A DNA stretch of 64,000 nucleotides from Candidatus Tayloriibacteriota bacterium (GTDB lineage: Bacteria > Patescibacteriota > Minisyncoccia > Phycocordibacterales > PALSA-1337), in contig JBAXUB010000006.1 of the NCBI GenBank assembly GCA_037129895.1, positions 3,580 through 67,579 of the forward strand, in the 5' to 3' direction. The translations under genes were made by a program, and so were the position numbers. Below, piece by piece: positions 1 through 64,000 of the stretch. The notes beneath the pieces are model-generated. The model saw only the letters and a program-made list of their open reading frames with translations, was not told where the DNA came from and searched no databases. The number at the start of each line of letters is the position of its first letter. Within the stretch, counting starts at the first letter, position 1.

Positions 1-186
1 GAAAAGAAGATCAAGGATGTCTATGTTACATATACTGGCCATCGTGGAGGTTTGAATTCAGAAACTCTGTCATCACTCATCGCTAGGAGAGGTATGGGAG
101 AAGTTTTCCGAAGAGCAGTTTACCGCATGTTGCCAAATAACAAACTTCGCGACAAGAGGATGCAGAATTTAACAATCAAAGAATAA
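1..186 (+). CDS. rplM: 50S ribosomal protein L13, C-terminal fragment (gene starts upstream of window)
   Basis: Frame-1 translation ...RMLPNNKLRDKRMQNLTIKE* matches the conserved L13 C-terminus (GMLPKNKLGR). It lies directly upstream of rpsI, as in the conserved rplM-rpsI operon. Confidence 0.7.
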   Translation, partial: EKKIKDVYVTYTGHRGGLNSETLSSLIARRGMGEVFRRAVYRMLPNNKLRDKRMQNLTIKE

Positions 187-192
187 CGAATA

Positions 193-603
193 ATGACATC
201 GACAAAATCAACAACCAAATACTTTGAAGCAGTAGGAAGACGCAAAACAGCTGTCGCTCGTGTTCGACTATTCGCTGGTCCAAAAGCAGGCTATGAAGTC
301 AATGGCAAATCTCTCGAAGCATATTTCCCAACAAAGGAGATGCAACAGACAGTTACAGATGCGATCACTCACGGCAAGGCTGCAGAAAAGTTCCATATAA
401 CTGCCAAGGTTTCTGGTGGAGGTATATCAGCTCAGTCAGAAGCACTACGACATGGTATTTCTAGAGCATTACTTGTATATGATGTAGAGATAAGAGGCCG
501 TTTGAAGAAACTTGGATTCCTGAAACGAGATGCTCGTGCAAAGGAGCGCAGGAAGTTCGGTTTGAAGAAAGCACGCAAATCTCCACAGTGGTCAAAGCGT
601 TAA
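193..603 (+). CDS. rpsI: 30S ribosomal protein S9
   Basis: 136 aa. It shows the S9 N-terminus (GRRKTAVARV) and the diagnostic C-terminus ...KARKSPQWSKR. Confidence 0.92.
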   Translation: MTSTKSTTKYFEAVGRRKTAVARVRLFAGPKAGYEVNGKSLEAYFPTKEMQQTVTDAITHGKAAEKFHITAKVSGGGISAQSEALRHGISRALLVYDVEIRGRLKKLGFLKRDARAKERRKFGLKKARKSPQWSKR

Positions 604-625
604 TTACACAAAATTTATTCCAAAC

Positions 626-655
626 AAAAAGAGAGACGCATGGTCTCTCTTTTTG
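626..655 (+). terminator. rho-independent terminator after rpsI
   Basis: aaaaAGAGAGACgcatGGTCTCTCTttttg: a perfect 9-bp stem with a 4-nt loop, followed by a T-run. Confidence 0.75.
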
Positions 656-661
656 TGTATA

Positions 662-2461
662 ATGATGACAATGTCTAATTTCTGGAAAAATCTCTGGTCA
701 CAGAACCCCGAACTCCGAGGTAAGCGTAAGGTGAGGAGAGGTCGTGAGATCAATCCAGATGAGATCATGCTCGATAGTAGCAATATTCCTGACTTTGATA
801 CCTCACAATTTGAAGGAAGGATCGAGAAACCGATATCGAGATTCTCTGTATATAGCTTGGGGGTATTCTTTATCGTAGTGGCTTCGATCTTCATCGTGAA
901 GGCGATCAATATGCAGATCGTCCATGGTGATGAATATGTCTATCGAAGTGAGAAGAATATGCTTCGTCCCATCCCAATATTTGCTGGTAGAGGAGTCATA
1001 TTCGATAGGAATGGTGTTGAACTAGCTTGGAATGCACCTTCTGATGAATCGGCATTAGTAAATAGTATTTCGGGCTCTAGTTCAAAGTCGATCATGAGTG
1101 AGATCCAGAGTCTAGTTTCTACTAGAGAATATGCAACTTCATCAGGATTGTCTCATACTCTCGGTTATGTTCAGTATCCATCAAAGGATAATAATGGATT
1201 CTATTACCGAGAGGATTTCGAAGGAATTGCTGGGGCAGAAAAATATTTTGATAGTGAATTGAAAGGTGTTGCGGGTTCCAGACTCGTAGAAGTTGATGCG
1301 AGAGGAAATACGGTGTCAGAAAATATTGTACATTCTCCATCACAAGGAAAGTCTATGACACTTTCGATCGACAGTAGAGTCCAATCTGCACTATATGGAA
1401 ATATCAAAGACATTGCGGAGAGGGTAGGATTCGCTGGTGGAGCGGGTGTCATCATGGATGTAAATACCGGTGAAGTATTGGCCATGACAAGTTATCCAGA
1501 ATATAGTTCCCAGGTTATGTCTGATAAGACTGATCAGAAAGCCGTTAGAGCCACATTGAACGACCCGCGTCTGCTCTTTCTAGATAGAGCAGTTGATGGT
1601 CTATATACACCAGGATCGATCGTGAAGCCCTATATGGCCTTAGGAGCACAGAATGAGGGTATTATCGACCCAAGTACAGTCATAGTCACTACTGGGTCTA
1701 TATCCATACCTAACCCCTACGATTCGACAAAATCAACGGTATTCCGTGATTGGAAGAACTTGGGTCCGGTCGATATGCGACACGCTATCGCCATGTCTTC
1801 AGATGTGTATTTCTATACCATAGGTGGCGGATATAAAGATCAGAAGGGAATGGGTATAGATGCTATCGATAAGTATTTGCGTTTGTTTGGATTCGGTACT
1901 ACTACTCTGGATGGGTCGTCATCAGTATTATTGGATAAGGCTGGTACAATACCGACACCTGAATGGAAGAAACTGACTTTCAAAGAGGATTGGTATATTG
2001 GAGATACATATCATACCGTGATCGGCCAGTACGGTTTCCAAGTTACACTTATGCAGATCGTTAGGGCTGTTGGAGCTATGGCTAATTATGGAAATGTATT
2101 GACACCTACTATTGTAAAGGGAGAAAAACCGCATATTGAGTCAGTCGTCAATATCCCAAAGAAATATTTTGACGTTGTTCATGAAGGTATGCGTCTAAGT
2201 ACTCAAGTTGGCACTAGTGTTGCTCTGAATGTTCCGTATGTGAAAATCGCAGGTAAGTCAGGTACTGCTGAGCTCGGAGTTTCCAAGGATAAGGTCAACT
2301 CTTGGATCACAGGTTTCTGGCCTTATGACAATCCAAAATATGCTTTCGTTGTAACACTAGAGAAGGGGTCTGTGCATAACTTGATCGGTGCTGCGGCCGC
2401 TATGCGTCAACAGTTGGATTGGATGCAAGGAAATACACCTGAGTATTTCAAAGACTATTGA
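662..2461 (+). CDS. mrdA: peptidoglycan D,D-transpeptidase PBP2 (MrdA-like)
   Basis: N-terminal TM helix. Motifs SIVKP (SxxK), SSDVYFY (an MrdA-type SxN region) and KSGTA (KTG box). The first ATG in frame is at 662, since the ORF-track start at 653 is TTG inside the rpsI terminator. Start is uncertain by a few codons. Confidence 0.8.
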   Translation: MMTMSNFWKNLWSQNPELRGKRKVRRGREINPDEIMLDSSNIPDFDTSQFEGRIEKPISRFSVYSLGVFFIVVASIFIVKAINMQIVHGDEYVYRSEKNMLRPIPIFAGRGVIFDRNGVELAWNAPSDESALVNSISGSSSKSIMSEIQSLVSTREYATSSGLSHTLGYVQYPSKDNNGFYYREDFEGIAGAEKYFDSELKGVAGSRLVEVDARGNTVSENIVHSPSQGKSMTLSIDSRVQSALYGNIKDIAERVGFAGGAGVIMDVNTGEVLAMTSYPEYSSQVMSDKTDQKAVRATLNDPRLLFLDRAVDGLYTPGSIVKPYMALGAQNEGIIDPSTVIVTTGSISIPNPYDSTKSTVFRDWKNLGPVDMRHAIAMSSDVYFYTIGGGYKDQKGMGIDAIDKYLRLFGFGTTTLDGSSSVLLDKAGTIPTPEWKKLTFKEDWYIGDTYHTVIGQYGFQVTLMQIVRAVGAMANYGNVLTPTIVKGEKPHIESVVNIPKKYFDVVHEGMRLSTQVGTSVALNVPYVKIAGKSGTAELGVSKDKVNSWITGFWPYDNPKYAFVVTLEKGSVHNLIGAAAAMRQQLDWMQGNTPEYFKDY

Positions 2462-2528
2462 GTTTGCTCATCTTTTCTGTTATGATCTATAGCGTAATCT
2501 CTTACTAATAAGTGCTTATTTTTATATC

Positions 2529-2996
2529 ATGTCAACAGAAGTACAATATTTAACAAACGAGAAGCGTGCAGAACTGGAAAAGGAGCTAGATCATCTAAAG
2601 ACTGAACGTCGTAAGGAGATCGCCGAACATCTAGAATATTCCAAGAAGTTGGGAGATCTTTCTGAAAACGCAGAATATCATCAAGCTCGTGAAGAACAGG
2701 CAGAAGCCGAGGATCGTATTCGTAGGTTGGAGGTGTTACTCAAGAACGCTGTGATGATAGAGGCTGGTGGGAAAGATGTGATCGCTATCGGATCGACATT
2801 TCGTCTACAGAAGGATTCAGATAACAAGACGTATATCTACACGATAGTCGGTTCAGAAGAAGCTGACATGACTCATGGCAAGATTTCCAATATTTCACCG
2901 ATGGGATCGGCTCTATTGGGTCACAAGAAAGGTGACAAGGTGAAAGTTTCAACCCCAAAGGGTACTGTAGAATACACAGTTGTTATCATAAAATAA
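2529..2996 (+). CDS. greA: transcription elongation factor GreA
   Basis: 155 aa with an N-terminal coiled-coil (LGDLSENAEYHQAREEQ) and a C-terminal FKBP-like domain. This is the typical GreA length and motifs. Confidence 0.9.
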   Translation: MSTEVQYLTNEKRAELEKELDHLKTERRKEIAEHLEYSKKLGDLSENAEYHQAREEQAEAEDRIRRLEVLLKNAVMIEAGGKDVIAIGSTFRLQKDSDNKTYIYTIVGSEEADMTHGKISNISPMGSALLGHKKGDKVKVSTPKGTVEYTVVIIK

Positions 2997-2997
2997 A

Positions 2998-4491
2998 ATG
3001 GCATCACTAGAAGAGCTCCGTAAAATCAGATTAGATAAATTGGTTTTATTACAGAAAGCTGGAATAAATCCTTATCCAGCGAAAGTGCCTAGAACTTTTT
3101 GTTTGGCTAATGCCCGCAAGAATTTTGAAGAATATGAAAAGAGCGCAAAACCAGTATCACTGTGTGGTCGTATAATGGCGATCAGGGGACAAGGTGCGAT
3201 CTTATTCGTAGTACTAGATGATGGTAAGTCTACATTTCAGTCAGTTATAAAGAAAGACGTATTGGATGCGGCTTCATTCGATCTATTCTCACAAACAGTA
3301 GATATTGGAGATATCCTGAGTGTGACTGGAACATTTTTCAAGACGAATAGGGGAGAGCAAAGCATCATGGTCAATTCATGGGTGATGGCTGCCAAGTCTT
3401 TGTTACCTTTACCAGAAAAGTGGCATGGATTAACTGATCCTGACGAGAAATTTCGCAAGAGATATCTCGATTTCATCATGGATCCAGAAACTCGCGATAT
3501 TTTCTACAAAAAAGCACGATTTTGGGAAGTTGTACGAGCGATCATGAAAGAGGAAGGTTTCCTAGAAGTGGAAACACCAACATTGGAAACGACGACAGGT
3601 GGTGCAGAAGCGACCCCATTCAAGACTCATCACAATGACTATGATCTAGATGTATATCTACGTATTTCTGTAGGCGAATTGTGGCAGAAGAGACTTATGG
3701 CTGCCGGTTTTCCGAAAACTTTTGAGATTGGTCGTGTATATAGGAATGAAGGATCGAGCCCAGAACATCTTCAGGAATTTACAAACCTCGAGTTTTACTG
3801 GTCATATGCTGATTACAATGATGGTATGGAACTGGTAATGAAAATGTACAGGAGGATTGCAGAGGAAGTTTTCGGTACGACCAAATTTACTTACAAGGAA
3901 CATACATTCGACCTAGCAGATGAGTGGAAAAAGATTGACTATGCTGGAGAGATTTTGAAACAAACAGAGATCGATATAGCAAAAGCTAGTGATGCTGATA
4001 TAAAGAGCAAGTTGGACAGCTTAAAAGTGAAATATGACGGAACTAATAGAGAGAGACTGGTTGATACGTTATGGAAATATTGCAGGAAGAATATCGCTGG
4101 TCCAGCATTCTTAGTGAACCATCCAGTTCTCGTTGCACCACTTGCAAAGTCTGTTGTCGGTTCTGATTCTGCTTCTGCTCCTGCAGAGGTCAGACCTATG
4201 CAGACTGTGCAGATGTTCCAGCCGATCATAGCCGGCTCCGAGATCGGTCGTGGATATTCCGAGCTCAATGACCCTATAGATCAACGCGAGAGATTCGAGG
4301 CTCAGCAGAAACTATTAGAAGGTGGTGATACTGAGGCGATGATGTCTGATTGGGAATTCGTAGAGATGCTAGAACACGGAATGCCACCAACATGTGGATA
4401 TGGTTTCGGAGAACGACTTTTCGCTGTACTTGCAAATAAACCTATGAGGGAAGTGACAATGTTTCCTTTGATGAAAGAAAAGAAGGGCTAG
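2998..4491 (+). CDS. lysS: lysyl-tRNA synthetase, class II
   Basis: OB-fold anticodon-binding N-terminus; motif 2 FEIGRVYRNEG; motif 3 GYGFGERL. Carries an in-frame REP-derived insertion at 4183-4203. Confidence 0.92.
   Translation: MASLEELRKIRLDKLVLLQKAGINPYPAKVPRTFCLANARKNFEEYEKSAKPVSLCGRIMAIRGQGAILFVVLDDGKSTFQSVIKKDVLDAASFDLFSQTVDIGDILSVTGTFFKTNRGEQSIMVNSWVMAAKSLLPLPEKWHGLTDPDEKFRKRYLDFIMDPETRDIFYKKARFWEVVRAIMKEEGFLEVETPTLETTTGGAEATPFKTHHNDYDLDVYLRISVGELWQKRLMAAGFPKTFEIGRVYRNEGSSPEHLQEFTNLEFYWSYADYNDGMELVMKMYRRIAEEVFGTTKFTYKEHTFDLADEWKKIDYAGEILKQTEIDIAKASDADIKSKLDSLKVKYDGTNRERLVDTLWKYCRKNIAGPAFLVNHPVLVAPLAKSVVGSDSASAPAEVRPMQTVQMFQPIIAGSEIGRGYSELNDPIDQRERFEAQQKLLEGGDTEAMMSDWEFVEMLEHGMPPTCGYGFGERLFAVLANKPMREVTMFPLMKEKKG
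4183..4203 (+). repeat. REP-like palindromic element copy embedded in-frame within lysS
   Basis: gcagaggtcagacctatgcag matches 19 of 21 nt of the intergenic REP copy at 26041-26061 (gtagaggtcagacctatgcac), and its flanks resemble copy 4504-4536. It encodes AEVRPMQ. Confidence 0.7.
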
Positions 4492-5133
4492 CTAACCGCA
4501 GATGGCTGTAGAGGTCTGACCTATGCAGTGTGCAGGTTTATGTAGAGGTCTGACCTCTACACCCTTTACATCTGTTAATATCACTGATTGGGGTCTTATA
4601 ACACCATTGAAATCTCTCAGGCTGGAATACTCATAGTTCATGGCGAAATCGACGCGTGCCTCAAGGGTGTTTTTAAGCGGATCAATTAGATCGCACGGAT
4701 TCAAATGAATGTAATTGATCAGAGATTCTATGTACGTTCCATCGTAAACAGGCTTTTCTTTGTATGCGCCCTGCCATATAGTGCCCGAATGCGAATATTT
4801 TTTATTATAATATGACGAATATCCTGTCATCAATTTGTGTATAAATATAGTCATATTATCTCTAGGACGAGACTTACCTGGGGTGCGTTTTTTGAGCGCA
4901 ATATGAATATGATTGGGCATGAGGCAATAAGCAACGATGTCAACTAATATCTTTTTGCGATCGATGGCGAATACATTTTCTGAAAGTCTGGATAAAATGA
5001 ATGGCTCATCATTATTGGCTATGTATAGCAGTTTAACCATTCGAATATAATCTGAGTTATCAAGAAAAATATTTGCTTTATGAGCCCCACGATTGTATAC
5101 GTGGTGGTATATTTCGTCATTTTGTATTTGCAT
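4492..5133 (-). CDS. REP-associated tyrosine transposase (RAYT, IS200/IS605 TnpA-like Y1 HUH transposase)
   Basis: HUH motif LMPNHIHIAL. The N-terminal signature is YHVYNRG...IFLDNSDY. The C-terminal WQGAYKEK...YIHLNPCDL region matches the RAYT catalytic-Tyr region. Start taken at ATG 5131-5133 (MQIQNDEIYHH), since the track start at 5205 is TTG. The last ~24 codons are read through the REP copies, so the true C-terminus is uncertain. Confidence 0.75.
   Translation of the reverse strand: MQIQNDEIYHHVYNRGAHKANIFLDNSDYIRMVKLLYIANNDEPFILSRLSENVFAIDRKKILVDIVAYCLMPNHIHIALKKRTPGKSRPRDNMTIFIHKLMTGYSSYYNKKYSHSGTIWQGAYKEKPVYDGTYIESLINYIHLNPCDLIDPLKNTLEARVDFAMNYEYSSLRDFNGVIRPQSVILTDVKGVEVRPLHKPAHCIGQTSTAICG
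4504..4564. repeat. two adjacent REP copies at the 3' end of the RAYT gene
   Basis: The two copies are ggctGTAGAGGTCTGACCtatgcag and tGTAGAGGTCTGACCTCTACaccc. Each has 9-bp inverted arms around a central T/A. Confidence 0.8.
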
Positions 5134-5211
5134 ATCGCTATCATACTTGATAAGCGATAAAGAAATGATTAAGAAAAGATAAAATTTTGATAAATATTGT
5201 CTCAAATTTCA

Positions 5212-5253
5212 GCTCTGCAGAGTGTAGAGGTCTGACCTCTACACCTCTACATC
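5212..5253. repeat. REP copy at the 5' side of the RAYT gene
   Basis: gctctgcagagtGTAGAGGTCTGACCTCTACacctctacatc. Together with 4504-4564 it brackets the transposase, giving a REPtron arrangement. Confidence 0.8.
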
Positions 5254-5405
5254 TAATATCCCCGAGTTATCCACTGTTTTTATTTGTATCGACTTAGTGA
5301 AGTGGGGTATAATGACCATCAAGTGGGAAGAAGTGGAAAAAGGTTATTTTCTCATAATTTAAATATTTTGAAGAAAAGCCATAAATTCATTTCTCTCGCG
5401 TGCAT

Positions 5406-5849
5406 ATGATCATCGGCGAATTCCGACATACTATAGACGACAAGAACCGCATATCGCTTCCTGCAAAGTTCCGAAAGGAAATGGGGAAGACGGTGGTTAT
5501 CACTCCTGGACTCGATTCCTGTCTCTTTATCTTTACGATGAAAGAATGGGAAAAGATTTCAGGAAGACTGTCGGCCGGAGACGCTTCGATGCTGCAGGCG
5601 GACAATCGCGGCTTCAATCGTTACCTCCTTGGAGGAGCGGTTGAGGTCGAGGTTGATGCAGTAGGTCGTATGTTGTTGCCAGAGTATATTCGCGAGCGAG
5701 GAAAGCTCGAGAATAACCGAGTTGTCTTCATAGGTGTCGGTGATCGTGCTGAACTATGGGATGAGTCAGCTTGGGATACATATCGCAAAGAGGTCGAAGG
5801 TAACGCTCTACATTTGGCAGAAAAACTAGGTTCTGCGGGCGTTAAATAA
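5406..5849 (+). CDS. mraZ: transcriptional regulator MraZ
   Basis: MIIGEFRHTIDDKNRISLPAKFR matches the MraZ N-terminal repeat. It is the first gene of the dcw cluster. The ATG is at 5406, since the track start at 5400 is GTG. Confidence 0.88.
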   Translation: MIIGEFRHTIDDKNRISLPAKFRKEMGKTVVITPGLDSCLFIFTMKEWEKISGRLSAGDASMLQADNRGFNRYLLGGAVEVEVDAVGRMLLPEYIRERGKLENNRVVFIGVGDRAELWDESAWDTYRKEVEGNALHLAEKLGSAGVK

Positions 5850-5850
5850 G

Positions 5851-6834
5851 ATGTCGAACGATACAGAGAAAGGTGACGTCAGTGTTCATGAGTCGGTTCT
5901 TTTACAAGAAGTTGTCGAGTTGCTCACGAAGAGTCTTTCTAACTCTTCTAGTCCTTTGATTTCTCCTTCTTCCGCCCTCCGAGCTCCTAGTTCCTCTCCT
6001 TACTACCTAGACGGTACGTTGGGTGGTGCAGGGCATGCTGTCGCTATAGCGAAAGCCCTAGCGGGTAAGGTGAATATACTAGGACTCGATCAAGATCCTA
6101 GAGCCATAGAGAGAGCGCAGAGAGTATTGAAAAGTCATTTGAATACGGAAAGTAAGTTGATACTCGAATGCGAAAATTTCAGAAATATGGGCAAAGTTTT
6201 GGAGAAACATGATATCAAGGGGGTAGATATGATCTTGCTCGATCTCGGTTTCTCATCAGATGAATTGGAGACATCCGGTAAAGGTTTCTCTTTTCAGAGA
6301 GATGAGCCACTCCAGATGACGATGTCGAGCTCTGATAAGCATCTCTTTACAGCGAAAAGTATCGTGAATAATTGGACAGAGGAGGACATAGCAAACGTGA
6401 TATACGGTTATGGGGAAGAGAGATTTGCACGCCGCATCGCCCGATCTATCATCAATTACAGAACCAAGAAGCAGATTGAGACCACATTTGAATTAGTCGA
6501 TATCATCAAGATGTCTGTACCGGCGTTCTATAGAAGAGGAAAGACAAATCCAGCAACAAAGACATTCCAGGCGTTACGAATAGCGGTAAATGACGAGTTG
6601 AATGCTTTGAAGATCGGTTTGGATATGGGGTACAAAGCATTGAATGTGGGGGGTAGGATGGCAATCATTTCATTTCATAGTTTAGAAGATAGGATTGTCA
6701 AAGATTTTTATAAAGAGAAGGGAAAAGATGGTGCGAATATTATTACAAAGAAACCGATAGTAGCTAGTGATCAAGAGAGAGCAGAAAATCCGAGATCACG
6801 AAGTGCAAAGTTGAGAGTTATAGAGAAAGTTTAG
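5851..6834 (+). CDS. rsmH: 16S rRNA (cytosine1402-N4)-methyltransferase RsmH/MraW
   Basis: DGTLGGAGHA SAM-binding motif. It sits directly downstream of mraZ. A Ser/Pro-rich ~20-aa low-complexity insertion (SNSSSPLISPSSALRAPSSSP) precedes the SAM motif. Confidence 0.9.
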   Translation: MSNDTEKGDVSVHESVLLQEVVELLTKSLSNSSSPLISPSSALRAPSSSPYYLDGTLGGAGHAVAIAKALAGKVNILGLDQDPRAIERAQRVLKSHLNTESKLILECENFRNMGKVLEKHDIKGVDMILLDLGFSSDELETSGKGFSFQRDEPLQMTMSSSDKHLFTAKSIVNNWTEEDIANVIYGYGEERFARRIARSIINYRTKKQIETTFELVDIIKMSVPAFYRRGKTNPATKTFQALRIAVNDELNALKIGLDMGYKALNVGGRMAIISFHSLEDRIVKDFYKEKGKDGANIITKKPIVASDQERAENPRSRSAKLRVIEKV

Positions 6835-6873
6835 TCAAATTATCATAATTAATATTTAATACATTACAATACA

Positions 6874-7209
6874 ATGACAAAAGCAATAGTAGATACGATC
6901 AAAGTTACGAATAACTACAGGACGCAGATGACGTATGTATTGATCGGCGGCTGTTTCCTCATGATCGCTATCTATGTATTCAATGTATTCAGAGTCATAT
7001 CTAGTACAGTTGCTCTTCAGAAGGTTCAGAACCAGACAGCATCACTCGAAAGCAATGTTGAGAATCTAGACGCGAAATACTTGCAACTCTCTAGTGAGAT
7101 AACTCCAGATACTCTAGCTGATCATGGATTCGTGGCCGGAAAGGTCAGCGACTATATCTCTCGCAATGTTTCACTAGGATCCGTAGCAACTGGCGGACAT
7201 GAATTATAA
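6874..7209 (+). CDS. ftsL: cell division protein FtsL-like (small bitopic membrane protein)
   Basis: 111 aa with a single TM helix followed by a coiled-coil. It sits between rsmH and ftsI, the canonical FtsL slot. Confidence 0.55.
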   Translation: MTKAIVDTIKVTNNYRTQMTYVLIGGCFLMIAIYVFNVFRVISSTVALQKVQNQTASLESNVENLDAKYLQLSSEITPDTLADHGFVAGKVSDYISRNVSLGSVATGGHEL

Positions 7210-8929
7210 TCAGAGAATTCGGGCGAGGATTATATACGGTGGTATATTGGTTGCCGCTTTAGTTATAGCTGTATCCCTATATTCAATACAAGTCGTCAAA
7301 GGACCTAGTTATGCTGCAAAGGCTGATAAACAATATGTTAGACCGAGTTCCACTCTATTTGATAGAGGTTCGATATATTTTCAATCAAAGAATGGTACAA
7401 AAGCCGCTGCCGCATCGATCGGTAGTGGATATTTGATATACGTAAATCCTTCACAGATCAAAGATGCCATGCAGACATACGATGCTTTGTCGCAGTATAT
7501 TGAATTGGACAAAATTGAGTTTATCAATAAATCGAGTAACAAGAGTGATCTGTATTATGAATTGGCGCACAAGGTTGATGAGGGTACTGCAGCAGCGGTT
7601 AGGTCACTATCTCTCTCTGGTGTTGGGGTTGCGAAGGAGACTTGGCGTACGTATCCAGGTAATGATACAGCTGCTCACGAGCTCGGACTCATCGGAGAGA
7701 ATTCATCAGGTCTGGTTCAGGGTAGATATGGTCTAGAGAGTACATATCAGACTACTTTGGCTCGGGTTGGTATCGGCTCTGCTGTGAATGTATTTGCACA
7801 ACTGTTTTCCGGTGTCAAAGATGTGGTCTTCGGCGCTTCGAGTGAATATGGAGATATTGTGACAACTATTGAGCCGACGACACAGAAATATTTGGAACAA
7901 ATATTGAAACAAACAAGTGGCAAATGGAATCCAGATGAGATCGGCGGGATCGTTATTGATCCGAAGACCGGGGAAATCATAGCTATGGCATCTCTGCCGT
8001 CATTCAATCCAAATGATACTTCAACTGTAAAGGATGTGAATGTGTTCTCCAACCCATTGGTTGAACATGTCTATGAAATGGGATCGATCCTAAAGCCGCT
8101 TACCATGGCTATGGCATTGGATAGTGGTGTAGAGACTCCTGATTCTACATATGATGATACTGGGACACTCACACTGAATACAAAGAAGATTTCAAACTAT
8201 GATGGTAAGGCACGTGGAGTCATACCGATGCAACAGATACTCAGTCAATCTCTGAATGTAGGTGCAGCAACTATCGCCATGAATGTCGAGCACAAGCTCG
8301 GAGCAGGAACAATGTTCAAGTATTTCAGCGATTTTGGTTTCGGCCAGAAGACTGGTATCGATCAACCAAATGAAGCGACAGGTATCATCAGTAATCTGAA
8401 GAGTGGTCGAGACATTGAGATCGCGACAGCGGCATATGGACAAGGTATCGCTGTGTCACCGGTCGAGATGGTTCGCGGACTTTCGATATTGGCAAATGGT
8501 GGATATCTAGTGACTCCACACTTGGTGAAAGAAATCGATATGAGTGATGGTACGACAAAGACGATCGAGATCAAGAAGGTTGGTCCAATATTGAAGAAGC
8601 AAAGTGTAGATGATGTAACAGGCATGCTCATCAAAGTCGTTGATGAAACTATCGGTAAAGCACACCCAGACATATATTTTACGAATTATAGTGTTGCAGC
8701 GAAGACTGGTACGGCACAGATAGCGGATCATCAAAATGGTGGATATTATCCAGACAAGTATCTGCACTCATTTTTCGGATATTTTCCAGCGTATAGTCCA
8801 AAATATTTAATATTTTTGTATCAAGTATATCCAAAGGGTGCACAGTACGCTTCGGATACTTTAACTGAGCCATTTAGCCAGATTACGAAGTTTCTGATAG
8901 ACTACTATAACGTTACGCCGGATAGATAA
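7199..8929 (+). CDS. ftsI: peptidoglycan D,D-transpeptidase FtsI (PBP3-like)
   Basis: N-terminal TM helix. Motifs SILKP (SxxK), SQSLNVG (an FtsI-type SxN region) and KTGTAQ. Canonical dcw position. Confidence 0.85.
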   Translation: MNYNQRIRARIIYGGILVAALVIAVSLYSIQVVKGPSYAAKADKQYVRPSSTLFDRGSIYFQSKNGTKAAAASIGSGYLIYVNPSQIKDAMQTYDALSQYIELDKIEFINKSSNKSDLYYELAHKVDEGTAAAVRSLSLSGVGVAKETWRTYPGNDTAAHELGLIGENSSGLVQGRYGLESTYQTTLARVGIGSAVNVFAQLFSGVKDVVFGASSEYGDIVTTIEPTTQKYLEQILKQTSGKWNPDEIGGIVIDPKTGEIIAMASLPSFNPNDTSTVKDVNVFSNPLVEHVYEMGSILKPLTMAMALDSGVETPDSTYDDTGTLTLNTKKISNYDGKARGVIPMQQILSQSLNVGAATIAMNVEHKLGAGTMFKYFSDFGFGQKTGIDQPNEATGIISNLKSGRDIEIATAAYGQGIAVSPVEMVRGLSILANGGYLVTPHLVKEIDMSDGTTKTIEIKKVGPILKKQSVDDVTGMLIKVVDETIGKAHPDIYFTNYSVAAKTGTAQIADHQNGGYYPDKYLHSFFGYFPAYSPKYLIFLYQVYPKGAQYASDTLTEPFSQITKFLIDYYNVTPDR

Positions 8930-8968
8930 GTGGCGTAGGTATGGGTGTAAATAGTATAAATAGAGGAA

Positions 8969-10279
8969 ATGAATCTATTAAAGAAAATTTTGGTAAAAAT
9001 ATTGATCGCCGAGTCCAAGCTTATAGTCAAGAAATATAAGCCTTTTATCGTTGCTGTAACTGGTAGTGTTGGTAAGACATCTACAAAAGATGCGATATAT
9101 TCAGTACTAAAGGATCAGAGTCGATATGTGAGGAAAAGTGAGAAGAGTATGAATAGTGAGATCGGATTGCCACTCACTATCATCGGAGTGCCAAACGCTT
9201 GGAAAAGTATCGGTGGTTGGTTGAACAATGTAAATGAAGGTCTCAGTTTGATATTCAAGAAAAGAGATTATCCTGATTGTTTGATCCTAGAGATAGGCGC
9301 TGATCATCCCGGTGATATAAGTAGTGTAGCTAAATGGTTGAAGCCTGATGTTTCCGTCATCACTAAAGTTAGTAAAACTCCAGTGCATGTGGAATTTTTC
9401 AGTTCACCAGAACAGGTATTTGAAGAAAAGGCATCCTTGGCAGAAGCGGTGAGAGATGGTGGGTCACTCGTATTATTCGCTGATGATGACAATGTGATCG
9501 GGATAAAGGATCGAGTAAGTGCTAGGAATGTGAATGTGATCAGTTATGGTACGAAAGCATCGATGGTGAATGGTAGCAATTTGATGATCGAATATGGTAT
9601 GAATGGAGAAACAAAATATCCCATAGGAATCAAGTTCGATATTGAGATGAAAGGTTCGAAAAGTTCGATCGTTATGAATGGTGTTATAGGTAATACATAT
9701 CAGTATCCCATATTGGCTGCTGCAGCTGTTGGTTTGGCGAAAGGTATGAGTATAGAGAAGATCGTCAAGAATCTCGGTTCATATAGCGCACCTCGTGGGC
9801 GTATGAATCTATTGGCAGGACGGGATGGTTCTACTATCATCGATGATACATACAATTCATCACCTGATGCGACAGTGTCAGCTCTCAGGTCATTGAAAAC
9901 TATTGAATCGAGTGGTGTGAAGATAGCGATACTCGGCGATATGATGGAGCTCGGTAAGTTTTCTGCTGATGAGCACAAGGGTATCGGTAGGGAAGTTGTA
10001 ACTGTCGCGAATATCTTGATAACAGTTGGTCAGAGATCGCGTGCTACAGCTGACGAAGCTATCAGATCCGGTATGGACAGTAGGAAGGTGTTCTCTTATG
10101 ATTCCGCAGCTGATCTCGTCAGTCGAGGTTTACCTGTGGTTGGTAGTGGGGACATCATCTTGGTCAAGGGTTCTCAGTCTGTTCGTATGGAGAGGGTTGT
10201 GAAGGCATTACTCAGAGATGGGAGTAGTGCAGAAAAGACATTGGTGAGGCAGGAGAAGGAGTGGCTTGATAAAGCGTAA
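8969..10279 (+). CDS. murF: UDP-N-acetylmuramoyl-tripeptide--D-alanyl-D-alanine ligase
   Basis: Mur ligase P-loop VAVTGSVGKTSTKD. The IIDDTYNSSPDA motif resembles MurF IDDSYNANP. The short N-terminal domain is typical of MurF rather than MurE. Confidence 0.8.
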   Translation: MNLLKKILVKILIAESKLIVKKYKPFIVAVTGSVGKTSTKDAIYSVLKDQSRYVRKSEKSMNSEIGLPLTIIGVPNAWKSIGGWLNNVNEGLSLIFKKRDYPDCLILEIGADHPGDISSVAKWLKPDVSVITKVSKTPVHVEFFSSPEQVFEEKASLAEAVRDGGSLVLFADDDNVIGIKDRVSARNVNVISYGTKASMVNGSNLMIEYGMNGETKYPIGIKFDIEMKGSKSSIVMNGVIGNTYQYPILAAAAVGLAKGMSIEKIVKNLGSYSAPRGRMNLLAGRDGSTIIDDTYNSSPDATVSALRSLKTIESSGVKIAILGDMMELGKFSADEHKGIGREVVTVANILITVGQRSRATADEAIRSGMDSRKVFSYDSAADLVSRGLPVVGSGDIILVKGSQSVRMERVVKALLRDGSSAEKTLVRQEKEWLDKA

Positions 10280-10304
10280 TATTCGGGTTATAGTGTTCGT
10301 TCAC

Positions 10305-10376
10305 GGCTCTATCGTCTAATGGTTAGGACACGGCCTTCTCAAGGCTGGAATCGGGGTTCGACTCCCCGTAGAGTCA
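10305..10376 (+). tRNA. tRNA-Glu (anticodon CTC)
   Basis: 72-nt cloverleaf, hand-folded. Acceptor stem ggctcta/tagagtc with one G-U; 3-bp D stem (gtc/gac) typical of tRNA-Glu; anticodon arm cggcc-ttCTCaa-ggctg; T arm cgggg-ttcgact-ccccg. Overall resembles E. coli tRNA-Glu. CCA is not encoded. Confidence 0.8.
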
Positions 10377-10420
10377 CAATGAAATGGACCCCATAAAGTG
10401 GACACGTCCGTTGATTTCTC

Positions 10421-11185
10421 TTGTTGAGTGCTATAATGTCTGATATGGAAAATATAGAAAAACCAAATCAACAAGAACTCAAGGAAAAAGCGGATATTTC
10501 TCTATCAACGGCAAAAGAGACTATTCTCAAATCTATCCCAAACGAAGAGATAGTATCTATTTACGTAAAAGGAAGTTACGTTCAAGATGAGCTACAGCCA
10601 GATAGTGATGTTGATGTTGTTGTCGTTTTGAAAAGCGATGAGTATCTACCTGCTGTATATGAGCTAACTGAAAAATTTGGAGATACTACAGAGCCACCAT
10701 TTCAAATCGTCGCTTACACACTAGAAGAATTGCAAACAGGAAAATGGTCCGTAAATAGAACTAAAAATCCAACGACTATCAGTACTTTCGTGAAGCATTT
10801 GGATCAACTTCCACTTTTGTATGGTCAAAAACCAGAAGGACCGTTATTTACTCGTACAGATATTAAAGACTTAACTGCTCTTATGTCAGCTTTTGAAGAG
10901 AGCTTTCTACCAGGCTTTGAGAAAGGGACTTTCAAGTTCAATGAAATTGTAAAGTCAGTTATGTGGCTTACCGAACGTGAACAGCGAGCAAAGGGTATTG
11001 TTCCAGATTATTCTTGGCAGAAACTTGCTAACTCGATTGAAGATGAAAACCATATCATTCACTTAGCTCTTAAGTTGAGGAAACAAAAGGAAGTGTCAAA
11101 AAAAGAACAGGATGTATTTATGGAAAAATTGAAGAATTACCTTGAAGGCCTCAAAGAGGAATACCCAAACCAAGCAAAGGCATAA
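10421..11185 (+). CDS. Pol-beta-superfamily nucleotidyltransferase, ANT(3'')/ANT(9) (AadA-like) architecture
   Basis: NTase signature KGSYVQDELQPDSDVDVVVVL (GS...DxD) followed by a ~130-aa helical C-terminal domain. The ~250-aa length matches aminoglycoside adenylyltransferase-like proteins. The real start may be ATG 10445, which follows a TGcTATAAT box at ~10427-10435. Confidence 0.55.
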   Translation: MLSAIMSDMENIEKPNQQELKEKADISLSTAKETILKSIPNEEIVSIYVKGSYVQDELQPDSDVDVVVVLKSDEYLPAVYELTEKFGDTTEPPFQIVAYTLEELQTGKWSVNRTKNPTTISTFVKHLDQLPLLYGQKPEGPLFTRTDIKDLTALMSAFEESFLPGFEKGTFKFNEIVKSVMWLTEREQRAKGIVPDYSWQKLANSIEDENHIIHLALKLRKQKEVSKKEQDVFMEKLKNYLEGLKEEYPNQAKA

Positions 11186-11325
11186 AACAAGCAAATTTAG
11201 TGTTCAATTTTATTCTCTAGTTTGAACATTATCAGACATTATAGGTATATAGAAACAAATAAAGAGAAGAAAATACTTGAATACAGTACCTTGATAATTT
11301 TATGATACAATATTTATATATTTAG

Positions 11326-12396
11326 ATGAAAAAAATTAAACAATTAATCCCGAATATCAATTTTACAGAGTTTTTGCTCTACACTACTCCGAATGGAAAG
11401 GTGAAGGTTGAAATCTTTTTGCGTGATGAAAATATATGGCTAACACAGGCAATGATAGCGGAACTTTTTGATGTTGAGTCAAATACTATTACTTATCATT
11501 TGAAAGAAATATTCGTCTCAAAGGAATTGGATAAGGATTCAACTACTCGAAAAATTAGAGTAGTTCGAGATGAAGGGGGTCGTAATATTAGTCGTGAATT
11601 GGATTTTTATAACCTAGATGCCATACTTTCTGTGGGTTATCGTGTTAATAGTGCTCATGCCACTCAATTCCGTATTTGGGCCACTGAAAGGCTGAAGGAG
11701 TACATAATCAAAGGATTTACAATGAATGATGAACGGCTCAAAGATCCACGTAGTATTTTTGGTAAAGACTATTTCGAGGAACAGTTGGCCAGGATTCGTA
11801 ATATTCGTTCAAGTGAGAGACGAATGTACCAGAAAATAACTGATATCTATGCACAGTGTAGCGCTGATTATGATAGAGATGAGGAGATTACCAAGATATT
11901 TTTTGCTACTGTACAAAACAAACTTCATTTTGCTATCACAGGTCAGACAGCGGCTGAGATAATATATTCTAGAGTAAAAAGCGACAAACCAAATATGGGC
12001 CTGACCACATGGAAGAATGCTCCAGAAGGTGGTATCAGAGAGACTGATGTGATAATTGCCAAGAACTATTTATTGGAGAGAGAGCTCGATAATCTGAATC
12101 GAATTGTAACTATGTATCTGGACTATGCGGAAATGCAGGCTACGCAAGGTAAAGCTATGTATATGAAAGATTGGGTTAATAAGCTCGATAAATTTCTGAA
12201 ATTTAATGAAAAACAAATTTTATCTGACTCAGGAAAGATCAGCCATGAAGTAGCAGAAGCTTTGGCTTTCAAGGAATATGAGAAATATCGTGTTGAGCAG
12301 GATATGAACTATGTTTCTGATTTTGATAGGGAGGTAAAGAAGATGTTGGAAATTAGCAAAAAGAGAAAAGGAAATATAAAGAAGAAAGACAAATAA
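11326..12396 (+). CDS. RhuM-family protein (virulence protein RhuM-like, putative DNA-binding)
   Basis: The N-terminus LLYTTPNGKVKVEIFLRDENIWLTQAMIAELFDVESNTITYHLKEIF matches the RhuM family signature (...LYQTEDG..K..V......WLTQAQMAELF). Length ~350 aa. Confidence 0.7.
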   Translation: MKKIKQLIPNINFTEFLLYTTPNGKVKVEIFLRDENIWLTQAMIAELFDVESNTITYHLKEIFVSKELDKDSTTRKIRVVRDEGGRNISRELDFYNLDAILSVGYRVNSAHATQFRIWATERLKEYIIKGFTMNDERLKDPRSIFGKDYFEEQLARIRNIRSSERRMYQKITDIYAQCSADYDRDEEITKIFFATVQNKLHFAITGQTAAEIIYSRVKSDKPNMGLTTWKNAPEGGIRETDVIIAKNYLLERELDNLNRIVTMYLDYAEMQATQGKAMYMKDWVNKLDKFLKFNEKQILSDSGKISHEVAEALAFKEYEKYRVEQDMNYVSDFDREVKKMLEISKKRKGNIKKKDK

Positions 12397-12530
12397 CTTT
12401 TTGCAGATTATAAACTTTCTCAATTTTCCAGTACATTCATTGCAAAATAATTCACAGTCACCTATAATTAGGAACCACGCTCAATCTTTAACAGAGGCAA
12501 GCATTTTAATATATTAAATAAATAATTCAT

Positions 12531-13274
12531 ATGCAAGAACAAAAGAAATCTAGTTTGGTGGTTACTTTGCTCATAATTCTGATAGTGGCAGTGCTAGCTG
12601 TCGGCGGATATTTAATTTTCGGATCAAATATCAAGGGATTATCTATGGGGGATAAAACAGCTACTTCTACATTATTTACATCGGGAACGACCGCGAACGT
12701 AGCGACAGTCAATGGTGTAGCTATTACAAAAGCAATATATGATTCAGCTTTTACAAGTACGATCGCATCTTATCAAGCACAAGGTATTCAAGCGACTAGT
12801 TCAGATGATCTAGCAAAGGTTCGTACTCAGGTTTTGGATGGCCTCATAGGTAACGAGCTGTTAACTCAAGCCCTCACTGCTTCCAAGATGGCAGTCACAC
12901 CTGCTGAAGTAGAGACAGAGTATCAAGCACTAGTTACCCAATCTGGCGGAGTTGAAGGTTTCAAGGCGGCACTGACAAAGAATAATCTCACAGATGCACA
13001 ACTCAGAATTAATATTGAAAAACAGATATTAACTAGGAAATTCCTACTCTCTAACATTGATACCAAATCAACAACGGTTACCGATGCTGAGATAGCGAAA
13101 TTCTATGCTGAATATAGTGCTTCACAAAAAGCTAGCGGCAACAAGTCCGTTCCGGCCATGAAGGACTTGAGTGCTCAGATCAAGCAACAGCTCACTGGAG
13201 ATAAGGAGCAGGCCCTCATCAATAAATTTATAGCTACTCTTCGTGCAAGTGCAGATGTTGTCATAACTCAGTAA
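12531..13274 (+). CDS. membrane-anchored SurA-N-terminal-domain-like chaperone (no PPIase domain)
   Basis: N-terminal TM helix followed by a helical domain resembling the SurA/PpiD N-terminal chaperone module. Weak call. Confidence 0.4.
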   Translation: MQEQKKSSLVVTLLIILIVAVLAVGGYLIFGSNIKGLSMGDKTATSTLFTSGTTANVATVNGVAITKAIYDSAFTSTIASYQAQGIQATSSDDLAKVRTQVLDGLIGNELLTQALTASKMAVTPAEVETEYQALVTQSGGVEGFKAALTKNNLTDAQLRINIEKQILTRKFLLSNIDTKSTTVTDAEIAKFYAEYSASQKASGNKSVPAMKDLSAQIKQQLTGDKEQALINKFIATLRASADVVITQ

Positions 13275-13705
13275 TGAATAAATCGATTGCTATCCGCTGC
13301 CGCGCAGTCATCGTCGTAGATGGAAAATTGTTGGTAGTCAAACATGCACCAGACAGCCCATTTTTTGCATTACCTGGTGGACATCTGGAATGGGGAGAAG
13401 ATGTAGATGAATGTGTGAGTCGTGAATTGCAGGAAGAACTCGGTATAAAAGGAGAGGTGGGAAGGTTGCTATATGTAAATACATTCATAATCGAAGGTAC
13501 TCAATCGGTCGAATTTTTCTTTGAGATCGAGAACGCCAGGGATTATATCGGTATAGATAGAAGTAGGGCCTCTCACGCGAGTGAAATAGGTGATCTACGT
13601 TGGGTTAGTAGTGACGATGGTGTAGATATTTTGCCAGCTATATTGAATAGAGATTTGAAAGAGGGGACACTACTGTCGCATGAGGTCAGGTTCATAAAAG
13701 AATAA
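13274..13705 (+). CDS. NUDIX hydrolase
   Basis: Nudix box GGHLEWGEDVDECVSRELQEELGI (Gx5Ex7REUxEExGU). Confidence 0.88.
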   Translation: MNKSIAIRCRAVIVVDGKLLVVKHAPDSPFFALPGGHLEWGEDVDECVSRELQEELGIKGEVGRLLYVNTFIIEGTQSVEFFFEIENARDYIGIDRSRASHASEIGDLRWVSSDDGVDILPAILNRDLKEGTLLSHEVRFIKE

Positions 13706-13797
13706 TTTCGGTGCAATAAGTGTTTAGTTGCGCATTGCTTTCAGGACCATTGTTTCAGGTGTTGCACTTTTGCAGTATTCATTGTACTATACAAGAT

Positions 13798-14298
13798 ATG
13801 AAGAATTTCAATACAATTAAATATACATCGATAGCTATTTCAGCCCTATTTATGGCTGTAGTTATGTTTGTCCCTATCAATAGCGCTCATGCTCAATATT
13901 ACGGCTATGGTTGGTATGATGAGAATACTGGTATAGCTCATATATTCAATAATGCGAATAGTAATAATTATAATAACTACAATAATTATAACAATTACAA
14001 CAACTATAATAACTATAGTTCAGGCTACAATTCTGGGTGTAATAATGGTTGTGGAAATTACGGAGGAGGTTATAACAATTACAATTATGGAAGCTACAAT
14101 AATAATTGCTGCGATTATTCCTACGGTTATAGTAACTCGTACTATCAACCTTACGTGTCTCTACCATATGTAAGTTACCAATATCCTAGTTATCAAAATT
14201 ATTATTCTGGTAACGGTTATGGGAATAATTACTACGGAAATTATAACTATGGAAATTATGGAGGTGGATATGGTGGCGGTTACGGTGGACATCGCTAG
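13798..14298 (+). CDS. secreted Asn/Tyr/Gly-rich low-complexity protein
   Basis: Signal peptide MKNFNTIKYTSIAISALFMAVVMFVPINSAHA, then (NNY)n and GGY repeats (...NNYNNYNNYNNYNNYNNY...GGYGGGYGGHR). ATG at 13798; an upstream TTGCAC-N17-TACTAT promoter-like box lies at ~13762-13790. Confidence 0.6.
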   Translation: MKNFNTIKYTSIAISALFMAVVMFVPINSAHAQYYGYGWYDENTGIAHIFNNANSNNYNNYNNYNNYNNYNNYSSGYNSGCNNGCGNYGGGYNNYNYGSYNNNCCDYSYGYSNSYYQPYVSLPYVSYQYPSYQNYYSGNGYGNNYYGNYNYGNYGGGYGGGYGGHR

Positions 14299-14317
14299 TT
14301 GGTTGAGTAATTTTGGT

Positions 14318-14347
14318 AAAAAAGTGCATCGCTTGGTGCATTTTTTT
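14318..14347 (+). terminator. weak bidirectional terminator
   Basis: aaaaaaGTGCAtcgcttgGTGCAttttttt: a short, partly G-U stem flanked by an A-run and a T-run. Confidence 0.35.
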
Positions 14348-14458
14348 GTATTTCTATATTACGAAACAAATATTTGTCATGCGGAACTTGTGTGAAAATA
14401 ATATTTTGTTAAAATTATTCTAACCTGCAAACTTAATAATCTAATATATTTAATAATT

Positions 14459-14791
14459 ATGAATAATAAAGTAGTATTACCGACAGTTACAATTGATGAA
14501 TTGGCGGTAATGATAAAGATCGGGTTCGACGAAGTGCATAGTGAATTTAGGATTGTACATAAAGAGATCAGTCTTATAAAAGCTGATATCGTCGTTATGA
14601 AGAAAGACATAGTTGATATCCATGGAGAGTTATACGAAGTGAAGAGTGATATCAAATGCATCAAGCGTGATATGGCCACCAAGGATGATGTACATGAATT
14701 AGAGAGTCATTTGATGACTACAGATAGGACGGTCTACAAAGATCATGCCCCAAGGTTGCGAAAACTGGAACACTCACTCGCAGTCGCGTAG
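14459..14791 (+). CDS. hypothetical protein (coiled-coil)
   Basis: 110-aa ORF with good coding periodicity between two clear genes. No recognisable family. Confidence 0.4.
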   Translation: MNNKVVLPTVTIDELAVMIKIGFDEVHSEFRIVHKEISLIKADIVVMKKDIVDIHGELYEVKSDIKCIKRDMATKDDVHELESHLMTTDRTVYKDHAPRLRKLEHSLAVA

Positions 14792-14836
14792 TGCCTCTAG
14801 TAGAAAATATCTTGATTTCTTGCTAGTATTTGATCC

Positions 14837-17122
14837 ATGGAAAACAAAGCAGTGAATGGTGTAGACCGAGGTCCGATGAAACTCCCAGACAATGTTTCAG
14901 ATAAATTCCTGAAACCATATGATCCAGCTACGACCGAAGACCGTATTTATGCTATATGGGAAAAAAGTGGCTATTTCAATCCTGACAATCTCCCAGAGCG
15001 TAACAAGAAAGGCGAACCTTTTTCTATAGTTTTACCGCCTCCGAATGTTACCGGGATGTTACATATGGGTTCAGCACTCATGCTCGCCATAGAAGATATC
15101 ATGGTTCGTTATGCACGTATGAGTGGCAGGAGAACATTGTGGTTGCCTGGAACTGATCATGCAGCGATCGCAACACAGTCGGTAGTTGAAAAAGACATTA
15201 TGAAGAAAGAAGGCAAGTCGAGGCATGATCTAGGTCGTGAGGAATTGTTGCGGAGAATTGATGCATATGCGAAACAGAGTCATGATACGATCGTGCGACA
15301 GATGCGCAAGATGGCTTGTTCCATAGATTGGTCTAGGGAAGCCTTCACATTGGATGAAAAGCGTAATCTAGCCGTGAAAACTGCCTTCAAGAAGATGTAT
15401 GACGATGGTCTCATATATAGAGGATATCGCGTTGTCAATTGGGATCCGAAAGGACAGACTACTATTTCAGACGATGAGATCGAGTATGAAACGAGGAAGA
15501 CCAAGCTTTATACATTCAAGTATTCAAAGGATATTCCTATAAGTATTTCTACTACACGACCAGAGACTAAACTTGGCGATACCGCGATAGCAGTTCATCC
15601 AGAAGATAAGAGGTATTCACAATACGTCGGCAAGGAATTCAAGACAGTATTCGCGGGTCAGGAGATCTCTCTCAAAGTTATAGCAGATATATCTGTCGAA
15701 CCGGAATTCGGTACAGGTGCGCTCGGTGTGACACCTGCACATAGTCAGATCGACTGGGAGATGGCACAGAGGCATGAGTTACCTTTGAAGCAAGTGATCA
15801 ATGAGTATGCCAAGATGACAGTCGGTAAGGAAGGTATAAAAGACAAGAAAGTAGCTGAAGCCAGGGAAGCTGTTGTTGCCTGGTTACGTGAAAATGATCT
15901 CCTAGAAAAAGAAGAGGATATAGAACATAATATCTCACTTGCTCAGAGAACTGGTGGAGTGATAGAACCGTTGCCAAAATTGCAGTGGTTCGTCGCAGTA
16001 AACAAGGAATTTGAACATTTTGGTGAGAAAGTTACATTGAAGACTTTGATGACGGAAGCGGTACGATCAGGTGACATAAAGATATTGCCAGATAGATTCG
16101 AAAAGATATATTTCAATTGGATTGGTAATCTCCGCGATTGGTGTATCTCTAGACAGATATGGTATGGACATAGAGTTCCAGTCTGGTACAAGGATGGAGA
16201 TAGTAAAAATAATTCTTCTAGTAATAACAACGATTCCTCTCGGAATGAAAATATTCATTGCGGTATCAATCCGCCAACAGGTGATGGATGGAAACAAGAC
16301 GAAGATACACTAGACACGTGGTTCTCATCTGGACTCTGGACGTTTTCAACACTCGGTTGGCCAGAAAAGACTGAAGATATGAAGTTGTATCACCCAACGA
16401 ACGTCCTCGAAACTGGCTCAGACATTATATTTTTCTGGGTTGCGAGAATGATACTCATGAGTACATATCTCTTGAACGAGGTTCCATTCAAGACAGTATA
16501 TCTACATGGCCTCGTGAGGGATGCCAAGGGCAGGAAGATCAGTAAATCACTAGGAAACAATGTCGACCCTCTAGATATGATCGCCAAATATGGAGCCGAT
16601 GCAGTGCGTATGTCACTCATAGTCGGTGTTGGTCCAGGGTCTGACAGCAAGATAGGTGAGGACAAGATCAAAGCCTATAAGAATTTTGCCAATAAAGTAT
16701 GGAATATAGCTAGGTTCGTTCTATCTTCTACGGATGGTGCAAAGTTTGATCCTGATGTTGTAAATAGTGGCGGCAAATCGAGTAAGATGTCAGCTGCAGA
16801 TAGTGAGCTAATGAAAATACAAAATGCATTGCTGGCTGATATTACGACGGATATGAGTAACTATCGATATTATCTGGCGGCGGAAAAGTTGTATCACTAT
16901 ATATGGCATGAATTTGCAGATAAGATAATAGAAGATAGCAAGAAAATATTTCTATCAGGGACGGTGGAAGATATCGCATCTAGAAAGCAATTCTTATTTG
17001 ATTCTCTATCACAGCTACTGCGTGCGTTGCATCCATTTATGCCATTCTTGACTGAGGAAATATGGTCAGAAATGCCTGATCAGAAGGGGTCATTACTCAT
17101 GATTCTGAAGTGGCCGGTTTAG
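14837..17122 (+). CDS. valS: valyl-tRNA synthetase
   Basis: HIGH region PPPNVTGMLHMGSAL and KMSKS KISKSLGN, with a ValRS-type editing domain. It lacks the usual C-terminal coiled-coil (761 aa). It carries an Asn/Ser-rich insertion (KDGDSKNNSSSNNNDSSRNEN). The start may be ATG 14876. Confidence 0.85.
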   Translation: MENKAVNGVDRGPMKLPDNVSDKFLKPYDPATTEDRIYAIWEKSGYFNPDNLPERNKKGEPFSIVLPPPNVTGMLHMGSALMLAIEDIMVRYARMSGRRTLWLPGTDHAAIATQSVVEKDIMKKEGKSRHDLGREELLRRIDAYAKQSHDTIVRQMRKMACSIDWSREAFTLDEKRNLAVKTAFKKMYDDGLIYRGYRVVNWDPKGQTTISDDEIEYETRKTKLYTFKYSKDIPISISTTRPETKLGDTAIAVHPEDKRYSQYVGKEFKTVFAGQEISLKVIADISVEPEFGTGALGVTPAHSQIDWEMAQRHELPLKQVINEYAKMTVGKEGIKDKKVAEAREAVVAWLRENDLLEKEEDIEHNISLAQRTGGVIEPLPKLQWFVAVNKEFEHFGEKVTLKTLMTEAVRSGDIKILPDRFEKIYFNWIGNLRDWCISRQIWYGHRVPVWYKDGDSKNNSSSNNNDSSRNENIHCGINPPTGDGWKQDEDTLDTWFSSGLWTFSTLGWPEKTEDMKLYHPTNVLETGSDIIFFWVARMILMSTYLLNEVPFKTVYLHGLVRDAKGRKISKSLGNNVDPLDMIAKYGADAVRMSLIVGVGPGSDSKIGEDKIKAYKNFANKVWNIARFVLSSTDGAKFDPDVVNSGGKSSKMSAADSELMKIQNALLADITTDMSNYRYYLAAEKLYHYIWHEFADKIIEDSKKIFLSGTVEDIASRKQFLFDSLSQLLRALHPFMPFLTEEIWSEMPDQKGSLLMILKWPV

Positions 17123-17205
17123 ATGATCCTTATCCACAGAATTCGTCGCTAAAGACTTGATAATACTGTAAAATTGAGGAGTAATAATCCTTTAACAATT
17201 TTTTC

Positions 17206-18675
17206 ATGAAAAAATATTTGATTCTCTCAGTCGTAACGATATTCACTTTGAGTATTATGGGAATTGCAATTGCTGGGACAACTTCTCTATCTGGTTGGTC
17301 GGCTGGTAATGGGCCGTATTCATCTACGGTAGGCTGGTTCAGTTTTGATTCTAATGATATAGGTACTGATGGTGGGACAGGGCGCAGTAGTGTTGCTTAC
17401 GGAGTGAAAGTAGACGTACCAACTGGATCGACGTATGGGACATTCAATGGGAAAGCGTGGTCTTCAAATGTTGGTTGGGTGTCTTTTGATGCTGCGGACG
17501 TAACTGCTGCTTGTGGTAGTCAAGGAAAGGTTGATCTGTCGAGTGGTATGGTTACTGGATGGGCCAAAGTTCTATCAGGCTCTACAGCATCTGGTGCTGA
17601 TGGTTGTATTTCACTTTCGGGTACTGCCAAGAATGGAGGTTTATATGGGGTGAAGATGTCACCGGCAGGTGCATTCAGTGGTTTCGCTTGGGGAGATGTG
17701 AATGTTGGATGGCTCAGTTTTGCAGGTTTGATATGTCCTGGGTGCATCGTGTCACAGCCTGCAGCGCTCGCTCTCACATGTACCGCATCACCAGATTCAG
17801 TCACTTCTGGTGGGACAGTGATATTTACAGCGAATACTACTGAAGGGACTGGTCCATATCATTGGAGTGCAACGAGTGTAGTTACTGGCTCGACAGGTAG
17901 TTCAGAAACCTCAACCGTTACGAATTATCTGACTGGTGCGACACCACCTACGTTCACTGTTACTGATAGCAGTGGGAAAACTGGTACAAAGACTTGTGAT
18001 CCACCAGTTATTTCGGTGGTCAATACTTATACAGTGCACGTTACTATAGTGGGTTCAGGCTCTGTCTCAAATGGTAATTTTAGCTGTAATACGGAAGGTA
18101 ATTGTACCCCGATGGTTATCCCTGTTGGGTCCTCGATCAATCTTACTGCTACATCAAATATTGGGAGTTCATTTAGCAGTTGGTCAGGTGGATGTTCAGG
18201 AACATCACCTTGTAATGTGGGTGGTACAGCTAGAGCCAGTGATGTTATAAATGTAACTGCGACATTCGGTGGTGCGAGTTTTGTTACTGGTGGGTCTCAT
18301 CTATGGTTTGGTTCTAGGACTAGGCCTAGTGATGCTTCCATGGCTAGTCAGCTCCCTGTGACTATCTCATCAGGTAATAGTGTTAACATCAAGTATGATT
18401 GGGATTCTAGTATAGCTGGATGTAGTGGAGATCAGGCTTCAGGCCCGTCTATGCCGACGAATTGGAGCACGCCATCATTCTCACTGAATTCTGTCTCGAG
18501 CGACCCTATAAGTCATAATCAATATGGCGAAGTCACCCTTGCATTGACTGATGCACATATCGGGACACATATTCTGAGATTGAGTTGTAGTAGTAATGAT
18601 TCTCAACCTGTAGCTAGTTACAGTGCAAATACTATCAAACTCATTGTTACAAAGTCGATCATCAATGAAGAGTAA
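17206..18675 (+). CDS. secreted Gly/Ser/Thr-rich protein with repeated W-x-x-N-V-G-W-x-S-F motifs
   Basis: Signal peptide, then three copies of the motif (GWSAGNG...TVGWFSFD; KAWSSNVGWVSFDA; FAWGDVNVGWLSFAG), then S/T/G-rich beta-rich sequence and a Cys-containing C-terminal domain. Confidence 0.55.
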   Translation: MKKYLILSVVTIFTLSIMGIAIAGTTSLSGWSAGNGPYSSTVGWFSFDSNDIGTDGGTGRSSVAYGVKVDVPTGSTYGTFNGKAWSSNVGWVSFDAADVTAACGSQGKVDLSSGMVTGWAKVLSGSTASGADGCISLSGTAKNGGLYGVKMSPAGAFSGFAWGDVNVGWLSFAGLICPGCIVSQPAALALTCTASPDSVTSGGTVIFTANTTEGTGPYHWSATSVVTGSTGSSETSTVTNYLTGATPPTFTVTDSSGKTGTKTCDPPVISVVNTYTVHVTIVGSGSVSNGNFSCNTEGNCTPMVIPVGSSINLTATSNIGSSFSSWSGGCSGTSPCNVGGTARASDVINVTATFGGASFVTGGSHLWFGSRTRPSDASMASQLPVTISSGNSVNIKYDWDSSIAGCSGDQASGPSMPTNWSTPSFSLNSVSSDPISHNQYGEVTLALTDAHIGTHILRLSCSSNDSQPVASYSANTIKLIVTKSIINEE

Positions 18676-18711
18676 ACTGCCTCATAGCCAGCTCGAGAGG
18701 TACTAATATAG

Positions 18712-18742
18712 AAAAGAGCGGCCTATCGGTCGCTCTTTTTTC
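18712..18742. terminator. rho-independent (bidirectional) terminator
   Basis: aaaAGAGCGgcctatcggtCGCTCTttttt: a 6-7-bp GC-rich stem flanked by an A-run and a T-run. Confidence 0.7.
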
Positions 18743-19050
18743 TGACTGCCCGCTGCTAAGGCTTGTTTTAGTCGCGCTCAGGCGGGAGGCTATATGCAAC
18801 CCTATTCCCAGTATACACTGGATTGAAGTGAGCAACGGTTGGCGTTTGCCCAGTAGAGTGGGTTGTGTTCGAAGGAAGATTTACACTCTCTTTCAGTATG
18901 AGCCCCCGCCACTTCCTAGGTCGTTTGGACTCAATTTCTTCCATGTTCTCGAACAACTCTGCTTGTTTGTACAACATAATGATACAATTCCTTTTGTTAA
19001 AGGTTCTGAGGGAATGATTACATGTAACACCAGTGTTGTCAACTGCAGTG

Positions 19051-19521
19051 TTATTTTGTATCTTTGATCAATTCCTCAACAGCTCTTTTTACATCATTAC
19101 CATCAGCCTTACCAGAGAGCTCTTTCATGATCATACCGGTGATCTTGCCTCCGGCTTTCGGATCGAATGTACCTTGTGATTTCAGAGCATCGATACGTTG
19201 ATGAACAACGATCTTGATCTGTTCGTAGGTCATCATTGCTGGCATGAATGATTCTAGAATAGCGAGTTCCGTTTGCTCCTTGGATACTAGATCTATGCGG
19301 CCACCTTTGGTGAATTGTTCGATCGAGTCTTTTCTTTGTTTAACGCTTCGTTTGATAAGGAGAAGCATTTTTTCATCTGGCAAAAAGTCAACTTGCAAGC
19401 TTCCTGATAGGAGCTCATTTAGAGCCAAGGCATTCAATCCTCGCAAAGTCTCGAGTCTGATAGCATCTTTTGCACGCAGTGCTTCTTTTATTTGGTTTTT
19501 GATAGTTTCATGTATTGTCAT
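19051..19521 (-). CDS. yqeY: GatB/YqeY domain-containing protein
   Basis: 156 aa, collinear with B. subtilis YqeY (KQRKDSIEQF...RIDLV.KE..EL.IL...P..M..E..K..V...I......GKITGMIMKELSGKADGNDV). Confidence 0.82.
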   Translation of the reverse strand: MTIHETIKNQIKEALRAKDAIRLETLRGLNALALNELLSGSLQVDFLPDEKMLLLIKRSVKQRKDSIEQFTKGGRIDLVSKEQTELAILESFMPAMMTYEQIKIVVHQRIDALKSQGTFDPKAGGKITGMIMKELSGKADGNDVKRAVEELIKDTK

Positions 19522-19619
19522 AGATACAGTCTACAATCATTCAATATTTGTTACAAGAGCGTGTAAGGTTATGTGTAGACAGTCTTGTGTCAGTCACCTC
19601 GAACCTGTAAACTGTAGTC

Positions 19620-20714
19620 ATGGAAATATTACTTATCACACTCATAGTCATAGCAATCGTTGCAATCATCGTGATGGGTCTATTACTTGCAAAGAAGGGC
19701 ACAAAGGATGTTGCCAAAGAAGATACTGGACTTCGTCTCATATTGGAGCAAGTCAATGAATTGTCGCGTACAGTTGACCGCAAAGTCGGAGATCTGACGA
19801 AAACGGTAGATTCAAAGATTGACCAATCATCCAAGAATATGCAGGAATCGATGCGTTCACAATTATCCGAATCTTCCAAATTGATACGTGAAGTCACACA
19901 AGGCCTCACTAAACTAGACGAGACGAACAGGCAGGTTGTTTCCTTCGCTGATCAACTACAAAATTTGCAGGACATTTTGAAGAATCCGAAACATAGAGGC
20001 ATCTTGGGCGAATACTATCTCGAATCATTACTCAAGAATGTATTGGCACCAGGTCAATACCAGATGCAATATGCATTCAAGAATGGGGAAATCGTCGATG
20101 CAGCAGTATTTGTAAAGGATAAGGTCATACCGATCGATTCGAAATTCTCATTGGAAAATTACAATAAACTAGCCGAAGAAAAGAATCCAGCCGAAAAGGA
20201 CAAATTGGAGAAAGCCTTTGTCAATGATCTCAAACTGCGCATACAGGAGACATCAAAATACATTCGTCCAAATGAAAAAACTATGGATTTTGCATTCATG
20301 TTCATTCCACATGAGGCTATATATTATGATCTATTGGTAAACAAGATCGGATCATCAGTAGAAGAGACTGATAATCTGATACAACGGGCTGCTAGTAAGT
20401 ACAAGGTCATCATAGTGTCACCGACATCGTTTCTGGCTTATCTTCAGACTGTATTACAGGGTTTGAAAGCTTTACAGATCGAGGAAACTGCAAAAGATAT
20501 CATAAAGAGGGTTGGAGAACTCGGAACTCATCTCCGAAAATATGATGAATATCATAACAAGCTCGGTGCGTCTCTCTCTACTGTCGTCAATCATTACAAT
20601 AGCTCAGCCAAAGAGTTCAAGAAGGTGGATAAGGACGTGTTACGTATAACAGGTGAGGCTCCAGGTCTCAAGATCCAGGAGTTGGAAAGGCCAGATGAAA
20701 TAGAGGTCATATAG
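19620..20714 (+). CDS. rmuC: DNA recombination protein RmuC
   Basis: N-terminal TM helix and long coiled-coil, then the RmuC nuclease-like core (MFIPHEAIYYDLL, a PD-(D/E)xK-like region). Confidence 0.65.
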   Translation: MEILLITLIVIAIVAIIVMGLLLAKKGTKDVAKEDTGLRLILEQVNELSRTVDRKVGDLTKTVDSKIDQSSKNMQESMRSQLSESSKLIREVTQGLTKLDETNRQVVSFADQLQNLQDILKNPKHRGILGEYYLESLLKNVLAPGQYQMQYAFKNGEIVDAAVFVKDKVIPIDSKFSLENYNKLAEEKNPAEKDKLEKAFVNDLKLRIQETSKYIRPNEKTMDFAFMFIPHEAIYYDLLVNKIGSSVEETDNLIQRAASKYKVIIVSPTSFLAYLQTVLQGLKALQIEETAKDIIKRVGELGTHLRKYDEYHNKLGASLSTVVNHYNSSAKEFKKVDKDVLRITGEAPGLKIQELERPDEIEVI

Positions 20715-20765
20715 GCTTCCTTTTAGTTGCGTTTCTGGGCCCTCTGGTGTATACTACTTTCCACT

Positions 20766-21083
20766 ATGGAATTTGCCATTATAGAGACAGGAGGTAAACA
20801 ATATACCGTTTCAAAGGGCGATACTATCGCTATTGAGAAGCTTTTAGACACCCAAAAAGAGGGTGATGTAGTTACTTTTGACAAGGTTTTATTGGTTGAT
20901 AACGGCAAAGACACAACTATCGGCACGCCATACATCGCAAAGGCGAGTGTCACAGCGAAAGTCGTAGAGATTGGCCGTGCTGCGAAGATAACCGTCGTTC
21001 ACTACAAGCAAAAGTCCCGATATTTCAAGAAAAACGGACACAGACAGCCTTTTGTGAAAGTCCTCATAGAATCACTCAAATAA
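20766..21083 (+). CDS. rplU: 50S ribosomal protein L21
   Basis: MEFAIIETGGKQYTVSKGDTIAIEKL matches the L21 N-terminus (MYAVFQSGGKQHRV.EG). ATG at 20766, since the track start at 20727 is TTG. Confidence 0.88.
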   Translation: MEFAIIETGGKQYTVSKGDTIAIEKLLDTQKEGDVVTFDKVLLVDNGKDTTIGTPYIAKASVTAKVVEIGRAAKITVVHYKQKSRYFKKNGHRQPFVKVLIESLK

Positions 21084-21090
21084 TAGTCTA

Positions 21091-21729
21091 TTAAGCGCGA
21101 TTCTTTAAGGCGCTTTTTATCGTATCGCCATCTACGTATTCGAGTTCAGCGCCAGTAGATAGGCCTCTACCAAGTACAGTGAGTTTTGTCGGTATTAGTT
21201 CATCCTTTGTGATTTTCATCAATGCTTCGCGTACGATATTGGTCGTATGTTCGCCGTCAGGAGTAGTATTCATTGATAGAATTATTTCAGTAGGTGTAGA
21301 TTTCATTTCGGTAATATTTTCCAACAATATTTTCAGACGTATACGTTTCTCTGGCTCTTTATCCAATACAGGTACTGTACCTCCGAGGATGAAATATAAT
21401 CCTCTGTAAGCACCGGACCTCTCGATCGACTCAAAGTCTGAATCCCTCGCGACTATCATGAGGGTTGAATGATCACGTGTTGTATCTCCACATATCGAAC
21501 ATATATGTGAATCTGATCGAGTCGTCTGATTACCATATGTATCCATGAATAGTCGCTGACATTGTCCGCATTGAGTAGTAGATTTCTTTACTTCTTCTAT
21601 CAGCCTAGAAAAGTCCTTGATAAATGATTGGGGTTTACTGAGAAGGTAGTATGCGAATCTCCTAGCTTGTCTAGGACCGATGCCAGGGAAGTGCGAGAAT
21701 ATTTCTATGAGTTTATTCAGATTATCCAT
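21091..21729 (-). CDS. recR: recombination protein RecR
   Basis: HhH N-terminus (FPGIGPRQARRFAYYLL), C4 zinc finger (CGQCQ...CSICG) and Toprim domain. Confidence 0.9.
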   Translation of the reverse strand: MDNLNKLIEIFSHFPGIGPRQARRFAYYLLSKPQSFIKDFSRLIEEVKKSTTQCGQCQRLFMDTYGNQTTRSDSHICSICGDTTRDHSTLMIVARDSDFESIERSGAYRGLYFILGGTVPVLDKEPEKRIRLKILLENITEMKSTPTEIILSMNTTPDGEHTTNIVREALMKITKDELIPTKLTVLGRGLSTGAELEYVDGDTIKSALKNRA

Positions 21730-21731
21730 GT

Positions 21732-23111
21732 CTATACTTTATCAAAATCACCGAAGTCTGCTTTGTCTACAGACAAGAAAGTCGTTTTCTTGCTATCAAA
21801 GAATAGTTTGACTGTACCAGTTGGACCATTTCTGTGTTTTTCTATCATGATCTCAGCTTCTTCTTTGCGACCTCCAACATCCTGATCTGCTTCACGGTGT
21901 ATGAACATGACCACGTCAGCATCCTGCTCGATCGAACCAGAGTCACGTAGGTCAGAAAGTCTCGGTTTTCCACCTCTCTGTTCGACAGCACGAGATAGCT
22001 GTGAGAGGGCGAGAACTGGCACTTCGAGTTCGCGAGCCAAGTTCTTCAATGATCTTGAAATCTCAGTAACTTGCTGAACGAGGTTGTCATTGTTTTTTGT
22101 ATTTGTCGGTAACATAAGCTGTAGGTAATCCACAACTATGAGTCCCAGGCCCTTTTCGTTCTTGAGGCGTCTAGCGACAGCACGCATCTTCAGGATATTA
22201 TTTCCAGGTTGATCATCTATATAGATAGGCGCGTCAGATAGTCTAGATATTGCATCTCCGATCGCCTTGAAATCATCAGTAACTGATAGATTGTGACCTG
22301 TACGGATCTTCCATGAGTCGACCTGAGACTCGGCTGCGAGCATACGATCAACGAGTTGTTGAGAGCTCATTTCGAGTGAGAATATAGCGACTGGCACCTT
22401 GAAATTAACGGCGGCTTTGCGAGCAATATCTAGTGCGAGTGAGGTCTTTCCCATAGATGGTCTAGCGGCGAGTATGATAAGGTCGGACTTCTGCATTCCT
22501 GAAAGCTTGTTATCTAGATCCACGAAACCTGTATGCACACCGCGTAGTTGGTCCTTCGTATTGTGTAGATGTTCCAACCTTTCCCATGCCTCATGCAATG
22601 TGTCTTTGAGGGCGATAAACTTGTGTGAGCCTGTCTTATTCGTGACTGCATACAGTGCCTTGTCAGCTTTGTCTAGAATGTCGTGTAAATCAGCTTCTTC
22701 ATCATAGCCTAGGTTACTGATGTTTTCTGCAGCTCGTAATAGCTCTCGCATAATGTGCTTTTTGCCAACCATGTCGGCATAATGATTGACGTTGGTCGAA
22801 GTTGGAACACAATTGATAAGTTCGGTCAGGAATGTCATACCGCCGATCTGTTCGAGTTGCTCTTTTTCTTTGAGTCTTGCTGAAACTGATAGGACGTCGA
22901 TCGGGTTGCCCTTCGTATGTAGTTCGAATAGTGTCGCCCATACCATCCTGTGAATATTTGAATAGAAGGATTGCTCATTCACTATATCTGCGACATCATG
23001 CATAGCCTCACCGCGGATCATGATGGATCCGAGCAGTGCCTTTTCGGCTTCGAGACTGTGTGGTGGGACTTTCAGATCTCTTGTCTTGAAGTATGGTGAT
23101 GTCGTGTTCAT
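21732..23111 (-). CDS. dnaB: replicative DNA helicase DnaB
   Basis: N-terminal PPHSLEAEKALLGSIM, Walker A ARPSMGKTSLAL, and RecA-like core motifs. Confidence 0.92.
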   Translation of the reverse strand: MNTTSPYFKTRDLKVPPHSLEAEKALLGSIMIRGEAMHDVADIVNEQSFYSNIHRMVWATLFELHTKGNPIDVLSVSARLKEKEQLEQIGGMTFLTELINCVPTSTNVNHYADMVGKKHIMRELLRAAENISNLGYDEEADLHDILDKADKALYAVTNKTGSHKFIALKDTLHEAWERLEHLHNTKDQLRGVHTGFVDLDNKLSGMQKSDLIILAARPSMGKTSLALDIARKAAVNFKVPVAIFSLEMSSQQLVDRMLAAESQVDSWKIRTGHNLSVTDDFKAIGDAISRLSDAPIYIDDQPGNNILKMRAVARRLKNEKGLGLIVVDYLQLMLPTNTKNNDNLVQQVTEISRSLKNLARELEVPVLALSQLSRAVEQRGGKPRLSDLRDSGSIEQDADVVMFIHREADQDVGGRKEEAEIMIEKHRNGPTGTVKLFFDSKKTTFLSVDKADFGDFDKV

Positions 23112-23228
23112 AATATTCCAGTTGTAAGTGGTCTCATTGTATCATTTATATATAGTTTGCAAACGCCGATTCAAACACGAGATAGTGGAAAACATGTGTA
23201 TATCTAAATTTGTCTCGGATGAAAAACT

Positions 23229-23299
23229 TTATCAAAACTTTATTTTGATTTTATCAGTTCTTTATCGAGATTTTATCTAAACTTTATCAGAAATTTATC
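23229..23299. promoter_or_regulatory. array of six helically phased TTTATC(N) repeats in the dnaB upstream / divergent intergenic region
   Basis: TTATC pentamers start at 23229, 23251, 23262, 23273, 23284 and 23295. The last five are spaced exactly 11 bp apart. Each matches the 5' half of a DnaA box (TTATCCACA) and is embedded in AT-rich DNA. Confidence 0.5.
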
Positions 23300-23344
23300 T
23301 CATTTTGGTAGAGTGACACCATTATTAGTAATTATTCAAATATT

Positions 23345-23566
23345 ATGGCTTTAGAAAAACGAGATATAGAAATTGTCGAGAGTATTGTTTATAAAAACGC
23401 TGACGACATAGCTGTTTCCATAGCTAGAAGCTTTGAGAGACTCGAAGAAAGGATCGATTCTGCAGAATCGAGATTGTATTCACGAATGGCTGATATAGAA
23501 GATGCTGTTACTGAAGTGAGAGATTTATTGAAAGAAGAAGAGGGGGAAGATTTAGATTTGGAATAG
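23345..23566 (+). CDS. small acidic coiled-coil protein (hypothetical)
   Basis: 73-aa ORF immediately downstream of the phased repeat array. Highly acidic C-terminus (EEEGEDLDLE). Confidence 0.4.
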   Translation: MALEKRDIEIVESIVYKNADDIAVSIARSFERLEERIDSAESRLYSRMADIEDAVTEVRDLLKEEEGEDLDLE

Positions 23567-23585
23567 GTAAAAAATAAAATATTAA

Positions 23586-25010
23586 CTATTTCTTCAACAC
23601 ATTAACTCCTTTTTCAGTATCCTTGACTATATATCCACGAGCTTCGATCTCTGCACGCAGAGCATCTGATTTTTTCCAATCTTTCTCCTTGCGAGCATCT
23701 TCACGAGCATCTACGAGAGCGACGATTTCGACTGGTAATGATGATGAATTTTCTGATTCAGTAGTCTTTGGTACATCTCTCAGTCCTAGTCCGAGAACGC
23801 GATCGAATTCCAGTAATGTCGCCAATTTGTCCGTATCCTTTTGTTCGGAGTCCTTGGTTAGGTCCCACGCTAGCGCAATGGCTTTTGGGGTGTCTAGGTC
23901 ATCATTTACATGTGCTCTAAAACGCTCAATATAGGCGGATATCGGGGTACCAATGCTATTTTGACCGCTATACTGACTAACTGTAGCCATGAGTCTTATA
24001 AGGGCGTTTTGAGCCCCACGAACAGCCTCAAAACTGAAATTCGCAGGGGATCTATAATGCGCTGTAAGGAGCCAGTATCTATAACCAATAGGGGAGATGG
24101 ATTCGTCTTTGAGACCACTCAATGTTATGAATCCGCCGGCAGATTTTGCCATCTTGCTATTATTCAAAGTGATGAATTCATTGTGCATCCAGTAATTGGC
24201 CAGTGGCTTGTCGTATGCGGCTTCTGACTGAGCGATCTCATTGTTATGGTGAACTGGTATATGATCAATACCGCCTGTATGAATGTCGAATGGCTGACCC
24301 AAGTATTTCCTTGACATTGCCGAACATTCTATATGCCAACCCGGAAAACCCTTGCCCCACGGACTATCCCAGCCGAGCTTCGTATCAAATTTCCATAAAC
24401 AAAAATCACGTTGACTTTTCTTTTCAGTATTCAAACCTATGCGAGATACATCTTTTTGTTCTTGGGCTGACGTATCACCTGTCACAGATTGACCGAGTTT
24501 TCCATAGGAAGGGAATCTGGCCGTATCGAAATATAGTCCGTCACTAGTTTTGTACATAAAGCCCTTTTCTTCGAGCTTCTGGATAATTTCAATATCTTCT
24601 TGGATATGTTCACTAGCCTTTGGAAAATTCTCTGGTAATTCGATATTCAGAGCTTTGAAGTCATTCACAAAAGCCTGAAAATATTTTTCGGCAATTACAT
24701 TCATAGACTCCAATGTTAGCGGAAGTTTTTCCCGCTTCAAGGCTTTCGTCATCTTGTCTTCACCATCATCACCTTCACTTACCAAATGACCCACGTCTGT
24801 TATATTGATGACTTGATGGACTTTGTAGTTATTGAATTCCAGAGTTCGTCTCAACGTATCAGCAAAAACATATGATCTCAGATTGCCGATATGTGCAAAA
24901 TCATAGACAGTTGGACCGCAATTGTACATGAAAACCTCGCCAGTTTTGACTGGTTTGAATATCTCCATATTCTTTGATAGCGTGTTGTATACCTTGATTT
25001 CTTTTGCCAT
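23586..25010 (-). CDS. cysS: cysteinyl-tRNA synthetase
   Basis: HIGH region YNCGPTVYDFAHIGNLRSYV, KMSKS KMAKSAG, zinc ligand CSAM. Start taken at ATG 25008-25010 (MAKEIKVYNTL). The track ORF extends to 25115. Confidence 0.88.
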   Translation of the reverse strand: MAKEIKVYNTLSKNMEIFKPVKTGEVFMYNCGPTVYDFAHIGNLRSYVFADTLRRTLEFNNYKVHQVINITDVGHLVSEGDDGEDKMTKALKREKLPLTLESMNVIAEKYFQAFVNDFKALNIELPENFPKASEHIQEDIEIIQKLEEKGFMYKTSDGLYFDTARFPSYGKLGQSVTGDTSAQEQKDVSRIGLNTEKKSQRDFCLWKFDTKLGWDSPWGKGFPGWHIECSAMSRKYLGQPFDIHTGGIDHIPVHHNNEIAQSEAAYDKPLANYWMHNEFITLNNSKMAKSAGGFITLSGLKDESISPIGYRYWLLTAHYRSPANFSFEAVRGAQNALIRLMATVSQYSGQNSIGTPISAYIERFRAHVNDDLDTPKAIALAWDLTKDSEQKDTDKLATLLEFDRVLGLGLRDVPKTTESENSSSLPVEIVALVDAREDARKEKDWKKSDALRAEIEARGYIVKDTEKGVNVLKK

Positions 25011-25036
25011 ATTGTTGAATTCGTAGACCCGCCCTT

Positions 25037-25960
25037 TTACATCCATTTCTTCTTCTTGAATAATAGTATGAATCCTGCAGTAACTAGTATCGTGATAACC
25101 ATGAGTATTGTCCAACCATATGGGCTGCCGATTATAGGAACGCCTAGGGCTGGAATAGTGAATATCGATGCGATTATTGTAGCAGGGTAACAGATGAATG
25201 TAATGATCGTCAACAGCTTCATGATGTCGTTCTGCTTCGTATTCAATAGCGAATCGTTCGTCTCACGCAAGTCGGCCAGTAATTCTCGAGCATTCCCGGT
25301 AAATTCATGAATTATATTGAACTGATCACGAATATCGCGAATATAGGAAGAGAAATCACCCCCAAATATACTCTTATCTGAAAACTCAACCATATCCTCC
25401 CAAATGTCTCGGTGCATTCTAGCGGTTTGTTTGAAATCGATAAGTTCGCGGCTCAGACTAGACAATACCTCTACCATATCCCTCTCATTACCTTTGAATA
25501 TGCTTTTTTCTGCAGAAGTTATGGAGTCTTTGATATTTTCTAGGTCTTCGATCATGCCCGTATAGATCTTCTTGATCATATAATAGAAAAGATATCCAGC
25601 ATGTTCTATCTTCTCATCTTTATTGAGAATTGTGTTTGCTTCGAATATCTTTCCGAAGTACTCCAATTGCTCTATAGTATCTGTTCTAGAAGTGATGAGA
25701 AAGTTCTTTCCAACAACAAAGTCGATTTCCCGCTCTACGATTTCGGTTACATTACCTTTTCGTTCACGGATAGGTAGAGTAAATACCGCGAGGAAATATT
25801 CATCATAGAACTCGACCTTCGCTAGACTAGAGGTCATCTTGAGTTCTTCTCCCACCAATGGGTGTAGTCCGTATCTCTTGACTAGTGATGAAACTTCATC
25901 ATCTGTTGGCTTTTCTAAGTCTATCCAAACGACACCGCGATAAGTATGTGTATAAGTCAT
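25037..25960 (-). CDS. corA: CorA-family divalent cation transporter (non-canonical G-x-N motif)
   Basis: CorA-like cytoplasmic N-domain (WIDLEKPTDDEV...HPLVGEEL) and two C-terminal TM helices. The conserved GMN loop is replaced by GSPYGW. Confidence 0.6.
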   Translation of the reverse strand: MTYTHTYRGVVWIDLEKPTDDEVSSLVKRYGLHPLVGEELKMTSSLAKVEFYDEYFLAVFTLPIRERKGNVTEIVEREIDFVVGKNFLITSRTDTIEQLEYFGKIFEANTILNKDEKIEHAGYLFYYMIKKIYTGMIEDLENIKDSITSAEKSIFKGNERDMVEVLSSLSRELIDFKQTARMHRDIWEDMVEFSDKSIFGGDFSSYIRDIRDQFNIIHEFTGNARELLADLRETNDSLLNTKQNDIMKLLTIITFICYPATIIASIFTIPALGVPIIGSPYGWTILMVITILVTAGFILLFKKKKWM

Positions 25961-26004
25961 GGTTCAATTATATATCGGATCCGTCTCGTGTTCAATGTTT
26001 GTTT

Positions 26005-26065
26005 TGTAGAGGTCAGACCTCTGCATGGCAACATCGGCTGTAGAGGTCAGACCTATGCACGGCTG
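26005..26065. repeat. two REP copies in the corA / ctpA divergent intergenic region
   Basis: tGTAGAGGTCAGACCTCTGCAtgg and ggctGTAGAGGTCAGACCtatgcacggctg. Same palindrome family as at the RAYT gene. Confidence 0.8.
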
Positions 26066-26114
26066 TAAGCACTAAAGTTGAACACATGGTCACATTGTGC
26101 GATAATAGCCGCAC

Positions 26115-27326
26115 ATGAATACAGAAAATAAAAAACTAACTTACGCCCTAGTCGGCGTACCAGTTATAGTACTAGTTCTATTTATCGGCATATTTATAGG
26201 TGGTCGCAATGCTTCTTCGATCGATCGTTCAGATCTGGTCGACCAGTCAATAGTTACGAGTGAAAAATTTCAAAAGTTTTGGAAAGCTTGGCAAATATTG
26301 GATAACAAGTTCGTGACGTCAGCCAGTTCAACTGTTGATAGCAAGATTTATGGAGCTATACAAGGTCTCGCATCGTCATATGGTGATCCATATACGGTAT
26401 TTTTCCCACCTGAACAATCGAAAGCCTTTCAGGAGGACATTTCAGGTAATTTCCAAGGAGTTGGCATGGAGATCGGGATCAGGGAAAAGCAATTACAGGT
26501 TGTCTCACCTATCAAAGACAGTCCAGCATATAAGGCTGGTGTGAAGTCGGGGGACCTCATATTGAAAATTGGCGACAAATCAACAGCAGAGATGAGTGTA
26601 GATGCAGCGGTTAAACTCATTCGTGGCCCGAAGGATACTGAGGTCAAGATCACATTTTTCCCAGTAGGAGGTGCAAAGACTATAGAAAAGACGATTATTC
26701 GTGACATCATCAATATTCCCACATTGGACACAGAAACAAAACCGGGTGGTATATTCGTGATCAAGCTATATAGCTTCACGGCTGATTCACCAAATCTGTT
26801 CCGCAATGCGCTTCGCCAGTTTGTTGCCTCAGGTGATCACAAACTCATCTTAGATCTTCGGGGTAATCCGGGTGGATATCTAGATGCCGCTTGGGATATG
26901 GCTTCATGGTTCCTTCCAGCAGGAGAGACTGTTGTCACAGAAGACTTTGGCGGTAAGGACACACCGAAAGTATATAGGAGTAAGGGCTACAATATATTCA
27001 ACAAGAATCTCAATATGATGATACTCGTTGATAACGGCTCAGCATCAGCGTCAGAGATATTGGCGGGAGCTTTGAAAGAAAATGGTATCGCCAAATTGGT
27101 CGGTACCAAGACCTTTGGAAAGGGTAGTGTACAGGAACTCGTATCACTGACATCTGATACCTCTCTCAAGGTCACGATAGCTCGCTGGCTCACTCCAAAG
27201 GGGCATAACCTGTCACATGACGGTCTAGACCCTGATTATGAAGTTGTTATCACTGACAAGGATGTGGCCTCAAAGACTGACAGTCAGATGAACAAAGCAG
27301 TTGAATTGTTGCAGGCAATACAGTAG
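26115..27326 (+). CDS. ctpA: C-terminal processing peptidase (S41, CtpA/Prc-like) with PDZ domain
   Basis: N-terminal TM helix, PDZ domain (GDLILKIGDKST), S41 catalytic region DLRGNPGGYLDAAWDMASWF and a lysine in ...TFGKGSVQEL. Confidence 0.85.
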   Translation: MNTENKKLTYALVGVPVIVLVLFIGIFIGGRNASSIDRSDLVDQSIVTSEKFQKFWKAWQILDNKFVTSASSTVDSKIYGAIQGLASSYGDPYTVFFPPEQSKAFQEDISGNFQGVGMEIGIREKQLQVVSPIKDSPAYKAGVKSGDLILKIGDKSTAEMSVDAAVKLIRGPKDTEVKITFFPVGGAKTIEKTIIRDIINIPTLDTETKPGGIFVIKLYSFTADSPNLFRNALRQFVASGDHKLILDLRGNPGGYLDAAWDMASWFLPAGETVVTEDFGGKDTPKVYRSKGYNIFNKNLNMMILVDNGSASASEILAGALKENGIAKLVGTKTFGKGSVQELVSLTSDTSLKVTIARWLTPKGHNLSHDGLDPDYEVVITDKDVASKTDSQMNKAVELLQAIQ

Positions 27327-27416
27327 AGTGGGGGTAGTGATCTATTCGTATCATTAATATGCATTCGTATATTAGCATCGCATAAGTTTAATACCGCATT
27401 ATTCAAATATAAAAAC

Positions 27417-27860
27417 ATGAAAGTAATCCTACTCAAAGATGTTCCAAAGCTAGGCAAGAGGTTCGATATCAAGGATGTCTCTAGTGGTCATGCACTAAAC
27501 TTGCTCATACCACAGGGCTTGGTTATCACTGCAACTCCAGATGCGATAAAGCGTATCGACGTCATGAAGAAACAGGTAGAGGGTGAGAAGGCCATTCATG
27601 AGGAATTATTGGTAAAGAATATCAAAGGTCTAGATGGTGTTACTATCACGATAGTAGGGAAGGCCAATGACAAGGGACACCTGTTTGCTGGTATTCATAG
27701 AGAAGAAGTCGCAAAGGAGATCGAGAAGCAGACGCAGCTACAAGTAGATCCATTATTCATACAACTTGAACATCCATTGAAGGAAGTCGGTGAACATGAT
27801 GTCGTAGTGAAGGGTGGAGGTAAAGAAGCCAAATTCAAGGTTTTAGTAGAGAACAAATAG
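27417..27860 (+). CDS. rplI: 50S ribosomal protein L9
   Basis: MKVILLKDVPKLGKRFDIKDVSSGHALNLLIPQGL is a canonical L9 N-domain. 147 aa. Confidence 0.88.
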   Translation: MKVILLKDVPKLGKRFDIKDVSSGHALNLLIPQGLVITATPDAIKRIDVMKKQVEGEKAIHEELLVKNIKGLDGVTITIVGKANDKGHLFAGIHREEVAKEIEKQTQLQVDPLFIQLEHPLKEVGEHDVVVKGGGKEAKFKVLVENK

Positions 27861-27882
27861 CACAGATCGAATAGAAGCACAA

Positions 27883-27911
27883 AAAAAGGAGCCCAGATGG
27901 GTTCCTTTTTG
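27883..27911. terminator. bidirectional rho-independent terminator between rplI and rpmA
   Basis: aaaaaaaGGAGCCCagatGGGTTCCttttt: a 7-bp stem (one G-U) with an A-run on one side and a T-run on the other. It serves the convergent genes. Confidence 0.75.
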
Positions 27912-27939
27912 TAACTATCTGATAGTTTAGAAAATATAC

Positions 27940-28212
27940 TTATATAACACTTGCTGTCTTTTTCCTGTCGATGTGGCTATTGAAGCTAGTCTTTCTCATA
28001 GTACCGAATATGACTTTGCCGTCCTTTAGAGCAAATAGAGTATGATCTTTACCCATACCTACGTTCTTGCCAGGTAATACTGTCGTACCACGCTGACGTA
28101 CGATGATCTGGCCAACAGTGATGCTCTGGTTATGATTGATCTTAACACCCAGATATTGTGGGTTTGAATCGCGACCGTTTTTGGTTGTACCTGCTGCTTT
28201 CTTATGTGCCAT
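27940..28212 (-). CDS. rpmA: 50S ribosomal protein L27
   Basis: [24 protein letters not shown] is a canonical L27 N-terminus. 90 aa. Confidence 0.92.
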
Positions 28213-28392
28213 ATTGGTAAATTATAATATTAAATATAAGATCTCAAATCCGTTAGGAGATGAGGACCTAATTGGTGAAATACAGCTTAACACAGGCTCT
28301 GAATATATGCAATACTCAATATACGGCTTAAAATATAGGTATTTTTGGTGCATAGCATGGCTCTGTTGAGCCATATAATAGGGTAGGGGGTA

Positions 28393-28421
28393 TTGACTTA
28401 TTGGCCTAGGGGTGCTATACT
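28393..28421 (+). promoter_or_regulatory. sigma70-like promoter (TTGACT-N17-TATACT)
   Basis: A near-consensus -35/-10 pair with 17-nt spacing, ~60 nt upstream of the ATG at 28483. Confidence 0.55.
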
Positions 28422-28482
28422 ATCCTCACAAAGAGGAACCAAAGTTAGCGCATGCTTACCTAGGTTCTTTTTTATTAAAAAC

Positions 28483-28941
28483 ATGATTGAACTTACAACA
28501 GGAGTAGTGTTCTTGATGTCATCGCTATATGGTAATGGTCAGGGAGACAATTCAAAAGTGATTGTCATGCCAGATCAGAATATTGCAGTGATAACAACTG
28601 CTGACAGCTCTTCAACAACTAGTGTAAAGACTATGGAAGCCTATCTTCGAAAGGAGTTTGCCGACACACCCATATTGGTGGATATTGCTCGTTGCGAGTC
28701 AAATTTTCATCAATTTGATAAAGACGGTAATCTCATTCGAGGACGAGTCAATAATGCAGACGTTGGTGTGATGCAGATCAATGAGTTGTATCACGACAAG
28801 ACTGCAGCCAAACTAGGGCTCGACCTACATACTCTAGAAGGTAACGTAGCTTATGCCAAACATCTTTACAATGAACAAGGTTCTCAACCTTGGGTATCAT
28901 CTTCGAAGTGTTGGTTAGCTAGTCAAGTTGCAAAGAAGTAA
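28483..28941 (+). CDS. lytic transglycosylase-like (SLT/GH23 lysozyme-like) protein
   Basis: ARCESNFHQFD (catalytic Glu-Ser) and the downstream VGVMQIN motif fit the SLT-domain pattern E-S...G(L/V)MQ(I/V). Hydrophobic N-terminus. Start taken at ATG 28483; the track start at 28393 lies inside the promoter. Confidence 0.5.
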   Translation: MIELTTGVVFLMSSLYGNGQGDNSKVIVMPDQNIAVITTADSSSTTSVKTMEAYLRKEFADTPILVDIARCESNFHQFDKDGNLIRGRVNNADVGVMQINELYHDKTAAKLGLDLHTLEGNVAYAKHLYNEQGSQPWVSSSKCWLASQVAKK

Positions 28942-28961
28942 TTAATAACCTATATAAACAA

Positions 28962-28996
28962 AAAGGAGTCTTACAGAAATGTGGGACTCTTTTTTG
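28962..28996 (+). terminator. rho-independent terminator
   Basis: aaaaGGAGTCttacagaaatgtgGGACTCtttttt: a stem followed by a T6 run, right after the 28941 stop. Confidence 0.55.
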
Positions 28997-29003
28997 TTGG
29001 GGG

Positions 29004-29027
29004 TATGCAGAGGTCAGACCTCTACAC
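29004..29027. repeat. REP copy
   Basis: tatGCAGAGGTCAGACCTCTACac. Confidence 0.8.
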
Positions 29028-29030
29028 TAC

Positions 29031-29058
29031 TTGACAAGGTAGCCTAAAGTATTATACT
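29031..29058 (+). promoter_or_regulatory. sigma70-like promoter (TTGACA-N16-TATACT)
   Basis: Consensus -35 TTGACA and -10 TATACT ~80 nt upstream of the 29138 ATG, whose RBS is aaaggag. Confidence 0.5.
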
Positions 29059-29137
29059 AATTATGTTGTTGAAATACTAGTAATCAACCGGTTTGCCTGA
29101 CGATTAGGCATGTTAGTTCATTAAAGAAAGGAGTGCT

Positions 29138-29383
29138 ATGGCACTTACCAAAGAGAAACTCGGCGAGATCGCATTGAAGATTCTCCAGGCTCAATTAGAA
29201 AGAAACGGTCTTCCGATCAACCATCCGGACATCAAGCGGGAAGTTGACAAGGAAGCCAGAGACCTCGGGATTACCTCCGCAGAATTCGCCGAGTTGGCAA
29301 AATTGACCTACAAGAGCGCCTACGAGAAGCTTGTAATTGAGCTCGACAAGATCATTGCTGATAGTATTGCAAACGATTACTGA
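29138..29383 (+). CDS. small hypothetical protein (81 aa, helical)
   Basis: Strong RBS (aaaGGAGtgctATG) and promoter. It is followed by a hairpin plus T-run at ~29411-29440. Confidence 0.45.
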   Translation: MALTKEKLGEIALKILQAQLERNGLPINHPDIKREVDKEARDLGITSAEFAELAKLTYKSAYEKLVIELDKIIADSIANDY

Positions 29384-29630
29384 ATGTCATTGTTTCGCCG
29401 GTAGTTCACAACCCCTAAGCTTCAAGCGTGGGGGTATTTTATTAGATAATGTCCTATGTAACGGGGAAGGAATTATTAGTTGCGCTAAATTGGCACTGCA
29501 TTCTATTTGATACCATGTCGGCCCCTTGAAAACAGGGTACTCCTTGATTCCTAACTCGCGCGTGCCAGCGCTCCTAAGGAAGCAATGTCGCACAATATAT
29601 CTTTCCGACAATTACTATATAATGAAACAA

Positions 29631-29660
29631 GGCAGGTATTCCCTGCCTGGTTAAAATTTT
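29631..29660 (-). terminator. rho-independent terminator of the minus-strand gene 29697-30026
   Basis: Minus-strand reading: CCAGGCAGGGaataCCTGCCTTGtttcatt, i.e. a stem followed by a U-rich tract, ~40 nt downstream of the stop. Confidence 0.5.
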
Positions 29661-29696
29661 CATTGAGTGGATAGTCAGTCGGTCAGTTACCTTCTA

Positions 29697-30026
29697 TCAA
29701 TTCGACGGCACTGGCATCTGCGGAGTTTGTGATTGTAATATAACTGGACTGCCATCATTCTTCATCCTTAACAGTCCACTTATCGCTGGGTCCCAAATCA
29801 ACGGTATGAATATCTTGTTTAGCAAATAATCGAATGGTTTATTCAAGTATGTGTTCCAAGTATCAACTACCACTCCCCTGACGAACATCCAATTGTCTTG
29901 GAAAGTTGGTGAGTTAACAATGCTACGAAGATTGAATCCAAAATATCCGAGTACGAGTAAGATAATAATTATAAATAATGCTGTGCGAATAATAGAACCG
30001 CTGTTTGTATTTATGAAAGGAATCAT
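29697..30026 (-). CDS. hypothetical membrane protein
   Basis: 109 aa with one N-terminal TM helix (ALFIIIILLVLGYFGF). Sits downstream of the M23 peptidase gene on the same strand. Confidence 0.4.
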   Translation of the reverse strand: MIPFINTNSGSIIRTALFIIIILLVLGYFGFNLRSIVNSPTFQDNWMFVRGVVVDTWNTYLNKPFDYLLNKIFIPLIWDPAISGLLRMKNDGSPVILQSQTPQMPVPSN

Positions 30027-30114
30027 GCATGTATTTTATCCTTTTTGGACGATTTGCGCCTCGAAGTTATACACAGCCTACGAGAGCGGGCCCGTTTGTT
30101 GATTTACCAGTTTC

Positions 30115-31437
30115 TTATCTAGGAGGAAGATATATCATAGGGTCAAGATAGGCTTTCGGGTCTGCTGCAACGGTTTTGATATTCTTGCAGTTCGTAGAAG
30201 CGTTGAGGGCTTGCGATAAGACCACTTTGATACCGGTCGTCGCGTATACTCCAAAATGCAGGTGTGGACCCTCAGAGAAGCCCGTATTACCAGAGTAACC
30301 GATAATCTCTCCTGTAGAGATAGTTTGGCCGACATTTACATTGACCAATGATAGGTGGCCATAAAGTGTTGATAGTCCATTTGGATGACGTAGGAGTACC
30401 CAATACCCATATTGGCAACCTTTCCTCGCGTTGGTCTTCTCGAGATCAACAACAGTCCCTCCTAGTGATGACATTACTGGAGTACCGATACTAGCTCGTA
30501 GATCGACGCCGCCGTGACTTCCAGAAGCGTATAGTCTCTGTGAGTCAGAAGTTATTCCGAACAATTGTGTTATATAGATATTATCGAGCGGCCAGGATAG
30601 AACGCCACTACCTTTGGCTGGCAATTTACTAAAGTCGATCGATATGCGCAGGGCTGACTCGTAAGCAAACAGCTCTTTCTCGAAAGCGGCCTTCTGTGCA
30701 CTTCTCTGTTTCACTAATTTCTGATATTCAGCCTCCGATTGGTTGGTCTGTTTCAATAGAGCATTTTGTTCGCTGACGGTCGACAATACCACTTTACGTT
30801 GGTCTGCAAGCTCCTTGTTCAATGATAATAGGTCAGCCTTTGCCTTTTCACTTGCAGACCTGTTGACCTCTAGTTGGTCCTTATCTTTGGTCAGTGAAGA
30901 TATCCTGTCAAAGACATTCTTCTGGATGAGACTGAGTTCCTCTAGTGTATTCAGTGCATCAGAGATCGAATTGCTACCAAACACGATCTCAGTCACGTCA
31001 GTATCACCCATCTGATCAAGTTGTTTGAATGACTGGGCTACGATCCTCTGATCGTCACTGATATTATTTTGTTTCGTTGATATTTTGGATCCTAGTTGTT
31101 GTATCTCGAATGTCTTTGCCGCTATCTTATCTTGAGTGAGGGCAATATTTGCCTCTAGCTTCTTTTGTGTTAGTTGTAGCGATTTGATAGTCGAAGACAG
31201 AGATGAAGCTTGAGAACTGAGATCATTGATCTGTGTCTGGTAGCCCTTGATCTCGTTCTCGAGATTCTTGATGTCTTGATTTCTCTGCTCTATCTTGGCT
31301 TGAAGTTCTGCTGCAGTTTGTCCGTAAGCTATATTAGAAAAAGGTGTACTACATATTGTATATGCAGAAAATATTATTAAAATAATAATTACAGATTTAA
31401 TAGATCGATCGAAAACATTATCAGATGATATCTTCAT
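30115..31437 (-). CDS. M23 family metallopeptidase with N-terminal coiled-coil (EnvC-like architecture)
   Basis: Signal/TM, ~250-aa coiled-coil, and a C-terminal LytM domain with intact metal-binding motifs (HGGVD...GHLS...GPHLHFGVY). Confidence 0.82.
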   Translation of the reverse strand: MKISSDNVFDRSIKSVIIILIIFSAYTICSTPFSNIAYGQTAAELQAKIEQRNQDIKNLENEIKGYQTQINDLSSQASSLSSTIKSLQLTQKKLEANIALTQDKIAAKTFEIQQLGSKISTKQNNISDDQRIVAQSFKQLDQMGDTDVTEIVFGSNSISDALNTLEELSLIQKNVFDRISSLTKDKDQLEVNRSASEKAKADLLSLNKELADQRKVVLSTVSEQNALLKQTNQSEAEYQKLVKQRSAQKAAFEKELFAYESALRISIDFSKLPAKGSGVLSWPLDNIYITQLFGITSDSQRLYASGSHGGVDLRASIGTPVMSSLGGTVVDLEKTNARKGCQYGYWVLLRHPNGLSTLYGHLSLVNVNVGQTISTGEIIGYSGNTGFSEGPHLHFGVYATTGIKVVLSQALNASTNCKNIKTVAADPKAYLDPMIYLPPR

Positions 31438-31452
31438 AATGTTGTGTATCTA

Positions 31453-32835
31453 TCAACTTAGTGATTGTATAGCAGAATCAATCCTCTTTAAGCTTTCAGT
31501 AATTCCTAGAATATATATACAATTGAATGGATCTGGAGATCGGTCCTGACCTGAGAGTGACATGCGTAATGGCCATAATACATCTCCTTTACCATTGGCT
31601 TCAGCATACGGCCAGATAGAGGTCTTTATTGACTCAGCCGATAACTGGTCATTGTCTTCAATCTTACTTATCATATCGCGACATTCCTGCAGATGCTTTC
31701 GTGCCACTTCCCTATCAGGATTCTTTTTCCAAAGAAGTTTATCGGCGGGCACACTCTCATAGTCATGTACGAAATGAAGTTCGCCACCTTGACCCAGAAG
31801 GTCAGTGATTTCAGAAAATGCACTGATCTTTTCCTTCAATAGCGGAAGCATCTTTTTGAATGTTGTACTACTAGTTGAGAGCCATTCTGGTACAAAGACT
31901 TTTGCATGTTCTACGAAATCCGTATCAGATGATTTTGAAATGTATTGCTTATTGAACCATTTCAGTTTTTCATCATTGAAGATCGCTCCACTCTTTTGGA
32001 CTCTCTCCAAAGAGAATTGCTCGATGATCTCTGGTAGTGATAAGACTTCCCTATCGTCGACTGGATGCCAGCCTAGAAGTGCCATGAAATTGATGATGGC
32101 ACCTGGTAGATAACCTTTTTCTCTGTAAGAGCTTATAGGCACTGCACCATGTCTCTTTGACAGCTTGGCGCGTTCAGAAGAGAGTAATAGAGGAATATGT
32201 GCGAACATCGGAACTGGTGCGCCGATCGCCTCATATATGAGGATTTGCCTCGGTGTATTGGAGATATGATCTTCGCCACGGATAATATGTGTCATTCCCA
32301 TTTCATAGTCGTCTACAACATTCACTAGATGGAATATTGGCTCCTCCATACTCTTTGCTATGACAAAGTCACCGAGTTCGGTTGTGTCAAATTCAACTCT
32401 TCCACGAATCAGGTCATCGAATGCCACCTTTTTGTTCGGATTCTTGAATCGTATAACTTCTGATCGTCTGGATACTTGTTCGTCTCGAATTTCTCCATCT
32501 TTGCCCACCACCGCTGCGATCCCGGGTGTTTCCTTGGACAAATATGCATGGCCGGTGTCTACCAACTGTTTCAGATATTTTCTATAAATCTCTGTTCGTT
32601 CAGATTGTCTGTAAAATTCATCATACTCGAGTCCGAGCCACTTCAAACTATCGATAATATTGTCTTCGTATTCCTTGCGTGATCTCTCCTTGTCGGTGTC
32701 TTCTATACGCAATATAAACTTGCCTTTGTTCTGTCTGGCAAATATATATGCGAATAGCGCAGCACGATAACTACCAGCATGGAATAGTCCAGTTGGTGAA
32801 GGCGCGAAGCGTGTTACAACAGGTTTGTCATTCAT
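31453..32835 (-). CDS. gltX: glutamyl-tRNA synthetase
   Basis: VVTRFAPSPTGLFHAGSYRAALFAY (HIGH region as HAGS) and KLSKR (KMSKS). 460 aa. Confidence 0.9.
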   Translation of the reverse strand: MNDKPVVTRFAPSPTGLFHAGSYRAALFAYIFARQNKGKFILRIEDTDKERSRKEYEDNIIDSLKWLGLEYDEFYRQSERTEIYRKYLKQLVDTGHAYLSKETPGIAAVVGKDGEIRDEQVSRRSEVIRFKNPNKKVAFDDLIRGRVEFDTTELGDFVIAKSMEEPIFHLVNVVDDYEMGMTHIIRGEDHISNTPRQILIYEAIGAPVPMFAHIPLLLSSERAKLSKRHGAVPISSYREKGYLPGAIINFMALLGWHPVDDREVLSLPEIIEQFSLERVQKSGAIFNDEKLKWFNKQYISKSSDTDFVEHAKVFVPEWLSTSSTTFKKMLPLLKEKISAFSEITDLLGQGGELHFVHDYESVPADKLLWKKNPDREVARKHLQECRDMISKIEDNDQLSAESIKTSIWPYAEANGKGDVLWPLRMSLSGQDRSPDPFNCIYILGITESLKRIDSAIQSLS

Positions 32836-32843
32836 GCGTTAGA

Positions 32844-33347
32844 TTATCCCTTGAGTCCTGCGCTCGCTGCTGTAGTAGCGTGGAAGATGTGCATAATGAT
32901 GTTGCCAACAGAATCCTTGAGAGGAACATCCTTGACTGCATTGAACTTGCCACTGCCGTCATCTGTGTAGATAACTGCGTAGTAAGTACCTCCATCTAGT
33001 GTTGGTGTAGACAATGTGATCTTGCCACCAGGATTTATACCAGCATCGTAATGAGCTGAACCCATGATAGCACCTGGTTGTCCACCATTATCAGATTGGA
33101 TAACAACCCATGAAGAATTCTGTACTTGTACAGAAGATAGATAAACGACGTTTCCTGGGAATTGATCTGACATAACTATCCTGTTGAGAGCAGTTGTCGG
33201 GATCTGACTCGTAGTGTCATCTGTAATAACTGGAGCGTTACTCTTCTTGCCTCCGAATACCAAGATACCCAAGACTATGAGAGCGATGATAACGATGATA
33301 GTAACAACCCACTGCCATGTTTTGACTCCTGATGTTTGTGGTTCCAT
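32844..33347 (-). CDS. hypothetical membrane-anchored extracytoplasmic protein
   Basis: Start taken at MEPQTSGVKTWQWVVTIIVIIALIVLGILVFGG (TM anchor), followed by a ~130-aa beta-rich domain. The track start at 33401 is likely too far upstream. Confidence 0.4.
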   Translation of the reverse strand: MEPQTSGVKTWQWVVTIIVIIALIVLGILVFGGKKSNAPVITDDTTSQIPTTALNRIVMSDQFPGNVVYLSSVQVQNSSWVVIQSDNGGQPGAIMGSAHYDAGINPGGKITLSTPTLDGGTYYAVIYTDDGSGKFNAVKDVPLKDSVGNIIMHIFHATTAASAGLKG

Positions 33348-33467
33348 GTGAATATTTATTAATATTAACGTTGCTAAGGTCGACTTGTTTTTATAAGTCA
33401 ATTATATCACACATTTCACCCACAAATGCAAGTGCAGGTGTGTTCTAATTTTAGTCAATAAGTGATG

Positions 33468-34601
33468 CTATTTCTCGTGAGTGAGTGCCAAGTCCATGAT
33501 CGCATCAGCAATGACAGTTGCGCTATCAACCCTAGAAAATGTTTTTGCACGTTCTTTCATTGTCTCGATGATCTTTGGTGATTTACAGATTCTGTCGACT
33601 TCCTCTACTAGTATGTGTGGAGTGAGATTGTTTTCCTCAATGACCGAAGCAGCACCACTTTCTGCGTAAGCAAAGGCATTGGCTGTCTGATCATGACTCA
33701 CACTGTTTGGTAATGGGATGATGATAGAAGGTATTCCCCAAGCAGCGATCTCAAATATTGTAGATCCAGCTCTAGATATGATCATCGTCGCTACACCAGC
33801 CGACATACGCATGGCGAGCTCGTTCATATAATCGAATGTATGATATCGATACGAGAATGGATGATCCTTTAGGATCACCTTTGATGTGGCGTTGATCTCA
33901 TCTAGATTGTTCTTGCCAGTTTGGTGAATGATCTGATATCTGTTCAATAATTCTGGCAATGTCTGTATGATTGCATCATTGATATTCTGTGATCCTTGAG
34001 AGCCACCGAGAACTAGTATGGTCGGTGTGTCCTGCTCGAGTCCTAGGAATTCATGAGCTCCATTCGTGAGAGGGACTAAGACTTCTCTTCGGATCGGATT
34101 GCCAGTCAATGCGACTCGATCCTTGTGCTTGGTGAAGTATTCAGCCGCACCAGGATATGAGATAGCGATTTTCTTCGCGAATTTGCTGGCCCAAATATTG
34201 ACCTTTCCAGGTTTGCTATCGGACTCATGTATAATAACTGGAATATTGAGTAGTTTTGCCGCGAACAATGCTGGGAAACTCGCGTACCCACCTTTACCGA
34301 ATATGACATCAGGATACAGTGAATACATCTTGAATATCGCCATGACACAACCTGTTAGAGTCTTGAATGCGTCGGTTATGTTAAGTAGTGAGAAATATCG
34401 TCGTACTTTACCGGCGGGTACTGGTATAAACTCCATTTCATTGTCGAATAAAGATCGAGCATTGTATTTGCTTGGTGCCATATAATACAGAGATGGCATA
34501 ATGATCTTGCGTTCTTTGCATTGCTCACGCACCGCCTCAGCAACAGCGATAATTGGATAAAAGTGTCCGCCCGTTCCTCCGCCTGTAAATAGGATTTTCA
34601 T
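33468..34601 (-). CDS. murG: undecaprenyldiphospho-muramoylpentapeptide beta-N-acetylglucosaminyltransferase MurG
   Basis: MKILFTGGGTGGHFYPIIAVAEAV is a canonical MurG N-terminus. GT28 C-terminal domain. ATG at 34599-34601. Confidence 0.88.
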   Translation of the reverse strand: MKILFTGGGTGGHFYPIIAVAEAVREQCKERKIIMPSLYYMAPSKYNARSLFDNEMEFIPVPAGKVRRYFSLLNITDAFKTLTGCVMAIFKMYSLYPDVIFGKGGYASFPALFAAKLLNIPVIIHESDSKPGKVNIWASKFAKKIAISYPGAAEYFTKHKDRVALTGNPIRREVLVPLTNGAHEFLGLEQDTPTILVLGGSQGSQNINDAIIQTLPELLNRYQIIHQTGKNNLDEINATSKVILKDHPFSYRYHTFDYMNELAMRMSAGVATMIISRAGSTIFEIAAWGIPSIIIPLPNSVSHDQTANAFAYAESGAASVIEENNLTPHILVEEVDRICKSPKIIETMKERAKTFSRVDSATVIADAIMDLALTHEK

Positions 34602-34620
34602 TGATGTAATTATAACTGAT

Positions 34621-37536
34621 TTACTGACCAACTACTATACTGACCAATCTGTTCGGTACTACTACTATCTTTTGGATCGCCTTACCTGTTAGCCACTTCA
34701 TGACCTCTGGGACCTTCTTGGCTGTTTCCTCTAGTAATTCCTTGCTAGTGTCTTTTGCCGCCATGAATGAACCACGCATCTTTCCGTTTATCTGAACTAT
34801 GATATTCACTTCATTATCCTCTATCAATTTCGGATCAAATTCTGGCCAGCTAGATATATGGATCGATTTCTTGTTGCCTAGGCTCGACCACAATTCATCC
34901 GCAACGTGAGGCATGAATGGAGCGAGGATCTGTAACAATAACTGAAATTGTTCCTTCGATATTGATTCCGCCCTGTCTAATTCGTTGACTGCTATCATGA
35001 GTGAGCTTATCGCGGTATTGAATTTTAAACCATTGATATCGTCTGTCACTTTCTTGATAGTCTTGTGAATGATTTTGATAATATTTATGTCATCAACCGC
35101 GGACGAAAGCACTTTCTCACTCAATCTCCAAACCTTTTCAACAAACCTTCTCGCACCGACCATACTGTCAGTGCTCCAGGCGATCTGTTGGTCAAACGGA
35201 CCCATGAACATCTCATAAACACGGAGAGTATCAGCGCCGAATCTAGCAACAACTTCGTCAGGGTTAACGACATTACCAAAACGTTTTGACATCTTGCGAC
35301 CATCTTCACCCATGATTAGCCCAACGCTTTGCAGTCTAGAAAATGGTTCTATTGTAGAGGTTACACCTATGTCATAGAGGAATTTATGCCAGAATCGTGC
35401 GTAGATAAGGTGACGAGTTGCATGTTCAGCTCCGCCAATATATAGATCAACTGGTGCCCAGTACTTTTCCTTTTTCGAATCAACTAGAGCTTTCTTGTTC
35501 TTTGGGTCCATATAGCGCAGGTAGTACCAAGATGATCCCGCCCATTGAGGCATAGTGTTCGTCTCGCGGCGAGATTTACCTTTGCATTTCGGGCACTTTA
35601 CATTGACCCATTTTCCTATAGCTGCTAGTGGTGACTCACCAGTACCTGTTGGTTCATACGATACTACCTTTGGCAATTTTACCGGCAGGTCTTTCTCTGG
35701 TACAGGAACTACTCCACAGTTCGCGCAGTGAATAAGTGGCATCGGTTCGCCCCAATATCTCTGTCTAGAAAATACCCAGTCGCGAAGCTTGTATTTGATC
35801 GTCTTTGATCCAAACTTTCTGATCATCTCATCTTTGTCTTCAAGCTTGATCTCACGAATAGGCAGATCATATTTTTTAGCAAAATCAGCATCCCTCTCAT
35901 CGTGTGCAGGGACCGCCATGACCGCACCTGTTCCATAGTCAGCCAATACATAGTCAGCTATCCAGACTGGTACAGATTCATTGTTGGCCGGGTTCACAAC
36001 TCGTATGCCTTTCAATTCAACTCCCGTCTTTTCCCTCTTTGCATCAGTTCGTTCCATCTCCGTTTCAAGTTTTGCTTTCTCGATGTATTCGACGACTTCG
36101 TTCCTATTCGAAATTTTCGGCAATAAACTTTTAACATATGGATGTTCAGGAGCAAGTACCATATATGTCACGCCAAATATCGTATCAGGACGCGTTGTGA
36201 ATACCTTGACTGATGGATGTAGTGCGGCCAATATTTCGGGTTCTTCTAATGCACAGAAATGTTCTTCCTTTGCTCGGACTTCGATCAGTCGTGCATCAAG
36301 CTGTGTTGATAGGTGATTCAAATATTTTGCTCTGAACTCTTCTTGTGTGTCAGATAGGACTGCAATATTCCCATTTGCTTGTTTCTTTATCAAATCAAGG
36401 TCAAAGTCCCACTTAAAAGTTTCATGGAACGGTCGAGGCTTAGCTGATTCACCAAAGAAACTGGGATCGCTCGCTGCAGCAACTATCACTAGTCCAGATA
36501 TCGGTTCATTAAGTTTCATCAGTACTTTCATAGCTACTACTGCTCCCAAGCTGTGGCCAATCAAAACAGTATTTTCATCGAAATGACAGTTTTTCAAGAC
36601 GAAGTCTACCTGTTCATCCTCTGTTGGGTTAAAGGCATTTGGCAACTCTGGTGCAGTGACTTTGTGGCCCTTCTTTTCTAGCTCTGATTTGAGCCATGGG
36701 ATGAAGTTACTCTCTGCACTGCCTTCGAAGCCGTGGAGAATGATGTAATTGGCGCTAATATTCTCCGTGGTTGTTGATGCAAATGGAAAATCGATGATAG
36801 CTCCTTCACTCTTCCCTATCCAATTTCTTTGCGATTCCTTTATAGATTCTGGCCAGTCGAGTAAGTTTGTCCCATCAGATTTCTTGGCGTCCAAGTCATT
36901 CAATAGTCTATCTGCATAGTCCGTGATCTTGAGTACCCATTGGCGCAAGGGTCTCTTCTCGACTGGTGTTCCACATCTCTCACACCTACCATCCTCGACA
37001 TCTTCGTTTGCGAGAACTGTCTTGTCTGTTGGACACCAATTGACTGGTTCATTGGACTCGAATGCCAAGCCTTTCTTAAATAATTGCAAGAAAATCCATT
37101 GTGTCCACCTATAGTATGCAGGATCGGTAGTATTGATCTCACGTGTCCAATCATAGTCGAGTCCTATGATCTCTAGCTGTTCCTTGAAACGTTTTACATT
37201 TCTCTGTACTGCTATCAGAGGATTGGTTCGGGTCTTGATGGCATAATTCTCGGCCGGCAATCCGAATGCATCAAAGCCCATCGGGTGTAACACCGAGTGA
37301 CCCTGCATGCGTTTCATTCTGGAAACGACATCAGTTGCGATGTACCCTTTTGGGTGGCCAACATGTAGTCCTTCACCCGATGGATATGGGAACATGTCTA
37401 GAACGTAATATTTGCTTTTCTCGGCGTCTTCTTTCGATCTATAAATCTTGGACTTTGCCCACTTTTTTTGCCATTTCTTTTCTATAATTAAATGGTCATA
37501 TGCTTTTGGGACCTGCTTGTTGGCTTTGGATTTCAT
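34621..37536 (-). CDS. leuS: leucyl-tRNA synthetase carrying an inserted alpha/beta serine-hydrolase-like domain
   Basis: HIGH region MFPYPSGEGLHVGHPKGY, editing-domain TTRPDT, KMSKS region. Between WIGKSEGAIIDF and TTRPDT, where E. coli has ~15 aa, a ~190-aa segment with IILHGFEGS...GHSLGA...EEHF is inserted. Start taken at ATG 37534-37536. Confidence 0.85.
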   Translation of the reverse strand: MKSKANKQVPKAYDHLIIEKKWQKKWAKSKIYRSKEDAEKSKYYVLDMFPYPSGEGLHVGHPKGYIATDVVSRMKRMQGHSVLHPMGFDAFGLPAENYAIKTRTNPLIAVQRNVKRFKEQLEIIGLDYDWTREINTTDPAYYRWTQWIFLQLFKKGLAFESNEPVNWCPTDKTVLANEDVEDGRCERCGTPVEKRPLRQWVLKITDYADRLLNDLDAKKSDGTNLLDWPESIKESQRNWIGKSEGAIIDFPFASTTTENISANYIILHGFEGSAESNFIPWLKSELEKKGHKVTAPELPNAFNPTEDEQVDFVLKNCHFDENTVLIGHSLGAVVAMKVLMKLNEPISGLVIVAAASDPSFFGESAKPRPFHETFKWDFDLDLIKKQANGNIAVLSDTQEEFRAKYLNHLSTQLDARLIEVRAKEEHFCALEEPEILAALHPSVKVFTTRPDTIFGVTYMVLAPEHPYVKSLLPKISNRNEVVEYIEKAKLETEMERTDAKREKTGVELKGIRVVNPANNESVPVWIADYVLADYGTGAVMAVPAHDERDADFAKKYDLPIREIKLEDKDEMIRKFGSKTIKYKLRDWVFSRQRYWGEPMPLIHCANCGVVPVPEKDLPVKLPKVVSYEPTGTGESPLAAIGKWVNVKCPKCKGKSRRETNTMPQWAGSSWYYLRYMDPKNKKALVDSKKEKYWAPVDLYIGGAEHATRHLIYARFWHKFLYDIGVTSTIEPFSRLQSVGLIMGEDGRKMSKRFGNVVNPDEVVARFGADTLRVYEMFMGPFDQQIAWSTDSMVGARRFVEKVWRLSEKVLSSAVDDINIIKIIHKTIKKVTDDINGLKFNTAISSLMIAVNELDRAESISKEQFQLLLQILAPFMPHVADELWSSLGNKKSIHISSWPEFDPKLIEDNEVNIIVQINGKMRGSFMAAKDTSKELLEETAKKVPEVMKWLTGKAIQKIVVVPNRLVSIVVGQ

Positions 37537-37565
37537 AGCTAGAATGATAGCGCAAAATCGGAAAG

Positions 37566-37601
37566 TATACAAAAAGCACCCGACCTATGAAGATCGGGTG
37601 C
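37566..37601 (-). terminator. rho-independent terminator (minus strand)
   Basis: Minus-strand reading: GCACCCGAtcttcataggTCGGGTGCttttt, an 8-bp GC-rich stem followed by T5. Confidence 0.75.
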
Positions 37602-37630
37602 TGGTGTGTCGAAGGTCGTTTTGTGCTCTA

Positions 37631-37852
37631 CTAGTGCGTCATGCACTGGTAGACTGCCCCCAAAATAAGAACAACGAATATCACAGCTGATATCAGCATG
37701 TAATACGTCCCATCTGGGTGGGTACTCCTAGGGCTTGGAGTCTGGTCACTGTCTAGAGCGCAGCGGTCTTGACGATGCTGACATAGTGTCAGCCAGTCAA
37801 AGTGCGGCGATCTGCGAGTGGCTCTACTGCCCGTCAATCTGTATCTATGCAT
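37631..37852 (-). CDS. small Arg-rich tail-anchored membrane protein (73 aa)
   Basis: It has its own minus-strand promoter (TTGCTA-N17-TATAAT at ~37897-37925), an RBS AAGGAAAGG 8 nt before the ATG, and a terminator directly downstream. C-terminal TM helix MLISAVIFVVLILGAVY. Locally elevated GC. Confidence 0.5.
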   Translation of the reverse strand: MHRYRLTGSRATRRSPHFDWLTLCQHRQDRCALDSDQTPSPRSTHPDGTYYMLISAVIFVVLILGAVYQCMTH

Positions 37853-38010
37853 AGTTTTAACCTTTCCTTGTAAATTTTCAACTGGCTTACGCGTGTATTA
37901 TACCACGAGTCCGTGCCAATAGCAAGTGTGCTGCTAGGAGTAATAGTACTACTTTCCGGCGTAAAGTACAGGGGGTAAATTGAACGATTTGATCTGCTAA
38001 CTTTTACAGA

Positions 38011-39234
38011 TTACTTGTACCTCAAGGCCTCTAAAGGATTCATTTTTTCAGCTCTTCGTGCCGGCCATACTCCACCGATAAGTCCGACGACGGTAGAGAT
38101 CATGATAATAAAGAAAATAAACCAGATTGGATAAGAAAACAACCTATTGTAGGATCCGCCAAATGACTGAGATAATAGATTGAAACCCCAGTTCAATGAT
38201 TCACTGGCCACAAAACCGAGCAATATTCCAGACAGGCCACCCATGAAACCTATCATGGTAGATTCCGTCAAAAAGATCCATCGGATATCCTTTGGGGATG
38301 CACCGATAGCTCTCATAATACCAATCTCATTTGTTCTCTCCAATAGCGAAATAGTCATGGTATTGATAAGTCCGATCGCGGCAACGATAAGGGCAAAGAC
38401 TCCAAATATACCCAAAGTGATCTGTATAGCGCCGAAAATCTTATTTGCTTGATCAACTGTATCTGACAATGATGAGACTAGATATCCGGCATTGATGAGT
38501 GCTTCACGAACAATCGGAATATCACTCGAGCTCAGAACCTTAACTTTCGCTAGATTGTACCTATCGATGATTATCGAGGGAAAATCCTTTGTATTCAAAT
38601 ACACTTCAGCCGTATTACCTGAGCCTTCGACTACACCTATAATCTCAAAATCATCCCCAATCGATATTTCCTCCATTATACTTGAGCCTTTCTCTTTCGG
38701 TACTAGGAATGAGAAGTTCAATTTCTTGCCGACCATTTCATCATTCTTTATATTGAACAATTGCGATACTAGTGAACTGACAACGATCTTCTTCGTGGTA
38801 TTGTCTTCAAAGAATTTACCACTCATAGGAGATTTACCATCAAGTGCAAAGAAGTCTGAATTGATCACATTGATAGAAGCTTCAGCGAATACGTTATTGT
38901 GGCTAGCTTTACCAGTGAAATTTGCTTGAGGGCTAACCTTGTCTACCCCATTTATTGTAAGAATCTTCTTTATCGCATAACTATCAAAAACAATAATGTT
39001 CGGATCCGACGGCAATATATCTAGTGACAGTAGAGCATCCTCAGTCGTTATACTTTTTAGCAAACTCGCTTGCAGTCCATAACCAAATGATACCAATGAT
39101 AGTACGACCGCTATAGCTATAGCTACACCCAAAATAGTAAAGAAAAAACGAGATTTCCGATTCTTCAGATTTTGAAGTGTTAAGTATATTAAATCAGTGA
39201 GCTTCATAATATTATTTGGAAATAACCAATTCAA
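38011..39234 (-). CDS. ABC transporter permease, MacB/FtsX family
   Basis: N-terminal TM helix, ~230-aa extracytoplasmic domain, and three C-terminal TM helices in the FtsX-like fold (IGIMRAIGASPKDIRWIFLTE). Confidence 0.8.
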   Translation of the reverse strand: MNWLFPNNIMKLTDLIYLTLQNLKNRKSRFFFTILGVAIAIAVVLSLVSFGYGLQASLLKSITTEDALLSLDILPSDPNIIVFDSYAIKKILTINGVDKVSPQANFTGKASHNNVFAEASINVINSDFFALDGKSPMSGKFFEDNTTKKIVVSSLVSQLFNIKNDEMVGKKLNFSFLVPKEKGSSIMEEISIGDDFEIIGVVEGSGNTAEVYLNTKDFPSIIIDRYNLAKVKVLSSSDIPIVREALINAGYLVSSLSDTVDQANKIFGAIQITLGIFGVFALIVAAIGLINTMTISLLERTNEIGIMRAIGASPKDIRWIFLTESTMIGFMGGLSGILLGFVASESLNWGFNLLSQSFGGSYNRLFSYPIWFIFFIIMISTVVGLIGGVWPARRAEKMNPLEALRYK

Positions 39235-40501
39235 TCTCTCTGCTAAATCGTCTCGCTGTTAATCTGTTGAGGCCCACTCCACCTAGCTTTTCTGATTCGT
39301 CCAACAATTTCAACAGTTCTTTATCAGATATATCTGCCCTAATTCTCTTACCTATGAACTTATCCAGTTTTCTAACCTGAGACAATGAGACCTTGCCACG
39401 ATACTGATCCAATAGATGTTTTCGTATTATGGAAACTTCATCGTTTACTTGTTTCGTCTCATGAGCACGCTCAGTAGTAACTATCTTCTCTACCTTTTCT
39501 ATCTCATCGGATGCTTCAAATATCGTGTTAGCAATTCTCTTTGCCTTTTGTGAATATAGTCCTGCGCCAATTTTTTCATCATCCAATATCTTTACTAATT
39601 CCTGTTTTGTAATCTTCTTGGAAATATAATCCTCAATAGATATTTCTATCTTCTGTTCAGTATCTATGTCATAAGGCATGAGCAATGTTCGCATAAGCAA
39701 TTTAGCATGAATTCTCAACCTAGAAAGATCTGGATTATTGGCCGCTAATTTATCAAATTCAGACTGCTCACCATCTTTACCAGTAAGAGTGCGTCCTTTG
39801 TTGGTGTTAACTACAACCCTTTCCAAAACACCATCCTTCAGATAAAAGACTCGATCAGCATAATGTGTATCGTTGGCATTATGTGTAACCTGGATAACAG
39901 TCTTCTTGTCTTCTCTGTTTATCTGTGCCAATAATTCCAACACGATAAATGAATTCTTCGAATCAAGGTTTCCGACGGGCTCGTCTGCAAGTATGATTTC
40001 TGGATCATTCATGAGTGCTCTGGCTATAGCAGTTCTCTGTTGCTGACCCCCAGACATCATTGATGGCTTATTGTCTGCATAAGGGGTAATTCCAAATTTA
40101 TCCATCAATAATTTGGCTCTCTTTTCCCTTTCATCGACTGGGACTCCGGAAAACATTTTTGATAGCATCATATTATCCTTGGCTGATAGATGCGGCACGA
40201 GATAGAAAGCCTGGAAAACCATACCTATAGTGTCTCGATAGAAATTTATGAGATCATTTGGTTTTATGACTTTGAGATTGTTACCACCCACTACCACTTC
40301 CCCTAGTGTGGGACTTTCCAAACCAGCAATAGTGTACAATAATGTTGATTTTCCGCATCCCGATGGTCCGAAAAAAACTATATACTCACCTTCGTATATC
40401 TCAAGGTTGATATCCTTTATAGCCGTGAACTCATTGGTCTTGCCGACATCATATCGAACGGTGACATTTTTCAATTGAATTATCGGCTTCATTTGTGGCA
40501 T
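39212..40501 (-). CDS. ABC transporter ATP-binding protein (MacB/LolD-like) with ~200-aa C-terminal repeat extension
   Basis: Walker A GPSGCGKST, signature MSGGQQQRTAIARAL, Walker B ILADEP, H-loop QVTHN. The extension carries three ~35-aa repeats (ITKQELVKILDDEKIG / ISDKELLKLLDESEKLGG / VSLSQVRKLDKFIGKRI). Confidence 0.85.
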   Translation of the reverse strand: MPQMKPIIQLKNVTVRYDVGKTNEFTAIKDINLEIYEGEYIVFFGPSGCGKSTLLYTIAGLESPTLGEVVVGGNNLKVIKPNDLINFYRDTIGMVFQAFYLVPHLSAKDNMMLSKMFSGVPVDEREKRAKLLMDKFGITPYADNKPSMMSGGQQQRTAIARALMNDPEIILADEPVGNLDSKNSFIVLELLAQINREDKKTVIQVTHNANDTHYADRVFYLKDGVLERVVVNTNKGRTLTGKDGEQSEFDKLAANNPDLSRLRIHAKLLMRTLLMPYDIDTEQKIEISIEDYISKKITKQELVKILDDEKIGAGLYSQKAKRIANTIFEASDEIEKVEKIVTTERAHETKQVNDEVSIIRKHLLDQYRGKVSLSQVRKLDKFIGKRIRADISDKELLKLLDESEKLGGVGLNRLTARRFSREIELVISK

Positions 40502-40567
40502 TATAACATTATTAAAGTATTAATATTTATGTAATTCTCTCAATATCTAATTATGCCAACGCCAATC

Positions 40568-43500
40568 CTATTCTCCTTTCATGAAACCGAAAGTCGTATC
40601 AAGGTTTTTGAAGATAAGGTCAACAACGGATCCTTTTGGTTTTTGAGTCAATACAGTATATGGTTCTGATTTGGTAGCATTGCCTGCAGCATCACCTGAT
40701 TCAACGACGATCTTGTATATAGTGCCTGGTTTTAAAAGTGTTGTAACGATGATATGATCTCGAACCAAGTTTGTCTCAGTAGGAGTTGATTGGTCTAGAT
40801 TATCCGATGTACCCTGAGCGAACAGCACCCTAGATGTAGCTGGTTTGTCTGACTTCCATGAGATTATAGACTGTGTTGTCTCTATTCGATCTGGGATGAT
40901 AGATGATGTAATTCGCACGTTTGATATCTTGGGTGCCTCTGTTGACACTGTCGTACTGAAAGGAATTATAGATGGATTCGATGTATTACCATCATTATCT
41001 ATGGCATTCACTGTAAAGGTGTATCCCGTTGAGTAGTTTAGATTATTTGCTGTATATGTGTGCTCTTTGACAAAGCTTGGATCATCTACTTTGGTGATTT
41101 TTCCGGTTGAATTATCTTTGATTTCGATCTGACTCTTTGTTGGCAGGTCTGTCTTCCATGTTAGTGTCGCTTCACTTTCTAGTATCTTTTCAAATTTGAT
41201 ATTTGAAATATCTGGTACCAATGAAGTCGTAGTAAATGTTCGATCACTAGATAGTGAGGCTGTTCCGACCAAGCTCTGTGATCTTACTTGGTAATGATAC
41301 GTTGTGGATGGTGCTAGGTTTTGTAGTATGACCTCGTGATCAGAAGTCTTTTCATCCGGGAATCCTGCACTGATCGAGTATGAACTATCATTCTTGTAAT
41401 CAGAGGCTTTGGAATATCCCACTAAACTATTTGAAGCCTTGTCTGTGACCCAGCGTATCGTAGCTGTGTTGGCTGAGGACTCTACTTGTATGTCGGTACC
41501 GGAAATAACAGGAGAAGCAACTGCTTTTGAAGCAAGTGCTGACAATGAGGACGCTAGTTGGGATTCAGAAATATTTGATAGATTTGAGTTCTTGATCAGT
41601 CCAAATAGCATTGCCTTGATGATCGAGGCAGATGCACTCAAAGCCTTATTGTATGCACTAGTCTCCTCTGCCGTCATACTCGAGGTATCAACATCTATAG
41701 GTATGTCCTGAGACACAACACCATTGGCCAACGTTGTGAATGTAGTATCCACCCCTTCGCCTACGTTGTCATAAATATCAGTCACATAAGCCTTGAAATG
41801 ATATGTTGTAAGAGGGGTGAGGTTGTTTAGAGAGATCTGATGGGTGAGGCCGTAGACACCAGTGCGTTTTGTTTCTGATCCATATGATGTTGTCTTGCCG
41901 TACTTTACTTTTCCTGTAGCTATCTTGGAAGATTTGAATGAAATCGTTGCGGAATTACCTCCAATAGAGTCGACAACAACATTAGAAATGACAGGTACAG
42001 TCAAATCTCTATTATCCAATGCCCCCCCTCCTCCTCCACCTACATATTCAGTTTTTGTAACATATACAACGGTTGGAGCAAGTGTAGTGAATGAATATTT
42101 CTCGCCCGCCCTATCATCGATTGCTATGTTTTCTGAACGATCTCTCGAACGGACTACGAAGTAGTATGTCGTACTAGAAACAAGTCCAGTGATAGACATT
42201 GAGTGTTGAGTCTTGAACATATCCGGCTCGTTTTCTCGTATTCCTAGATCCTTCGCTATTCCCCATTCAACCTGAGAATTGGATTGTTCATCTGTAGTCC
42301 AGGTGATCGTAGCACTGCTTTCACCGATGATTGGTGTTTTTACATCACTGATGACTGGAGGGACGATGTCTCGAGTAGTGTTTACTACATAGTAATTGAT
42401 CACTCCGTCTACTACATTCTTGTCTGTAGCAACATTGCCTTCTTCATCTATTGATTTTACGTAGTAATAGTAGTTAGTTCCTTTGACTAGACCAGTTAGA
42501 GTAATACTGTGACTGGTAGTTGTGGCTACTGAAGTGACGACCTCTGGACTAGTTAAGTTACTATTTGTTGAATAGTATACTGATGAATCTGATGCTAAGT
42601 TAGTGTGCCATGTTACGGTAGCTTCAGTGTCTTGAGTGTCGGATGTTAATATTTGGGATATACTCGGTCCTGGGTTTGTGATGAATGTATATGTTTCAGC
42701 TGCCTGTTGATTGATTTGCGCTTGGGAGTCTTCTGATGTGACTAGGAAGTAGTACTGTGTACCTGGTGTGAGGTTGGAGAGGACGACAGAGTGGGAGGTT
42801 GTCATGTTGGAGACGCCAACAGATTTCGTATAGTTCGTCTTATTTGTACCAGGATATGATGTAACTGCTTCGTAGAAGACTGTTGAATCAGAAACAGTAT
42901 TGGTATTCCATGTGATCGTAGCACCCGTTGTTGTTATTGAACTAGTTGCCACGTTATCAAAAAGTATTCCATTCGTTGTAAATGTATACATCTCTCCTGT
43001 ATTATCACCAATCCCAACATTGCCTGACTTGTCTTCTGACAGTACTCTGTAGAAATATTGGGTATTCTTTTGCAGATTTGAAAGTGTAACGTAGTGGTCG
43101 GTGCTTAATCCGGTAGTCTTTGAGGTCGAGGCAGTAGGATCTTTCATTATTCCCCATTCAACCTGAGAATTGGATTGTTTATCTGTAGTCCAGGTGATCG
43201 TCGCATCGCTATCACTTATAAGTGCCGTCTCTACACCACTGATTATCGGTTTTGAAGTATCTTCAGAAGTATTGAGTGTATAATAGTTAATCGTACCGTT
43301 CACTACGTTCATGTCGGTTGCCACATTACCGTCTGCGTCAACGGATTTTACATAGTAATAGTATCTTGTACCTTTCACTAAGTTTGTCAATTTGATTCGA
43401 TGATTGGTCGATCTGGAACCAGAACCGATAATCTCCACAGAATTAGACATGTCTGTTGAAGACGAATACCATACAGATGAGTCGGCATTTGTCGATGTGT

Positions 43501-46500
43501 TCCAAGTGATAGCTGCTTCAGTGTCAAAGATTTCTGCTGTTGTTACATTAGATATTCTCGGACCTATTTCGGTTCTAAATGTATATGAGGCAGAAGATGA
43601 TTGGCCGGAATTGTTCGATGCGTCTTGTGACTCGACTAGGAAATAGTACTGGGTATCTGGTATCAATCGATCTAGAATCACTGTATGAGAGGTGAGCATC
43701 GATGGAACTCCAACTGATGCCGAATATGCACTTTTATCAGTCCCAGGATATGTAGTCGAAGCAACATAATAAATGATCGAGTTTGCATACTTGTTTGTGA
43801 TCCAGGATATATAGGCACCAGATGTTGTTGTCGTACCTATAGTTACTGTGCTCAATGATGGTAATGCTATATCACTACCACCTGTACCATCTGGACGATC
43901 GGCTGTCGATGCTGGCGAAAATAGTGATATGTTCCCATCGTTATCTTCTATTGACACTTTATATGAATATGTAGAGCTCTCAGATAGTCCGCTATCTACA
44001 ATGTAGTTCAGCATTCTATTGGTTATCGTTGTAAGTAAGCTAAAACCTCCACCGTTTACAGAACGATATACGTTATATCTCCTGAAACCTTGAGGTGGTA
44101 CAGGAGAAACAGCCCAGGCATAGAATTCACGCCATTCTAGTGTGTTAGGGTTAGATATGTCTTGGAAGAAATTACTCGCAGTTGGTATTGGCGGAGTGAC
44201 AGAGACGATTGATGATGAATTGTTTTTAGCATCTTTGAATACTGCGTATATAGTGTCACCAGAAATGACCGAGGATGTCGTTGTGGAATTGGCGTATGCG
44301 TAGTAGTTAGGTACGTCAGAAAGATCTGCTGTCTTCCCTACCTTCATCACTAATGCGGTATCGTCTGTGGCTGATAGAGTTATGAGTGCTGGTGATTGAG
44401 AAGCATCGATACTAATAGGCAAAGCACCTAGACTTGGAGTTTTTGTGTCCAAGACAAAAGCAGCAGATGTAGATGATGCTGTATTATTTGCCGCCTCTCT
44501 ATCATCCACAATTACCTTTATCTTTGCATTGGCTGCATATTGACCCGTCAATTGGTTAATGATCGTTGAAGTGGCTGTAAATGTTCTATATGTAGTAGTT
44601 GATACAGCCTTGTCACTGTAACTACTTGCTTGCATAGTCGAAGTCGTCGAAATCAAGGTATATGATGAACCTCCATCGAGAGAATAGTAGAAAGATGGTC
44701 TCAAATAGCCAGGCATCGTTGTCCCAGTATCAGTATCTGGATCACGTATGGAATAGTTGATGGTGATCGTTCCATCACTATTCTGCACAGCACCAACGCC
44801 GCCAGCTCCAGTAGTCGGGTAGTTAGGATCAAAGCCTGGAGATGCGTTTACCACATATGTTAATGTGGCACTATTCAATGTTGGAGTGGATGCTCCATCT
44901 GATATTAGGTATGCTTTGTATTGAACCCATTGGTCGTTCACGCCATCTGTCTGAGCTGCTGGTGCAGCTTCAGTTCCGTTAAGGTTTGTGTAATATGTCG
45001 TGGTTGCACCGGTTGGACCAATAAAGTTTGACCACGTGCCTGGTACACCAGCATTGTCTGGTGCAGTCCTGATCTGAAATTTAATACTCGAGCTTGATGT
45101 TGTAGCTTGTGACCATGATATGCCAGACAAGAGATTTGCTGAGCTTGATGTGTTATATGAAGATGATGTGAGTGTTGTCGACGTAGCGTATGTGGAATAT
45201 GTGATCGTGACATCATTAAGTGTTGGTGTTACTGCTGTATCTGAGGTCGAAAGTGTAGCTTGGTATTGTACATATCTATGACCATTAGTGACGCAGCTGC
45301 CAGTGCTTAGTGCCGCACCACTTGTGATGTTGGAACAACTTGCGTATGCCGTTGCACCTGCCATTGATGAGCTATTGGAAGATCTAGCTTTTATGCTTAC
45401 TGTCTGAGCACCAGTCTTCGTCCAGGATAATGTGCCCCAGTTGGCTACACTCTTACCTGCGTCTATGACGCCTGAAGTGTATGTGCCGGAAGAGGCGTAG
45501 ACTCTGGATGTGGCATTAAATCTATAGAACGCTTTTCCACCAAATCCGGGAGATGTATCACCCTGAAGGATATACAATCTAGTTCCGTTACTGTCACTGA
45601 CAACTTCTATCTGACTACCAGCGCCCAAGCCAGTAGGTAGACTTGTCAGTGTTGTCCACGAATTGCCCGTTATCGAATACCTATAGAAACCTGTACTGGA
45701 ATTACCAGGTGATGCATAAATTTCATCAGCTGAACCATCACGAAACATGATTGACCCATACATATCATTGCCTCCTGGTGCCGGAAATATCTCAGGAACA
45801 TTAGTGAGTGGTGTCCATGTATTGGACGCAATAGAATATTTCTTCAAAGATTGAGTATCGCCACCAAGTAGCATATATATCGTGTCATCAGTCCCATTCC
45901 TTATCATCCTCCCACTTTTACCCAAACTGACTGGAGACATATTACTCCAGGAATTTCCAGATATCGAATACCTAGCCAGATTACCTATTGTTGGTCTGTA
46001 AATATAATTTTCACCAGGACCTCTAATTCCATTTCCGTAAGCCTTAATCCAGCCGTCTGTCGGCGGTGTTAGCAGGGTCCAAACATTAGTTGATATTTGA
46101 TATTTGTACATCTGGTCATTTGACTCATAAATATAATCTTCTCCGTCTACATGCAGTAATACATCCGTAGGATTAGACTGAAGAGAATTTACTGCATCTG
46201 CCAACCAAGTCCATGTATTCGATGATATTGTGTAAACGAGCAAAGAAGCACCGGCTCTCAGATAAATTTTACCAGTAGTTATGTCTATAAAGGATCTTGA
46301 GCCCAAAAAATTAGTCGTTGGTATTGTTGCCAAAGCCGTCCATGTATTATCTGCGATGGTAAATTTATAGAATGTAGTTCCGTTTCCGCCCGAAAGCACG
46401 TATAACTCGTTATTATATTTATGCAGAGATGAACCCATCGAAATATTTACCGGTGAACTTGTAAGAGTTGTCCATGTGCCAACATTAGAGATACTACTCG

Positions 46501-46975
46501 TAAGTTGAATACTCGTAGCTGCAGCTGTTCCAGTAGTCTCTGTAGATGAGAAAACTTTACCGGTAAGATTAAAACCAGTTGAAGTCGTCCCATCGTCGGT
46601 CATAATATTTGTCGTTGTTGATGAAGCTATCTGTAAATCTGCTCCAGCATTAACGGCTAGTGTTGCTGCATCTTTTGCAGAATATTTAGTCCAGTTTGAT
46701 TGATTGGATGTATGATTGGGGTATGTTCCACCATCTAGTCCGCCGGACCATGTTGCTTGTGACCATGTATATGTGGCAGCTAGAGAAGTTTGATAGTCAA
46801 AATATATACTAGATCCTACAATAGATAATAGAAGTAAGAGTGCAATACCCCTTCTACCTACGATAAAATACGCCAAGTACACACATTTTCCGAGGAAATT
46901 TAACTCGTCAGTCTTCAGGACTTTTCTTATACTGTAAAAACGTTTGCGTCGCCGACGTTGTGTAAGCATTTGCAT
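40568..46975 (-). CDS. giant cell-surface protein (2135 aa): N-terminal anchor, beta-propeller-like region, multiple FN3-like repeats
   Basis: N-terminal Arg-rich segment plus a TM/signal anchor. Kelch/propeller-like repeats (...NTWT.L...P). At least 8 FN3/purple-acid-phosphatase-N-like modules of the form (SATITWTTD.QSNSQVEWG...T..H.V.L..L...T.Y.Y.V). It is co-oriented with the ABC transporter genes and has a shared terminator. Confidence 0.7.
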   Translation of the reverse strand: MQMLTQRRRRKRFYSIRKVLKTDELNFLGKCVYLAYFIVGRRGIALLLLLSIVGSSIYFDYQTSLAATYTWSQATWSGGLDGGTYPNHTSNQSNWTKYSAKDAATLAVNAGADLQIASSTTTNIMTDDGTTSTGFNLTGKVFSSTETTGTAAATSIQLTSSISNVGTWTTLTSSPVNISMGSSLHKYNNELYVLSGGNGTTFYKFTIADNTWTALATIPTTNFLGSRSFIDITTGKIYLRAGASLLVYTISSNTWTWLADAVNSLQSNPTDVLLHVDGEDYIYESNDQMYKYQISTNVWTLLTPPTDGWIKAYGNGIRGPGENYIYRPTIGNLARYSISGNSWSNMSPVSLGKSGRMIRNGTDDTIYMLLGGDTQSLKKYSIASNTWTPLTNVPEIFPAPGGNDMYGSIMFRDGSADEIYASPGNSSTGFYRYSITGNSWTTLTSLPTGLGAGSQIEVVSDSNGTRLYILQGDTSPGFGGKAFYRFNATSRVYASSGTYTSGVIDAGKSVANWGTLSWTKTGAQTVSIKARSSNSSSMAGATAYASCSNITSGAALSTGSCVTNGHRYVQYQATLSTSDTAVTPTLNDVTITYSTYATSTTLTSSSYNTSSSANLLSGISWSQATTSSSSIKFQIRTAPDNAGVPGTWSNFIGPTGATTTYYTNLNGTEAAPAAQTDGVNDQWVQYKAYLISDGASTPTLNSATLTYVVNASPGFDPNYPTTGAGGVGAVQNSDGTITINYSIRDPDTDTGTTMPGYLRPSFYYSLDGGSSYTLISTTSTMQASSYSDKAVSTTTYRTFTATSTIINQLTGQYAANAKIKVIVDDREAANNTASSTSAAFVLDTKTPSLGALPISIDASQSPALITLSATDDTALVMKVGKTADLSDVPNYYAYANSTTTSSVISGDTIYAVFKDAKNNSSSIVSVTPPIPTASNFFQDISNPNTLEWREFYAWAVSPVPPQGFRRYNVYRSVNGGGFSLLTTITNRMLNYIVDSGLSESSTYSYKVSIEDNDGNISLFSPASTADRPDGTGGSDIALPSLSTVTIGTTTTSGAYISWITNKYANSIIYYVASTTYPGTDKSAYSASVGVPSMLTSHTVILDRLIPDTQYYFLVESQDASNNSGQSSSASYTFRTEIGPRISNVTTAEIFDTEAAITWNTSTNADSSVWYSSSTDMSNSVEIIGSGSRSTNHRIKLTNLVKGTRYYYYVKSVDADGNVATDMNVVNGTINYYTLNTSEDTSKPIISGVETALISDSDATITWTTDKQSNSQVEWGIMKDPTASTSKTTGLSTDHYVTLSNLQKNTQYFYRVLSEDKSGNVGIGDNTGEMYTFTTNGILFDNVATSSITTTGATITWNTNTVSDSTVFYEAVTSYPGTNKTNYTKSVGVSNMTTSHSVVLSNLTPGTQYYFLVTSEDSQAQINQQAAETYTFITNPGPSISQILTSDTQDTEATVTWHTNLASDSSVYYSTNSNLTSPEVVTSVATTTSHSITLTGLVKGTNYYYYVKSIDEEGNVATDKNVVDGVINYYVVNTTRDIVPPVISDVKTPIIGESSATITWTTDEQSNSQVEWGIAKDLGIRENEPDMFKTQHSMSITGLVSSTTYYFVVRSRDRSENIAIDDRAGEKYSFTTLAPTVVYVTKTEYVGGGGGGALDNRDLTVPVISNVVVDSIGGNSATISFKSSKIATGKVKYGKTTSYGSETKRTGVYGLTHQISLNNLTPLTTYHFKAYVTDIYDNVGEGVDTTFTTLANGVVSQDIPIDVDTSSMTAEETSAYNKALSASASIIKAMLFGLIKNSNLSNISESQLASSLSALASKAVASPVISGTDIQVESSANTATIRWVTDKASNSLVGYSKASDYKNDSSYSISAGFPDEKTSDHEVILQNLAPSTTYHYQVRSQSLVGTASLSSDRTFTTTSLVPDISNIKFEKILESEATLTWKTDLPTKSQIEIKDNSTGKITKVDDPSFVKEHTYTANNLNYSTGYTFTVNAIDNDGNTSNPSIIPFSTTVSTEAPKISNVRITSSIIPDRIETTQSIISWKSDKPATSRVLFAQGTSDNLDQSTPTETNLVRDHIIVTTLLKPGTIYKIVVESGDAAGNATKSEPYTVLTQKPKGSVVDLIFKNLDTTFGFMKGE
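42261..43235 (-). repeat. near-identical ~80-bp in-frame direct repeats (at ~42258-42340 and ~43149-43230; 891 bp = 297 codons) inside the FN3 giant gene
   Basis: ttattccccattcaacctgagaattggattgtt(c/t)atctgtagtccaggtgatcgt... occurs twice and corresponds to duplicated FN3-pair modules (EWGI.KD...). Confidence 0.7.
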
Positions 46976-47040
46976 TGAAGTATATCAAAAAAATATTGAG
47001 AATAATAGTTGAATAGGTCGGATAATTATCTTGTTTAGAT

Positions 47041-48168
47041 CTATATCTTAAACTCTATAACATCTCCATCCTTGACCACATATTCCCTACCCTCTGTACG
47101 GAGAAGTCCCTTTTCGCGAGATGCGGCGTATGAACCTGCGCCTAGCAGTTTGTCCCATTCGATGATCTCGGCACGTACGAATTTATCTTTGAAATCAGTG
47201 TGGATAGCAGTGCCCGCCTCTGGTGCGGTCCAGCCTTTCCTTATCGTCCATGCACGAGTCTCGTCAGTACCAGTTGTGAAGTAAGTTATGAGTCCAAGTA
47301 TGTTGTACCCCTTGATTATAAGTCCATTAACCCCGTCATCATGTGCTGGTAACTTTTCTCTAGTTACTGAACTCTCTATCATCATCTCGCGCATTTCCAT
47401 CTTTTCTAGGTCACTCAAGTCCTTGAGTTCCTGTTCTATACCTGCGTCAACGATGATGTGCTCAGCTTTTGTTTGTTTGAAAAATTCTATCAATTTCGTC
47501 CACCTCTCATCGCGTACCTCGTCCATATTCTTGGCGCCAGTTTTTTTGTTCAAAACATATAGAAAGGGCTTGGCAGTTATGAGGCAAAGTAGTTTCAAAT
47601 ATGGCATCTCGTACTCATCTGCTTCGACGGTTGACGCCATCTTCCCAGCTTCCAATGTCTGAACTAGCTTCTCGATCAACCCATGTTCAATGATCGCTTC
47701 CTTCTTGCCTGATTTGAAATCCTTACCTAGTGAAGTCTTGCGCTTCGATACTGTCTGAAGATCAGCTAGTACCAATTCTAGGTTGATAACCTCGATGTCC
47801 TTCAATGGGTCGATTTTTCCGTCTACGTGGATGACATTGTCATCTTCGAATATTCGTACTACTTCGGCTATAGCATCAGTTTCGCGGATATGTGAAAGGA
47901 ATTGATTGCCGAGACCCTCACCTTCTGAGGCGCCCTTCACAAGTCCAGCAATATCAGTGAATTGGACTGCGGCAGGCACAGTTTTTGCAGACAACGAGAA
48001 CTCTGAAAGCTTGGCGAGCCTATCATCTGGAACAGCAACAACTCCGACTGACGGATCGATGGTGCAGAAAGGATAGTTTTCGGCTGGCACTGATTTCTTT
48101 GTTAGCGCATTGAATAGCGTTGATTTGCCAACGTTTGGGAGTCCGACGATACCGATGGATAGGGACAT
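47041..48168 (-). CDS. ychF: ribosome-binding ATPase YchF (Obg-family)
   Basis: MSLSIGIVGLPNVGKSTLFNALTK (G1). 375 aa with a TGS-like C-terminus ...VVKDGDVIEFKI. Confidence 0.92.
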   Translation of the reverse strand: MSLSIGIVGLPNVGKSTLFNALTKKSVPAENYPFCTIDPSVGVVAVPDDRLAKLSEFSLSAKTVPAAVQFTDIAGLVKGASEGEGLGNQFLSHIRETDAIAEVVRIFEDDNVIHVDGKIDPLKDIEVINLELVLADLQTVSKRKTSLGKDFKSGKKEAIIEHGLIEKLVQTLEAGKMASTVEADEYEMPYLKLLCLITAKPFLYVLNKKTGAKNMDEVRDERWTKLIEFFKQTKAEHIIVDAGIEQELKDLSDLEKMEMREMMIESSVTREKLPAHDDGVNGLIIKGYNILGLITYFTTGTDETRAWTIRKGWTAPEAGTAIHTDFKDKFVRAEIIEWDKLLGAGSYAASREKGLLRTEGREYVVKDGDVIEFKI

Positions 48169-48264
48169 GAGTTAATTGTGGCTTAATTGTTACTAAAAAT
48201 CAAATATCCATTGACGAGTAGAATAAAATTTGCAAAATTCTGGACATGTGTTATAATTAAATGC

Positions 48265-49479
48265 ATGAAAATATTGTCTAACGGCTTTCCAACTAACCTG
48301 CCCAATTCTGAAGTAGTATCTCAGGGTGGTCCGGCAAATTTTGCAAAGCTTTTTTATAATAGCACATCCTTTTGTCCACAAAACAGTTGGATTGGTGTGA
48401 TGTTCAAAAAAAGTGAAATGTCTTCACCTAGGATGAAGATGGTCCATGCATTTTTTAAACGAACTTATTATCAGGTGTACCTTCCCAAGGATCAACTCAA
48501 AAGCATAACACAAGCTAATGCTAAAACTAATCCAGATAAGGTTCTCAAGAGTACCATTGATCGACTTGCTGATTTTATGAAGGAAGAAAAACCGGATATA
48601 GTGTTTTTAAATGGGTTCGGTGTTTATAACTGGATATTGCTTAAGGCTGCACAACAGGCTATTATTCCCGTAGTTGTTCAACATGCTGGCATATTAACCA
48701 AAGAACTGGATATTCACAAACATTTCTTTAGTCTTGCTGGTAAAAAGATCATAGAGGAAATGGAGAAAGATTCAACTAGACTAACAAATGCTGAGATTTT
48801 TCTTAATGATTGGAGTAAAAAATATTACTGTAAAAATGTGGAAAAACGCAAGAATGAACATTCGTACATCATTCCTCTTCCATTCGATTTTCTTTCTTTT
48901 GGACAACAACAAAACCCAGATTTTCAATCAATTTCTTCCAAACTCGATTCGAAAAAATACCACATTGGTGTGATTGCTAGATGGGATGAAATAAAAAACC
49001 ACTCCGCTATCCTTGCTCTGGCTAAAGAAATTAAAAGGTTGGAATTACCTTGGCAGATCTATGTAGTTTCAAATATTCCAAATAGCGACCCAAGAAAAAT
49101 GGAATACGAAAAATATATTTCTATCATACCACAGCTCAATCGAGTAGAGATATCAGATTTCTGTCGCGGAATGGATCTGTTGATTCAGCCGTCCGTTTTT
49201 GATGTCTCCCCCACTGTTGTTTTAGAAGCTACTTCTTCAAACACACCAATTGCCATTTCTGACAATGTGGGATATGTTGGTGATTTCTTATCAAATGGAG
49301 CTAAAGACTGGGTGATTGATTGGAGTAATGCTAGCGAGGTGGTCAAAAAGATATCAAAAATCAAAGATAAGAAAATGCCACAAGCTCTTAAAAGATATCT
49401 GACCTACCGTCATGATCATACACGGGTTATTGATGCTTATATTGATCTGTTCGCAAAACTTTCCCAGAACAAGATTTAA
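48265..49479 (+). CDS. glycosyltransferase family 4 (GT-B fold)
   Basis: N-terminus MKIL...GG, C-terminal region IQPSVFDVSPTVVLEATSSNTPIAISD (the E-x7-E / PS..E...lEA..G.P pattern). Start taken at ATG 48265; the track start at 48187 is too close to divergent ychF. Confidence 0.55.
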   Translation: MKILSNGFPTNLPNSEVVSQGGPANFAKLFYNSTSFCPQNSWIGVMFKKSEMSSPRMKMVHAFFKRTYYQVYLPKDQLKSITQANAKTNPDKVLKSTIDRLADFMKEEKPDIVFLNGFGVYNWILLKAAQQAIIPVVVQHAGILTKELDIHKHFFSLAGKKIIEEMEKDSTRLTNAEIFLNDWSKKYYCKNVEKRKNEHSYIIPLPFDFLSFGQQQNPDFQSISSKLDSKKYHIGVIARWDEIKNHSAILALAKEIKRLELPWQIYVVSNIPNSDPRKMEYEKYISIIPQLNRVEISDFCRGMDLLIQPSVFDVSPTVVLEATSSNTPIAISDNVGYVGDFLSNGAKDWVIDWSNASEVVKKISKIKDKKMPQALKRYLTYRHDHTRVIDAYIDLFAKLSQNKI

Positions 49480-49492
49480 ACACTTGTGTATA

Positions 49493-50512
49493 TTAAGCTA
49501 TAAATTCTGCTATTGTTTTTTCAATTCTTTCTTCCAATAGAGGTAAATAGTTGGAAATTTCGGTTTGAATTTTATCATAGTTATCAAAGACGAATTTTAC
49601 TTTATCTCTAATCGCAATGGGGCTGTCGATCTTACTAATAATAAGATTATTTTTTAAATATTCGCTCCAAGTATAAACTAGTGAAGTATCACTCGTTAAA
49701 CACGGAATACCGTAACACAAGCTTTCGACCACAGTCACTGGGAAACAATCTGTGAAGCTTACATACAAATTTATGTCCATGGATTGCATAATCTTTGCAT
49801 ATTCCTCATGGGGTAAAATATTATATCTTTTTATTCTGGATTCATCTAGAAAGAAATATTTGGGTAATTCATTGACATGAACAGTTGCCCTATTTAGCAT
49901 TAAACCGGCGATTGTTTGGTTTAGTAAATTACGATGCCACATATTTGATCCCCAGACACCTAAATTAGGCATATTGAGGTTTAAGTTGTGCTTGAATGAC
50001 TCAAACTTTGGTATACGGTTCATAACATGGAAGGTGCTAATTCCTTTTTCCTTAAAATACACTGCAACATCAGGTTTTATGAAACCCATCTTTTCTATGA
50101 AACCTCGTTCGTATGCTTTGAACATTTTTTCTAACCAAGAGACTTCATCTGGACGGCCGTTATACCAAGTAAACGAAGTGTGCGATAAAAAGAACACTCT
50201 AGTCTCCGGAAATTTAGTTTTGAGAGCTTCGGCCAGAATATCATAACCATTTGGGTAGCCATTTAAAATAACTTTTTGTGGTTTATCTTTCATTATTTCA
50301 TCTGCTATTCTTTCTGCTTCGAAAAATGAAGAAATTTCAGCTACTTCAAAAACTACAGGTGTTAGTGCGTATGTCGCCGATTTTATGCCGCGCCAAGACG
50401 GATGACAAACTCCTACAATGTCTGTTGTTTTGTGCTGCACATTGTTTGTTGCGTCAATATAGGCGATATTAACTTGCTTCTTCACACTAGATTTTTCGTT
50501 TGGAAACTCCAT
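49493..50512 (-). CDS. glycosyltransferase-like protein (GT-B fold, putative)
   Basis: C-terminal YVSFTDCFPVTVVESLCYGIPCLTSD resembles the GT1/GT4 donor-binding motif. Convergent with the previous GT. Confidence 0.45.
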   Translation of the reverse strand: MEFPNEKSSVKKQVNIAYIDATNNVQHKTTDIVGVCHPSWRGIKSATYALTPVVFEVAEISSFFEAERIADEIMKDKPQKVILNGYPNGYDILAEALKTKFPETRVFFLSHTSFTWYNGRPDEVSWLEKMFKAYERGFIEKMGFIKPDVAVYFKEKGISTFHVMNRIPKFESFKHNLNLNMPNLGVWGSNMWHRNLLNQTIAGLMLNRATVHVNELPKYFFLDESRIKRYNILPHEEYAKIMQSMDINLYVSFTDCFPVTVVESLCYGIPCLTSDTSLVYTWSEYLKNNLIISKIDSPIAIRDKVKFVFDNYDKIQTEISNYLPLLEERIEKTIAEFIA

Positions 50513-50542
50513 AACAGTACATTAGCATATTTGTACAAATAA

Positions 50543-50578
50543 TAAAAAAGCGCCTCCAAGTCTTAGTTGGAAGCGTTT
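50543..50578 (-). terminator. rho-independent terminator downstream of the PAS gene (minus strand)
   Basis: Minus-strand reading: CGCTTCCAActaagacTTGGAGGCGcttttttatt, a ~10-bp stem with one mismatch followed by T6. Confidence 0.55.
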
Positions 50579-50589
50579 GGAAAAATCTA

Positions 50590-51183
50590 CTATTCCGCAT
50601 CTTCTTCTGGGTACCATTTTTTGATGCACTCAGGGCACATGCCGTGACTAAACTCGAAATTCGAGTGATTTTTGATGTACACTTCGATTTGGTGCCAGCG
50701 GTCTTGCTCATCTCGAATCTTCTTGCAACCTGCGCAGATCGGAAGAAGCTCACGCAATATCCTGACCTGCTTATGTGATTGATGTAGTTCCTTCACTACT
50801 TCTAGATTTTCAGTGATATCGCGTATGAAACAGATATATCGTCTGAAATTGTTGATATGTCTAAACTGAATGCTTATCTCTACATCAATAATCCTTCCAT
50901 CTTTACGACGGTGTTTTGATTTGAATCGTTCCATGCCCAGTTCCGTAATCTTCTTGATTTGAGCGAAGATTTCGTCAGCAGTTAGTGCAGCCTCAACATC
51001 GCAAATCATCATAGATAACAACTCCTGCTCACTGAAACCAGACATCTTGCAGTAGGCCTCATTAACTAGAAGTATATGCCCATGCATATCTAGTAGCCAG
51101 AAACCATCCATGGATGATTCGATAATAGTTTGGTAGATCACCAACTGCTCTTCAATCGAAGTGCTTTTCATTGCTTCATTCAT
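50590..51183 (-). CDS. PAS domain protein with C-terminal Cys4 zinc-ribbon
   Basis: PAS core (IIESSMDGFWLLDMHGHILLVNEAYCKMSGF...), C-terminal CAGCKK...CPEC. Confidence 0.6.
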   Translation of the reverse strand: MNEAMKSTSIEEQLVIYQTIIESSMDGFWLLDMHGHILLVNEAYCKMSGFSEQELLSMMICDVEAALTADEIFAQIKKITELGMERFKSKHRRKDGRIIDVEISIQFRHINNFRRYICFIRDITENLEVVKELHQSHKQVRILRELLPICAGCKKIRDEQDRWHQIEVYIKNHSNFEFSHGMCPECIKKWYPEEDAE

Positions 51184-51371
51184 TATTCAGTCTTTCTATT
51201 TGTTTTGCTTTGCGTATTGTCAAAGTTGTACACTGATCCAAGTTCAGGACATAGTTTAGCACAGAATTCGGTAGTTGTCCATATCCACAACTGCTCTAGT
51301 AATAGCAGTCAATAAAAAAAGCGCAATGCACGGGCATCACGCTTTTGTGTTTTGTTCAGATACTGATAGTA

Positions 51372-52517
51372 CTAATCGAATGTGATTCTCGTATTGGGTG
51401 CAGACTCACGTTGGAGAGAACGTTCATGTCTCTTGAATAGCCAACTCTTTCCACTTGTTGAGTAGAACGGCATGACTGAATTGGTACGGATGACATTGCT
51501 ATTATCCGTCCAAACGACTTGGTCACAATCACTGTTGCCGTCTGCAACGTACATACTACGAAGTGTGCACGTGGATTTGGCTGTTGAATAGCCAACGGTG
51601 ATCTTGGCCGTGGCACTAGTACGAGAAATCGTGTTCGGGTCTAGTATAGCCGTACCACCATCTCGGTAAGTGATATTCAGTGTTTTGGTAGCCGTTCGAA
51701 AGTCTGCTATGGATATGTCGGCGTGAGGACGATTCTCGATTTCAGCAGGACCGATGAGAACCGAATTACCAAAACATATACTCTCAAAGTTAACTGGCGG
51801 AAATGGAATCCATCGCAAGTAGCCGTCAGTATATATGACACCGTAGATCGGGAATTTCGTCGTGCCTGGTATGTTACCCCCAAATTCGATGAATGTGATA
51901 TTCGTCTGAATCGTGATGCCGTCTTTCTTGAAGGTCATGCCTAGCGGTCTCCAAAACTCTTCTAGTCTAGTTATGATGACGTAGATCGTACCAACATCAT
52001 AAACATTTTGTTTCAAGAATGGGCCTTGATAGACATCCAAGATCGGTGCGAAATTCGGACAACCAGTCCAGTTTTCATTGCAAACATTGTTGTTCACAAC
52101 GTAATCAGTTGGATGTGTCGAGGTGATGTATATATGTGCCGCATTTGTCCTGAAGACAATATTTAGATTGTCATGTTCAGGACAGTTGTCTGGGATAGAG
52201 TTGTTCATGGTGACCCAATTGGTCGGGTACATGGCAGCTCGAATGTATTCCATGTTGCCGTCTGTTCCTTCATTCCAGTATTGATGGGCATTGGCATTGT
52301 TCGTGTGGTAGAAATACGATCGTACAGGAGACCAGTTCAGGAAGTCCTGCGATGATTCGAATCTGTAATACACGTTAGTCTGGCCGTTGATCTGGATCTG
52401 GTGATCGTACCGGTCATTGTTAATTTTCAGTGTCGGCCGCGATGTGGCGGCAGTCACAGAAACATTGAATACGAGGCTAATCAAAGCCATGAATACGATA
52501 TTTTTGCTATTTTTCAT
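51372..52517 (-). CDS. secreted hypothetical protein
   Basis: Signal peptide (MKNSKNIVFMALISLVFNVSVTAAT). 381 aa, Cys-containing, beta-rich. No recognised family. Confidence 0.45.
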   Translation of the reverse strand: MKNSKNIVFMALISLVFNVSVTAATSRPTLKINNDRYDHQIQINGQTNVYYRFESSQDFLNWSPVRSYFYHTNNANAHQYWNEGTDGNMEYIRAAMYPTNWVTMNNSIPDNCPEHDNLNIVFRTNAAHIYITSTHPTDYVVNNNVCNENWTGCPNFAPILDVYQGPFLKQNVYDVGTIYVIITRLEEFWRPLGMTFKKDGITIQTNITFIEFGGNIPGTTKFPIYGVIYTDGYLRWIPFPPVNFESICFGNSVLIGPAEIENRPHADISIADFRTATKTLNITYRDGGTAILDPNTISRTSATAKITVGYSTAKSTCTLRSMYVADGNSDCDQVVWTDNSNVIRTNSVMPFYSTSGKSWLFKRHERSLQRESAPNTRITFD

Positions 52518-52685
52518 TTAGTATCCTTTTTGTTAAAGGTCAGTTTAAGCAAATACTACTCCTGAATAGCAATTTAGCAAGTATGAAAATGATGACTTAT
52601 CGATATATAGCTTCCGAAAATATTCAATGACAATCGATGTATATAGTGATACAGTGTAATAAATTGGTCATTTAGTTATTGAATT

Positions 52686-52985
52686 ATGAATATACTGTTT
52701 ATTCTGTTTCTGGTCGTAGGTGTATCCATCCTTGTCGTAGCTCTAGTCCATGAATTGTCGACACTAGGTGAATCGAGAATGGAGACATGGAGGTTGGTTG
52801 GTCTCGGTCTTTCCATCACATTGTTTGCGTTCACGATGTTCTATGATGTGGTTAGGGAGATCACATCGTGTGTCCTTCTGACAGCATTTGGCTACTACGT
52901 CGTTGTAAAAGTCGTCGATTTGGCGGAGCCAGGACTAAAGACATTTGTTTGTGATCTCATGAGAAAAGCAGCGAGAGACGAATGA
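52686..52985 (+). CDS. small membrane protein (2 TM)
   Basis: 99 aa with two hydrophobic helices. It is followed by a hairpin (tAGCCAGtctctcgtaggCTGGCTatttt) at ~53040-53066. Confidence 0.4.
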   Translation: MNILFILFLVVGVSILVVALVHELSTLGESRMETWRLVGLGLSITLFAFTMFYDVVREITSCVLLTAFGYYVVVKVVDLAEPGLKTFVCDLMRKAARDE

Positions 52986-53068
52986 GGTCGCTCACCGACA
53001 TCAGTCTATTCCGTATCACTTCATCATCCCCTGTCGCCCTTAGCCAGTCTCTCGTAGGCTGGCTATTT

Positions 53069-53099
53069 TGTAGATGTAGAGGTCTGACCTCTACAGATC
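53069..53099. repeat. REP copy overlapping the stop codon of the cohesin-like gene
   Basis: tgtagatGTAGAGGTCTGACCTCTACagatc. The TGA stop of the 53098-54297 gene lies at its 3' edge. Confidence 0.8.
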
Positions 53100-54297
53100 A
53101 GATCTTCTTTATATCATTGATTCCCTTCTCGATCTTCTTCTCGATAGACGTGAGCTCTGCATCGAGATCTTTCTTTGTACCCTCTTCTCGCTTCTTTGCA
53201 CCAGATATTGATCCTGACTTTATCAGATATTTCACGTAGCTATTCAAACCGGTCTTCAAAGTATCAAAGCCCTTATGTAATGTCTCTTTGGCCTCTTTCA
53301 CTTCTTTGAACTTCTTGTGTCGTAAACGTAGGTACATAGACAAGATGATGAATAGAGCGATGATTAGTAGGATCGATAAAATCGTCAGTAGTAGAACTAT
53401 TACCTTCAATGATATAGACGTTCCGCCAATATTCAGAGTCGATCCATTGACTACTTCTACATATGATATCTGTGATGACGGACCCATAGTACCGTTAGGC
53501 AAGATATTGATTGCCCATATCTTGTAATAACCGGAGCGTACAGAATATTTGAATGTGTAAGCGAAACTTCCATCAGGATTAACAGTTATCTGTGTAATGT
53601 CTGGATTGTATTTACCTTTTTGAATATAAACTTGCATCGATACATTCGGCATACTATTACCAGTAAATGATAACGTGTCACCTTCATTCAATGTATCCGG
53701 AATATTCGACAATATAGGTGCTGTAGGAATCAGGTTTGCCGATGAGGCTAGTTTCGTAGTTGTAGCCAGGGCGTCCGTCGCGGGTACGATTTCCTCTACT
53801 GGCACTGATGCCGCTTCTCCGATATTTACTGATAAAGCCTTTGATACAGATAACACATCAGTACCTAGTCCATCATTTGCAAGAACTGAACCATTTTGCA
53901 GGGTGACCATCGTCTGACCTGGTTTCTTGGCTCTGAATGTGACACTCACGATAGCTCCGTTAGCACCGTTCCAACCTGGTGAAGGTCGTCCTCCAGAAAG
54001 GTGCAGGTTACCTGATGAGTTCGAATACTTCGGCTCCTCAGCCCAGATGGAAAATATTGATTGAGAATATCCAACACTTTGAATAGATAATAGACTCGTG
54101 TCGTACTTCATATCTAGAGAAGCGGCATTGACCGCCATGCTCTCTGAGTCTAGGTCGATCGTAACTGTGAATGTTTGGCCAGCTCGTACTGACTCACTCT
54201 CTGGCACCATATATAGTATCGCGGCATTCGTAAAACATGGGAATGCGAAAATAGATATTGCAGTAACTATCGGGAATAGAAAATAGTTCTTTTTCAT
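53098..54297 (-). CDS. membrane-anchored cohesin-like surface protein 1
   Basis: Signal peptide; a ~130-aa domain (GQTFTVTIDLDSESMAVNAASLDMKYDTSLLSIQSV...FSIW...LHLSGGRP.G...GAIVSVTF) fitting the cohesin beta-sandwich pattern; an Ig-like segment; a TM helix; and an ~80-aa basic coiled-coil cytoplasmic tail. Confidence 0.55.
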   Translation of the reverse strand: MKKNYFLFPIVTAISIFAFPCFTNAAILYMVPESESVRAGQTFTVTIDLDSESMAVNAASLDMKYDTSLLSIQSVGYSQSIFSIWAEEPKYSNSSGNLHLSGGRPSPGWNGANGAIVSVTFRAKKPGQTMVTLQNGSVLANDGLGTDVLSVSKALSVNIGEAASVPVEEIVPATDALATTTKLASSANLIPTAPILSNIPDTLNEGDTLSFTGNSMPNVSMQVYIQKGKYNPDITQITVNPDGSFAYTFKYSVRSGYYKIWAINILPNGTMGPSSQISYVEVVNGSTLNIGGTSISLKVIVLLLTILSILLIIALFIILSMYLRLRHKKFKEVKEAKETLHKGFDTLKTGLNSYVKYLIKSGSISGAKKREEGTKKDLDAELTSIEKKIEKGINDIKKI

Positions 54298-55277
54298 TGG
54301 ATGCTTTTTATGCTGGTCTGATTATACCACCTTATGACTCGTGGAAAAATGATGATGAATAGAATAACGACTATGATCAGAAGCAAATATGCTGACACTC
54401 CAATATTAAATGGCTTAATTATTGATTCTTCCCTCACATTACCTGATGCATCGAAGGCTCTAACCTCGATCGTACTTATCCATTTCTGATAATAGAGAAT
54501 TTGCGGGCTTTGGGCTTGTGTCCAGAGTTTACTGACACCAAGAATGGAAATAATCCACGGACGTTCCTCGATCTCATATCTCGTGACACCAGATCCTTTG
54601 TCTACTGCAAAGAACGATACGAAGTAGTCGTTGTCAGTCACAGTCGGATCACTACCAAGTGATATGTCGAATGGTTCTGGCGAAGTAGTATCGTCACTCG
54701 GTTTATAGACGATTTTGGTGGCTCTATCATCATTACCGACTGACAATCTGAGTTTGGTAATTGTGACATTGGATAATGCTGTTCCTCTTCCATCATTAAT
54801 ATATGCATTGAAATTGTCCACACTGAGTGATTGATCGCCATGCTTGAGGGCGGTCAAGACAAATGAAAGAATATTCCCACTAGAACCAGAATATCCCCCA
54901 GGAAGTCCGCCAGAGAATCTGATCTCAGACGATGTAGATGATCTGTGAATGTTCTCTAGACTAGGCCGATCGATCCAAAGCGATATGAACGAACCCCCTA
55001 TTTCAATATTCGATACCTCAAATGCTTGCGTTGGTATGAGGATAGATCCGCCCATCGAATTGATCTGTTTACCTTTTGCGTCTAGGTTTAGAGAAACTAT
55101 GAAACTGTCACCAACGTTGTACTTTGATTGCGCCGTTTTCATCGTTACAGTCTGTGCTGACGTTGTCGATGGTAGATTGAATAGAATATAAGATACAGAA
55201 AATACGGCGACCAAAACAAATCTCTGCAAATGATTCTCTCTGTGCCATATGTCCACTATTTCGTTAATATTTATCAT
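54294..55277 (-). CDS. membrane-anchored cohesin-like surface protein 2 (paralogue of 53098-54297)
   Basis: Same architecture as the neighbouring gene and alignable to it (GDSFIVSLNLDAKGKQINSMGGSILIPTQAFEVSNIEIG..FISLW...IRFSGGLPGG..GSSGNILSF). TM helix and short tail. Its start overlaps the stop of the neighbouring gene. Confidence 0.55.
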   Translation of the reverse strand: MININEIVDIWHRENHLQRFVLVAVFSVSYILFNLPSTTSAQTVTMKTAQSKYNVGDSFIVSLNLDAKGKQINSMGGSILIPTQAFEVSNIEIGGSFISLWIDRPSLENIHRSSTSSEIRFSGGLPGGYSGSSGNILSFVLTALKHGDQSLSVDNFNAYINDGRGTALSNVTITKLRLSVGNDDRATKIVYKPSDDTTSPEPFDISLGSDPTVTDNDYFVSFFAVDKGSGVTRYEIEERPWIISILGVSKLWTQAQSPQILYYQKWISTIEVRAFDASGNVREESIIKPFNIGVSAYLLLIIVVILFIIIFPRVIRWYNQTSIKSIQ

Positions 55278-55300
55278 AAGTATTGTCGATGAATGAACTA

Positions 55301-56674
55301 TTACCTAGTTCCAGTCCACCAGTACATCATTATAGAAAAATCTTGGAGGTTGACTCGACCGTCACCATTCAGGTCTGCACAGGGATTTGTTGGTTTAGTG
55401 TTACCCCAGAAGTACATCAGGATTGAAAAGTCAGTAATATTCACTTTGCCATCATTATTGATGTCGGCATGTGCACTACAAGCCGTAGCTTTCGGTGCAG
55501 TATTCAGGACATCTTTGTCGCCGACTTGAAAACCAAGTAATGATGAAAATGCCGAAGCAATATTCTTGTTGGCTATAGTCTGTGACTTCGTCGTATGTTC
55601 ACCTTTTTCTAGTAATGAAGAATTCAATGTATATATCCAACGGCCATATTTATCTGCTATTGTTTGATCGAGGATTTCCTTTTCTGAATTGATCATGATA
55701 TTTACTGAAGATATCGGGTATGAATATCCAAAGAACTTGATCGTGTTACCAATCTTGACGACGGATTTGTCAGAGGTGATAGTCGGTGCAACGATGATGT
55801 CCGATGTTGTGACAGATTGACCAGCGATTGCGTTAACTGTAAAACCAAAAGTCGGTGATTTGTAGTTGTCCTTGTCCAGGGCATATATTCCGAATGAGTA
55901 AATTCCAGAGGATACTGGGAATTCAGCCGCAAAATCACCGTTACTATCAGCTATGACCTGCTTTCCTATCGAGGCATCTTTCAGTATCACGATCTTGGCT
56001 CCAGGGTAAGCCAGACCTTTCAAAGAAATCTTTGTACTTGCTGCAGGACTAGGACTTCCGGCTCCACCTCCTCCTCCGCTACTGCCACCGCCTGTTGGAG
56101 GTGTCGGTGGTACTACCGGTGGTGTTACTGGTGTAGTAGCTACTGGTGTTGCAGATACTTCAGTCGAAGAAGCCACCACCATACCGAATGCATCTTGAGC
56201 TTGAATTATAAAAAAATATGGCTGACTGTTTGTAAGTGAGCTTCTCGTAGCACTGGTAACATTACCTACAGAAGTGAATGTATATGGTCCGCCAGAAGTA
56301 TTGGATTGACCGACGAGGTATCCACCAATATTGAATCCGAGGAATCCTTCTGAAGCTGTCCAACTAAGATCGACTTTCGCGTCTCCTGCTGATGCGGTGA
56401 CGACCGGTGTTGTGACTTTAGGAAAATATAGGAATCCAGAGTTCAACATGAATGTTGTCGCAGTCGAAGAACCGATAGCTATCTGTGACATACTGCCAGT
56501 CAAGCCAAAACTAGCTGATGTCATCTCCCTCACGCTGTTAAATGAAGAGTCGATAACTTTGTAGCTCGCTGAGCCAGGGTCAGTAGCGTTTACTATCAAA
56601 ATCGGCAAAACCAGTGCTACTGTCAGCAAAGAAAATCGTAATAATGTCGTTTTTGCATATTTACTCATAGTCAT
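55301..56674 (-). CDS. secreted multidomain protein with C-terminal type-I dockerin
   Basis: Signal peptide, FN3-like domain, PT/G-rich linker (PPTPPTGGGSSGGGGGAGSP), Ig-like domain. The C-terminal duplicated 22-residue calcium-binding segments DINNDGKVNITDFSILMYFWGN and DLNGDGRVNLQDFSIMMYWWTG are joined by an 8-residue linker, which is the canonical dockerin architecture. Confidence 0.72.
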   Translation of the reverse strand: MTMSKYAKTTLLRFSLLTVALVLPILIVNATDPGSASYKVIDSSFNSVREMTSASFGLTGSMSQIAIGSSTATTFMLNSGFLYFPKVTTPVVTASAGDAKVDLSWTASEGFLGFNIGGYLVGQSNTSGGPYTFTSVGNVTSATRSSLTNSQPYFFIIQAQDAFGMVVASSTEVSATPVATTPVTPPVVPPTPPTGGGSSGGGGGAGSPSPAASTKISLKGLAYPGAKIVILKDASIGKQVIADSNGDFAAEFPVSSGIYSFGIYALDKDNYKSPTFGFTVNAIAGQSVTTSDIIVAPTITSDKSVVKIGNTIKFFGYSYPISSVNIMINSEKEILDQTIADKYGRWIYTLNSSLLEKGEHTTKSQTIANKNIASAFSSLLGFQVGDKDVLNTAPKATACSAHADINNDGKVNITDFSILMYFWGNTKPTNPCADLNGDGRVNLQDFSIMMYWWTGTR

Positions 56675-59600
56675 ATTACAGGCGCTGGTTCTTCAGTTGC
56701 GGGTGGTGGAACTGGTGTAGCTGGTGGCTCTACAGCTGGCGGTGCAGTAACAGGCGTTGATTCTGATGGTGTTTCTGCCGGCGATATTACTGGTGGTTCA
56801 GTTGATGCAGTCGATGTGGCTGGTGGTTCAGCCTGAAGTGGCGGTTCTATTATAGGAGTAGTTGTAGCGGATTCGATTGAAATAGGTGTCGAGGTGGCGT
56901 GAGGTACTATTTCTGGTAGTGTAACTTGGACAGTGGAAGAAGCTATAATCTCTGGTGTTGATGTCGCCGTCGTAGACCCTGTAGTTGTCGGTGTTGTAGA
57001 TGAGGTCGGTTCAATAACAGTTTGTGGAATGACCGGACTAACTGAATTTGCTACCATCATCTTCTTCAAGGCTTCCTCGTCTATACATGTTGATCCGAGA
57101 CAAATGGTTTTTGAATTTACCAATTCAACGTCAGCTTGTTTGGCAGTAATCTTGTTCAATATCCAATTACCCGTTGACTCGATAGCCTTCTCAATAGCTG
57201 ATACGAGTTGACTGATGAATGTCGGAGACGTTACGATGGCCGTCACAGTGGAGCTGGCAGTTTTTGAAGCGGATGCAGCGGTGATTTCCTCCATAGTAGA
57301 AGTACTAAATATATCCTTAACAACGTTCATTGCAGACAACTCCTTTACAGAGTTAACCAATGCCGCCAAGATCGGCCGGTCTGACAATGTCAGCATGCCA
57401 GATGAGTCCACACCGACGGCCTCTGGGATACTCGCTTGAACATTTTGTGCGGAGAAGCCAGCATAAGTCGTCAACGTGTCGTATCCCGTCACATCTTTCC
57501 ATTTATATAAGATAGGATTCAATGTCAAAACATCTGAAAGACCTCGATTGAAATTACCCTGAATATTCTTCAACCTCTCATCTGATGAGACTGTGATGTT
57601 ACCTGATGCATCCGAGACGAGGGTACCAGTAGTGAACGTATCATTTCGCATGGTGCCACTGACGTGAAGTTTGGCGGTTGGAGATATCGTGCCTATGCCG
57701 ACGTTGCCAGATACGGATAGATTAGAAGCAAAGTTATATTCATTGATTGTATATTGTGTGCCGGCGTCCGTAATGGTTGCACTGCTAGGCTGAAGAGTTG
57801 TAGCTGGACCCGAAGTCCAAGTACCTGTATGGCGAATTTCAGATGATATACCGCAGATCCAGCTCGTTGCGAACCGAACCCAGACAGAAAATGTTTGATT
57901 CGTTACACCTGATCCGCTTGTATTGACGACTACAACATTGTCCACGAACCTTATTCCACTACTACCATTGTATGTATCTAGACCAACAATCATCGATTCG
58001 ATACCACTTGCAGTGTTACGCCCCTGCACGTTGATATGTTGTCTGGTTGGAATACCCAAACTACTAGCGGCATATAGGTCCACATCCAGTGTGGACCCAA
58101 TCCAAGCCCCGTTGTTGACAAATGTACCGATCTTCATCCAGTGACCACCATCTGTTCCACACTCATTGCTCGTACCAAATACTCCACCGTATATATAGCG
58201 CATGCCAATAGAGTTAAGTGCAGACATTGTCCCTCTGACATCGAGATTGTATCCAGGAAGAGTTGTTCCTATACCAATGGAGCCATTTTCTTTGATGTAT
58301 AAAGCACTATTTTGAGTAGCAGAACCGTTAGTTACGGAGAATGAAAGAGCACCTTTAGGAGCACCATTGGTATGATCAACGAATACACCAGTAATTGCTG
58401 ATGAAATATTACCCCCAGCAGATCTAAATTCATATGCGCCAAAGTTACCGTTTGTTGGATTATCCTGTTGAATATCGAGAGTAACTGCTTTCCATGCCGA
58501 TGATAAAGTCGTGTTGGTTGTCGATCCGGAAAATATAGACGACACTGCACTATCAGCGGCTCCACCAGTCAGTGGAGTATATGCATGGATTCTTACTCCA
58601 GCATACATTGAGTTGTAGATATCCAAGATAGAGATAGGATTCTCCGTCCCAATCCCCACATTTCCGTTATCTAACACTGTGACTTTAGGTGCATTTGTAG
58701 AGTCTGCAATCTGAAATGCTCGACCTGTAGCGATACCTGTACCCGTTACTGAAAGTTTAGCTGACGGAGACGTTGACCCTATCCCGACGTTGCCAGCGTT
58801 TATTACTAAACTAGCTCCCGCCAATGTTGATGCGCTTGAAATGGTACCGCCCAATCCGACGTTTCCACCGCTCTGCAGAACCATCCTCAATGGCTCGCCT
58901 CCGGCAGCTTGACCACCGTAAATCTCAAATTGCCCACCTGTTCCATCGTAGACACTTCGAATTGTACCGAGTGGTAAATAACTTCCCGATGGATAACCAA
59001 AGAAAGAAAAAGAACCCAAAACATCATTAGTTGAAATATTGGTAGGTGAAGCGACTGTTCCTCGAGCACGATAAAAGCCTACTGTCGGTCTGTCACTGGC
59101 AGTTCCATCTGCAAAATTGATTTTTAACCCATCACCGTATCCCAAAGCCGCACCGCTGTTAGATGCAATATTTAGAATAGTTCCGGGATTCTCCGTCCCA
59201 ATCCCCACATTCCCATTTGCAGCTATTGTGAACATTCTAGCGTTCGAGGAGGAGGAAACAGTAAAAGCATTTGCTGATCCTGCCGTTCCATATATATCAA
59301 GTTTGGCGCTCGGAGTTGTGGTGCCGATACCAACGTTACCAGAACTCGTAATTCTCATTTTTTCTGTTAGAGTAGTAGAAGCACTAGCGCCTGTATTAGT
59401 TAAAAAAGTCAATATTCCACTATAACCAGCACCAGAATACAATTGCTCTATTCTAGATGGCTCCCAGTTATCTGACTCCCTCTTAAAACTAAAATAGGAT
59501 CCGAGTCCTGCTGTTGTACCAATCGTAGGTTCTAATCTTAAATTTCCTTTAACATAAAGTTTTTCAGTAGGATTCATTGTACCAATCCCGACGTTGCCAT

Positions 59601-62600
59601 TCGCCAATACCGTAAACACCGAAGAAGTCGCAAATCCCGCCGAAGTTGTTGAAGCGATACTGAATAGTGGCAGAGTTGATCCGGGGGCTTGTTGTATTGA
59701 GAGTCTAGCAAAAGCTGTAGAAGTACCGAGTGAAGCATTACCAGATGCAGAAATATTGAATACATCTCCAGCGACGCCACCGTTGGATGTTACGTTCAAA
59801 TAATTGGCTGTCTGGGACAATATACCATTTAGACTTAGGATTGATCTTGCAGCAAAGCGTGTACCCAACATTAGTTGAGCGTTGAGAGCAAGATCTGTAC
59901 CTATACTAGCTGCGTCATTGACGAACATATCAGTATAATATGTGTCAGAGATTTGGAATTCTGTTTCAAACCAATATCTATAACCAGCATCCAATGTTCC
60001 TGACATACCCATTACTTTATAGTACCTATATGCTGTAGTGTTCTGACTAAGGGTTGTTATTATATACGTACCACCATTCGTACAACTTCCATCGTTTAAT
60101 TGTGTTGTAGTTCCTATGTTCGTCCAATTTGAGTTATCATTACTTCCTTGCCATTGCCATAATCCTTCGGGACATGTAAAACTCCAGTATGTTTTTGCTG
60201 AATCTATTATTTTCTTTGAGCCAAAATCAAAAGTGATAGATTGTGAACCGTCCAATACCACACCTCCAGTTAGAGTGATACCCGTTGAATTTGTACTACC
60301 ATCTACAAGAGTGGGTATTGTGTACTGATGCCATGAACTACCAGTTTCAGACATAGATATGATACTAGTTCTATTTCCAGTACTATATATATTCGTATAT
60401 GTCGTTGTGGCTGTACTGCTTCCGATATGGAGACGAGCTATAGGGGCGTTCTGTTGTATTCCCGTTAACTTAGCAGCCGTCACGACCATTGCGTCACCAA
60501 GACTTGTACTTGCTGTATTGATACTTAGTAGATTAGCCGATTGCCCAATAGCACCCGTTATACTCATCGTCGTCTGTAGTGGAACTAGGGAGTTTAGTGT
60601 AATGGAACCAAACCCAGCATTACCCGTAGCTGATAGACTACCGACGATAGATGTGTTCCCCGTTACTGATAGTGCGTCATTTCCGTTTGATATCTTGAAC
60701 TCGATTTCTTCCCATCTTCGTCCGTTTGCATCAAGTGTTCCAGAGACACTCACAAGTTTATAATAGCGATACCCAATAGAGTTCGTACTGAGAGTTATCA
60801 TAATATACTCACCTGTTCCACCTACCCCTGAAGATAGTTGAGATGTCCCACCAATATTAGTCCATGTTGAATTATCATTTGAACCTTGCCATTGCCAGAT
60901 ACCCTCTGATTCTCCAAAGTTAAATGTATTCTTTGCAGCAGTTACAATTTTTGGTGACCCAAAATCAAATGTTACAAATTGAGAACCGTTTAAAGTCGTT
61001 CCACCTGCAAGTTGAATTGCGTTTGTATTGTTGTTTGCAAGAACTCCATCTATAATACTATTCAATGTGTAGAAGTGCCATGTTCCACCACCCTCTGATG
61101 TACCAACATAGGTTCTTCTATCACCTGTTCCACCGCTATTACTATAGGACGGCGTTTGATTATCTACAGCAATCAATGCAGCTGATGTAGTAGTACCAAC
61201 ACCAGTAAGTCCGCTATCTAGAATAGTAAACTTTGCTGCATAAGTGCTATCTGTAACTTGAAAGGCCTTTCCTGTTGTGATGCCAGAACCTGAGACTGTA
61301 AGCCTAGCTAGGGGACTTGTCGTCCCAATACCGACGTTGCCGCTATCTAGAATAGTAAACTTTGCTACACCATCACTGTCTGTTGTCTGAAAAGTAGCCC
61401 CTGTTGTTGTACCAGAACCATTAACTGACAATTTAGCTGCTGGTGTAGCGTATGGGCCAATTCCGACATTTCCATTAGATTTGAGAATAGAAAAGCGTAA
61501 AGTCCCACTAAGAGAAGTGAAGTCATTTGGAGAAGTGTAATAACGTAAATTACCACCACTTTGAACTCCAAGGGCGGCATGCGCAGCCACTTGATTTTCA
61601 ATAAAAGTAATAAATCCAGAGGTGTTTATCGCTGGCCTAAGTGTCAATGATCCAGTTGCGCCTCCACCAGCACCAAGCCCTGCACCAAGAGCTGCTGTAG
61701 AAAGAGCTCCTCCGACAGTTAGATTGTTCCCTACCACAAAACTGTCAGGCGTTTTTAATCCGATTGCATCAGCATATAAAGCTGCATTTACTACTCCTGA
61801 GTTATAAAAATTTATTCTCGGTACACCACCACTACTAGGTAGAAACTCTATGTAGTCACCAGTTGCATCGTTTATTTGCATTGGTCCAAGAATGCTCAGT
61901 GTTTTTCCAGATATAAAACTATTAGTCCCTATTGCAGTACTTCCAGCCAAATATGTCTGTCCAGAAACTGATAGGTTTGTTGTAGAAGCATTACCTAGTG
62001 AAGATTGACCGGTAACTGATAGCGTTCCTGTGGCTGTAATGTTTGCAGCTGTTAGGTTGCCTGAGAAGTAGCCGTCTCCTACTACGGTGAGCTTGGATGA
62101 TGGGGTTGTGGAGCCGATACCGACGTTGCCGCTCGTATCAACTGTCAGTCGCCTCGTAATAGTTGAAGCCCCATCCCAAGTATAAATACCAAAATTATCT
62201 GTACCATTAGGCATCCCAAAACCCCATTGCGGAGTAGAGGCAGTTACAGCCGTAGCACTTTGTATTAGAAAGGCGGCATCGTGCGTATTATTATTCCTCA
62301 TAACCCTTGCCCAAGAGTTTCCAATAGAGTTCCAACCAATATCCAAAGGTACACCCGGACTCGTCGTCCCAATTCCCACATTCCCTCCATTGTAGTAAAC
62401 ACTGGAACTATTCGTCGTCCACTGACTAGATACTTTGTTGTTCCAGTCTGTGGTAGATGCAGATAGAGGGATGATATAGCTAGGATTGAGTGAGAGTACT
62501 CCAGTAGATGTAGCATACTGTAGACCTGTAGCTGTAGTAGACAGGGCGTTTCTGGAACGTACGTCTGTATAGTAGAGGTTAGTACCTTCTGCTAGAGCTG

Positions 62601-64000
62601 AGGTGGTGGTGCCAGCTAAGTCTGTAGCGAATAGTGAAGTTGAGTAGAATCTATTGATAACTCCTTGTATGAGATTGTCTGTGTTGATGGCGAGGGATGA
62701 GGTGGAAAGTGCGGAGACTGCACCGTTGGTGCCGAAGAGGAGACCTGAGAGTGAACCTACAGAGAGACCGCCAGTGGTTGTGGTGCCTGTGACTGATAGC
62801 GTTCCTGTGGCTGTAATGTTTGCAGCTGTTAGGTTGCCTGAGAAGTAGCCGTCTCCTACTACGGTGAGCTTGGAACTAGGAGATGAGGAACCGATGCCAA
62901 CTGATCCTTGAACAATTAAACCATTTGATGGTGCAGTATATGTACCAGCATAACTTGATCCGATAGCAGCTGAACCACCTACATCAAGACTATTTAAGAT
63001 TGACGCTACATTTACCCCTAGTCCATTCGGTACTGTAGTAGAAGCTCCACCTGTATCATACGGATAGCCTAATGGCGAAAAGGGCGCTGTCCACCTTGCA
63101 ATACCCTTAGAAACACGAAGCTCATCAACATATCCTTGATAGTAAAATGGTGTTGAATAATTAAGTTTTCCAATCGTCACATCATTCGTATTATTCATTA
63201 GTGACTCAACGCTAGTCCAGTGGTATATTTCGACTCCGTTCTTATATGTATAAAAGTCATTACCACTTCTTGTAACTGCCATATGTTGCCAAGTATTGAG
63301 AGTTACATCTCCCATTCTAATCCTATTACCGATATCCCATGAAACTCCATTTGAACTTGCTAAGAACTCCCACTTACCACTCTTTATTGTAATTCTGAAT
63401 GGTCCAAGAGAAGAAGCAGCAGATTTACTGATCACGTCTCCATCTTCATTGGTTGCTGTTGGGTATGCCCAGAAATCAATTGTGAAGTCTCCTGATCCAA
63501 ATTGAAAATCTAAACTGTTGGCGGCGCTCAGATAATCTCCCGTTCCATCAAAGTATGCTGCCTTACTTCCAAAATAATACTGAGTTGTGCTCTGTGTCAC
63601 GTCTCCACTAGGAGTTAAAGTACGTCCACTCGATGACGTATCAATAAACGTGTTTCCAGATCCTTCTGCAGGCATTAAGAGTTTAGTATAAGAGTCGTTT
63701 CCACCATATCCAGGCATGGCAGACGTACCAGCCCCTGAAACTATCAATGAACCAATAAACTGAGAGGTGCTTGTAGCACTACCTGTAAAAGTAGCACCGA
63801 CTATATTAGTAGCGTATAGGTCTCCAATGACAGTTAATTTATACGGAGGAGTAGAAGTCCCAATCCCCACATTCCCTCCATTGTAGTAAACACTAGTACC
63901 ATTCGTCGTCCACTGACTAGATACCTTGTTGTTCCAGTCTGTGGTAGATGCAGATAGAGGGATGATATAGCTAGGATTGAGTGAGAGTACTCCAGTAGAT
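56671..64000 (-). CDS. giant tail-fibre-like repeat protein (>2440 aa; 5' end beyond window) with C-terminal intramolecular-chaperone autoproteolysis domain and Pro/Thr-rich tail
   Basis: More than 10 copies of G-N-V-G-I-G-T-x-x-P-x-x-K-L-x-V. The track start at 63870 is GTG inside a repeat (the upstream in-frame sequence reads ...GGNVGIGTST). Region 63871-64000 duplicates 62366-62509 in frame, so the ORF very likely continues past the window. The C-terminal SDERLKNIQGNF...LNPILYKWKD...GFSAQNVQASIPEAV...LTLSDRPILAALVNSVKEL matches the Peptidase_S74 / CIMCD consensus. The final ~170 aa are a P/T/S-rich tail. Confidence 0.75.
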   Translation of the reverse strand, partial: STGVLSLNPSYIIPLSASTTDWNNKVSSQWTTNGTSVYYNGGNVGIGTSTPPYKLTVIGDLYATNIVGATFTGSATSTSQFIGSLIVSGAGTSAMPGYGGNDSYTKLLMPAEGSGNTFIDTSSSGRTLTPSGDVTQSTTQYYFGSKAAYFDGTGDYLSAANSLDFQFGSGDFTIDFWAYPTATNEDGDVISKSAASSLGPFRITIKSGKWEFLASSNGVSWDIGNRIRMGDVTLNTWQHMAVTRSGNDFYTYKNGVEIYHWTSVESLMNNTNDVTIGKLNYSTPFYYQGYVDELRVSKGIARWTAPFSPLGYPYDTGGASTTVPNGLGVNVASILNSLDVGGSAAIGSSYAGTYTAPSNGLIVQGSVGIGSSSPSSKLTVVGDGYFSGNLTAANITATGTLSVTGTTTTGGLSVGSLSGLLFGTNGAVSALSTSSLAINTDNLIQGVINRFYSTSLFATDLAGTTTSALAEGTNLYYTDVRSRNALSTTATGLQYATSTGVLSLNPSYIIPLSASTTDWNNKVSSQWTTNSSSVYYNGGNVGIGTTSPGVPLDIGWNSIGNSWARVMRNNNTHDAAFLIQSATAVTASTPQWGFGMPNGTDNFGIYTWDGASTITRRLTVDTSGNVGIGSTTPSSKLTVVGDGYFSGNLTAANITATGTLSVTGQSSLGNASTTNLSVSGQTYLAGSTAIGTNSFISGKTLSILGPMQINDATGDYIEFLPSSGGVPRINFYNSGVVNAALYADAIGLKTPDSFVVGNNLTVGGALSTAALGAGLGAGGGATGSLTLRPAINTSGFITFIENQVAAHAALGVQSGGNLRYYTSPNDFTSLSGTLRFSILKSNGNVGIGPYATPAAKLSVNGSGTTTGATFQTTDSDGVAKFTILDSGNVGIGTTSPLARLTVSGSGITTGKAFQVTDSTYAAKFTILDSGLTGVGTTTSAALIAVDNQTPSYSNSGGTGDRRTYVGTSEGGGTWHFYTLNSIIDGVLANNNTNAIQLAGGTTLNGSQFVTFDFGSPKIVTAAKNTFNFGESEGIWQWQGSNDNSTWTNIGGTSQLSSGVGGTGEYIMITLSTNSIGYRYYKLVSVSGTLDANGRRWEEIEFKISNGNDALSVTGNTSIVGSLSATGNAGFGSITLNSLVPLQTTMSITGAIGQSANLLSINTASTSLGDAMVVTAAKLTGIQQNAPIARLHIGSSTATTTYTNIYSTGNRTSIISMSETGSSWHQYTIPTLVDGSTNSTGITLTGGVVLDGSQSITFDFGSKKIIDSAKTYWSFTCPEGLWQWQGSNDNSNWTNIGTTTQLNDGSCTNGGTYIITTLSQNTTAYRYYKVMGMSGTLDAGYRYWFETEFQISDTYYTDMFVNDAASIGTDLALNAQLMLGTRFAARSILSLNGILSQTANYLNVTSNGGVAGDVFNISASGNASLGTSTAFARLSIQQAPGSTLPLFSIASTTSAGFATSSVFTVLANGNVGIGTMNPTEKLYVKGNLRLEPTIGTTAGLGSYFSFKRESDNWEPSRIEQLYSGAGYSGILTFLTNTGASASTTLTEKMRITSSGNVGIGTTTPSAKLDIYGTAGSANAFTVSSSSNARMFTIAANGNVGIGTENPGTILNIASNSGAALGYGDGLKINFADGTASDRPTVGFYRARGTVASPTNISTNDVLGSFSFFGYPSGSYLPLGTIRSVYDGTGGQFEIYGGQAAGGEPLRMVLQSGGNVGLGGTISSASTLAGASLVINAGNVGIGSTSPSAKLSVTGTGIATGRAFQIADSTNAPKVTVLDNGNVGIGTENPISILDIYNSMYAGVRIHAYTPLTGGAADSAVSSIFSGSTTNTTLSSAWKAVTLDIQQDNPTNGNFGAYEFRSAGGNISSAITGVFVDHTNGAPKGALSFSVTNGSATQNSALYIKENGSIGIGTTLPGYNLDVRGTMSALNSIGMRYIYGGVFGTSNECGTDGGHWMKIGTFVNNGAWIGSTLDVDLYAASSLGIPTRQHINVQGRNTASGIESMIVGLDTYNGSSGIRFVDNVVVVNTSGSGVTNQTFSVWVRFATSWICGISSEIRHTGTWTSGPATTLQPSSATITDAGTQYTINEYNFASNLSVSGNVGIGTISPTAKLHVSGTMRNDTFTTGTLVSDASGNITVSSDERLKNIQGNFNRGLSDVLTLNPILYKWKDVTGYDTLTTYAGFSAQNVQASIPEAVGVDSSGMLTLSDRPILAALVNSVKELSAMNVVKDIFSTSTMEEITAASASKTASSTVTAIVTSPTFISQLVSAIEKAIESTGNWILNKITAKQADVELVNSKTICLGSTCIDEEALKKMMVANSVSPVIPQTVIEPTSSTTPTTTGSTTATSTPEIIASSTVQVTLPEIVPHATSTPISIESATTTPIIEPPLQAEPPATSTASTEPPVISPAETPSESTPVTAPPAVEPPATPVPPPATEEPAPVI
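62015..62877 (-). repeat. perfect 86-bp in-frame direct repeat pair (62015-62100 and 62792-62877; 777-bp = 259-codon period) inside the giant gene
   Basis: actgatagcgttcctgtggctgtaatgtttgcagctgttaggttgcctgagaagtagccgtctcctactacggtgagcttgga occurs twice identically. Confidence 0.8.

Follow-up and report, generated by a model that had tools for sequence, protein, structure and literature searches.

The 21 bases at positions 4183-4203 of the window (the whole stretch of 64,000 nucleotides that was analysed), which lie within the lysyl-tRNA synthetase gene lysS, derive from the genome's own REP family. How they came to be there is less certain. The reading we prefer, to which we give a probability of about 0.55, is that the 21-bp REP copy was acquired by templated overwrite of seven codons that were already similar to it, that it is a tolerated passenger, and that the loop in which it lies was lengthened separately by a hexamer expansion. 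The original prediction had described the segment as a frame-preserving REP insertion; its origin from a REP and its reading frame held, while a net insertion is less favoured, as the segment aligns over a pre-existing loop.

The lysS gene (positions 2998-4491, plus strand) is intact and encodes a class II lysyl-tRNA synthetase (LysRS) of 497 aa, in which the Pfam domain tRNA-synt_2 (1e-63) and the OB anticodon domain were found. The protein passed the cut-off of the NCBIfam model PRK00484 (487.8 bits, cut-off 468) and stayed under that of TIGR00499 (418.3 bits, cut-off 427.6). It is 100% identical to NCBI MEI6304813.1 (Candidatus Taylorbacteria), and its top match in PDB is 3A74, the LysRS of Geobacillus stearothermophilus (E = 6e-100, residues 6-495 covered). 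Alignment of 120 orthologues showed that the loop between PLAK and TVQMFQPII is the sole length-variable site in the catalytic domain, ranging from 6 to 21 residues. The loop of the window protein is 11 residues longer than that of 3A74, which is consistent with the approximately 12 extra residues noted earlier against E. coli LysRS; these can not all be ascribed to a REP insertion, since the unit accounts for 7 residues. The view that the unit is tolerated in LysRS was borne out by the intact protein, the length variability of the site and the retention of the unit in three lineages. An AlphaFold2 model based on 55 close homologues had a mean pLDDT of 68.7 and was uninformative for the position of the loop, because conserved core segments also fell below 50.

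The in-gene unit GCAGAGGTCAGACCTATGCAG is read on the plus strand. Since the distance from 2998 to 4183 is divisible by 3, it begins at a codon boundary of lysS and encodes AEVRPMQ (residues 396-402), in agreement with the original prediction. It is identical at 19 of 21 positions to each of the REPs at 4508-4528 and 26040-26060; the second of these matches had been reported at 26041-26061, one base off, where only 3 of the 21 positions agree as written. Identity reaches 20/21 with a REP unit within MurE of RAAC4_OD1 and with the first REP downstream of lysS in the related assembly L199. The imperfect CCTATGC arm of the unit is also found in the REPs at 4508 and 26040. No match to the REP with three or fewer mismatches was obtained in 100 dinucleotide-preserving shuffles, and the top REP match in the rest of lysS was 13/21, which is the background level; coincidence is thus unlikely, as had been argued. 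The identical 21-mer is present in two independent assemblies, L001 (Logan SRR26784071) and L199 (ENA GROS21), which rules out an assembly artefact.

The unit is predicted to fold as GCAGAGGT-CAG-ACCTATGC with flanking C-G and T-A pairs and one internal mismatch, and its predicted hairpin energy is -10.6 kcal/mol, compared with -5.6 to -14.8 kcal/mol for the extragenic copies. The GTAG head is missing from both strands, where GCAG (plus) and GCAT (minus) are found instead. We concluded that the in-gene unit is a REP derivative and not an intact GTAG REP. As the head is present in every other copy, the unit is probably no longer a substrate of the RAYT transposase and, judged from its sequence, has probably lost the mobility that goes with it.

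The window contains seven extragenic copies of the REP family (GTAGAGGTCWGACCTCTAC), those at the RAYT 3' tail included, and eight units when the lysS copy is counted. A 15-mer search of the window gave 17 strand-hits against 0.13 expected. GTAG is present on one strand of all seven extragenic copies, and of the RAYT-flanking copies of L001 and L199. A doublet at 4508-4562 (units 4508-4528 and 4542-4562) begins 17 nt past the lysS stop and lies within the last approximately 23 codons of the RAYT ORF. This doublet is most likely the donor of the in-gene sequence. A single unit at 5224-5244 lies upstream of the RAYT gene, on the opposite side of the REPtron. The others are an intergenic doublet at 26006-26060 (units 26006-26026 and 26040-26060) between a corA-like gene and an S41 peptidase gene, an intergenic unit at 29007-29027, and a unit at 53076-53096 just past the stop of a cohesin-domain gene (53098-54297, minus strand). 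An 85-aa ORF (52982-53239) covering this last unit matches no family and overlaps the real convergent gene, and was taken as spurious.

The gene directly downstream of lysS (4492-5205, minus strand) encodes a RAYT-like IS200-type tyrosine transposase. It matches Pfam Y1_Tnp with 27.6 bits (cut-off 23), and its translation shows the motifs NHIHI (HUH) and YIHLNP. The best and only NCBIfam match is NF047646 (REP_Tyr_transpos) at E = 1.1e-9 and 38.3 bits, below the cut-off of 80, and the ORF is a distant relative. A phmmer search against PDB gave no relevant relative. The true start is probably the ATG at 5133; tblastn alignments of the ORF with relatives begin at ORF residues 22-27. The REPs at 4508, 4542 and 5224 bracket the ORF, and L001 and L199 are arranged alike. 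The gene order lysS-RAYT-mraZ is common to the window, L001, L199, L002/3 and L004/5.

The LysRS proteins of L001 and L199, which carry the 21-mer, are approximately 94% identical to that of the window. Among the lysS orthologues of 85% protein identity or less, the 21-mer is absent from all those that were examined as DNA, L002, L004, L006, L008 and L010 among them, and no lineage closer than 83% identity was found when intermediates were sought in metagenome contigs. The unit was gained before the split of the window, L001 and L199 lineages and after their divergence from relatives of 85% protein identity or less. The RAYT genes of L002 and L004, the relatives examined for this feature, have REPs of other sequence, which the lysS loops of these two match at only 13/21, the same as background elsewhere in the gene. 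The long loop of orthologue P0120 (..DTDVRATQ) was rejected as a decayed REP, with 11/21 nt identical and no REPs at its locus. A role of the REP as a recombination breakpoint through which the 3' end of lysS was replaced was also rejected, as segment-wise identities to six relatives showed constant affinity.

The sequences around the unit bear on how it was acquired. The four codons that follow it (ACT GTG CAG ATG, 4204-4215, plus strand) encode TVQM. It had been proposed that this right flank mirrors the REP flank at 4504-4536, and the likeness is real as sequence (CTATGCAG(AC)TGTGCAG against CTATGCAGTGTGCAG at 4522-4536). In the region of these residues, however, V, M, F, Q and P are invariant among the 120 orthologues, and T and Q nearly so; L001 and L199 read ACC GTC at the TV codons, which are synonymous differences from the window. 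These codons are conserved ancestral coding sequence, on the evidence of the alignment, and not a REP flank. The seven codons that precede the unit (TCT GAT TCT GCT TCT GCT CCT, 4162-4182, plus strand) encode the Ser/Ala-rich tract SDSASAP. They are extra relative to the nearest orthologues and differ in both length and sequence between the window, L001 and L199, the rest of the loop being constant in these three. Tandem Repeats Finder reported four tandem copies of TTCTGC at 4161-4184, a repeat of which the tract forms part. Local alignment of the tract to REP variants was at background (p ~0.25), and a decayed second REP unit was rejected. We concluded that the extra length of the loop comes from a separate expansion of the hexamer TCTGCT by slippage.

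In the MAFFT alignment AEVRPMQ falls on a pre-existing A-x-G-[KR]-P-x-Q loop of the nearest relatives. The aligned segment of L010, GCG CAG GGT AGA TCT ACG CAG, is identical to the unit at 15 of 21 positions, and when the loop was masked, neighbour-joining nested the window lineage among orthologues with SV[IV]DAxG[KR]PxQ. Different gap placements were compared for the orthologues P0003, P0004 and P0010. With AEVRPMQ as the extra segment the BLOSUM scores were 6, 3 and 13, respectively, with 10-15 of 33 nt identical; for P0003 and P0004 every other placement did better, and for P0010 this one shared the second-lowest BLOSUM score. With the Ser/Ala tract as the extra segment the scores were 16-21, with 16-22 of 33 nt identical. 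In the alignment with orthologues that had been suggested as a check, the 21-mer is indeed missing at 85% identity or less, and the residues absent there are best placed as the Ser/Ala tract, not the REP peptide. When the ancestral loop sequence was inferred from relatives of 85% identity or less, about five of the approximately seven positions that differ between ancestor and REP had changed to the REP base, and none had changed away from it.

Taken together, the conserved TVQM, the position of AEVRPMQ over the old loop and the location of the extra codons elsewhere favour overwrite over a clean insertion. The overwritten segment would have resembled GCG CAG GGT AGR CCT ACG CAG (A-Q-G-R/K-P-T-Q), and the REP approximately 320 nt downstream of the loop would have been copied over it by replication template switching or short-tract gene conversion, with microhomology such as AGACCTA and GCAG as a possible anchor. 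Such a route would keep length and frame automatically. The copy would then have persisted as a presumably neutral passenger, while the separate TCTGCT expansion would have added the length. The loop arithmetic counts against overwrite in that 11 + 7 = 18 residues fits an insertion equally well.

A simpler course, which we regard as possible though rather unlikely, is the insertion of one 21-nt REP unit, by RAYT or otherwise, directly upstream of TVQM, followed by decay of the old 11-residue loop to the Ser/Ala tract. The window loop is exactly 7 residues above the 11-residue ancestral type, and in related MAGs the LigA units are clean insertions and in-frame units occur in GatB, TopA, MurE, MurB, TsaD and HolB. 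This course, however, needs 8 of the 11 old loop residues to have been replaced while the remaining protein diverged by only ~15%. Nor does it account for the agreement of the REP peptide with the ancestral motif at A, R/K, P and Q and in their spacing (~1e-3 to 1e-4 by our own estimate), and it has the worst or near-worst alignment scores given above. It is improbable that the xxG[KR]PxQ loop type is itself an old REP insertion, mostly decayed but kept in the window lineage or re-homogenised there by conversion. One REP core is conserved across distant Paceibacteria, the loops of relatives are identical to the REP at 13-15 of 21 positions, and L006 has a perfect 8-bp hairpin at the loop position. 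Against this, loops of this type in more distant orthologues (DKNGKIQN, DDKGKIKP) have no nucleotide likeness to the REP, 13/21 matches are at background, and 8-bp hairpins arise about once per 2.4 kb. The L006 hairpin was also rejected as another palindromic element, with about five such hairpins per 12 kb and no second copy in 11.8 kb. Moreover, with synonymous divergence saturated, 19-21 of 21 positions would not have been kept without conversion, so that an ancient insertion collapses into the preferred explanation of templated overwrite.

Maintenance for a function, with the hairpin or peptide kept for RAYT binding, mRNA stability, translational pausing or as a surface feature of LysRS, seems still less probable. 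The 21-mer is identical in the three lineages, and between the window and L001 none of the 7 REP codons differs synonymously, against 36% of same-residue codons genome-locally (p ~0.044); the in-gene hairpin is also as stable as those of the extragenic copies. The significance is marginal, however, and comes from essentially one independent comparison, the unit is missing from all other orthologues, and it has no GTAG head. A function of the peptide is unlikely because the related in-gene units occur in proteins unrelated to one another and use all three frames. Chance resemblance is effectively refuted. Ordinary point substitutions in a loop already like the REP would need to number only about five from an ancestor like L010 or L006, but every change is toward the REP base and none away (~1e-4 to 1e-5 by our own estimate), the imperfect arm specific to the family is shared, and 20/21 identity to REP units elsewhere stands against 0 matches expected from shuffles.

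The same REP core, GCAGAGGTCWGACCTCTGC, was found in frame in at least seven housekeeping genes (GatB, TopA, LigA, MurE, MurB, TsaD and HolB) of other Paceibacteria MAGs. It has three stop-free frames, which give AEVRP[LM]Q, RGQ/LTSA or QRSDLC. The REP doublet in LigA corresponds to a gap of 12-15 aa in homologues, and this clean insertion proves simple REP insertion as a route in the group. Single perfect-palindrome matches in Chloroflexota and Limnocylindrales MAGs were rejected as REPs; with long conserved flanks, a T-run and one match per locus, they resemble a terminator that belongs to a conserved locus. We tentatively suggest that the Paceibacteria REP acts like the palindromic elements of Rickettsia (RPEs) in repeatedly colonising essential genes, in any of these three frames, the lysS case being an overwrite by templated repair from the adjacent REPtron. 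If so, REPs donate multi-nucleotide templated mutations to essential coding sequence, besides insertions.

REP/RAYT systems thus occur in ultra-small Patescibacteria genomes, and their palindromes are translated inside essential enzymes, much as RPEs are in Rickettsia. This suggests that compact genomes with little intergenic space push REP-type elements into tolerant protein loops. As the lysS element seems to replace similar codons, REPs would give rise to templated changes of several bases within genes. The REP-encoded peptides (AEVRP[LM]Q, RGQTSA and QRSDLC) form a recognisable signature that can explain odd loop insertions in CPR alignments and structure models.

Template-switch or quasipalindrome-templated mutagenesis has reportedly been described by Ripley and by Lovett and co-workers. 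The lysS case resembles it in showing clustered, apparently simultaneous changes that match a nearby donor and leave length and frame unchanged; it differs in that the putative donor is an ectopic REP approximately 320 nt off and not the opposite arm of a quasipalindrome. An in-frame REP in a housekeeping gene, though genuine here, belongs to a class of event described before, and the original prediction overstated the case in calling it rare. Intragenic GTAG/CGTC REPs of 20-40 bp, single or dimeric and wholly within ORFs, including those of tRNA synthetases and truB, were catalogued by Di Nocera, De Gregorio and Rocco (2013, BMC Genomics 14:522; PMC3733652), who argued that they are tolerated in loops or linkers and whose families flank RAYT genes (REPtrons). 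The unit described here is likewise a short palindrome inside a tRNA synthetase ORF, from a family flanking a RAYT gene; it differs in its Patescibacteria/CPR host, in having no GTAG head, in aligning with pre-existing codons and in lying approximately 320 nt from the REPtron itself. Our literature search found no paper linking CPR with RAYT or REPIN. In the REPIN-RAYT systems of Bertels and Rainey (2011, PLoS Genet; PMC3116915) REPINs are extragenic inverted doublets. The locus in the window is similar in having an apparently single RAYT gene flanked by its own REPs, in a REP that differs by RAYT lineage (window, L002 and L004) and in apparently vertical inheritance of the gene position, with lysS-RAYT-mraZ in five lineages, whereas its doublets are tightly spaced (spacers of 5-13 nt) and the lysS unit is a singlet inside a gene. 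RPEs (Ogata et al. 2000, Science 290:347), as they are summarized in PMC3733652 and PMC3184786, lie in frame in many housekeeping genes of a reduced genome, measure about 105-146 bp (PMC3184786) and code for tens of residues. Taken as a group, the Paceibacteria are alike in having a palindromic family in frame in LysRS and the seven other proteins, and the lysS repeat is, in the same way, in frame in an intact gene and missing from the orthologues of 85% identity or less that were read; unlike RPEs, the unit is only 21 nt (7 aa) long, with doublets of approximately 45 nt, and its cognate RAYT is adjacent.

The lysS gene (2998-4491, plus strand) encodes a LysRS of 497 aa with an OB anticodon-binding domain and a class II catalytic domain, which scores above the NCBIfam PRK00484 cut-off and matches, at 100% identity, an NCBI entry named Candidatus Taylorbacteria (Patescibacteria/CPR MAG). 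As the original prediction had it, the gene carries an in-frame REP copy, GCAGAGGTCAGACCTATGCAG, at 4183-4203 on the plus strand, which starts at a codon boundary and encodes AEVRPMQ. This unit is identical at 19 of 21 positions to each of the REPs at 4508-4528 and 26040-26060; the degree of match had been given correctly, but the latter REP had been placed one nucleotide off, at 26041-26061. Elsewhere in lysS the REP match peaks at 13/21. The REP core is the palindrome GTAGAGGTCWGACCTCTAC, and the other units in the 64-kb window, at 4508, 4542, 5224, 26006, 26040, 29007 and 53076, are extragenic or located inside the 3' tail of the ORF 4492-5205. A 15-mer search of the window gave 17 strand-hits (0.13 expected), and a 21-mer search allowing up to 3 mismatches gave 7 matches (0 expected). 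The lysS unit is without the GTAG head on either strand, which is present in every other copy seen; it thus misses two defining features of a REP, the extragenic position and the GTAG head. We consider it very likely that the 21-mer is of REP origin, by overwrite or insertion alike; the term exonised REP derivative suits it best, and comparison with RAYTs studied elsewhere suggests that it has probably lost its mobility.

The ORF 4492-5205 (minus strand), the immediate 3' neighbour of lysS in convergent orientation, encodes an IS200-like Y1 transposase, with a Pfam Y1_Tnp match above threshold and REP_Tyr_transpos as its top NCBIfam match, at a score under the cut-off of that model. Since it is flanked by REPs on both sides, we concluded that it forms a REPtron. 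Its stop lies immediately next to that of lysS (4491/4492), and its final ~23 codons, ending in GVEVRPLHKPAHCIGQTSTAICG and the stop, run through a REP doublet (4492-4562, minus strand); the C-terminus of the transposase is therefore REP-encoded. The minus strand of the window also has two very large ORFs, at 40568-46975 (2135 aa) and 56671-63870 (2399 aa).

The right flank of the unit in lysS had been taken for a REP flank too. The codons concerned, ACT GTG CAG ATG, encode TVQM, which is conserved in 120 of 120 orthologues, those with the shortest loops included, and the related lineages L001 and L199 read ACC GTC where the window has ACT GTG; therefore, the flank is ancestral coding sequence. 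A 7-nt stretch of it, TGTGCAG after CTATGCAG, is common to the lysS site (4197-4212) and the REP at 4508 (4522-4536) and is not shared by L001 and L199; this may be coincidental, or in the window lineage the intergenic REP may have acquired the stretch from lysS. Within the catalytic domain, length varies at a single site, the loop separating PLAK from TVQM (6-21 residues). When the loop was masked, a neighbour-joining tree nested the window lineage among orthologues with an SV[IV]DAxG[KR]PxQ loop, and AEVRPMQ aligned with the xxG[KR]PxQ segment both by MAFFT and when all possible gap placements were tested in turn. The corresponding segment of locus L010, GCG CAG GGT AGA TCT ACG CAG, is 15/21 identical to the in-gene unit. 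When AEVRPMQ was taken as the extra seven residues, the score was the worst for the orthologues P0003 and P0004 and low for P0010; when TCT GAT TCT GCT TCT GCT CCT (4162-4182) was taken as extra, nucleotide identity was the highest and BLOSUM at or near the best for all three. The extra codons are thus probably this tract rather than, as had been proposed, a REP insertion; the original prediction was right in what it observed and only partly so in its interpretation. The tract belongs to a TTCTGC x4 tandem repeat and is the only loop part varying between the three lineages that carry the REP, with the versions GSDSASAP, SSSASA and SSAAAA. An AlphaFold2 model of LysRS (mean pLDDT 68.7, with conserved core segments also below 50) was too poor for placing the loop.

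The identical 21-mer was found in lysS of L001 (Logan run SRR26784071) and L199 (ENA GROS21 assemblies), at a LysRS identity of ~94%; about 35% of the same-residue codons differ synonymously from those of the window, and full conservation of the 21-mer is of marginal significance (p ~0.044). Both lineages possess a RAYT orthologous to that of the window with the same REP family around it, and in L199 the in-gene unit shares 20/21 positions with the first REP 3' of lysS, GCAGAGGTCTGACCTATGCAG. The order lysS-RAYT-mraZ is kept in the 83-85% identity orthologues (L002/3 and L004/5), whose RAYTs at this position are only ~60% identical and flanked by other REPs, GTATAGGTKSAACCT... in L002 (11487-11531 and 12205-12245) and GGGAGGTTTAACCTAACGAGA in L004 (11461-11505 and 12218-12262). 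The lysS loops of L002 and L004 match their own REPs at background level only, and no closer intermediate lineage was found in the metagenome collection searched. Acquisition of the REP sequence by lysS can therefore be dated to the interval between the separation from the 85% relatives and the divergence of the window lineage, L001 and L199. The window's REP core also occurs in genomes further removed, where RAYT identity is only 32-35%; REP sequence does not simply track RAYT similarity. In the orthologue P0008, TGCGCAGG-gtagg-CCTGCGCA in the lysS loop (L006:11164-11184) is a perfect hairpin of 8 bp; it has no second copy within the 11.8 kb available, where equally long hairpins turn up about every 2.4 kb. 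Serine recombinase (Resolvase) genes lie 3' of the mur ligase in L002 (17519-19222), L004 (17502-19861) and L199 (11248-12152), one of them adjoined by a REP_ORF2-G2P gene, which suggests an integrated element near the division/cell wall (dcw) cluster.

The ancestral loop segment, as inferred from relatives at ≤85% identity, reads approximately GCG CAG GGT AGR CCT ACG CAG. About 5 of its positions have changed in the 21-mer of today, all of them to the REP base; no matching position has moved away. By our own estimate, such one-way change has a probability of ~1e-4 to 1e-5 under ordinary substitution. These comparisons point, with a probability of roughly 0.55, to an overwrite of the existing loop by REP sequence. 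In this scenario, a REP-templated patch would have replaced the codons of a loop that was already similar in part, with the REP ~320 nt away as the donor and with template switching or short-tract conversion as possible routes; this would explain why the frame is preserved, why the unit starts at a codon boundary and why the REP peptide and the old loop have A, R/K, P and Q in common. A plain 21-nt REP insertion, after which the old loop decayed, fits the length arithmetic equally well and has precedent in related genomes, and we regard it as possible but less likely.

In a REP-core scan of species-representative genomes, multi-copy matches, among the matches listed, occurred only in Patescibacteria MAGs, where the palindrome lies in frame within Pfam-confirmed housekeeping genes. 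These genes, all from other Paceibacteria MAGs, are GatB (L027:5181-5233), TopA (L052:1642-1691), LigA (L084:3302-3342) and HolB (L020:3974-3992) in Chersky_89, MurB (L030:1076) and TsaD (L095:5119) in a Kaiserbacteria MAG, and a MurE-type ligase in RAAC4_OD1 (L072:2861-2904), whose unit encodes the same AEVRPMQ peptide and is 20/21 identical to that of lysS. In a Taylorbacteria MAG, the TruB ORF (L046:3396-4148, minus strand) ends inside a REP unit, with VEVRPLL before the stop. When two further Patescibacteria LigA proteins are taken as the reference, the LigA doublet is an insertion of 12-15 residues, and 7 of the 12 REP units at the Chersky_89 loci examined are in genes. The core has three stop-free frames (AEVRP[LM]Q, RGQ/LTSA and QRSDLC); frame 1 needs a central A to avoid TGA and frame 2 a GCAG head to avoid TAG, and every in-gene unit observed conforms to these rules. 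One REP family has thus been recurrently exonised in essential CPR genes, which, together with the likely templated-overwrite route, adds interest to the lysS case.

A perfect GCAGAGGTCWGACCTCTGC palindrome present once per Chloroflexota/Limnocylindrales MAG (L015, L028, L029, L034, L037, L055, L058, L061, L071, L074, L087, L093, L106, L114, L115 and L117) has a conserved context (...cccgggagcacgggtcgtgccggg...), with a T-run after it, and resembles a terminator, belonging to a conserved and possibly RNA gene, more than a REP.

A full-text literature search for Patescibacteria/CPR with RAYT or REPIN found no paper linking them. The classic in-frame palindromes are the Rickettsia RPEs. Di Nocera et al. 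2013 (PMC3733652) compiled GTAG and CGTC REPs located within genes and proposed loops or linkers as their sites; their list covers tRNA synthetase genes of Xanthomonas oryzae, Erythrobacter litoralis and Sphingopyxis alaskensis, and also truB. The TruB ORF ending in a REP in the Taylorbacteria MAG echoes this truB-REP association of other phyla.

What the first reader, a model, noticed from the sequence alone, without database searches (positions are those of the whole stretch)
4492..5253. REP-RAYT system (REPtron) with dispersed 19-bp palindromic REP copies
A Y1 HUH transposase is bracketed on both sides by copies of the palindrome GTAGAGGTC-T/A-GACCTCTAC. It carries the HUH motif LMPNHIHIAL, YHVYNRG, and a RAYT-type C-terminal WQ..Y...YIH.NP region. 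Further copies, often as pairs, occur at 4183, 26005/26036, 29004 and 53069, always outside or at the edges of genes except one (see the lysS finding). The final ~24 codons of the RAYT ORF are themselves REP-encoded (…VEVRPLH…GQTST…), which suggests the gene's 3' end has been overwritten by REP insertion. REP/RAYT systems are described mainly in proteobacteria. Finding an apparently complete one in this AT-rich, CPR-like genome is notable.
Basis: partly seen in the sequence, partly recalled or inferred. Interest (0 to 1): 0.6.

Follow-up and report, generated by a model that had tools for sequence, protein, structure and literature searches.

The report
REP palindromes with their RAYT transposase
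A tiny-genome Candidatus Taylorbacteria bacterium carries a tyrosine "transposase" gene bracketed by a 21-base palindrome that also recurs across the window, which is a known kind of system (REP-RAYT) that I found no published description of in this bacterial group.

Summary
The palindrome TGTAGAGGTCWGACCTCTACA occurs 8 times in the 64 kb window (0.01 expected). One copy lies upstream of a 213-aa Y1 HUH gene (4492-5133, minus strand), two lie at its 3' end and one lies inside lysS. The protein has the RAYT/TnpA_REP signature (NHIH, WQ, YIHLNP). It matches only NCBI's REP-tyrosine-transposase model, below that model's cut-off, and its predicted fold is closest to E. coli TnpA_REP (4ER8). No TnpB lies beside it. 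Its last 27 codons are non-conserved and mostly REP-encoded.

In all 12 other related Patescibacteria lineages examined, the homologous gene has its own genome's repeat on both sides. Two protein clades are involved (about 30% identical). In 10 of those lineages the repeat keeps the central GT-NNN-AC while the outer stems change in a compensatory way. The gene keeps its mraZ-lysS position down to 51% identity. REP arrays beside it differ (1 versus 3 copies) between near-identical strains.

Verdict: a genuine REPtron, and a new member of a known kind. It is not an IS200 element, not a set of terminators and not attC sites. Whole-genome copy number and catalytic activity remain untested.

The parts
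4492..5133 (-). RAYT-like Y1 HUH gene, 213 aa from the ATG. An upstream in-frame TTG at 5205 is probably not used. NCBI annotates it as 'MAG: transposase [Candidatus Taylorbacteria bacterium]' (MEI6304814.1).
   Evidence: ORF; public gene call and exact protein. Pfam Y1_Tnp 27.6 bits. NCBIfam REP_Tyr_transpos E=1e-9, below its cut-off. AF2 mean pLDDT 87.8. Best PDB fold match is 4ER8, E=2e-6.
4576..5133 (-). Conserved catalytic core, residues 1-186. It contains H11/R15/G16, the HUH motif at N74-H75-I-H77, W120-Q121, and Y141 in YIHLNP.
   Evidence: Invariant columns in the alignments of 16 and 64 homologues. hhalign to E. coli RayT aligns the HUH, WQ and Y---NP motifs.
4495..4575 (-). Non-conserved 27-residue C-terminal tail (TDVKGVEVRPLHKPAHCIGQTSTAICG), mostly encoded by the REP doublet.
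   Evidence: Orthologue tails differ and are also REP-encoded: P0001 has VEVRP twice, P0242 has it once, P0012 has SGGYTSG and P0060 has RSDL. Low model confidence in the tail: block mean pLDDT 62, 48 and 57 from residue 191.
4507..4527 (.). REP copy, imperfect variant TGTAGAGGTCTGACCTATGCA. It is the outer member of the doublet at the RAYT 3' end and starts 16 nt after the lysS stop codon.
4541..4561 (.). REP copy, perfect. It is the inner member of the doublet (34-nt period) and encodes VEVRPL of the RAYT tail.
   Evidence: The doublet folds as one long ssDNA hairpin at -16.1 kcal/mol, z = -4.9.
5223..5243 (.). REP copy, perfect, 90 nt upstream of the RAYT ATG in the divergent RAYT-mraZ intergenic region.
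   Evidence: Folds as an ssDNA hairpin at -9.8 kcal/mol, z = -3.6.
5244..5251 (.). Partial duplicate of one REP arm (CCTCTACA) next to the upstream REP. It marks the site where a close relative carries a three-REP array.
   Evidence: Sequence. Alignment of the window with L025 and L040.
4182..4202 (.). REP copy (TGCAGAGGTCAGACCTATGCA) in frame inside lysS. It is part of an 11-residue insertion (…SAPAEVRPMQT…) in a variable loop.
   Evidence: The LysS alignment shows the insertion in the window, L025 and L040 but not in L026 or L034.
26005..26025 (.). Dispersed REP copy, first of a doublet, between the divergent corA-like and S41 peptidase genes.
26039..26059 (.). Dispersed REP copy, second of the doublet (34-nt period).
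   Evidence: The doublet folds at -13.8 kcal/mol, z = -3.4.
29006..29026 (.). Dispersed REP copy, 65 nt after ORF 28393-28941 and just after a separate terminator-like hairpin with a T-run.
53075..53095 (.). Dispersed REP copy, perfect, between convergent ORFs and 3 nt from the end of a cohesin-domain ORF.

Best explanation
This is a REPtron. A vertically inherited RAYT (TnpA_REP-like, class 2 Y1 HUH endonuclease) is flanked by its cognate REP hairpins, and further REP copies are scattered through the genome at about one per 8 kb in this window.

Shown: the gene, its intact catalytic motifs, its RAYT-like fold, the flanking and dispersed palindromes, the same arrangement in 12 other relative lineages, compensatory change in the palindrome stems across genomes, conserved gene position, and copy-number differences in the REP arrays next to the gene between near-identical strains.

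Inferred by analogy with E. coli TnpA_REP and IS608: the protein binds the REP folded as a hairpin on single-stranded DNA. It recognises the conserved loop-proximal part (GGTC-W-GACC). It cleaves beside the hairpin through Tyr141, with the HUH histidines holding the metal ion, and rejoins the ends. That activity would create, duplicate, delete or move REPs and REP doublets. Over time REPs have landed at gene ends, adding peptide tails including one on the RAYT itself, and in a tolerant loop of lysS.

The long-conserved position between mraZ and lysS suggests the gene is kept as a resident, domesticated-type gene rather than as a hopping insertion sequence.
For: - Repeat statistics: 8 copies against 0.01 expected. 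The six most frequent 16-mers in the window are all REP-derived and occur in the RAYT flanks.
- Protein: Pfam Y1_Tnp passes. Among transposase models only NF047646 REP_Tyr_transpos matches, in 16 of 16 proteins tested from both clades, and no IS200 model does. The class 2 motifs NHxH, WQ and Y---NP of PMC6006769 are present. The model is confident (pLDDT 87.8) and its best PDB match is 4ER8, E. coli TnpA_REP bound to a REP hairpin, ahead of ISDra2 and IS608 TnpA.
- Generality: L003 and L019 carry Y1 genes only 28-33% identical to this one, yet they are bracketed by the identical palindrome. L025, L026, L029, L031, L034, L035, L036, L037, L038, L039 and L040 each have their own genome's repeat on both sides of the gene.
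- Hairpin: across 34 REP variants, 7 of 10 stem pairs show changes on both sides. 55 compensatory cells were observed against 17.8 in shuffles (0 of 500 shuffles reach 55), 87% of cells pair against 31-42% when the partner columns are slid out of register, and G9-C15 and T10-A14 are invariant.
- Vertical inheritance: the order mraZ-RAYT-lysS is kept at 88%, 64% and 51% protein identity.
- Dynamics: the upstream array has 3 REPs in L040 against 1 in L025, with otherwise near-identical flanks, and the downstream doublet has a period of 24 nt against 34 nt in the window.
- No tnpB: lysS abuts the 3' end and mraZ lies 267 nt from the 5' end.
Against: - The protein scores well below NCBI's cut-off for the RayT equivalog (38.5 against 80 bits) and is about 18% identical to E. 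coli RayT, so functional equivalence is an extrapolation.
- The GTAG 'tag' is base-paired inside a perfect palindrome, whereas it is described as unpaired in classic REPs. Relatives replace it with CCGG, CTGG or ACCG, so tag recognition may differ.
- Only 64 kb of the genome was seen, so genome-wide copy number and RAYT count are unknown.
- Array length changes could come from slippage or recombination without any RAYT activity.
- Part of the REP alignment was picked using palindromicity, which inflates the covariation numbers. Symmetric covariation is also what a dimeric double-strand DNA-binding protein would produce.
- No dispersed REP insertion polymorphism was observed.
Confidence: 0.78

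Rival explanations
1. Relic system. The gene is a domesticated or decaying RAYT that no longer mobilises anything. The palindromes are fossils, possibly co-opted as RNA or DNA hairpins, and differences in array length arise from replication slippage or recombination between tandem palindromes.
For: The gene position has been fixed over deep divergence. The four REP positions around the gene are the same in the window, L025 and L040. The array changes occur in 24-nt tandem units, which is typical of slippage. The copy number is low and the palindrome is nearly identical across genomes.
Against: All catalytic residues are invariant or nearly invariant across 64 homologues, which argues for retained enzymatic function. 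The palindrome differs between genomes yet always matches the copies beside that genome's own Y1 gene, which needs continuing coupling between gene and repeat. New in-gene insertions are lineage-specific, for example in lysS.
Confidence: 0.13
2. The palindromes are double-stranded operator sites for a dimeric regulator, or generic transcription terminators or attenuators, and their closeness to the Y1 gene is incidental.
For: A perfect 21-bp palindrome is a typical operator shape. Several copies lie in divergent promoter regions (5223; 26005/26039). One relative copy is embedded in an A-run/T-run terminator-like context (L003 2370-2402). Symmetric covariation fits dimer binding as well as a hairpin.
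Against: All 13 Y1 gene lineages examined, from two protein clades and from genomes of 39-59% G+C, have the repeat on both sides. Copies also lie downstream of genes, inside lysS and in coding 3' ends. They have no T-tail and the terminator scan does not call them. The copy at 29006 follows a separate terminator-like hairpin. Tandem copy number varies between strains.
Confidence: 0.05
3. It is an ordinary IS200/IS605 insertion sequence whose subterminal hairpins happen to resemble other palindromes.
For: There is a Pfam Y1_Tnp hit. ISDra2 TnpA is a weak profile hit of similar strength to 4ER8 in sequence space.
Against: The Tyr motif is Y---NP rather than Y---Q, and the HUH motif is NHIH rather than DH[VI]H. 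No IS200 model matches. No tnpB is adjacent and there is one copy in the window. The gene sits at the same chromosomal site in species down to 51% identity. The two flanks carry the same palindrome rather than distinct left and right ends.
Confidence: 0.02

Closest known systems
E. coli RayT / TnpA_REP with REP-BIME sequences (PDB 4ER8; subclass 2.2 of PMC6006769)
   Same: It is a Y1 HUH protein with WQ and Y---NP motifs, and it is the best structural match. The gene is flanked by REPs that are also dispersed. REPs occur as doublets. The gene has low copy number and is chromosomally fixed.
   Different: Identity is about 18%, and the score is below the NCBIfam equivalog cut-off. The protein is about 190 aa plus a REP-derived tail, against 165 aa. 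The REP is a perfect 21-nt palindrome with GTAG paired on both arms, not an imperfect hairpin with an unpaired 5' GTAG. Density is far lower: 8 copies in 64 kb here.
Subclass 2.4 TnpA_REP (Bertels group 4; Cyanobacteria, Bacteroidetes and various phyla) as described in PMC6006769
   Same: Motif pattern NH[IFV]H / WQ / YIxxNP. Median length about 194 aa. REP sequences are inserted within the tnpA_REP gene itself, seen here as REP-encoded C-terminal tails and, in P0065, as N-terminal and internal REP insertions.
   Different: The Tyr motif here is YIHLNP, not YIxNNP. Membership could not be tested because no reference sequences were available. The REPs of subclass 2.4 are described as 'long / double foot', whereas these are short perfect palindromes.
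Pseudomonas fluorescens REPIN-RAYT system (PMC3116915, PMC5581495)
   Same: The RAYT is single or few-copy and vertically inherited. The most abundant 16-mers in the genome sit in its flanks. Inverted REP doublets are predicted to fold into long hairpins.
   Different: Pseudomonas has hundreds of REPINs per genome and its REPs are species-specific. Here the identical 19-mer recurs in genomes of 33-60% G+C and next to Y1 proteins only about 30% identical.
IS200/IS605 TnpA (IS608, ISDra2)
   Same: Same fold and the same HUH/Tyr chemistry. Both recognise DNA hairpins on single strands.
   Different: Those proteins have Y---Q and DH[VI]H motifs. They often come with tnpB, occur as many identical copies and have distinct left and right ends. 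None of these features is seen here.

Membership tests
RAYT / TnpA_REP (class 2 of the TnpA_Y1 superfamily, PMC6006769) | Y1 HUH fold with an HUH motif and one catalytic tyrosine | tested here: met
   CLMPNHIHIAL and Y141 are present. Pfam Y1_Tnp scores 27.6 bits against a cut-off of 23. AF2 mean pLDDT is 87.8, and Foldseek hits 4ER8, ISDra2 and IS608 TnpA with probability 1.00.
RAYT / TnpA_REP (class 2 of the TnpA_Y1 superfamily, PMC6006769) | Tyr motif Y---NP (class 1 IS200 has Y---Q) and HUH of NHxH type | tested here: met
   YIHLNP and NHIH. N145 and P146 are invariant and Y141 nearly invariant in 64 homologues. The motif definitions were read. Clade B (L003, L019) deviates: YILVKNP and YVMVKNV.
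RAYT / TnpA_REP (class 2 of the TnpA_Y1 superfamily, PMC6006769) | Gene flanked by REP hairpins whose copies are dispersed in the genome (REPtron) | tested here: met
   REPs lie at 4507, 4541 and 5223 beside the gene, and at 4182, 26005, 26039, 29006 and 53075 elsewhere. REP-derived 16-mers are the six most frequent 16-mers in the window and sit in the RAYT flanks. This was tested only within 64 kb.
RAYT / TnpA_REP (class 2 of the TnpA_Y1 superfamily, PMC6006769) | Low copy number, no tnpB partner, mainly vertical transmission | tested here: met
   There is one copy in the window. The neighbours are lysS and mraZ. Synteny is kept at 88%, 64% and 51% identity. The whole-genome copy number was not testable. 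One relative has two paralogues that are 64% identical.
RAYT / TnpA_REP (class 2 of the TnpA_Y1 superfamily, PMC6006769) | Binds and cleaves or rejoins single-stranded REP DNA | not testable with these tools
   This needs purified protein and REP oligonucleotides.
NCBIfam NF047646 REP_Tyr_transpos (equivalog of E. coli-type RayT) | Whole-protein score at or above the curated cut-off of 80 bits | tested here: not met
   38.3-38.5 bits, E about 1e-9, covering model positions 40-131 of 146. It is the only transposase model that matches, but this protein is not an equivalog.
GTAG-tagged REP superfamily (PMC3733652) | Short (20-40 bp) palindromic repeat, mostly extragenic, in multiple copies | tested here: met
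   It is a 21-nt palindrome with 8 copies. 4 of the 8 are intergenic, 1 lies inside lysS and the other 3 flank the RAYT gene or overlap its 3' end. ssDNA hairpins fold at -7.8 to -9.8 kcal/mol with z about -3.5.
GTAG-tagged REP superfamily (PMC3733652) | Unpaired GTAG (or GTGG) tetranucleotide at one end of the hairpin | tested here: inconclusive
   GTAG is present but on both arms, paired with CTAC. L026 has GTGG. L029, L035 and L036 have CCGG, CTGG/GGTG and ACCG instead.
REPIN (inverted REP doublet forming a long hairpin) | Two REPs in inverted orientation separated by a short spacer | tested here: inconclusive
   The window has doublets at 4507/4541 and 26005/26039 (34-nt period), and each folds as one long hairpin. 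Because each REP is itself a palindrome, orientation is defined only by the imperfect arm. Clear inverted doublets occur in L026, L035, L036 and L037.
IS200/IS605 insertion sequence | TnpA with Y---Q and DH[VI]H, often with tnpB, several near-identical copies, distinct left and right end hairpins | tested here: not met
   The motifs differ. No IS200 HMM matches. No tnpB is adjacent, there is a single copy in the window, and the locus is fixed across species.

The most novel reading that the evidence does not exclude
Paceibacteria-type CPR bacteria carry two old, vertically inherited RAYT clades lodged at housekeeping loci: mraZ-lysS for clade A and grpE-dnaK for clade B. Their REP hairpins keep one loop-proximal core (GGTC-W-GACC or AGTC-W-GACT) across genera, across 33-60% G+C, and across proteins only about 30% identical. 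This contrasts with the species-specific REPs of Proteobacteria. If so, the REP-RAYT pair in these minimal genomes would be a long-lived host-integrated system with a cellular role, for example hairpin-based control of transcripts or of single-stranded DNA during replication. That would make CPR a clean natural test of the 'domesticated transposase' hypothesis.
Probability: 0.3. Interest if true: 0.65.

Novelty: new member of a known kind. Interest (0 to 1): 0.45.

Why it matters
REP-RAYT systems are thought to be more common in larger genomes (PMC6006769). Why hosts keep RAYTs is an open question (PMC5581495).

Here a complete REPtron sits in a streamlined Candidatus Taylorbacteria genome. 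The gene has stayed at the same site down to 51% protein identity, its catalytic residues are intact, and REPs are written into protein-coding ends and into lysS. If the wider pattern holds, these small genomes give a simple setting for asking what RAYTs do for a cell. That pattern is two CPR clades, a hairpin core shared across genera, and array changes between near-identical strains. The natural pairs of proteins and altered hairpin tags would also allow specificity-swap experiments.

For annotation, these genes should be called RAYT-like rather than 'transposase'. The short peptide tails and insertions they generate should be recognised as REP-derived.

Tried and rejected
- A possible ninth copy at 35353-35373 (TGTAGAGGTTACACCTATG, 6 mismatches) was rejected. 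About one such match is expected by chance, and it lies in conserved LeuRS sequence with no apparent insertion.
- A single-sequence search of PDB found nothing relevant. A profile search gave only marginal hits: ISDra2 at E=0.015 and 4ER8 at E=0.034. Structure prediction was needed to separate them.
- Foldseek against AFDB50 was unavailable, so the closest annotated non-CPR relatives could not be listed.
- Rfam found only a tRNA in the window, so there is no known RNA family at the REPs.
- None of the loci fetched by the palindrome scans overlaps the window at the DNA level. The source genome is not in the species-representative collection, so no whole-genome REP count was possible.
- ORFs next to palindromes in L010 and L017 were checked as possible RAYTs. 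They are an RNase-H-like protein and an M50 peptidase.
- Terminator and promoter scans around the gene gave nothing above chance.
- Literature searches combining RAYT, REPIN or REP with CPR, Patescibacteria, Parcubacteria or Taylorbacteria found no paper describing such a system. The only related mention is a KEGG K07491 hit in an archaeal genome.
Full report
**1. What is in the sequence**

The pattern GTAGAGGTCWGACCTCTAC, with up to three mismatches, matches eight sites in the window: 4183, 4508, 4542, 5224, 26006, 26040, 29007 and 53076. Dinucleotide-preserving shuffles give 0.01 matches on average. The full unit is the 21-nt palindrome TGTAGAGGTCWGACCTCTACA. Relaxing to five mismatches adds nothing. 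At six mismatches one further site appears, at 35353. It lies in a conserved stretch of leucyl-tRNA synthetase with no apparent insertion, and about one such match is expected by chance, so I reject it.

Three copies share an imperfect arm (…CCTATGCA). As single-stranded DNA the single copies fold into 9-13-bp hairpins with a 3-nt loop, at -7.8 to -9.8 kcal/mol and z about -3.5. The two doublets (34-nt period) fold into longer hairpins, at -16.1 and -13.8 kcal/mol. REP-derived 16-mers are the six most frequent 16-mers in the window, and they occur in the flanks of the Y1 gene. This is the operational criterion Bertels et al. used for RAYTs (PMC5581495).

**2. The gene**

The ORF at 4492-5133 (minus strand) encodes 213 aa from the ATG. 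The same start is used in public gene calls, where NCBI names the product 'MAG: transposase [Candidatus Taylorbacteria bacterium]' on a 67.8-kb contig. It contains YHHVYNRG, CLMPNHIHIAL, IWQGAY and NYIHLNP.

- Pfam Y1_Tnp passes its threshold, at 27.6 against 23 bits.
- In NCBIfam the only transposase model that matches is REP_Tyr_transpos (E=1e-9), but at 38 bits it is far below the 80-bit equivalog cut-off.
- All 16 tested proteins from both clades behave the same way, and none matches an IS200 model.
- Quentin et al. (PMC6006769, read) define class 2 (TnpA_REP) by Y---NP and NHxH, and class 1 (IS200) by Y---Q and DH[VI]H. This protein has the class 2 signature.
- hhalign against E. coli RayT aligns the HUH, WQ and Y---NP motifs.
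- An AlphaFold model built from 64 homologues is confident (mean pLDDT 87.8, pTM 0.83).
- Its best PDB match is 4ER8, E. coli TnpA_REP bound to a REP hairpin (E=2e-6, 184 aligned columns). ISDra2, IS200 and IS608 TnpA follow at E=3e-5 to 1e-3.
- lysS abuts the 3' end with no gap, and mraZ starts 267 nt from the 5' end, so there is no tnpB next to the gene.

**3. The REP-encoded tail**

Homologues align up to …RPQSVIL (residue 186). Beyond that the tails are unrelated in sequence and length.

- In the window the 27-residue tail overlies the REP doublet at 4507-4561 (…GVEVRPLH…IGQTSTA…). Model confidence is low there: block mean pLDDT is 62, 48 and 57 from residue 191 on.
- The closest relatives end in one (P0242, …DVEVRPLHSA) or two (P0001) REP-encoded VEVRP units.
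- P0012 ends in SGGYTSG, which is encoded by its own REP. P0060 ends in RSDL. P0065 has REP-encoded segments at its N-terminus and in an internal loop.

Quentin et al. describe REP insertions within tnpA_REP as a hallmark of their subclass 2.4, whose motifs (NH[IFV]H, WQ, YIxNNP, about 194 aa) are the nearest published match. I could not test membership of that subclass.

**4. Evidence from other genomes**

The protein has thousands of homologues: 6788 clusters at E<=1e-3. The best hits are about 190-210 aa proteins labelled Patescibacteria or Paceibacterota, and some are already called 'REP element-mobilizing transposase RayT' by JGI.

Scans for the exact palindrome found 6 loci in species-representative genomes. 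By their record titles five are CPR MAGs (Taylorbacteria, 'Saccharibacteria') and one is an unclassified uncultured bin. A further 16 loci came from metagenomes. For a pattern of this length about four chance matches are expected in 596 Gb, so isolated hits must be read with care. However, many extend the palindrome to 25-29 nt.

Two of these loci (L003, L019) contain a Y1 gene bracketed on both sides by the identical palindrome, although those proteins are only 28-33% identical to the window's. They belong to a second CPR clade ('B', about 235 aa). On a neighbour-joining tree clade B is sister to the window's clade 'A', with E. coli RayT as outgroup.

I fetched contigs for further members of both clades. 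In every case the gene has that genome's own repeat within about 150 nt on both sides, usually with more copies elsewhere in the 20-kb locus:

| Locus | Repeat flanking the Y1 gene |
|---|---|
| L025, L040 | same REP as the window |
| L026 | GTGG-AGGTCAGACCT… |
| L029 | TCCGGAGGTTACACCTCCGGA (7 copies in 20 kb) |
| L035 | GGTG-AGGTCGGACCT-CCAG, in inverted doublets |
| L036 | ACCG-AGGTTCCACCT-CGGT (12 copies, inverted doublets) |
| L031, L034 | CTAC-T-AGGTGTCTCCT-T-GTAG |
| L037 | TGTAGAAGTCWGACTTCTACA |
| L038 | TGTGCAAGTCTGACTTGCACA |
| L039 | TGGCAAGGTCWGACCTTGCCA |

Across 34 variants from the palindromic types, the central G-T…A-C is invariant. Seven of ten stem pairs show changes on both sides. 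There are 55 compensatory cells against 17.8 in shuffles (0 of 500 shuffles reach that value), and 87% of cells pair against 31-42% in slid registers.

Two caveats apply. Some sequences were chosen for being palindromic. Symmetric covariation is also what a dimeric duplex-binding protein would produce.

**5. Inheritance and dynamics**

The order mraZ-RAYT-lysS is kept in relatives whose protein is 88% (L025), 64% (L026) and 51% (L034) identical. The L034 genome has a second paralogue elsewhere, 64% identical to the first, so 'one RAYT per genome' is not a rule here. Clade B genes sit between grpE and dnaK in two genomes.

L040 and L025 are near-identical in the sequence around the gene. Between them the upstream REP array has three units (24-nt period) against one. 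The window has one unit plus a partial arm (5244-5251). The downstream doublet has a 24-nt period in both relatives and 34 nt in the window.

The lysS copy is part of an 11-residue in-frame insertion. It is present in the window, L025 and L040, and absent from L026 and L034.

**6. Interpretation**

The anatomy is that of a REPtron. By analogy with E. coli TnpA_REP and IS608, I infer that the protein binds the REP hairpin on single-stranded DNA and cleaves and rejoins beside it through Tyr141 and the HUH metal site. The conserved GGTC-W-GACC centre would be the recognised element, and the variable outer four pairs would act as a lineage-specific 'tag'. Nothing about catalysis was tested.

The fixed chromosomal position and the invariant catalytic residues fit the 'domesticated RAYT' picture of Bertels et al. 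The array differences show recent REP turnover but do not prove that the protein causes it.

Rivals:
- A relic system whose arrays change only by slippage is plausible (0.13).
- Operators or terminators unrelated to the gene are unlikely, given the both-sides association in all 13 lineages, the copies in coding sequence, the absence of T-tails, and the copy at 29006 lying after a separate terminator-like hairpin.
- An ordinary IS200/IS605 element is excluded by the motifs, the HMM results, the absence of tnpB and the conserved synteny.

**7. Comparison with what is known, and novelty**

GTAG-REPs and RAYTs are documented in at least eight phyla and in about a quarter of sequenced species. REPs inside genes and providing stop codons are also known (PMC3733652, PMC6006769, PMC5581495). 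The claim 'mainly proteobacterial' is therefore too narrow, and the kind of system is known.

I found no paper in the held library that links REP, RAYT or REPIN with CPR or Patescibacteria.

Features that differ from the textbook case:
- The palindrome is perfect, with GTAG paired on both arms.
- The hairpin core, and even the identical 19-mer, is shared across genomes of 33-60% G+C and across two protein clades about 30% identical.
- Density is low.
- The host genome is small, whereas RAYT-bearing genomes are reported to be larger than average.

I rate this a new member of a known kind, of moderate interest.

Noticed in passing
window 23228-23299 and 5155-5201: An array of TTATC motifs phased at 11 bp, with seven copies, lies between dnaB (21732-23111, minus strand) and a small ORF (23345-23566). 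A 47-nt stretch 79% similar to it lies just upstream of the RAYT start codon, and the array there is conserved in L025 and L040. It may be a shared operator or promoter element, but its function is unknown.
   Followed up: partly
window about 5266-5274; L026 9850-9870: A DnaA-box-like TTATCCACT sits in the RAYT-mraZ intergenic region, and the orthologous spacer in L026 has TGTGGATAA and TGTGGATAG. GTGGG repeats near a TATAAT at about 5310-5345 look like MraZ operator repeats.
   Followed up: no
window 2998-4491 (lysS), REP at 4182-4202: Lysyl-tRNA synthetase carries an in-frame 11-residue insertion that contains a REP (…SAPAEVRPMQT…) in a variable loop after the APLAK motif. The insertion is shared by L025 and L040 but absent from L026 and L034.
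   Followed up: partly
window 34621-37572 (-): The leucyl-tRNA synthetase ORF (983 aa) has Pfam alpha/beta-hydrolase matches at residues about 277-399, apparently an inserted hydrolase-like domain upstream of the editing domain.
   Followed up: no
L038 10001-10723; L039 10001-10711: The clade B Y1 gene sits on the same strand between grpE and dnaK in two different genomes (proteins 56% identical), each flanked by its own palindrome.
   Followed up: partly
L036 10001-10636 versus L037 10001-10699: A clade A gene (P0065) and a clade B gene (P0134), 33% identical, occupy similar positions next to type IV pilin and T2SSF genes in two contigs. NCBI labels both proteins Candidatus Taylorbacteria.
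   Followed up: no
L036 10712-10790: A pentanucleotide tandem repeat of about 15 units of AGACT lies immediately downstream of the RAYT gene and its REP doublet.
   Followed up: no
L003 3393-4148 (-): A 251-aa ORF convergent with the Y1 gene, not annotated here, ends in REP-encoded residues (…GVEVRPLL). This is another case of a REP supplying the C-terminus and stop region of a neighbouring gene.
   Followed up: no
window 57600-64000: Several families of diverged direct repeats of 30-150 nt (for example GGATTCTCCGTCCCAATCCCCACATT…) lie within what looks like a large repetitive coding region.
   Followed up: no

Follow-up and report, generated by a model that had tools for sequence, protein, structure and literature searches.

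Aminoacyl-tRNA synthetases of bacteria are usually held to be architecturally conservative, new catalytic domains being a hallmark of the eukaryotic synthetases. Editing modules are found both fused to synthetases and as free proteins, e.g., the INS domain of ProRS and YbaK/ProX, the editing domain of AlaRS and AlaX, and the DTD-like domain of archaeal ThrRS. The best-characterised member of the YdeN/RBBP9 family of serine hydrolases, RBBP9, cleaves N-terminal alpha-aminoacyl residues and requires a free alpha-amine (PMC8866121), and PMC7730578 cites it as a valacyclovir-activating enzyme, i.e., one that acts on the aminoacyl ester of a nucleoside analogue. The locus described here almost certainly holds a complete, gene-sized YdeN/RBBP9-type hydrolase with intact catalytic apparatus, set in frame into the tip of the CP1 hairpin of a motif-intact bacterial LeuRS, as one of several interchangeable cassettes (with NUDIX and HAD domains, each at its own fixed site and independently present or absent, also where the relatives compared are very close) in Paceibacteria (Parcubacteria).

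The window, i.e., the whole stretch of 64,000 nucleotides that was analysed (Candidatus Tayloriibacteriota bacterium, GCA_037129895.1 JBAXUB010000006.1:3580-67579), carries a single intact LeuRS ORF on the minus strand (34621-37572), which has 983 aa if counted from the listed TTG at 37572; translation likely begins at the ATG at 37536, for a product of 971 aa. Residue numbers of LeuRS parts are in the 983-aa numbering unless 971 is stated (the 971 number equals the 983 number minus 12). A preliminary description had claimed a LeuRS of 983 aa with an intact frame and preserved motifs, and this was borne out: the ORF gave an equivalog-level match to NCBIfam TIGR00396 leuS_bact (978 bits, cut-off 548), its AF2 model retrieved bacterial LeuRS structures in Foldseek (E 1e-76), and the protein is 100% identical to a public 971-aa protein of a Candidatus Taylorbacteria MAG (P0028). 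The HIGH, KMSKS, TTRPDT and HDxRD motifs are invariant across 120 LeuRS (the window reads HDERD). The parts of the gene are:

34624..37536, minus strand: leucyl-tRNA synthetase CDS, 971 aa counting from the ATG at 37536, stop codon at 34621-34623
37354..37365, minus strand: HIGH motif of the synthetic site (HVGH, aa 70-73), His and Gly invariant in 120 relatives
36787..36822, minus strand: first strand of the CP1-opening hairpin, the upstream junction, WIGKSEGAIIDF, aa 251-262 (AF2 strand 242-252 in 971 numbering)
36199..36786, minus strand: 196-aa insert, aa 263-458, made up of the hydrolase domain between a low-confidence linker of ~10 residues and the strand VKVF
36181..36198, minus strand: threonine-rich editing motif TTRPDT, the downstream junction, aa 459-464, with T, R, D and T invariant in 120 relatives
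35818..36198, minus strand: remainder of the CP1 editing domain (Pfam PF13603, 178 bits)
35890-35934, minus strand: GTGAVMAVPAHDERD within CP1, aa 547-561, both Asp invariant in 120 relatives
35281..35295, minus strand: KMSKS loop (KMSKR, aa 760-764)
34738..35085, minus strand: anticodon-binding domain, aa 830-945 (Pfam PF08264, 83 bits)

A leucine-specific domain is typical of the LeuRS family, not universal. In the alignment with Thermus thermophilus (Tt) LeuRS, the leucine-specific domain adjoining KMSKS is absent from the window LeuRS (query 743-749 spans Tt 579-638), which does not disqualify its identity as a LeuRS because the enzyme of Mycoplasma mobile likewise lacks this domain, as PMC3643597 reports. 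The NCBI product name of the window LeuRS is 'alpha/beta fold hydrolase', so that LeuRS may be counted as absent when the metabolism of such genomes is reconstructed automatically. A T-box or other leader RNA was looked for upstream of leuS and none was found; the gap upstream of the gene is occupied by a small ORF.

The insert sits on the tip of the beta-hairpin with which CP1 begins, directly before TTRPDT, with the reading frame intact. Between WIGKSEGAIIDF and TTRPDT it measures 196 aa, close to the ~190 aa estimated beforehand, and the stretch originally marked (36217-36777, aa 266-452) falls inside it. In the T. thermophilus alignment (971 numbering), query 1-253 corresponds to Tt 4-237 and query 443-563 to Tt 243-361, therefore the insert stands in for a 5-residue hairpin turn; its placement at the junction of the catalytic core and CP1 is specified as the start of CP1. 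The C-terminal link of the hydrolase to CP1 is only 2-3 residues long. Neither a GC discontinuity across the insert nor repeats flanking it were found. Chimeric junctions, which the preliminary description had named as an alternative, and a frameshift were rejected, given the identical public 971-aa protein and the same junctions in 81 further LeuRS from independent assemblies. An intein or a mobile in-frame element was rejected as well (the insert begins with PFAST and ends with KVF followed by T, without splicing residues or flanking repeats).

The catalytic features of the insert are:

36217..36747, minus strand: YdeN/RBBP9-type alpha/beta serine hydrolase domain, aa 276-452, matching whole free-standing proteins (171-190 aa) collinearly
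36730..36735, minus strand: oxyanion-hole HG motif, His280-Gly281, in 81/81 embedded copies
36544..36558, minus strand: nucleophile elbow GHSLG, aa 339-343, with Ser341 at 36550-36552; Ser in 81/81 copies, aligned to the GHS of YdeN/RBBP9
36349..36351, minus strand: Asp408, putative triad acid, in 80/81 embedded copies
36259..36261, minus strand: His438, putative triad base, in 81/81 embedded copies

A compact alpha/beta-hydrolase fold of ~180 aa without a lid accounts for the whole insert, and the order of the triad is canonical (Ser, Asp, His), with a Sm-x-Ser-x-Sm elbow and the HG oxyanion motif; ILHG (aa 278-281), GHSLG (339-343) and EEHF (436-439) read as they had been reported. The proposed membership in the YdeN-RBBP9-like Ser hydrolases, with G-H-S-L-G, Asp and His, agrees with the searches: in Pfam, the LeuRS ORF matched Abhydrolase_1 (33.9 bits, cut-off 25.8) and Ser_hydrolase PF06821 (33.8 bits, cut-off 22), a profile made for the most part of free-standing homologues (the window insert is also among its sequences) matched the ORF with 199 bits (E 6e-61), and the family profile retrieved YdeN (E 2e-42) and RBBP9 (E 3e-34) from the PDB. 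All significant sequence and fold matches of the insert are to alpha/beta hydrolases, and none is to a known editing fold (CP1, INS/YbaK, AlaX, DTD, B3/B4). The embedded copies share just 33-65% identity, and the domain evolves ~1.6x faster than the LeuRS core. Because Ser, His and HG (81/81) and Asp (80/81) are kept despite this divergence, the hydrolase is predicted to be a likely active enzyme. His438 lies ~20 residues upstream of the T-rich editing motif. The positions of Ser76, Tyr99 and Glu108, with which RBBP9 anchors its substrate, align with L342, A367 and a gap-rich loop, respectively; a nearby acidic residue (D/E369) is present in 62/81 copies.

The insert had been treated as a single oddity, and in this respect the preliminary description has to be revised: it belongs to a set of nested hydrolase cassettes that extends across the lineage. 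When related LeuRS were surveyed for the same insertion, as had been suggested, the hydrolase module was found at this site in 82 of the 120 closest sequences (82 by alignment, 81 by motif anchor). The relatives also carry nested NUDIX domains (one to three) and a HAD domain, each at its own fixed LeuRS site, and their LeuRS contain as many as five nested hydrolase domains, drawn from three superfamilies; the NUDIX cassettes show weak similarity, below the family cut-offs, to RppH, Ap4A-hydrolase and DIPP-type enzymes. The pattern of the cassettes is mosaic on the LeuRS-core tree, even among cores that are ~90% identical (the cores of the insert-free P0061, whose locus is syntenic with the window, and the insert-bearing P0030 differ by 10.5%), and the phylogenies of insert and core are poorly correlated (r = 0.36). 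The hairpin loop of insert-free relatives is hypervariable and of low complexity, and one LeuRS (P0201) has an IS200-like Y1 transposase domain in this hairpin. Within ±10 kb of insert-free LeuRS (three loci), no stand-alone hydrolase was found. A scan of GTDB genomes with back-translated patterns of generic LeuRS motifs confirmed at least five loci among the matches listed. No published description of a LeuRS-hydrolase or LeuRS-NUDIX fusion was found in literature searches.

The same hydrolase family was identified at a minimum of four different LeuRS sites, the others lying C-terminal to CP1, C-terminal to the CxxC knuckle and N-terminal to the anticodon-binding domain, and sporadically in ValRS, AlaRS (rarely, 2/120), Fmt, TsaD, SecA and a UvrA-like protein; among the seven non-trivial host types, five work with tRNA or aminoacyl-tRNA. 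Outside LeuRS, two-domain hydrolase-NUDIX proteins occur in both domain orders, and Peptidase_S51 (a dipeptidase) is one fusion partner. The gene contexts of stand-alone hydrolases are heterogeneous. On Microgenomates-type contigs, copies lie 2.6-4.5 kb from LeuRS and a NUDIX gene, and on another contig a copy adjoins a free B3_4 protein.

Tentatively, and by analogy with RBBP9, we favour the reading that the module is an autonomous, active alpha-aminoacyl ester/amide hydrolase tethered to LeuRS, where its likeliest task would be to clear aminoacyl esters as an accessory of CP1. Its substrates would be alpha-aminoacyl esters or amides with a free alpha-amine, and tethering would keep it at LeuRS, where the targets may be mis-acylated or unwanted aminoacyl-tRNA, aminoacyl-adenosine and adenylate-type species made at or released from the synthetase. 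With such accessory clearance of released esters the hydrolase would behave like a tethered trans-editing factor, which would supplement and not replace post-transfer editing by CP1; clearance would need no precise geometry, and this would fit the occurrence of one family at several LeuRS sites. The chemistry of RBBP9 argues for a role on aminoacyl esters, as do the multiple LeuRS sites and the hosts ValRS, AlaRS, Fmt and TsaD, the stand-alone copies near LeuRS and NUDIX or B3_4 genes, the hydrolase-NUDIX proteins, and the closeness of His438 to the T-rich motif together with the short C-terminal link. Several observations speak against a tRNA-linked role, i.e., the module is dispensable among LeuRS with ~90% identical cores, SecA, the UvrA-like protein and Peptidase_S51 are among the hosts and partners, stand-alone contexts are heterogeneous, and the site varies by lineage; that Ser76, Tyr99 and Glu108 are not recognisably conserved in the alignment may count against RBBP9-like chemistry. 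Replacement of a degenerate CP1 was rejected: the editing residues of CP1 do not vary, whether the module is there or not, so a second deacylase is not evidently needed and nothing is replaced. We consider it rather doubtful that the YdeN/RBBP9-type hydrolases of CPR bacteria and DPANN-like archaea as a whole might form an unrecognised class of aminoacyl-tRNA/adenylate deacylases on the alpha/beta-hydrolase fold, free in some lineages and in others repeatedly taken up into ValRS, AlaRS, Fmt, TsaD and no fewer than four sites of LeuRS, which together with NUDIX and HAD would constitute a modular clean-up suite on the synthetase.

Alternatively, the module may be a housekeeping esterase or peptidase with no mechanistic tie to aminoacylation that had inserted into permissive surface loops of large, essential, constitutive proteins of streamlined genomes, and was kept in LeuRS by the tolerance of the loop and convenient co-expression. 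Such hitch-hiking is possible, if somewhat unlikely. It would accommodate SecA and the UvrA-like protein as hosts, the gain or loss of the module between near-identical LeuRS, the poor correlation of insert and core phylogenies, the hypervariable, low-complexity hairpin loop of insert-free relatives, the transposase domain in the same hairpin of P0201, and the match of the embedded domain to an entire free protein; the rarity of the AlaRS insertion also belongs here, and therefore large proteins do acquire such insertions sporadically and possibly neutrally. It accounts less well for the repeated targeting of LeuRS (at four sites or more by the same family, plus NUDIX and HAD), the preponderance of hosts that handle tRNA or aminoacyl-tRNA, the existence of an unfused LeuRS/NUDIX/hydrolase gene neighbourhood, and the hydrolase-NUDIX fusions outside LeuRS.

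The aminopeptidase activity of RBBP9 would also allow an unlikely role in amino-acid supply, in which the module frees hydrophobic N-terminal residues of scavenged peptides and feeds leucine to the LeuRS of an auxotroph. Amino-acid biosynthesis is believed to be missing from CPR bacteria, the dipeptidase Peptidase_S51 is one fusion partner, and the synthetase hosts (LeuRS, ValRS, AlaRS) charge aliphatic amino acids, all of which would fit; but the co-travelling NUDIX and HAD domains and the hosts Fmt, TsaD, SecA and the UvrA-like protein are left unexplained, the substrate-anchoring residues of RBBP9 are not recognisably conserved in the alignment, and a freed amino acid would diffuse off, so that tethering would be of little benefit. 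The preliminary description had offered, as speculation, a cis-acting proofreading or deacylase module; the strong form of this idea, strict proofreading in cis by a third active site, placed along the route of the tRNA 3'-end, at which mis-charged tRNALeu or a non-cognate adenylate is edited while enzyme and tRNA are in complex, is in our view improbable. Adjacency to CP1, the ~20 residues between His438 and TTRPDT and the short C-terminal link are compatible with it, and CP1 positions 478-479 covary with the module (P/W with, L without; p ~1e-9), a signal confounded by phylogeny; against this, CP1 is intact, the module is optional, and the same family sits elsewhere in other LeuRS (past CP1, past the CxxC knuckle or ahead of the anticodon-binding domain), therefore a fixed geometry is not conserved. 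That the insert is an artefact, or a LeuRS domain peculiar to the lineage, without enzymatic function and with a chance GxSxG, has a negligible probability: the public protein is identical, 81 independent assemblies share the junctions, GC is uniform, flanking repeats are absent, and the triad is invariant or nearly so (80-81/81). The coincidental motif, likewise named as an alternative in the preliminary description, was rejected on these residues and on the fold and profile matches to alpha/beta hydrolases.

As read from its sequence, this synthetase, an essential class Ia enzyme from a major radiation of uncultured bacteria, bears an apparently active (predicted) serine hydrolase in a cassette-like fashion. 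Should the favoured activity on aminoacyl esters apply, the hydrolase would add a new structural class to the factors of translational quality control and would provide the enigmatic YdeN/RBBP9 family with a primordial function; if not, it would be a striking natural case of tolerated domain nesting at defined LeuRS loops, useful for engineering.

Among known proteins, YdeN of B. subtilis (PDB 1UXO), human RBBP9 (2QS9, 7OEX) and PF06821/DUF1234 share with the insert the order of HG, G-H-S-x-G, Asp and His. YdeN and RBBP9 are free-standing, whereas the LeuRS insert is nested in another enzyme, and identity is only 23-26%; the elbow of RBBP9 reads GHSSG and that of the insert GHSLG, and the alpha-amine anchors Ser76, Tyr99 and Glu108 of RBBP9 are not recognisable in the insert. 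The valacyclovirase BPHL (PDB 2OCG) is far more distant (14% identity) and has a lid, so that the analogy is one of chemistry, not of family membership. Another bacterial class Ia synthetase with an extra enzymatic domain is recognised by an annotation pipeline, namely IleRS with an N-acetyltransferase domain (NCBIfam NF040702, ileS_w_GNAT); there, the added fold and chemistry differ, and LeuRS with the hydrolase is without an equivalent curated model. Like the insert, the ProRS INS, AlaX and DTD-type modules are hydrolytic, occur stand-alone or in synthetases, and have a patchy, lineage-specific spread, and they too are found in or beside synthetases that already discriminate similar amino acids. 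The insert differs from them in its alpha/beta hydrolase fold with a Ser-His-Asp triad, which is unrelated to any known editing fold, and in the occurrence of its family in SecA and a UvrA-like protein. CP1 of LeuRS, IleRS and ValRS is likewise a nested domain (in the Rossmann fold) and itself hydrolyses the aminoacyl ester; however, CP1 is universal in its family and works without a serine nucleophile, whereas the hydrolase is an optional, second-order insertion in the first hairpin of CP1.

The window holds a single intact LeuRS ORF, identified as a bacterial LeuRS by NCBIfam TIGR00396 (978 bits, cut-off 548), with the Pfam domains tRNA-synt_1, LeuRS editing domain and Anticodon_1. Its AF2 model (pLDDT 90.2, pTM 0.81) matches solved LeuRS structures at E ~1e-76, and a public MAG protein from Candidatus Taylorbacteria, labelled only "alpha/beta fold hydrolase" by NCBI, is 100% identical to it. 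The gene and its surroundings comprise the following features.

13226-13702, plus strand: stand-alone ORF with the canonical Nudix box GHLEWGEDVDECVSRELQEELG, 21 kb from leuS
34621-37572, minus strand: LeuRS ORF, 983 aa counted from the listed TTG
35281-35330, in leuS around KMSKR: leucine-specific domain missing (query 743-749 vs T. thermophilus, Tt, 579-638)
35800-35880, in leuS: C-terminal part of the CP1 editing domain, shorter than in Tt LeuRS (query 564-574 vs Tt 362-409)
36199-36786, in leuS: 196 residues between WIGKSEGAIIDF (aa 251-262) and TTRPDT (aa 459-464)
37602-37575: strong terminator-like hairpin, ~40 nt ahead of the leuS ATG
37631-37852, minus strand: 73-aa ORF preceded by a GGAAAGG motif, with a C-terminal hydrophobic helix
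37925-37897: promoter-like site
38014-40501: MacB-type ABC transporter pair, adjoining the next gene
40571-46975, minus strand: probable giant surface protein of 2135 aa, carrying a Kelch-like motif and seven repeats of purple-acid-phosphatase-N/FN3 type

The leuS start is likely the ATG at 37536 (971 aa), which the public protein uses, because the TTG at 37572, 12 codons further upstream, falls within the terminator-like hairpin's tail. Residue numbers refer to the 983-aa ORF except where indicated; those of the 971-aa form are lower by 12. No T-box or other Rfam family was found in the 440-bp gap ahead of leuS, which holds the features listed between 37575 and 37925, and no second YdeN-type hydrolase was found within the whole window.

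The alignment to T. thermophilus LeuRS, which also shows that the leucine-specific domain is absent, stops at "...SEGAEILFPVE" (Tt 237) and restarts at "IPVFTTRPDT" (Tt 243), so the insert takes the place of a turn of five residues capping the first CP1 beta-hairpin. The hairpin strands (242-252 and 442-447, 971 numbering) are paired in the AF2 model, in which the N-terminal link of the insert is ~10 residues of low confidence and the C-terminal link just 2-3 residues. GC content is even over both junctions, no direct or inverted repeats were found at the insert flanks, and an artefact was excluded. The preliminary description, which had placed a serine hydrolase in this LeuRS at 36217-36777, was correct in its coordinates, motifs and intact frame.

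The insert scores above the curated Pfam cut-offs for both Abhydrolase_1 (33.9 bits) and Ser_hydrolase PF06821 (33.8 bits), and a profile built from it and its stand-alone homologues matches B. subtilis YdeN (E 2e-42) and human RBBP9 (E 3e-34). Complete stand-alone proteins (171-190 aa), from CPR bacteria and one archaeal-type contig, align collinearly with it over its full length, first strand through last helix; the nested unit is a whole gene. Among 81 LeuRS-embedded copies, only 33-65% identical in the hydrolase region, the catalytic set is kept (Ser341 and His438 in 81/81, Asp408 in 80/81, the HG oxyanion motif in 81/81), and the domain evolves at ~1.6x the rate of the LeuRS core. A conserved triad in a fast-diverging domain reads, at the sequence level, as the signature of an active enzyme and not as the pattern of a structural spacer.

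Among the 120 best LeuRS matches, all from Patescibacteria/Paceibacteria-type sources, the hydrolase occupies precisely this hairpin in 82 (81 by motif-anchor count). Many relatives carry further nested domains, in proteins of up to 1564 aa, and in a tree of LeuRS cores the presence of each module is independent of the others. The cores of an insert-free relative (P0061) and an insert-bearing one (P0030) differ by just 10.5%; the P0061 locus is syntenic with the window (LeuRS-MurG-DUF7282-GluRS-M23 peptidase) and therefore usable as an empty-site comparator. The correlation between insert distances and core distances is weak (r = 0.36). Independent presence, near-identical cores and weak correlation together indicate that the modules act like optional cassettes. 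In four insert-free proteins (P0061, P0067, P0070, P0086) the hairpin loop is 10-25 aa, variable, low-complexity and N/Q/K/S-rich (five residues in Thermus), which suggests an intrinsically permissive loop. One LeuRS of 998 aa (P0201) has an IS200-like Y1 transposase domain (aa 269-374) in-frame at the same hairpin, its own hydrolase lying after CP1.

Nested domains at other sites and in other hosts (P, related public proteins)
Hydrolase after CP1 of LeuRS: P0247, P0231, P0200, a Magasanikbacteria genome
Hydrolase after the CxxC knuckle of LeuRS: P0107
Hydrolase before the anticodon-binding domain of LeuRS: a Saccharibacteria genome
NUDIX, one or two, between "LLxDLD" and "LDWPE" of relatives' LeuRS
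NUDIX after CP1 of relatives' LeuRS
HAD domain nested in relatives' LeuRS: two cases
Non-LeuRS hosts and partners of the hydrolase: P0192, P0196/P0296, P0219, P0221, P0191, P0213, P0294, P0236/P0250

Related LeuRS of 1130-1564 aa (P0046, P0053, P0056, P0052, P0038, P0033) carry up to three NUDIX domains and a HAD-IA domain at other fixed sites, the NUDIX cassettes showing weak, sub-threshold likeness to RppH/Ap4A-hydrolase/DIPP-type enzymes. The Saccharibacteria LeuRS ORF (locus L013, 1964-5035) terminates within the hydrolase domain, the anticodon-binding domain being a separate 167-aa ORF; the arrangement reflects a natural split of LeuRS or else a frameshift or an assembly mistake.

Searched exhaustively, the insert as query gave 1528 cluster representatives at E<=1e-3; among the 148 best, whose sequences were inspected, 48 are LeuRS-like and 79 are of stand-alone size or fragments. 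Further hosts of the family are ValRS, AlaRS (rarely, 2/120), Met-tRNA formyltransferase (Fmt), TsaD, SecA and a UvrA-like ATPase, and it is also found joined to a Peptidase_S51 and, in both domain orders, to NUDIX. The nucleophile elbow reads AESFS in the TsaD copy and WHSFG in the Fmt copy. Three Microgenomates-type contigs (L004, L005, L006) have a small canonical LeuRS (750-763 aa), a convergent, abutting NUDIX gene and a free YdeN-type hydrolase together within 2.6-4.5 kb, so the fused partners are neighbours when unfused. Contexts of the remaining stand-alone genes are mixed.

The feature is a synthetase that carries an extra catalytic domain. Fusion sequences are already public and inconsistently annotated: the NCBI pipeline labels both P0028, the protein identical to that of the window, and P0043 "alpha/beta fold hydrolase", and a JGI label on one relative reads "leucyl-tRNA synthetase/predicted esterase YcpF". 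Such labels could let LeuRS seem missing in genome-based reconstructions. The literature searched gave no account of LeuRS combined with a hydrolase or with NUDIX, and a 2026 domain-insertion survey names the LeuRS editing domain solely as insert, never as host.

All 120 nearest LeuRS, insert-bearing or insert-free, keep HIGH, KMSKS, the T-rich motif, GTG and both Asp of HDxRD unchanged; the hydrolase is therefore no substitute for CP1 editing. A third editing site working strictly within the complex seems very unlikely, for all the proximity of insert and CP1, and an aminopeptidase supplying amino acid is an improbable role for the module. A functionally uncoupled hitch-hiking fusion, the main rival, comes close behind the favoured role in probability: SecA and UvrA-like hosts sit on its side, repeated capture by aminoacyl-tRNA-handling enzymes on the other.

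We tentatively regard an accessory, tethered aminoacyl-ester hydrolase as the most likely role, by analogy with RBBP9 chemistry and because of that repeated capture and the NUDIX neighbourhood and fusion links; our confidence stays low, given the module's dispensability, the intact CP1 and the SecA and UvrA-like hosts. RBBP9, the best-characterised member of the family, works as a serine aminopeptidase through an aminoacyl-enzyme and depends on a free alpha-amine (PMC8866121). In the reference list of PMC7730578 it is cited as a valacyclovir-activating enzyme, i.e., one that hydrolyses a nucleoside analogue's aminoacyl ester. The tethered hydrolase would clear aminoacyl esters made at or let go from LeuRS, and would in this be akin to a trans-editing factor on a leash.
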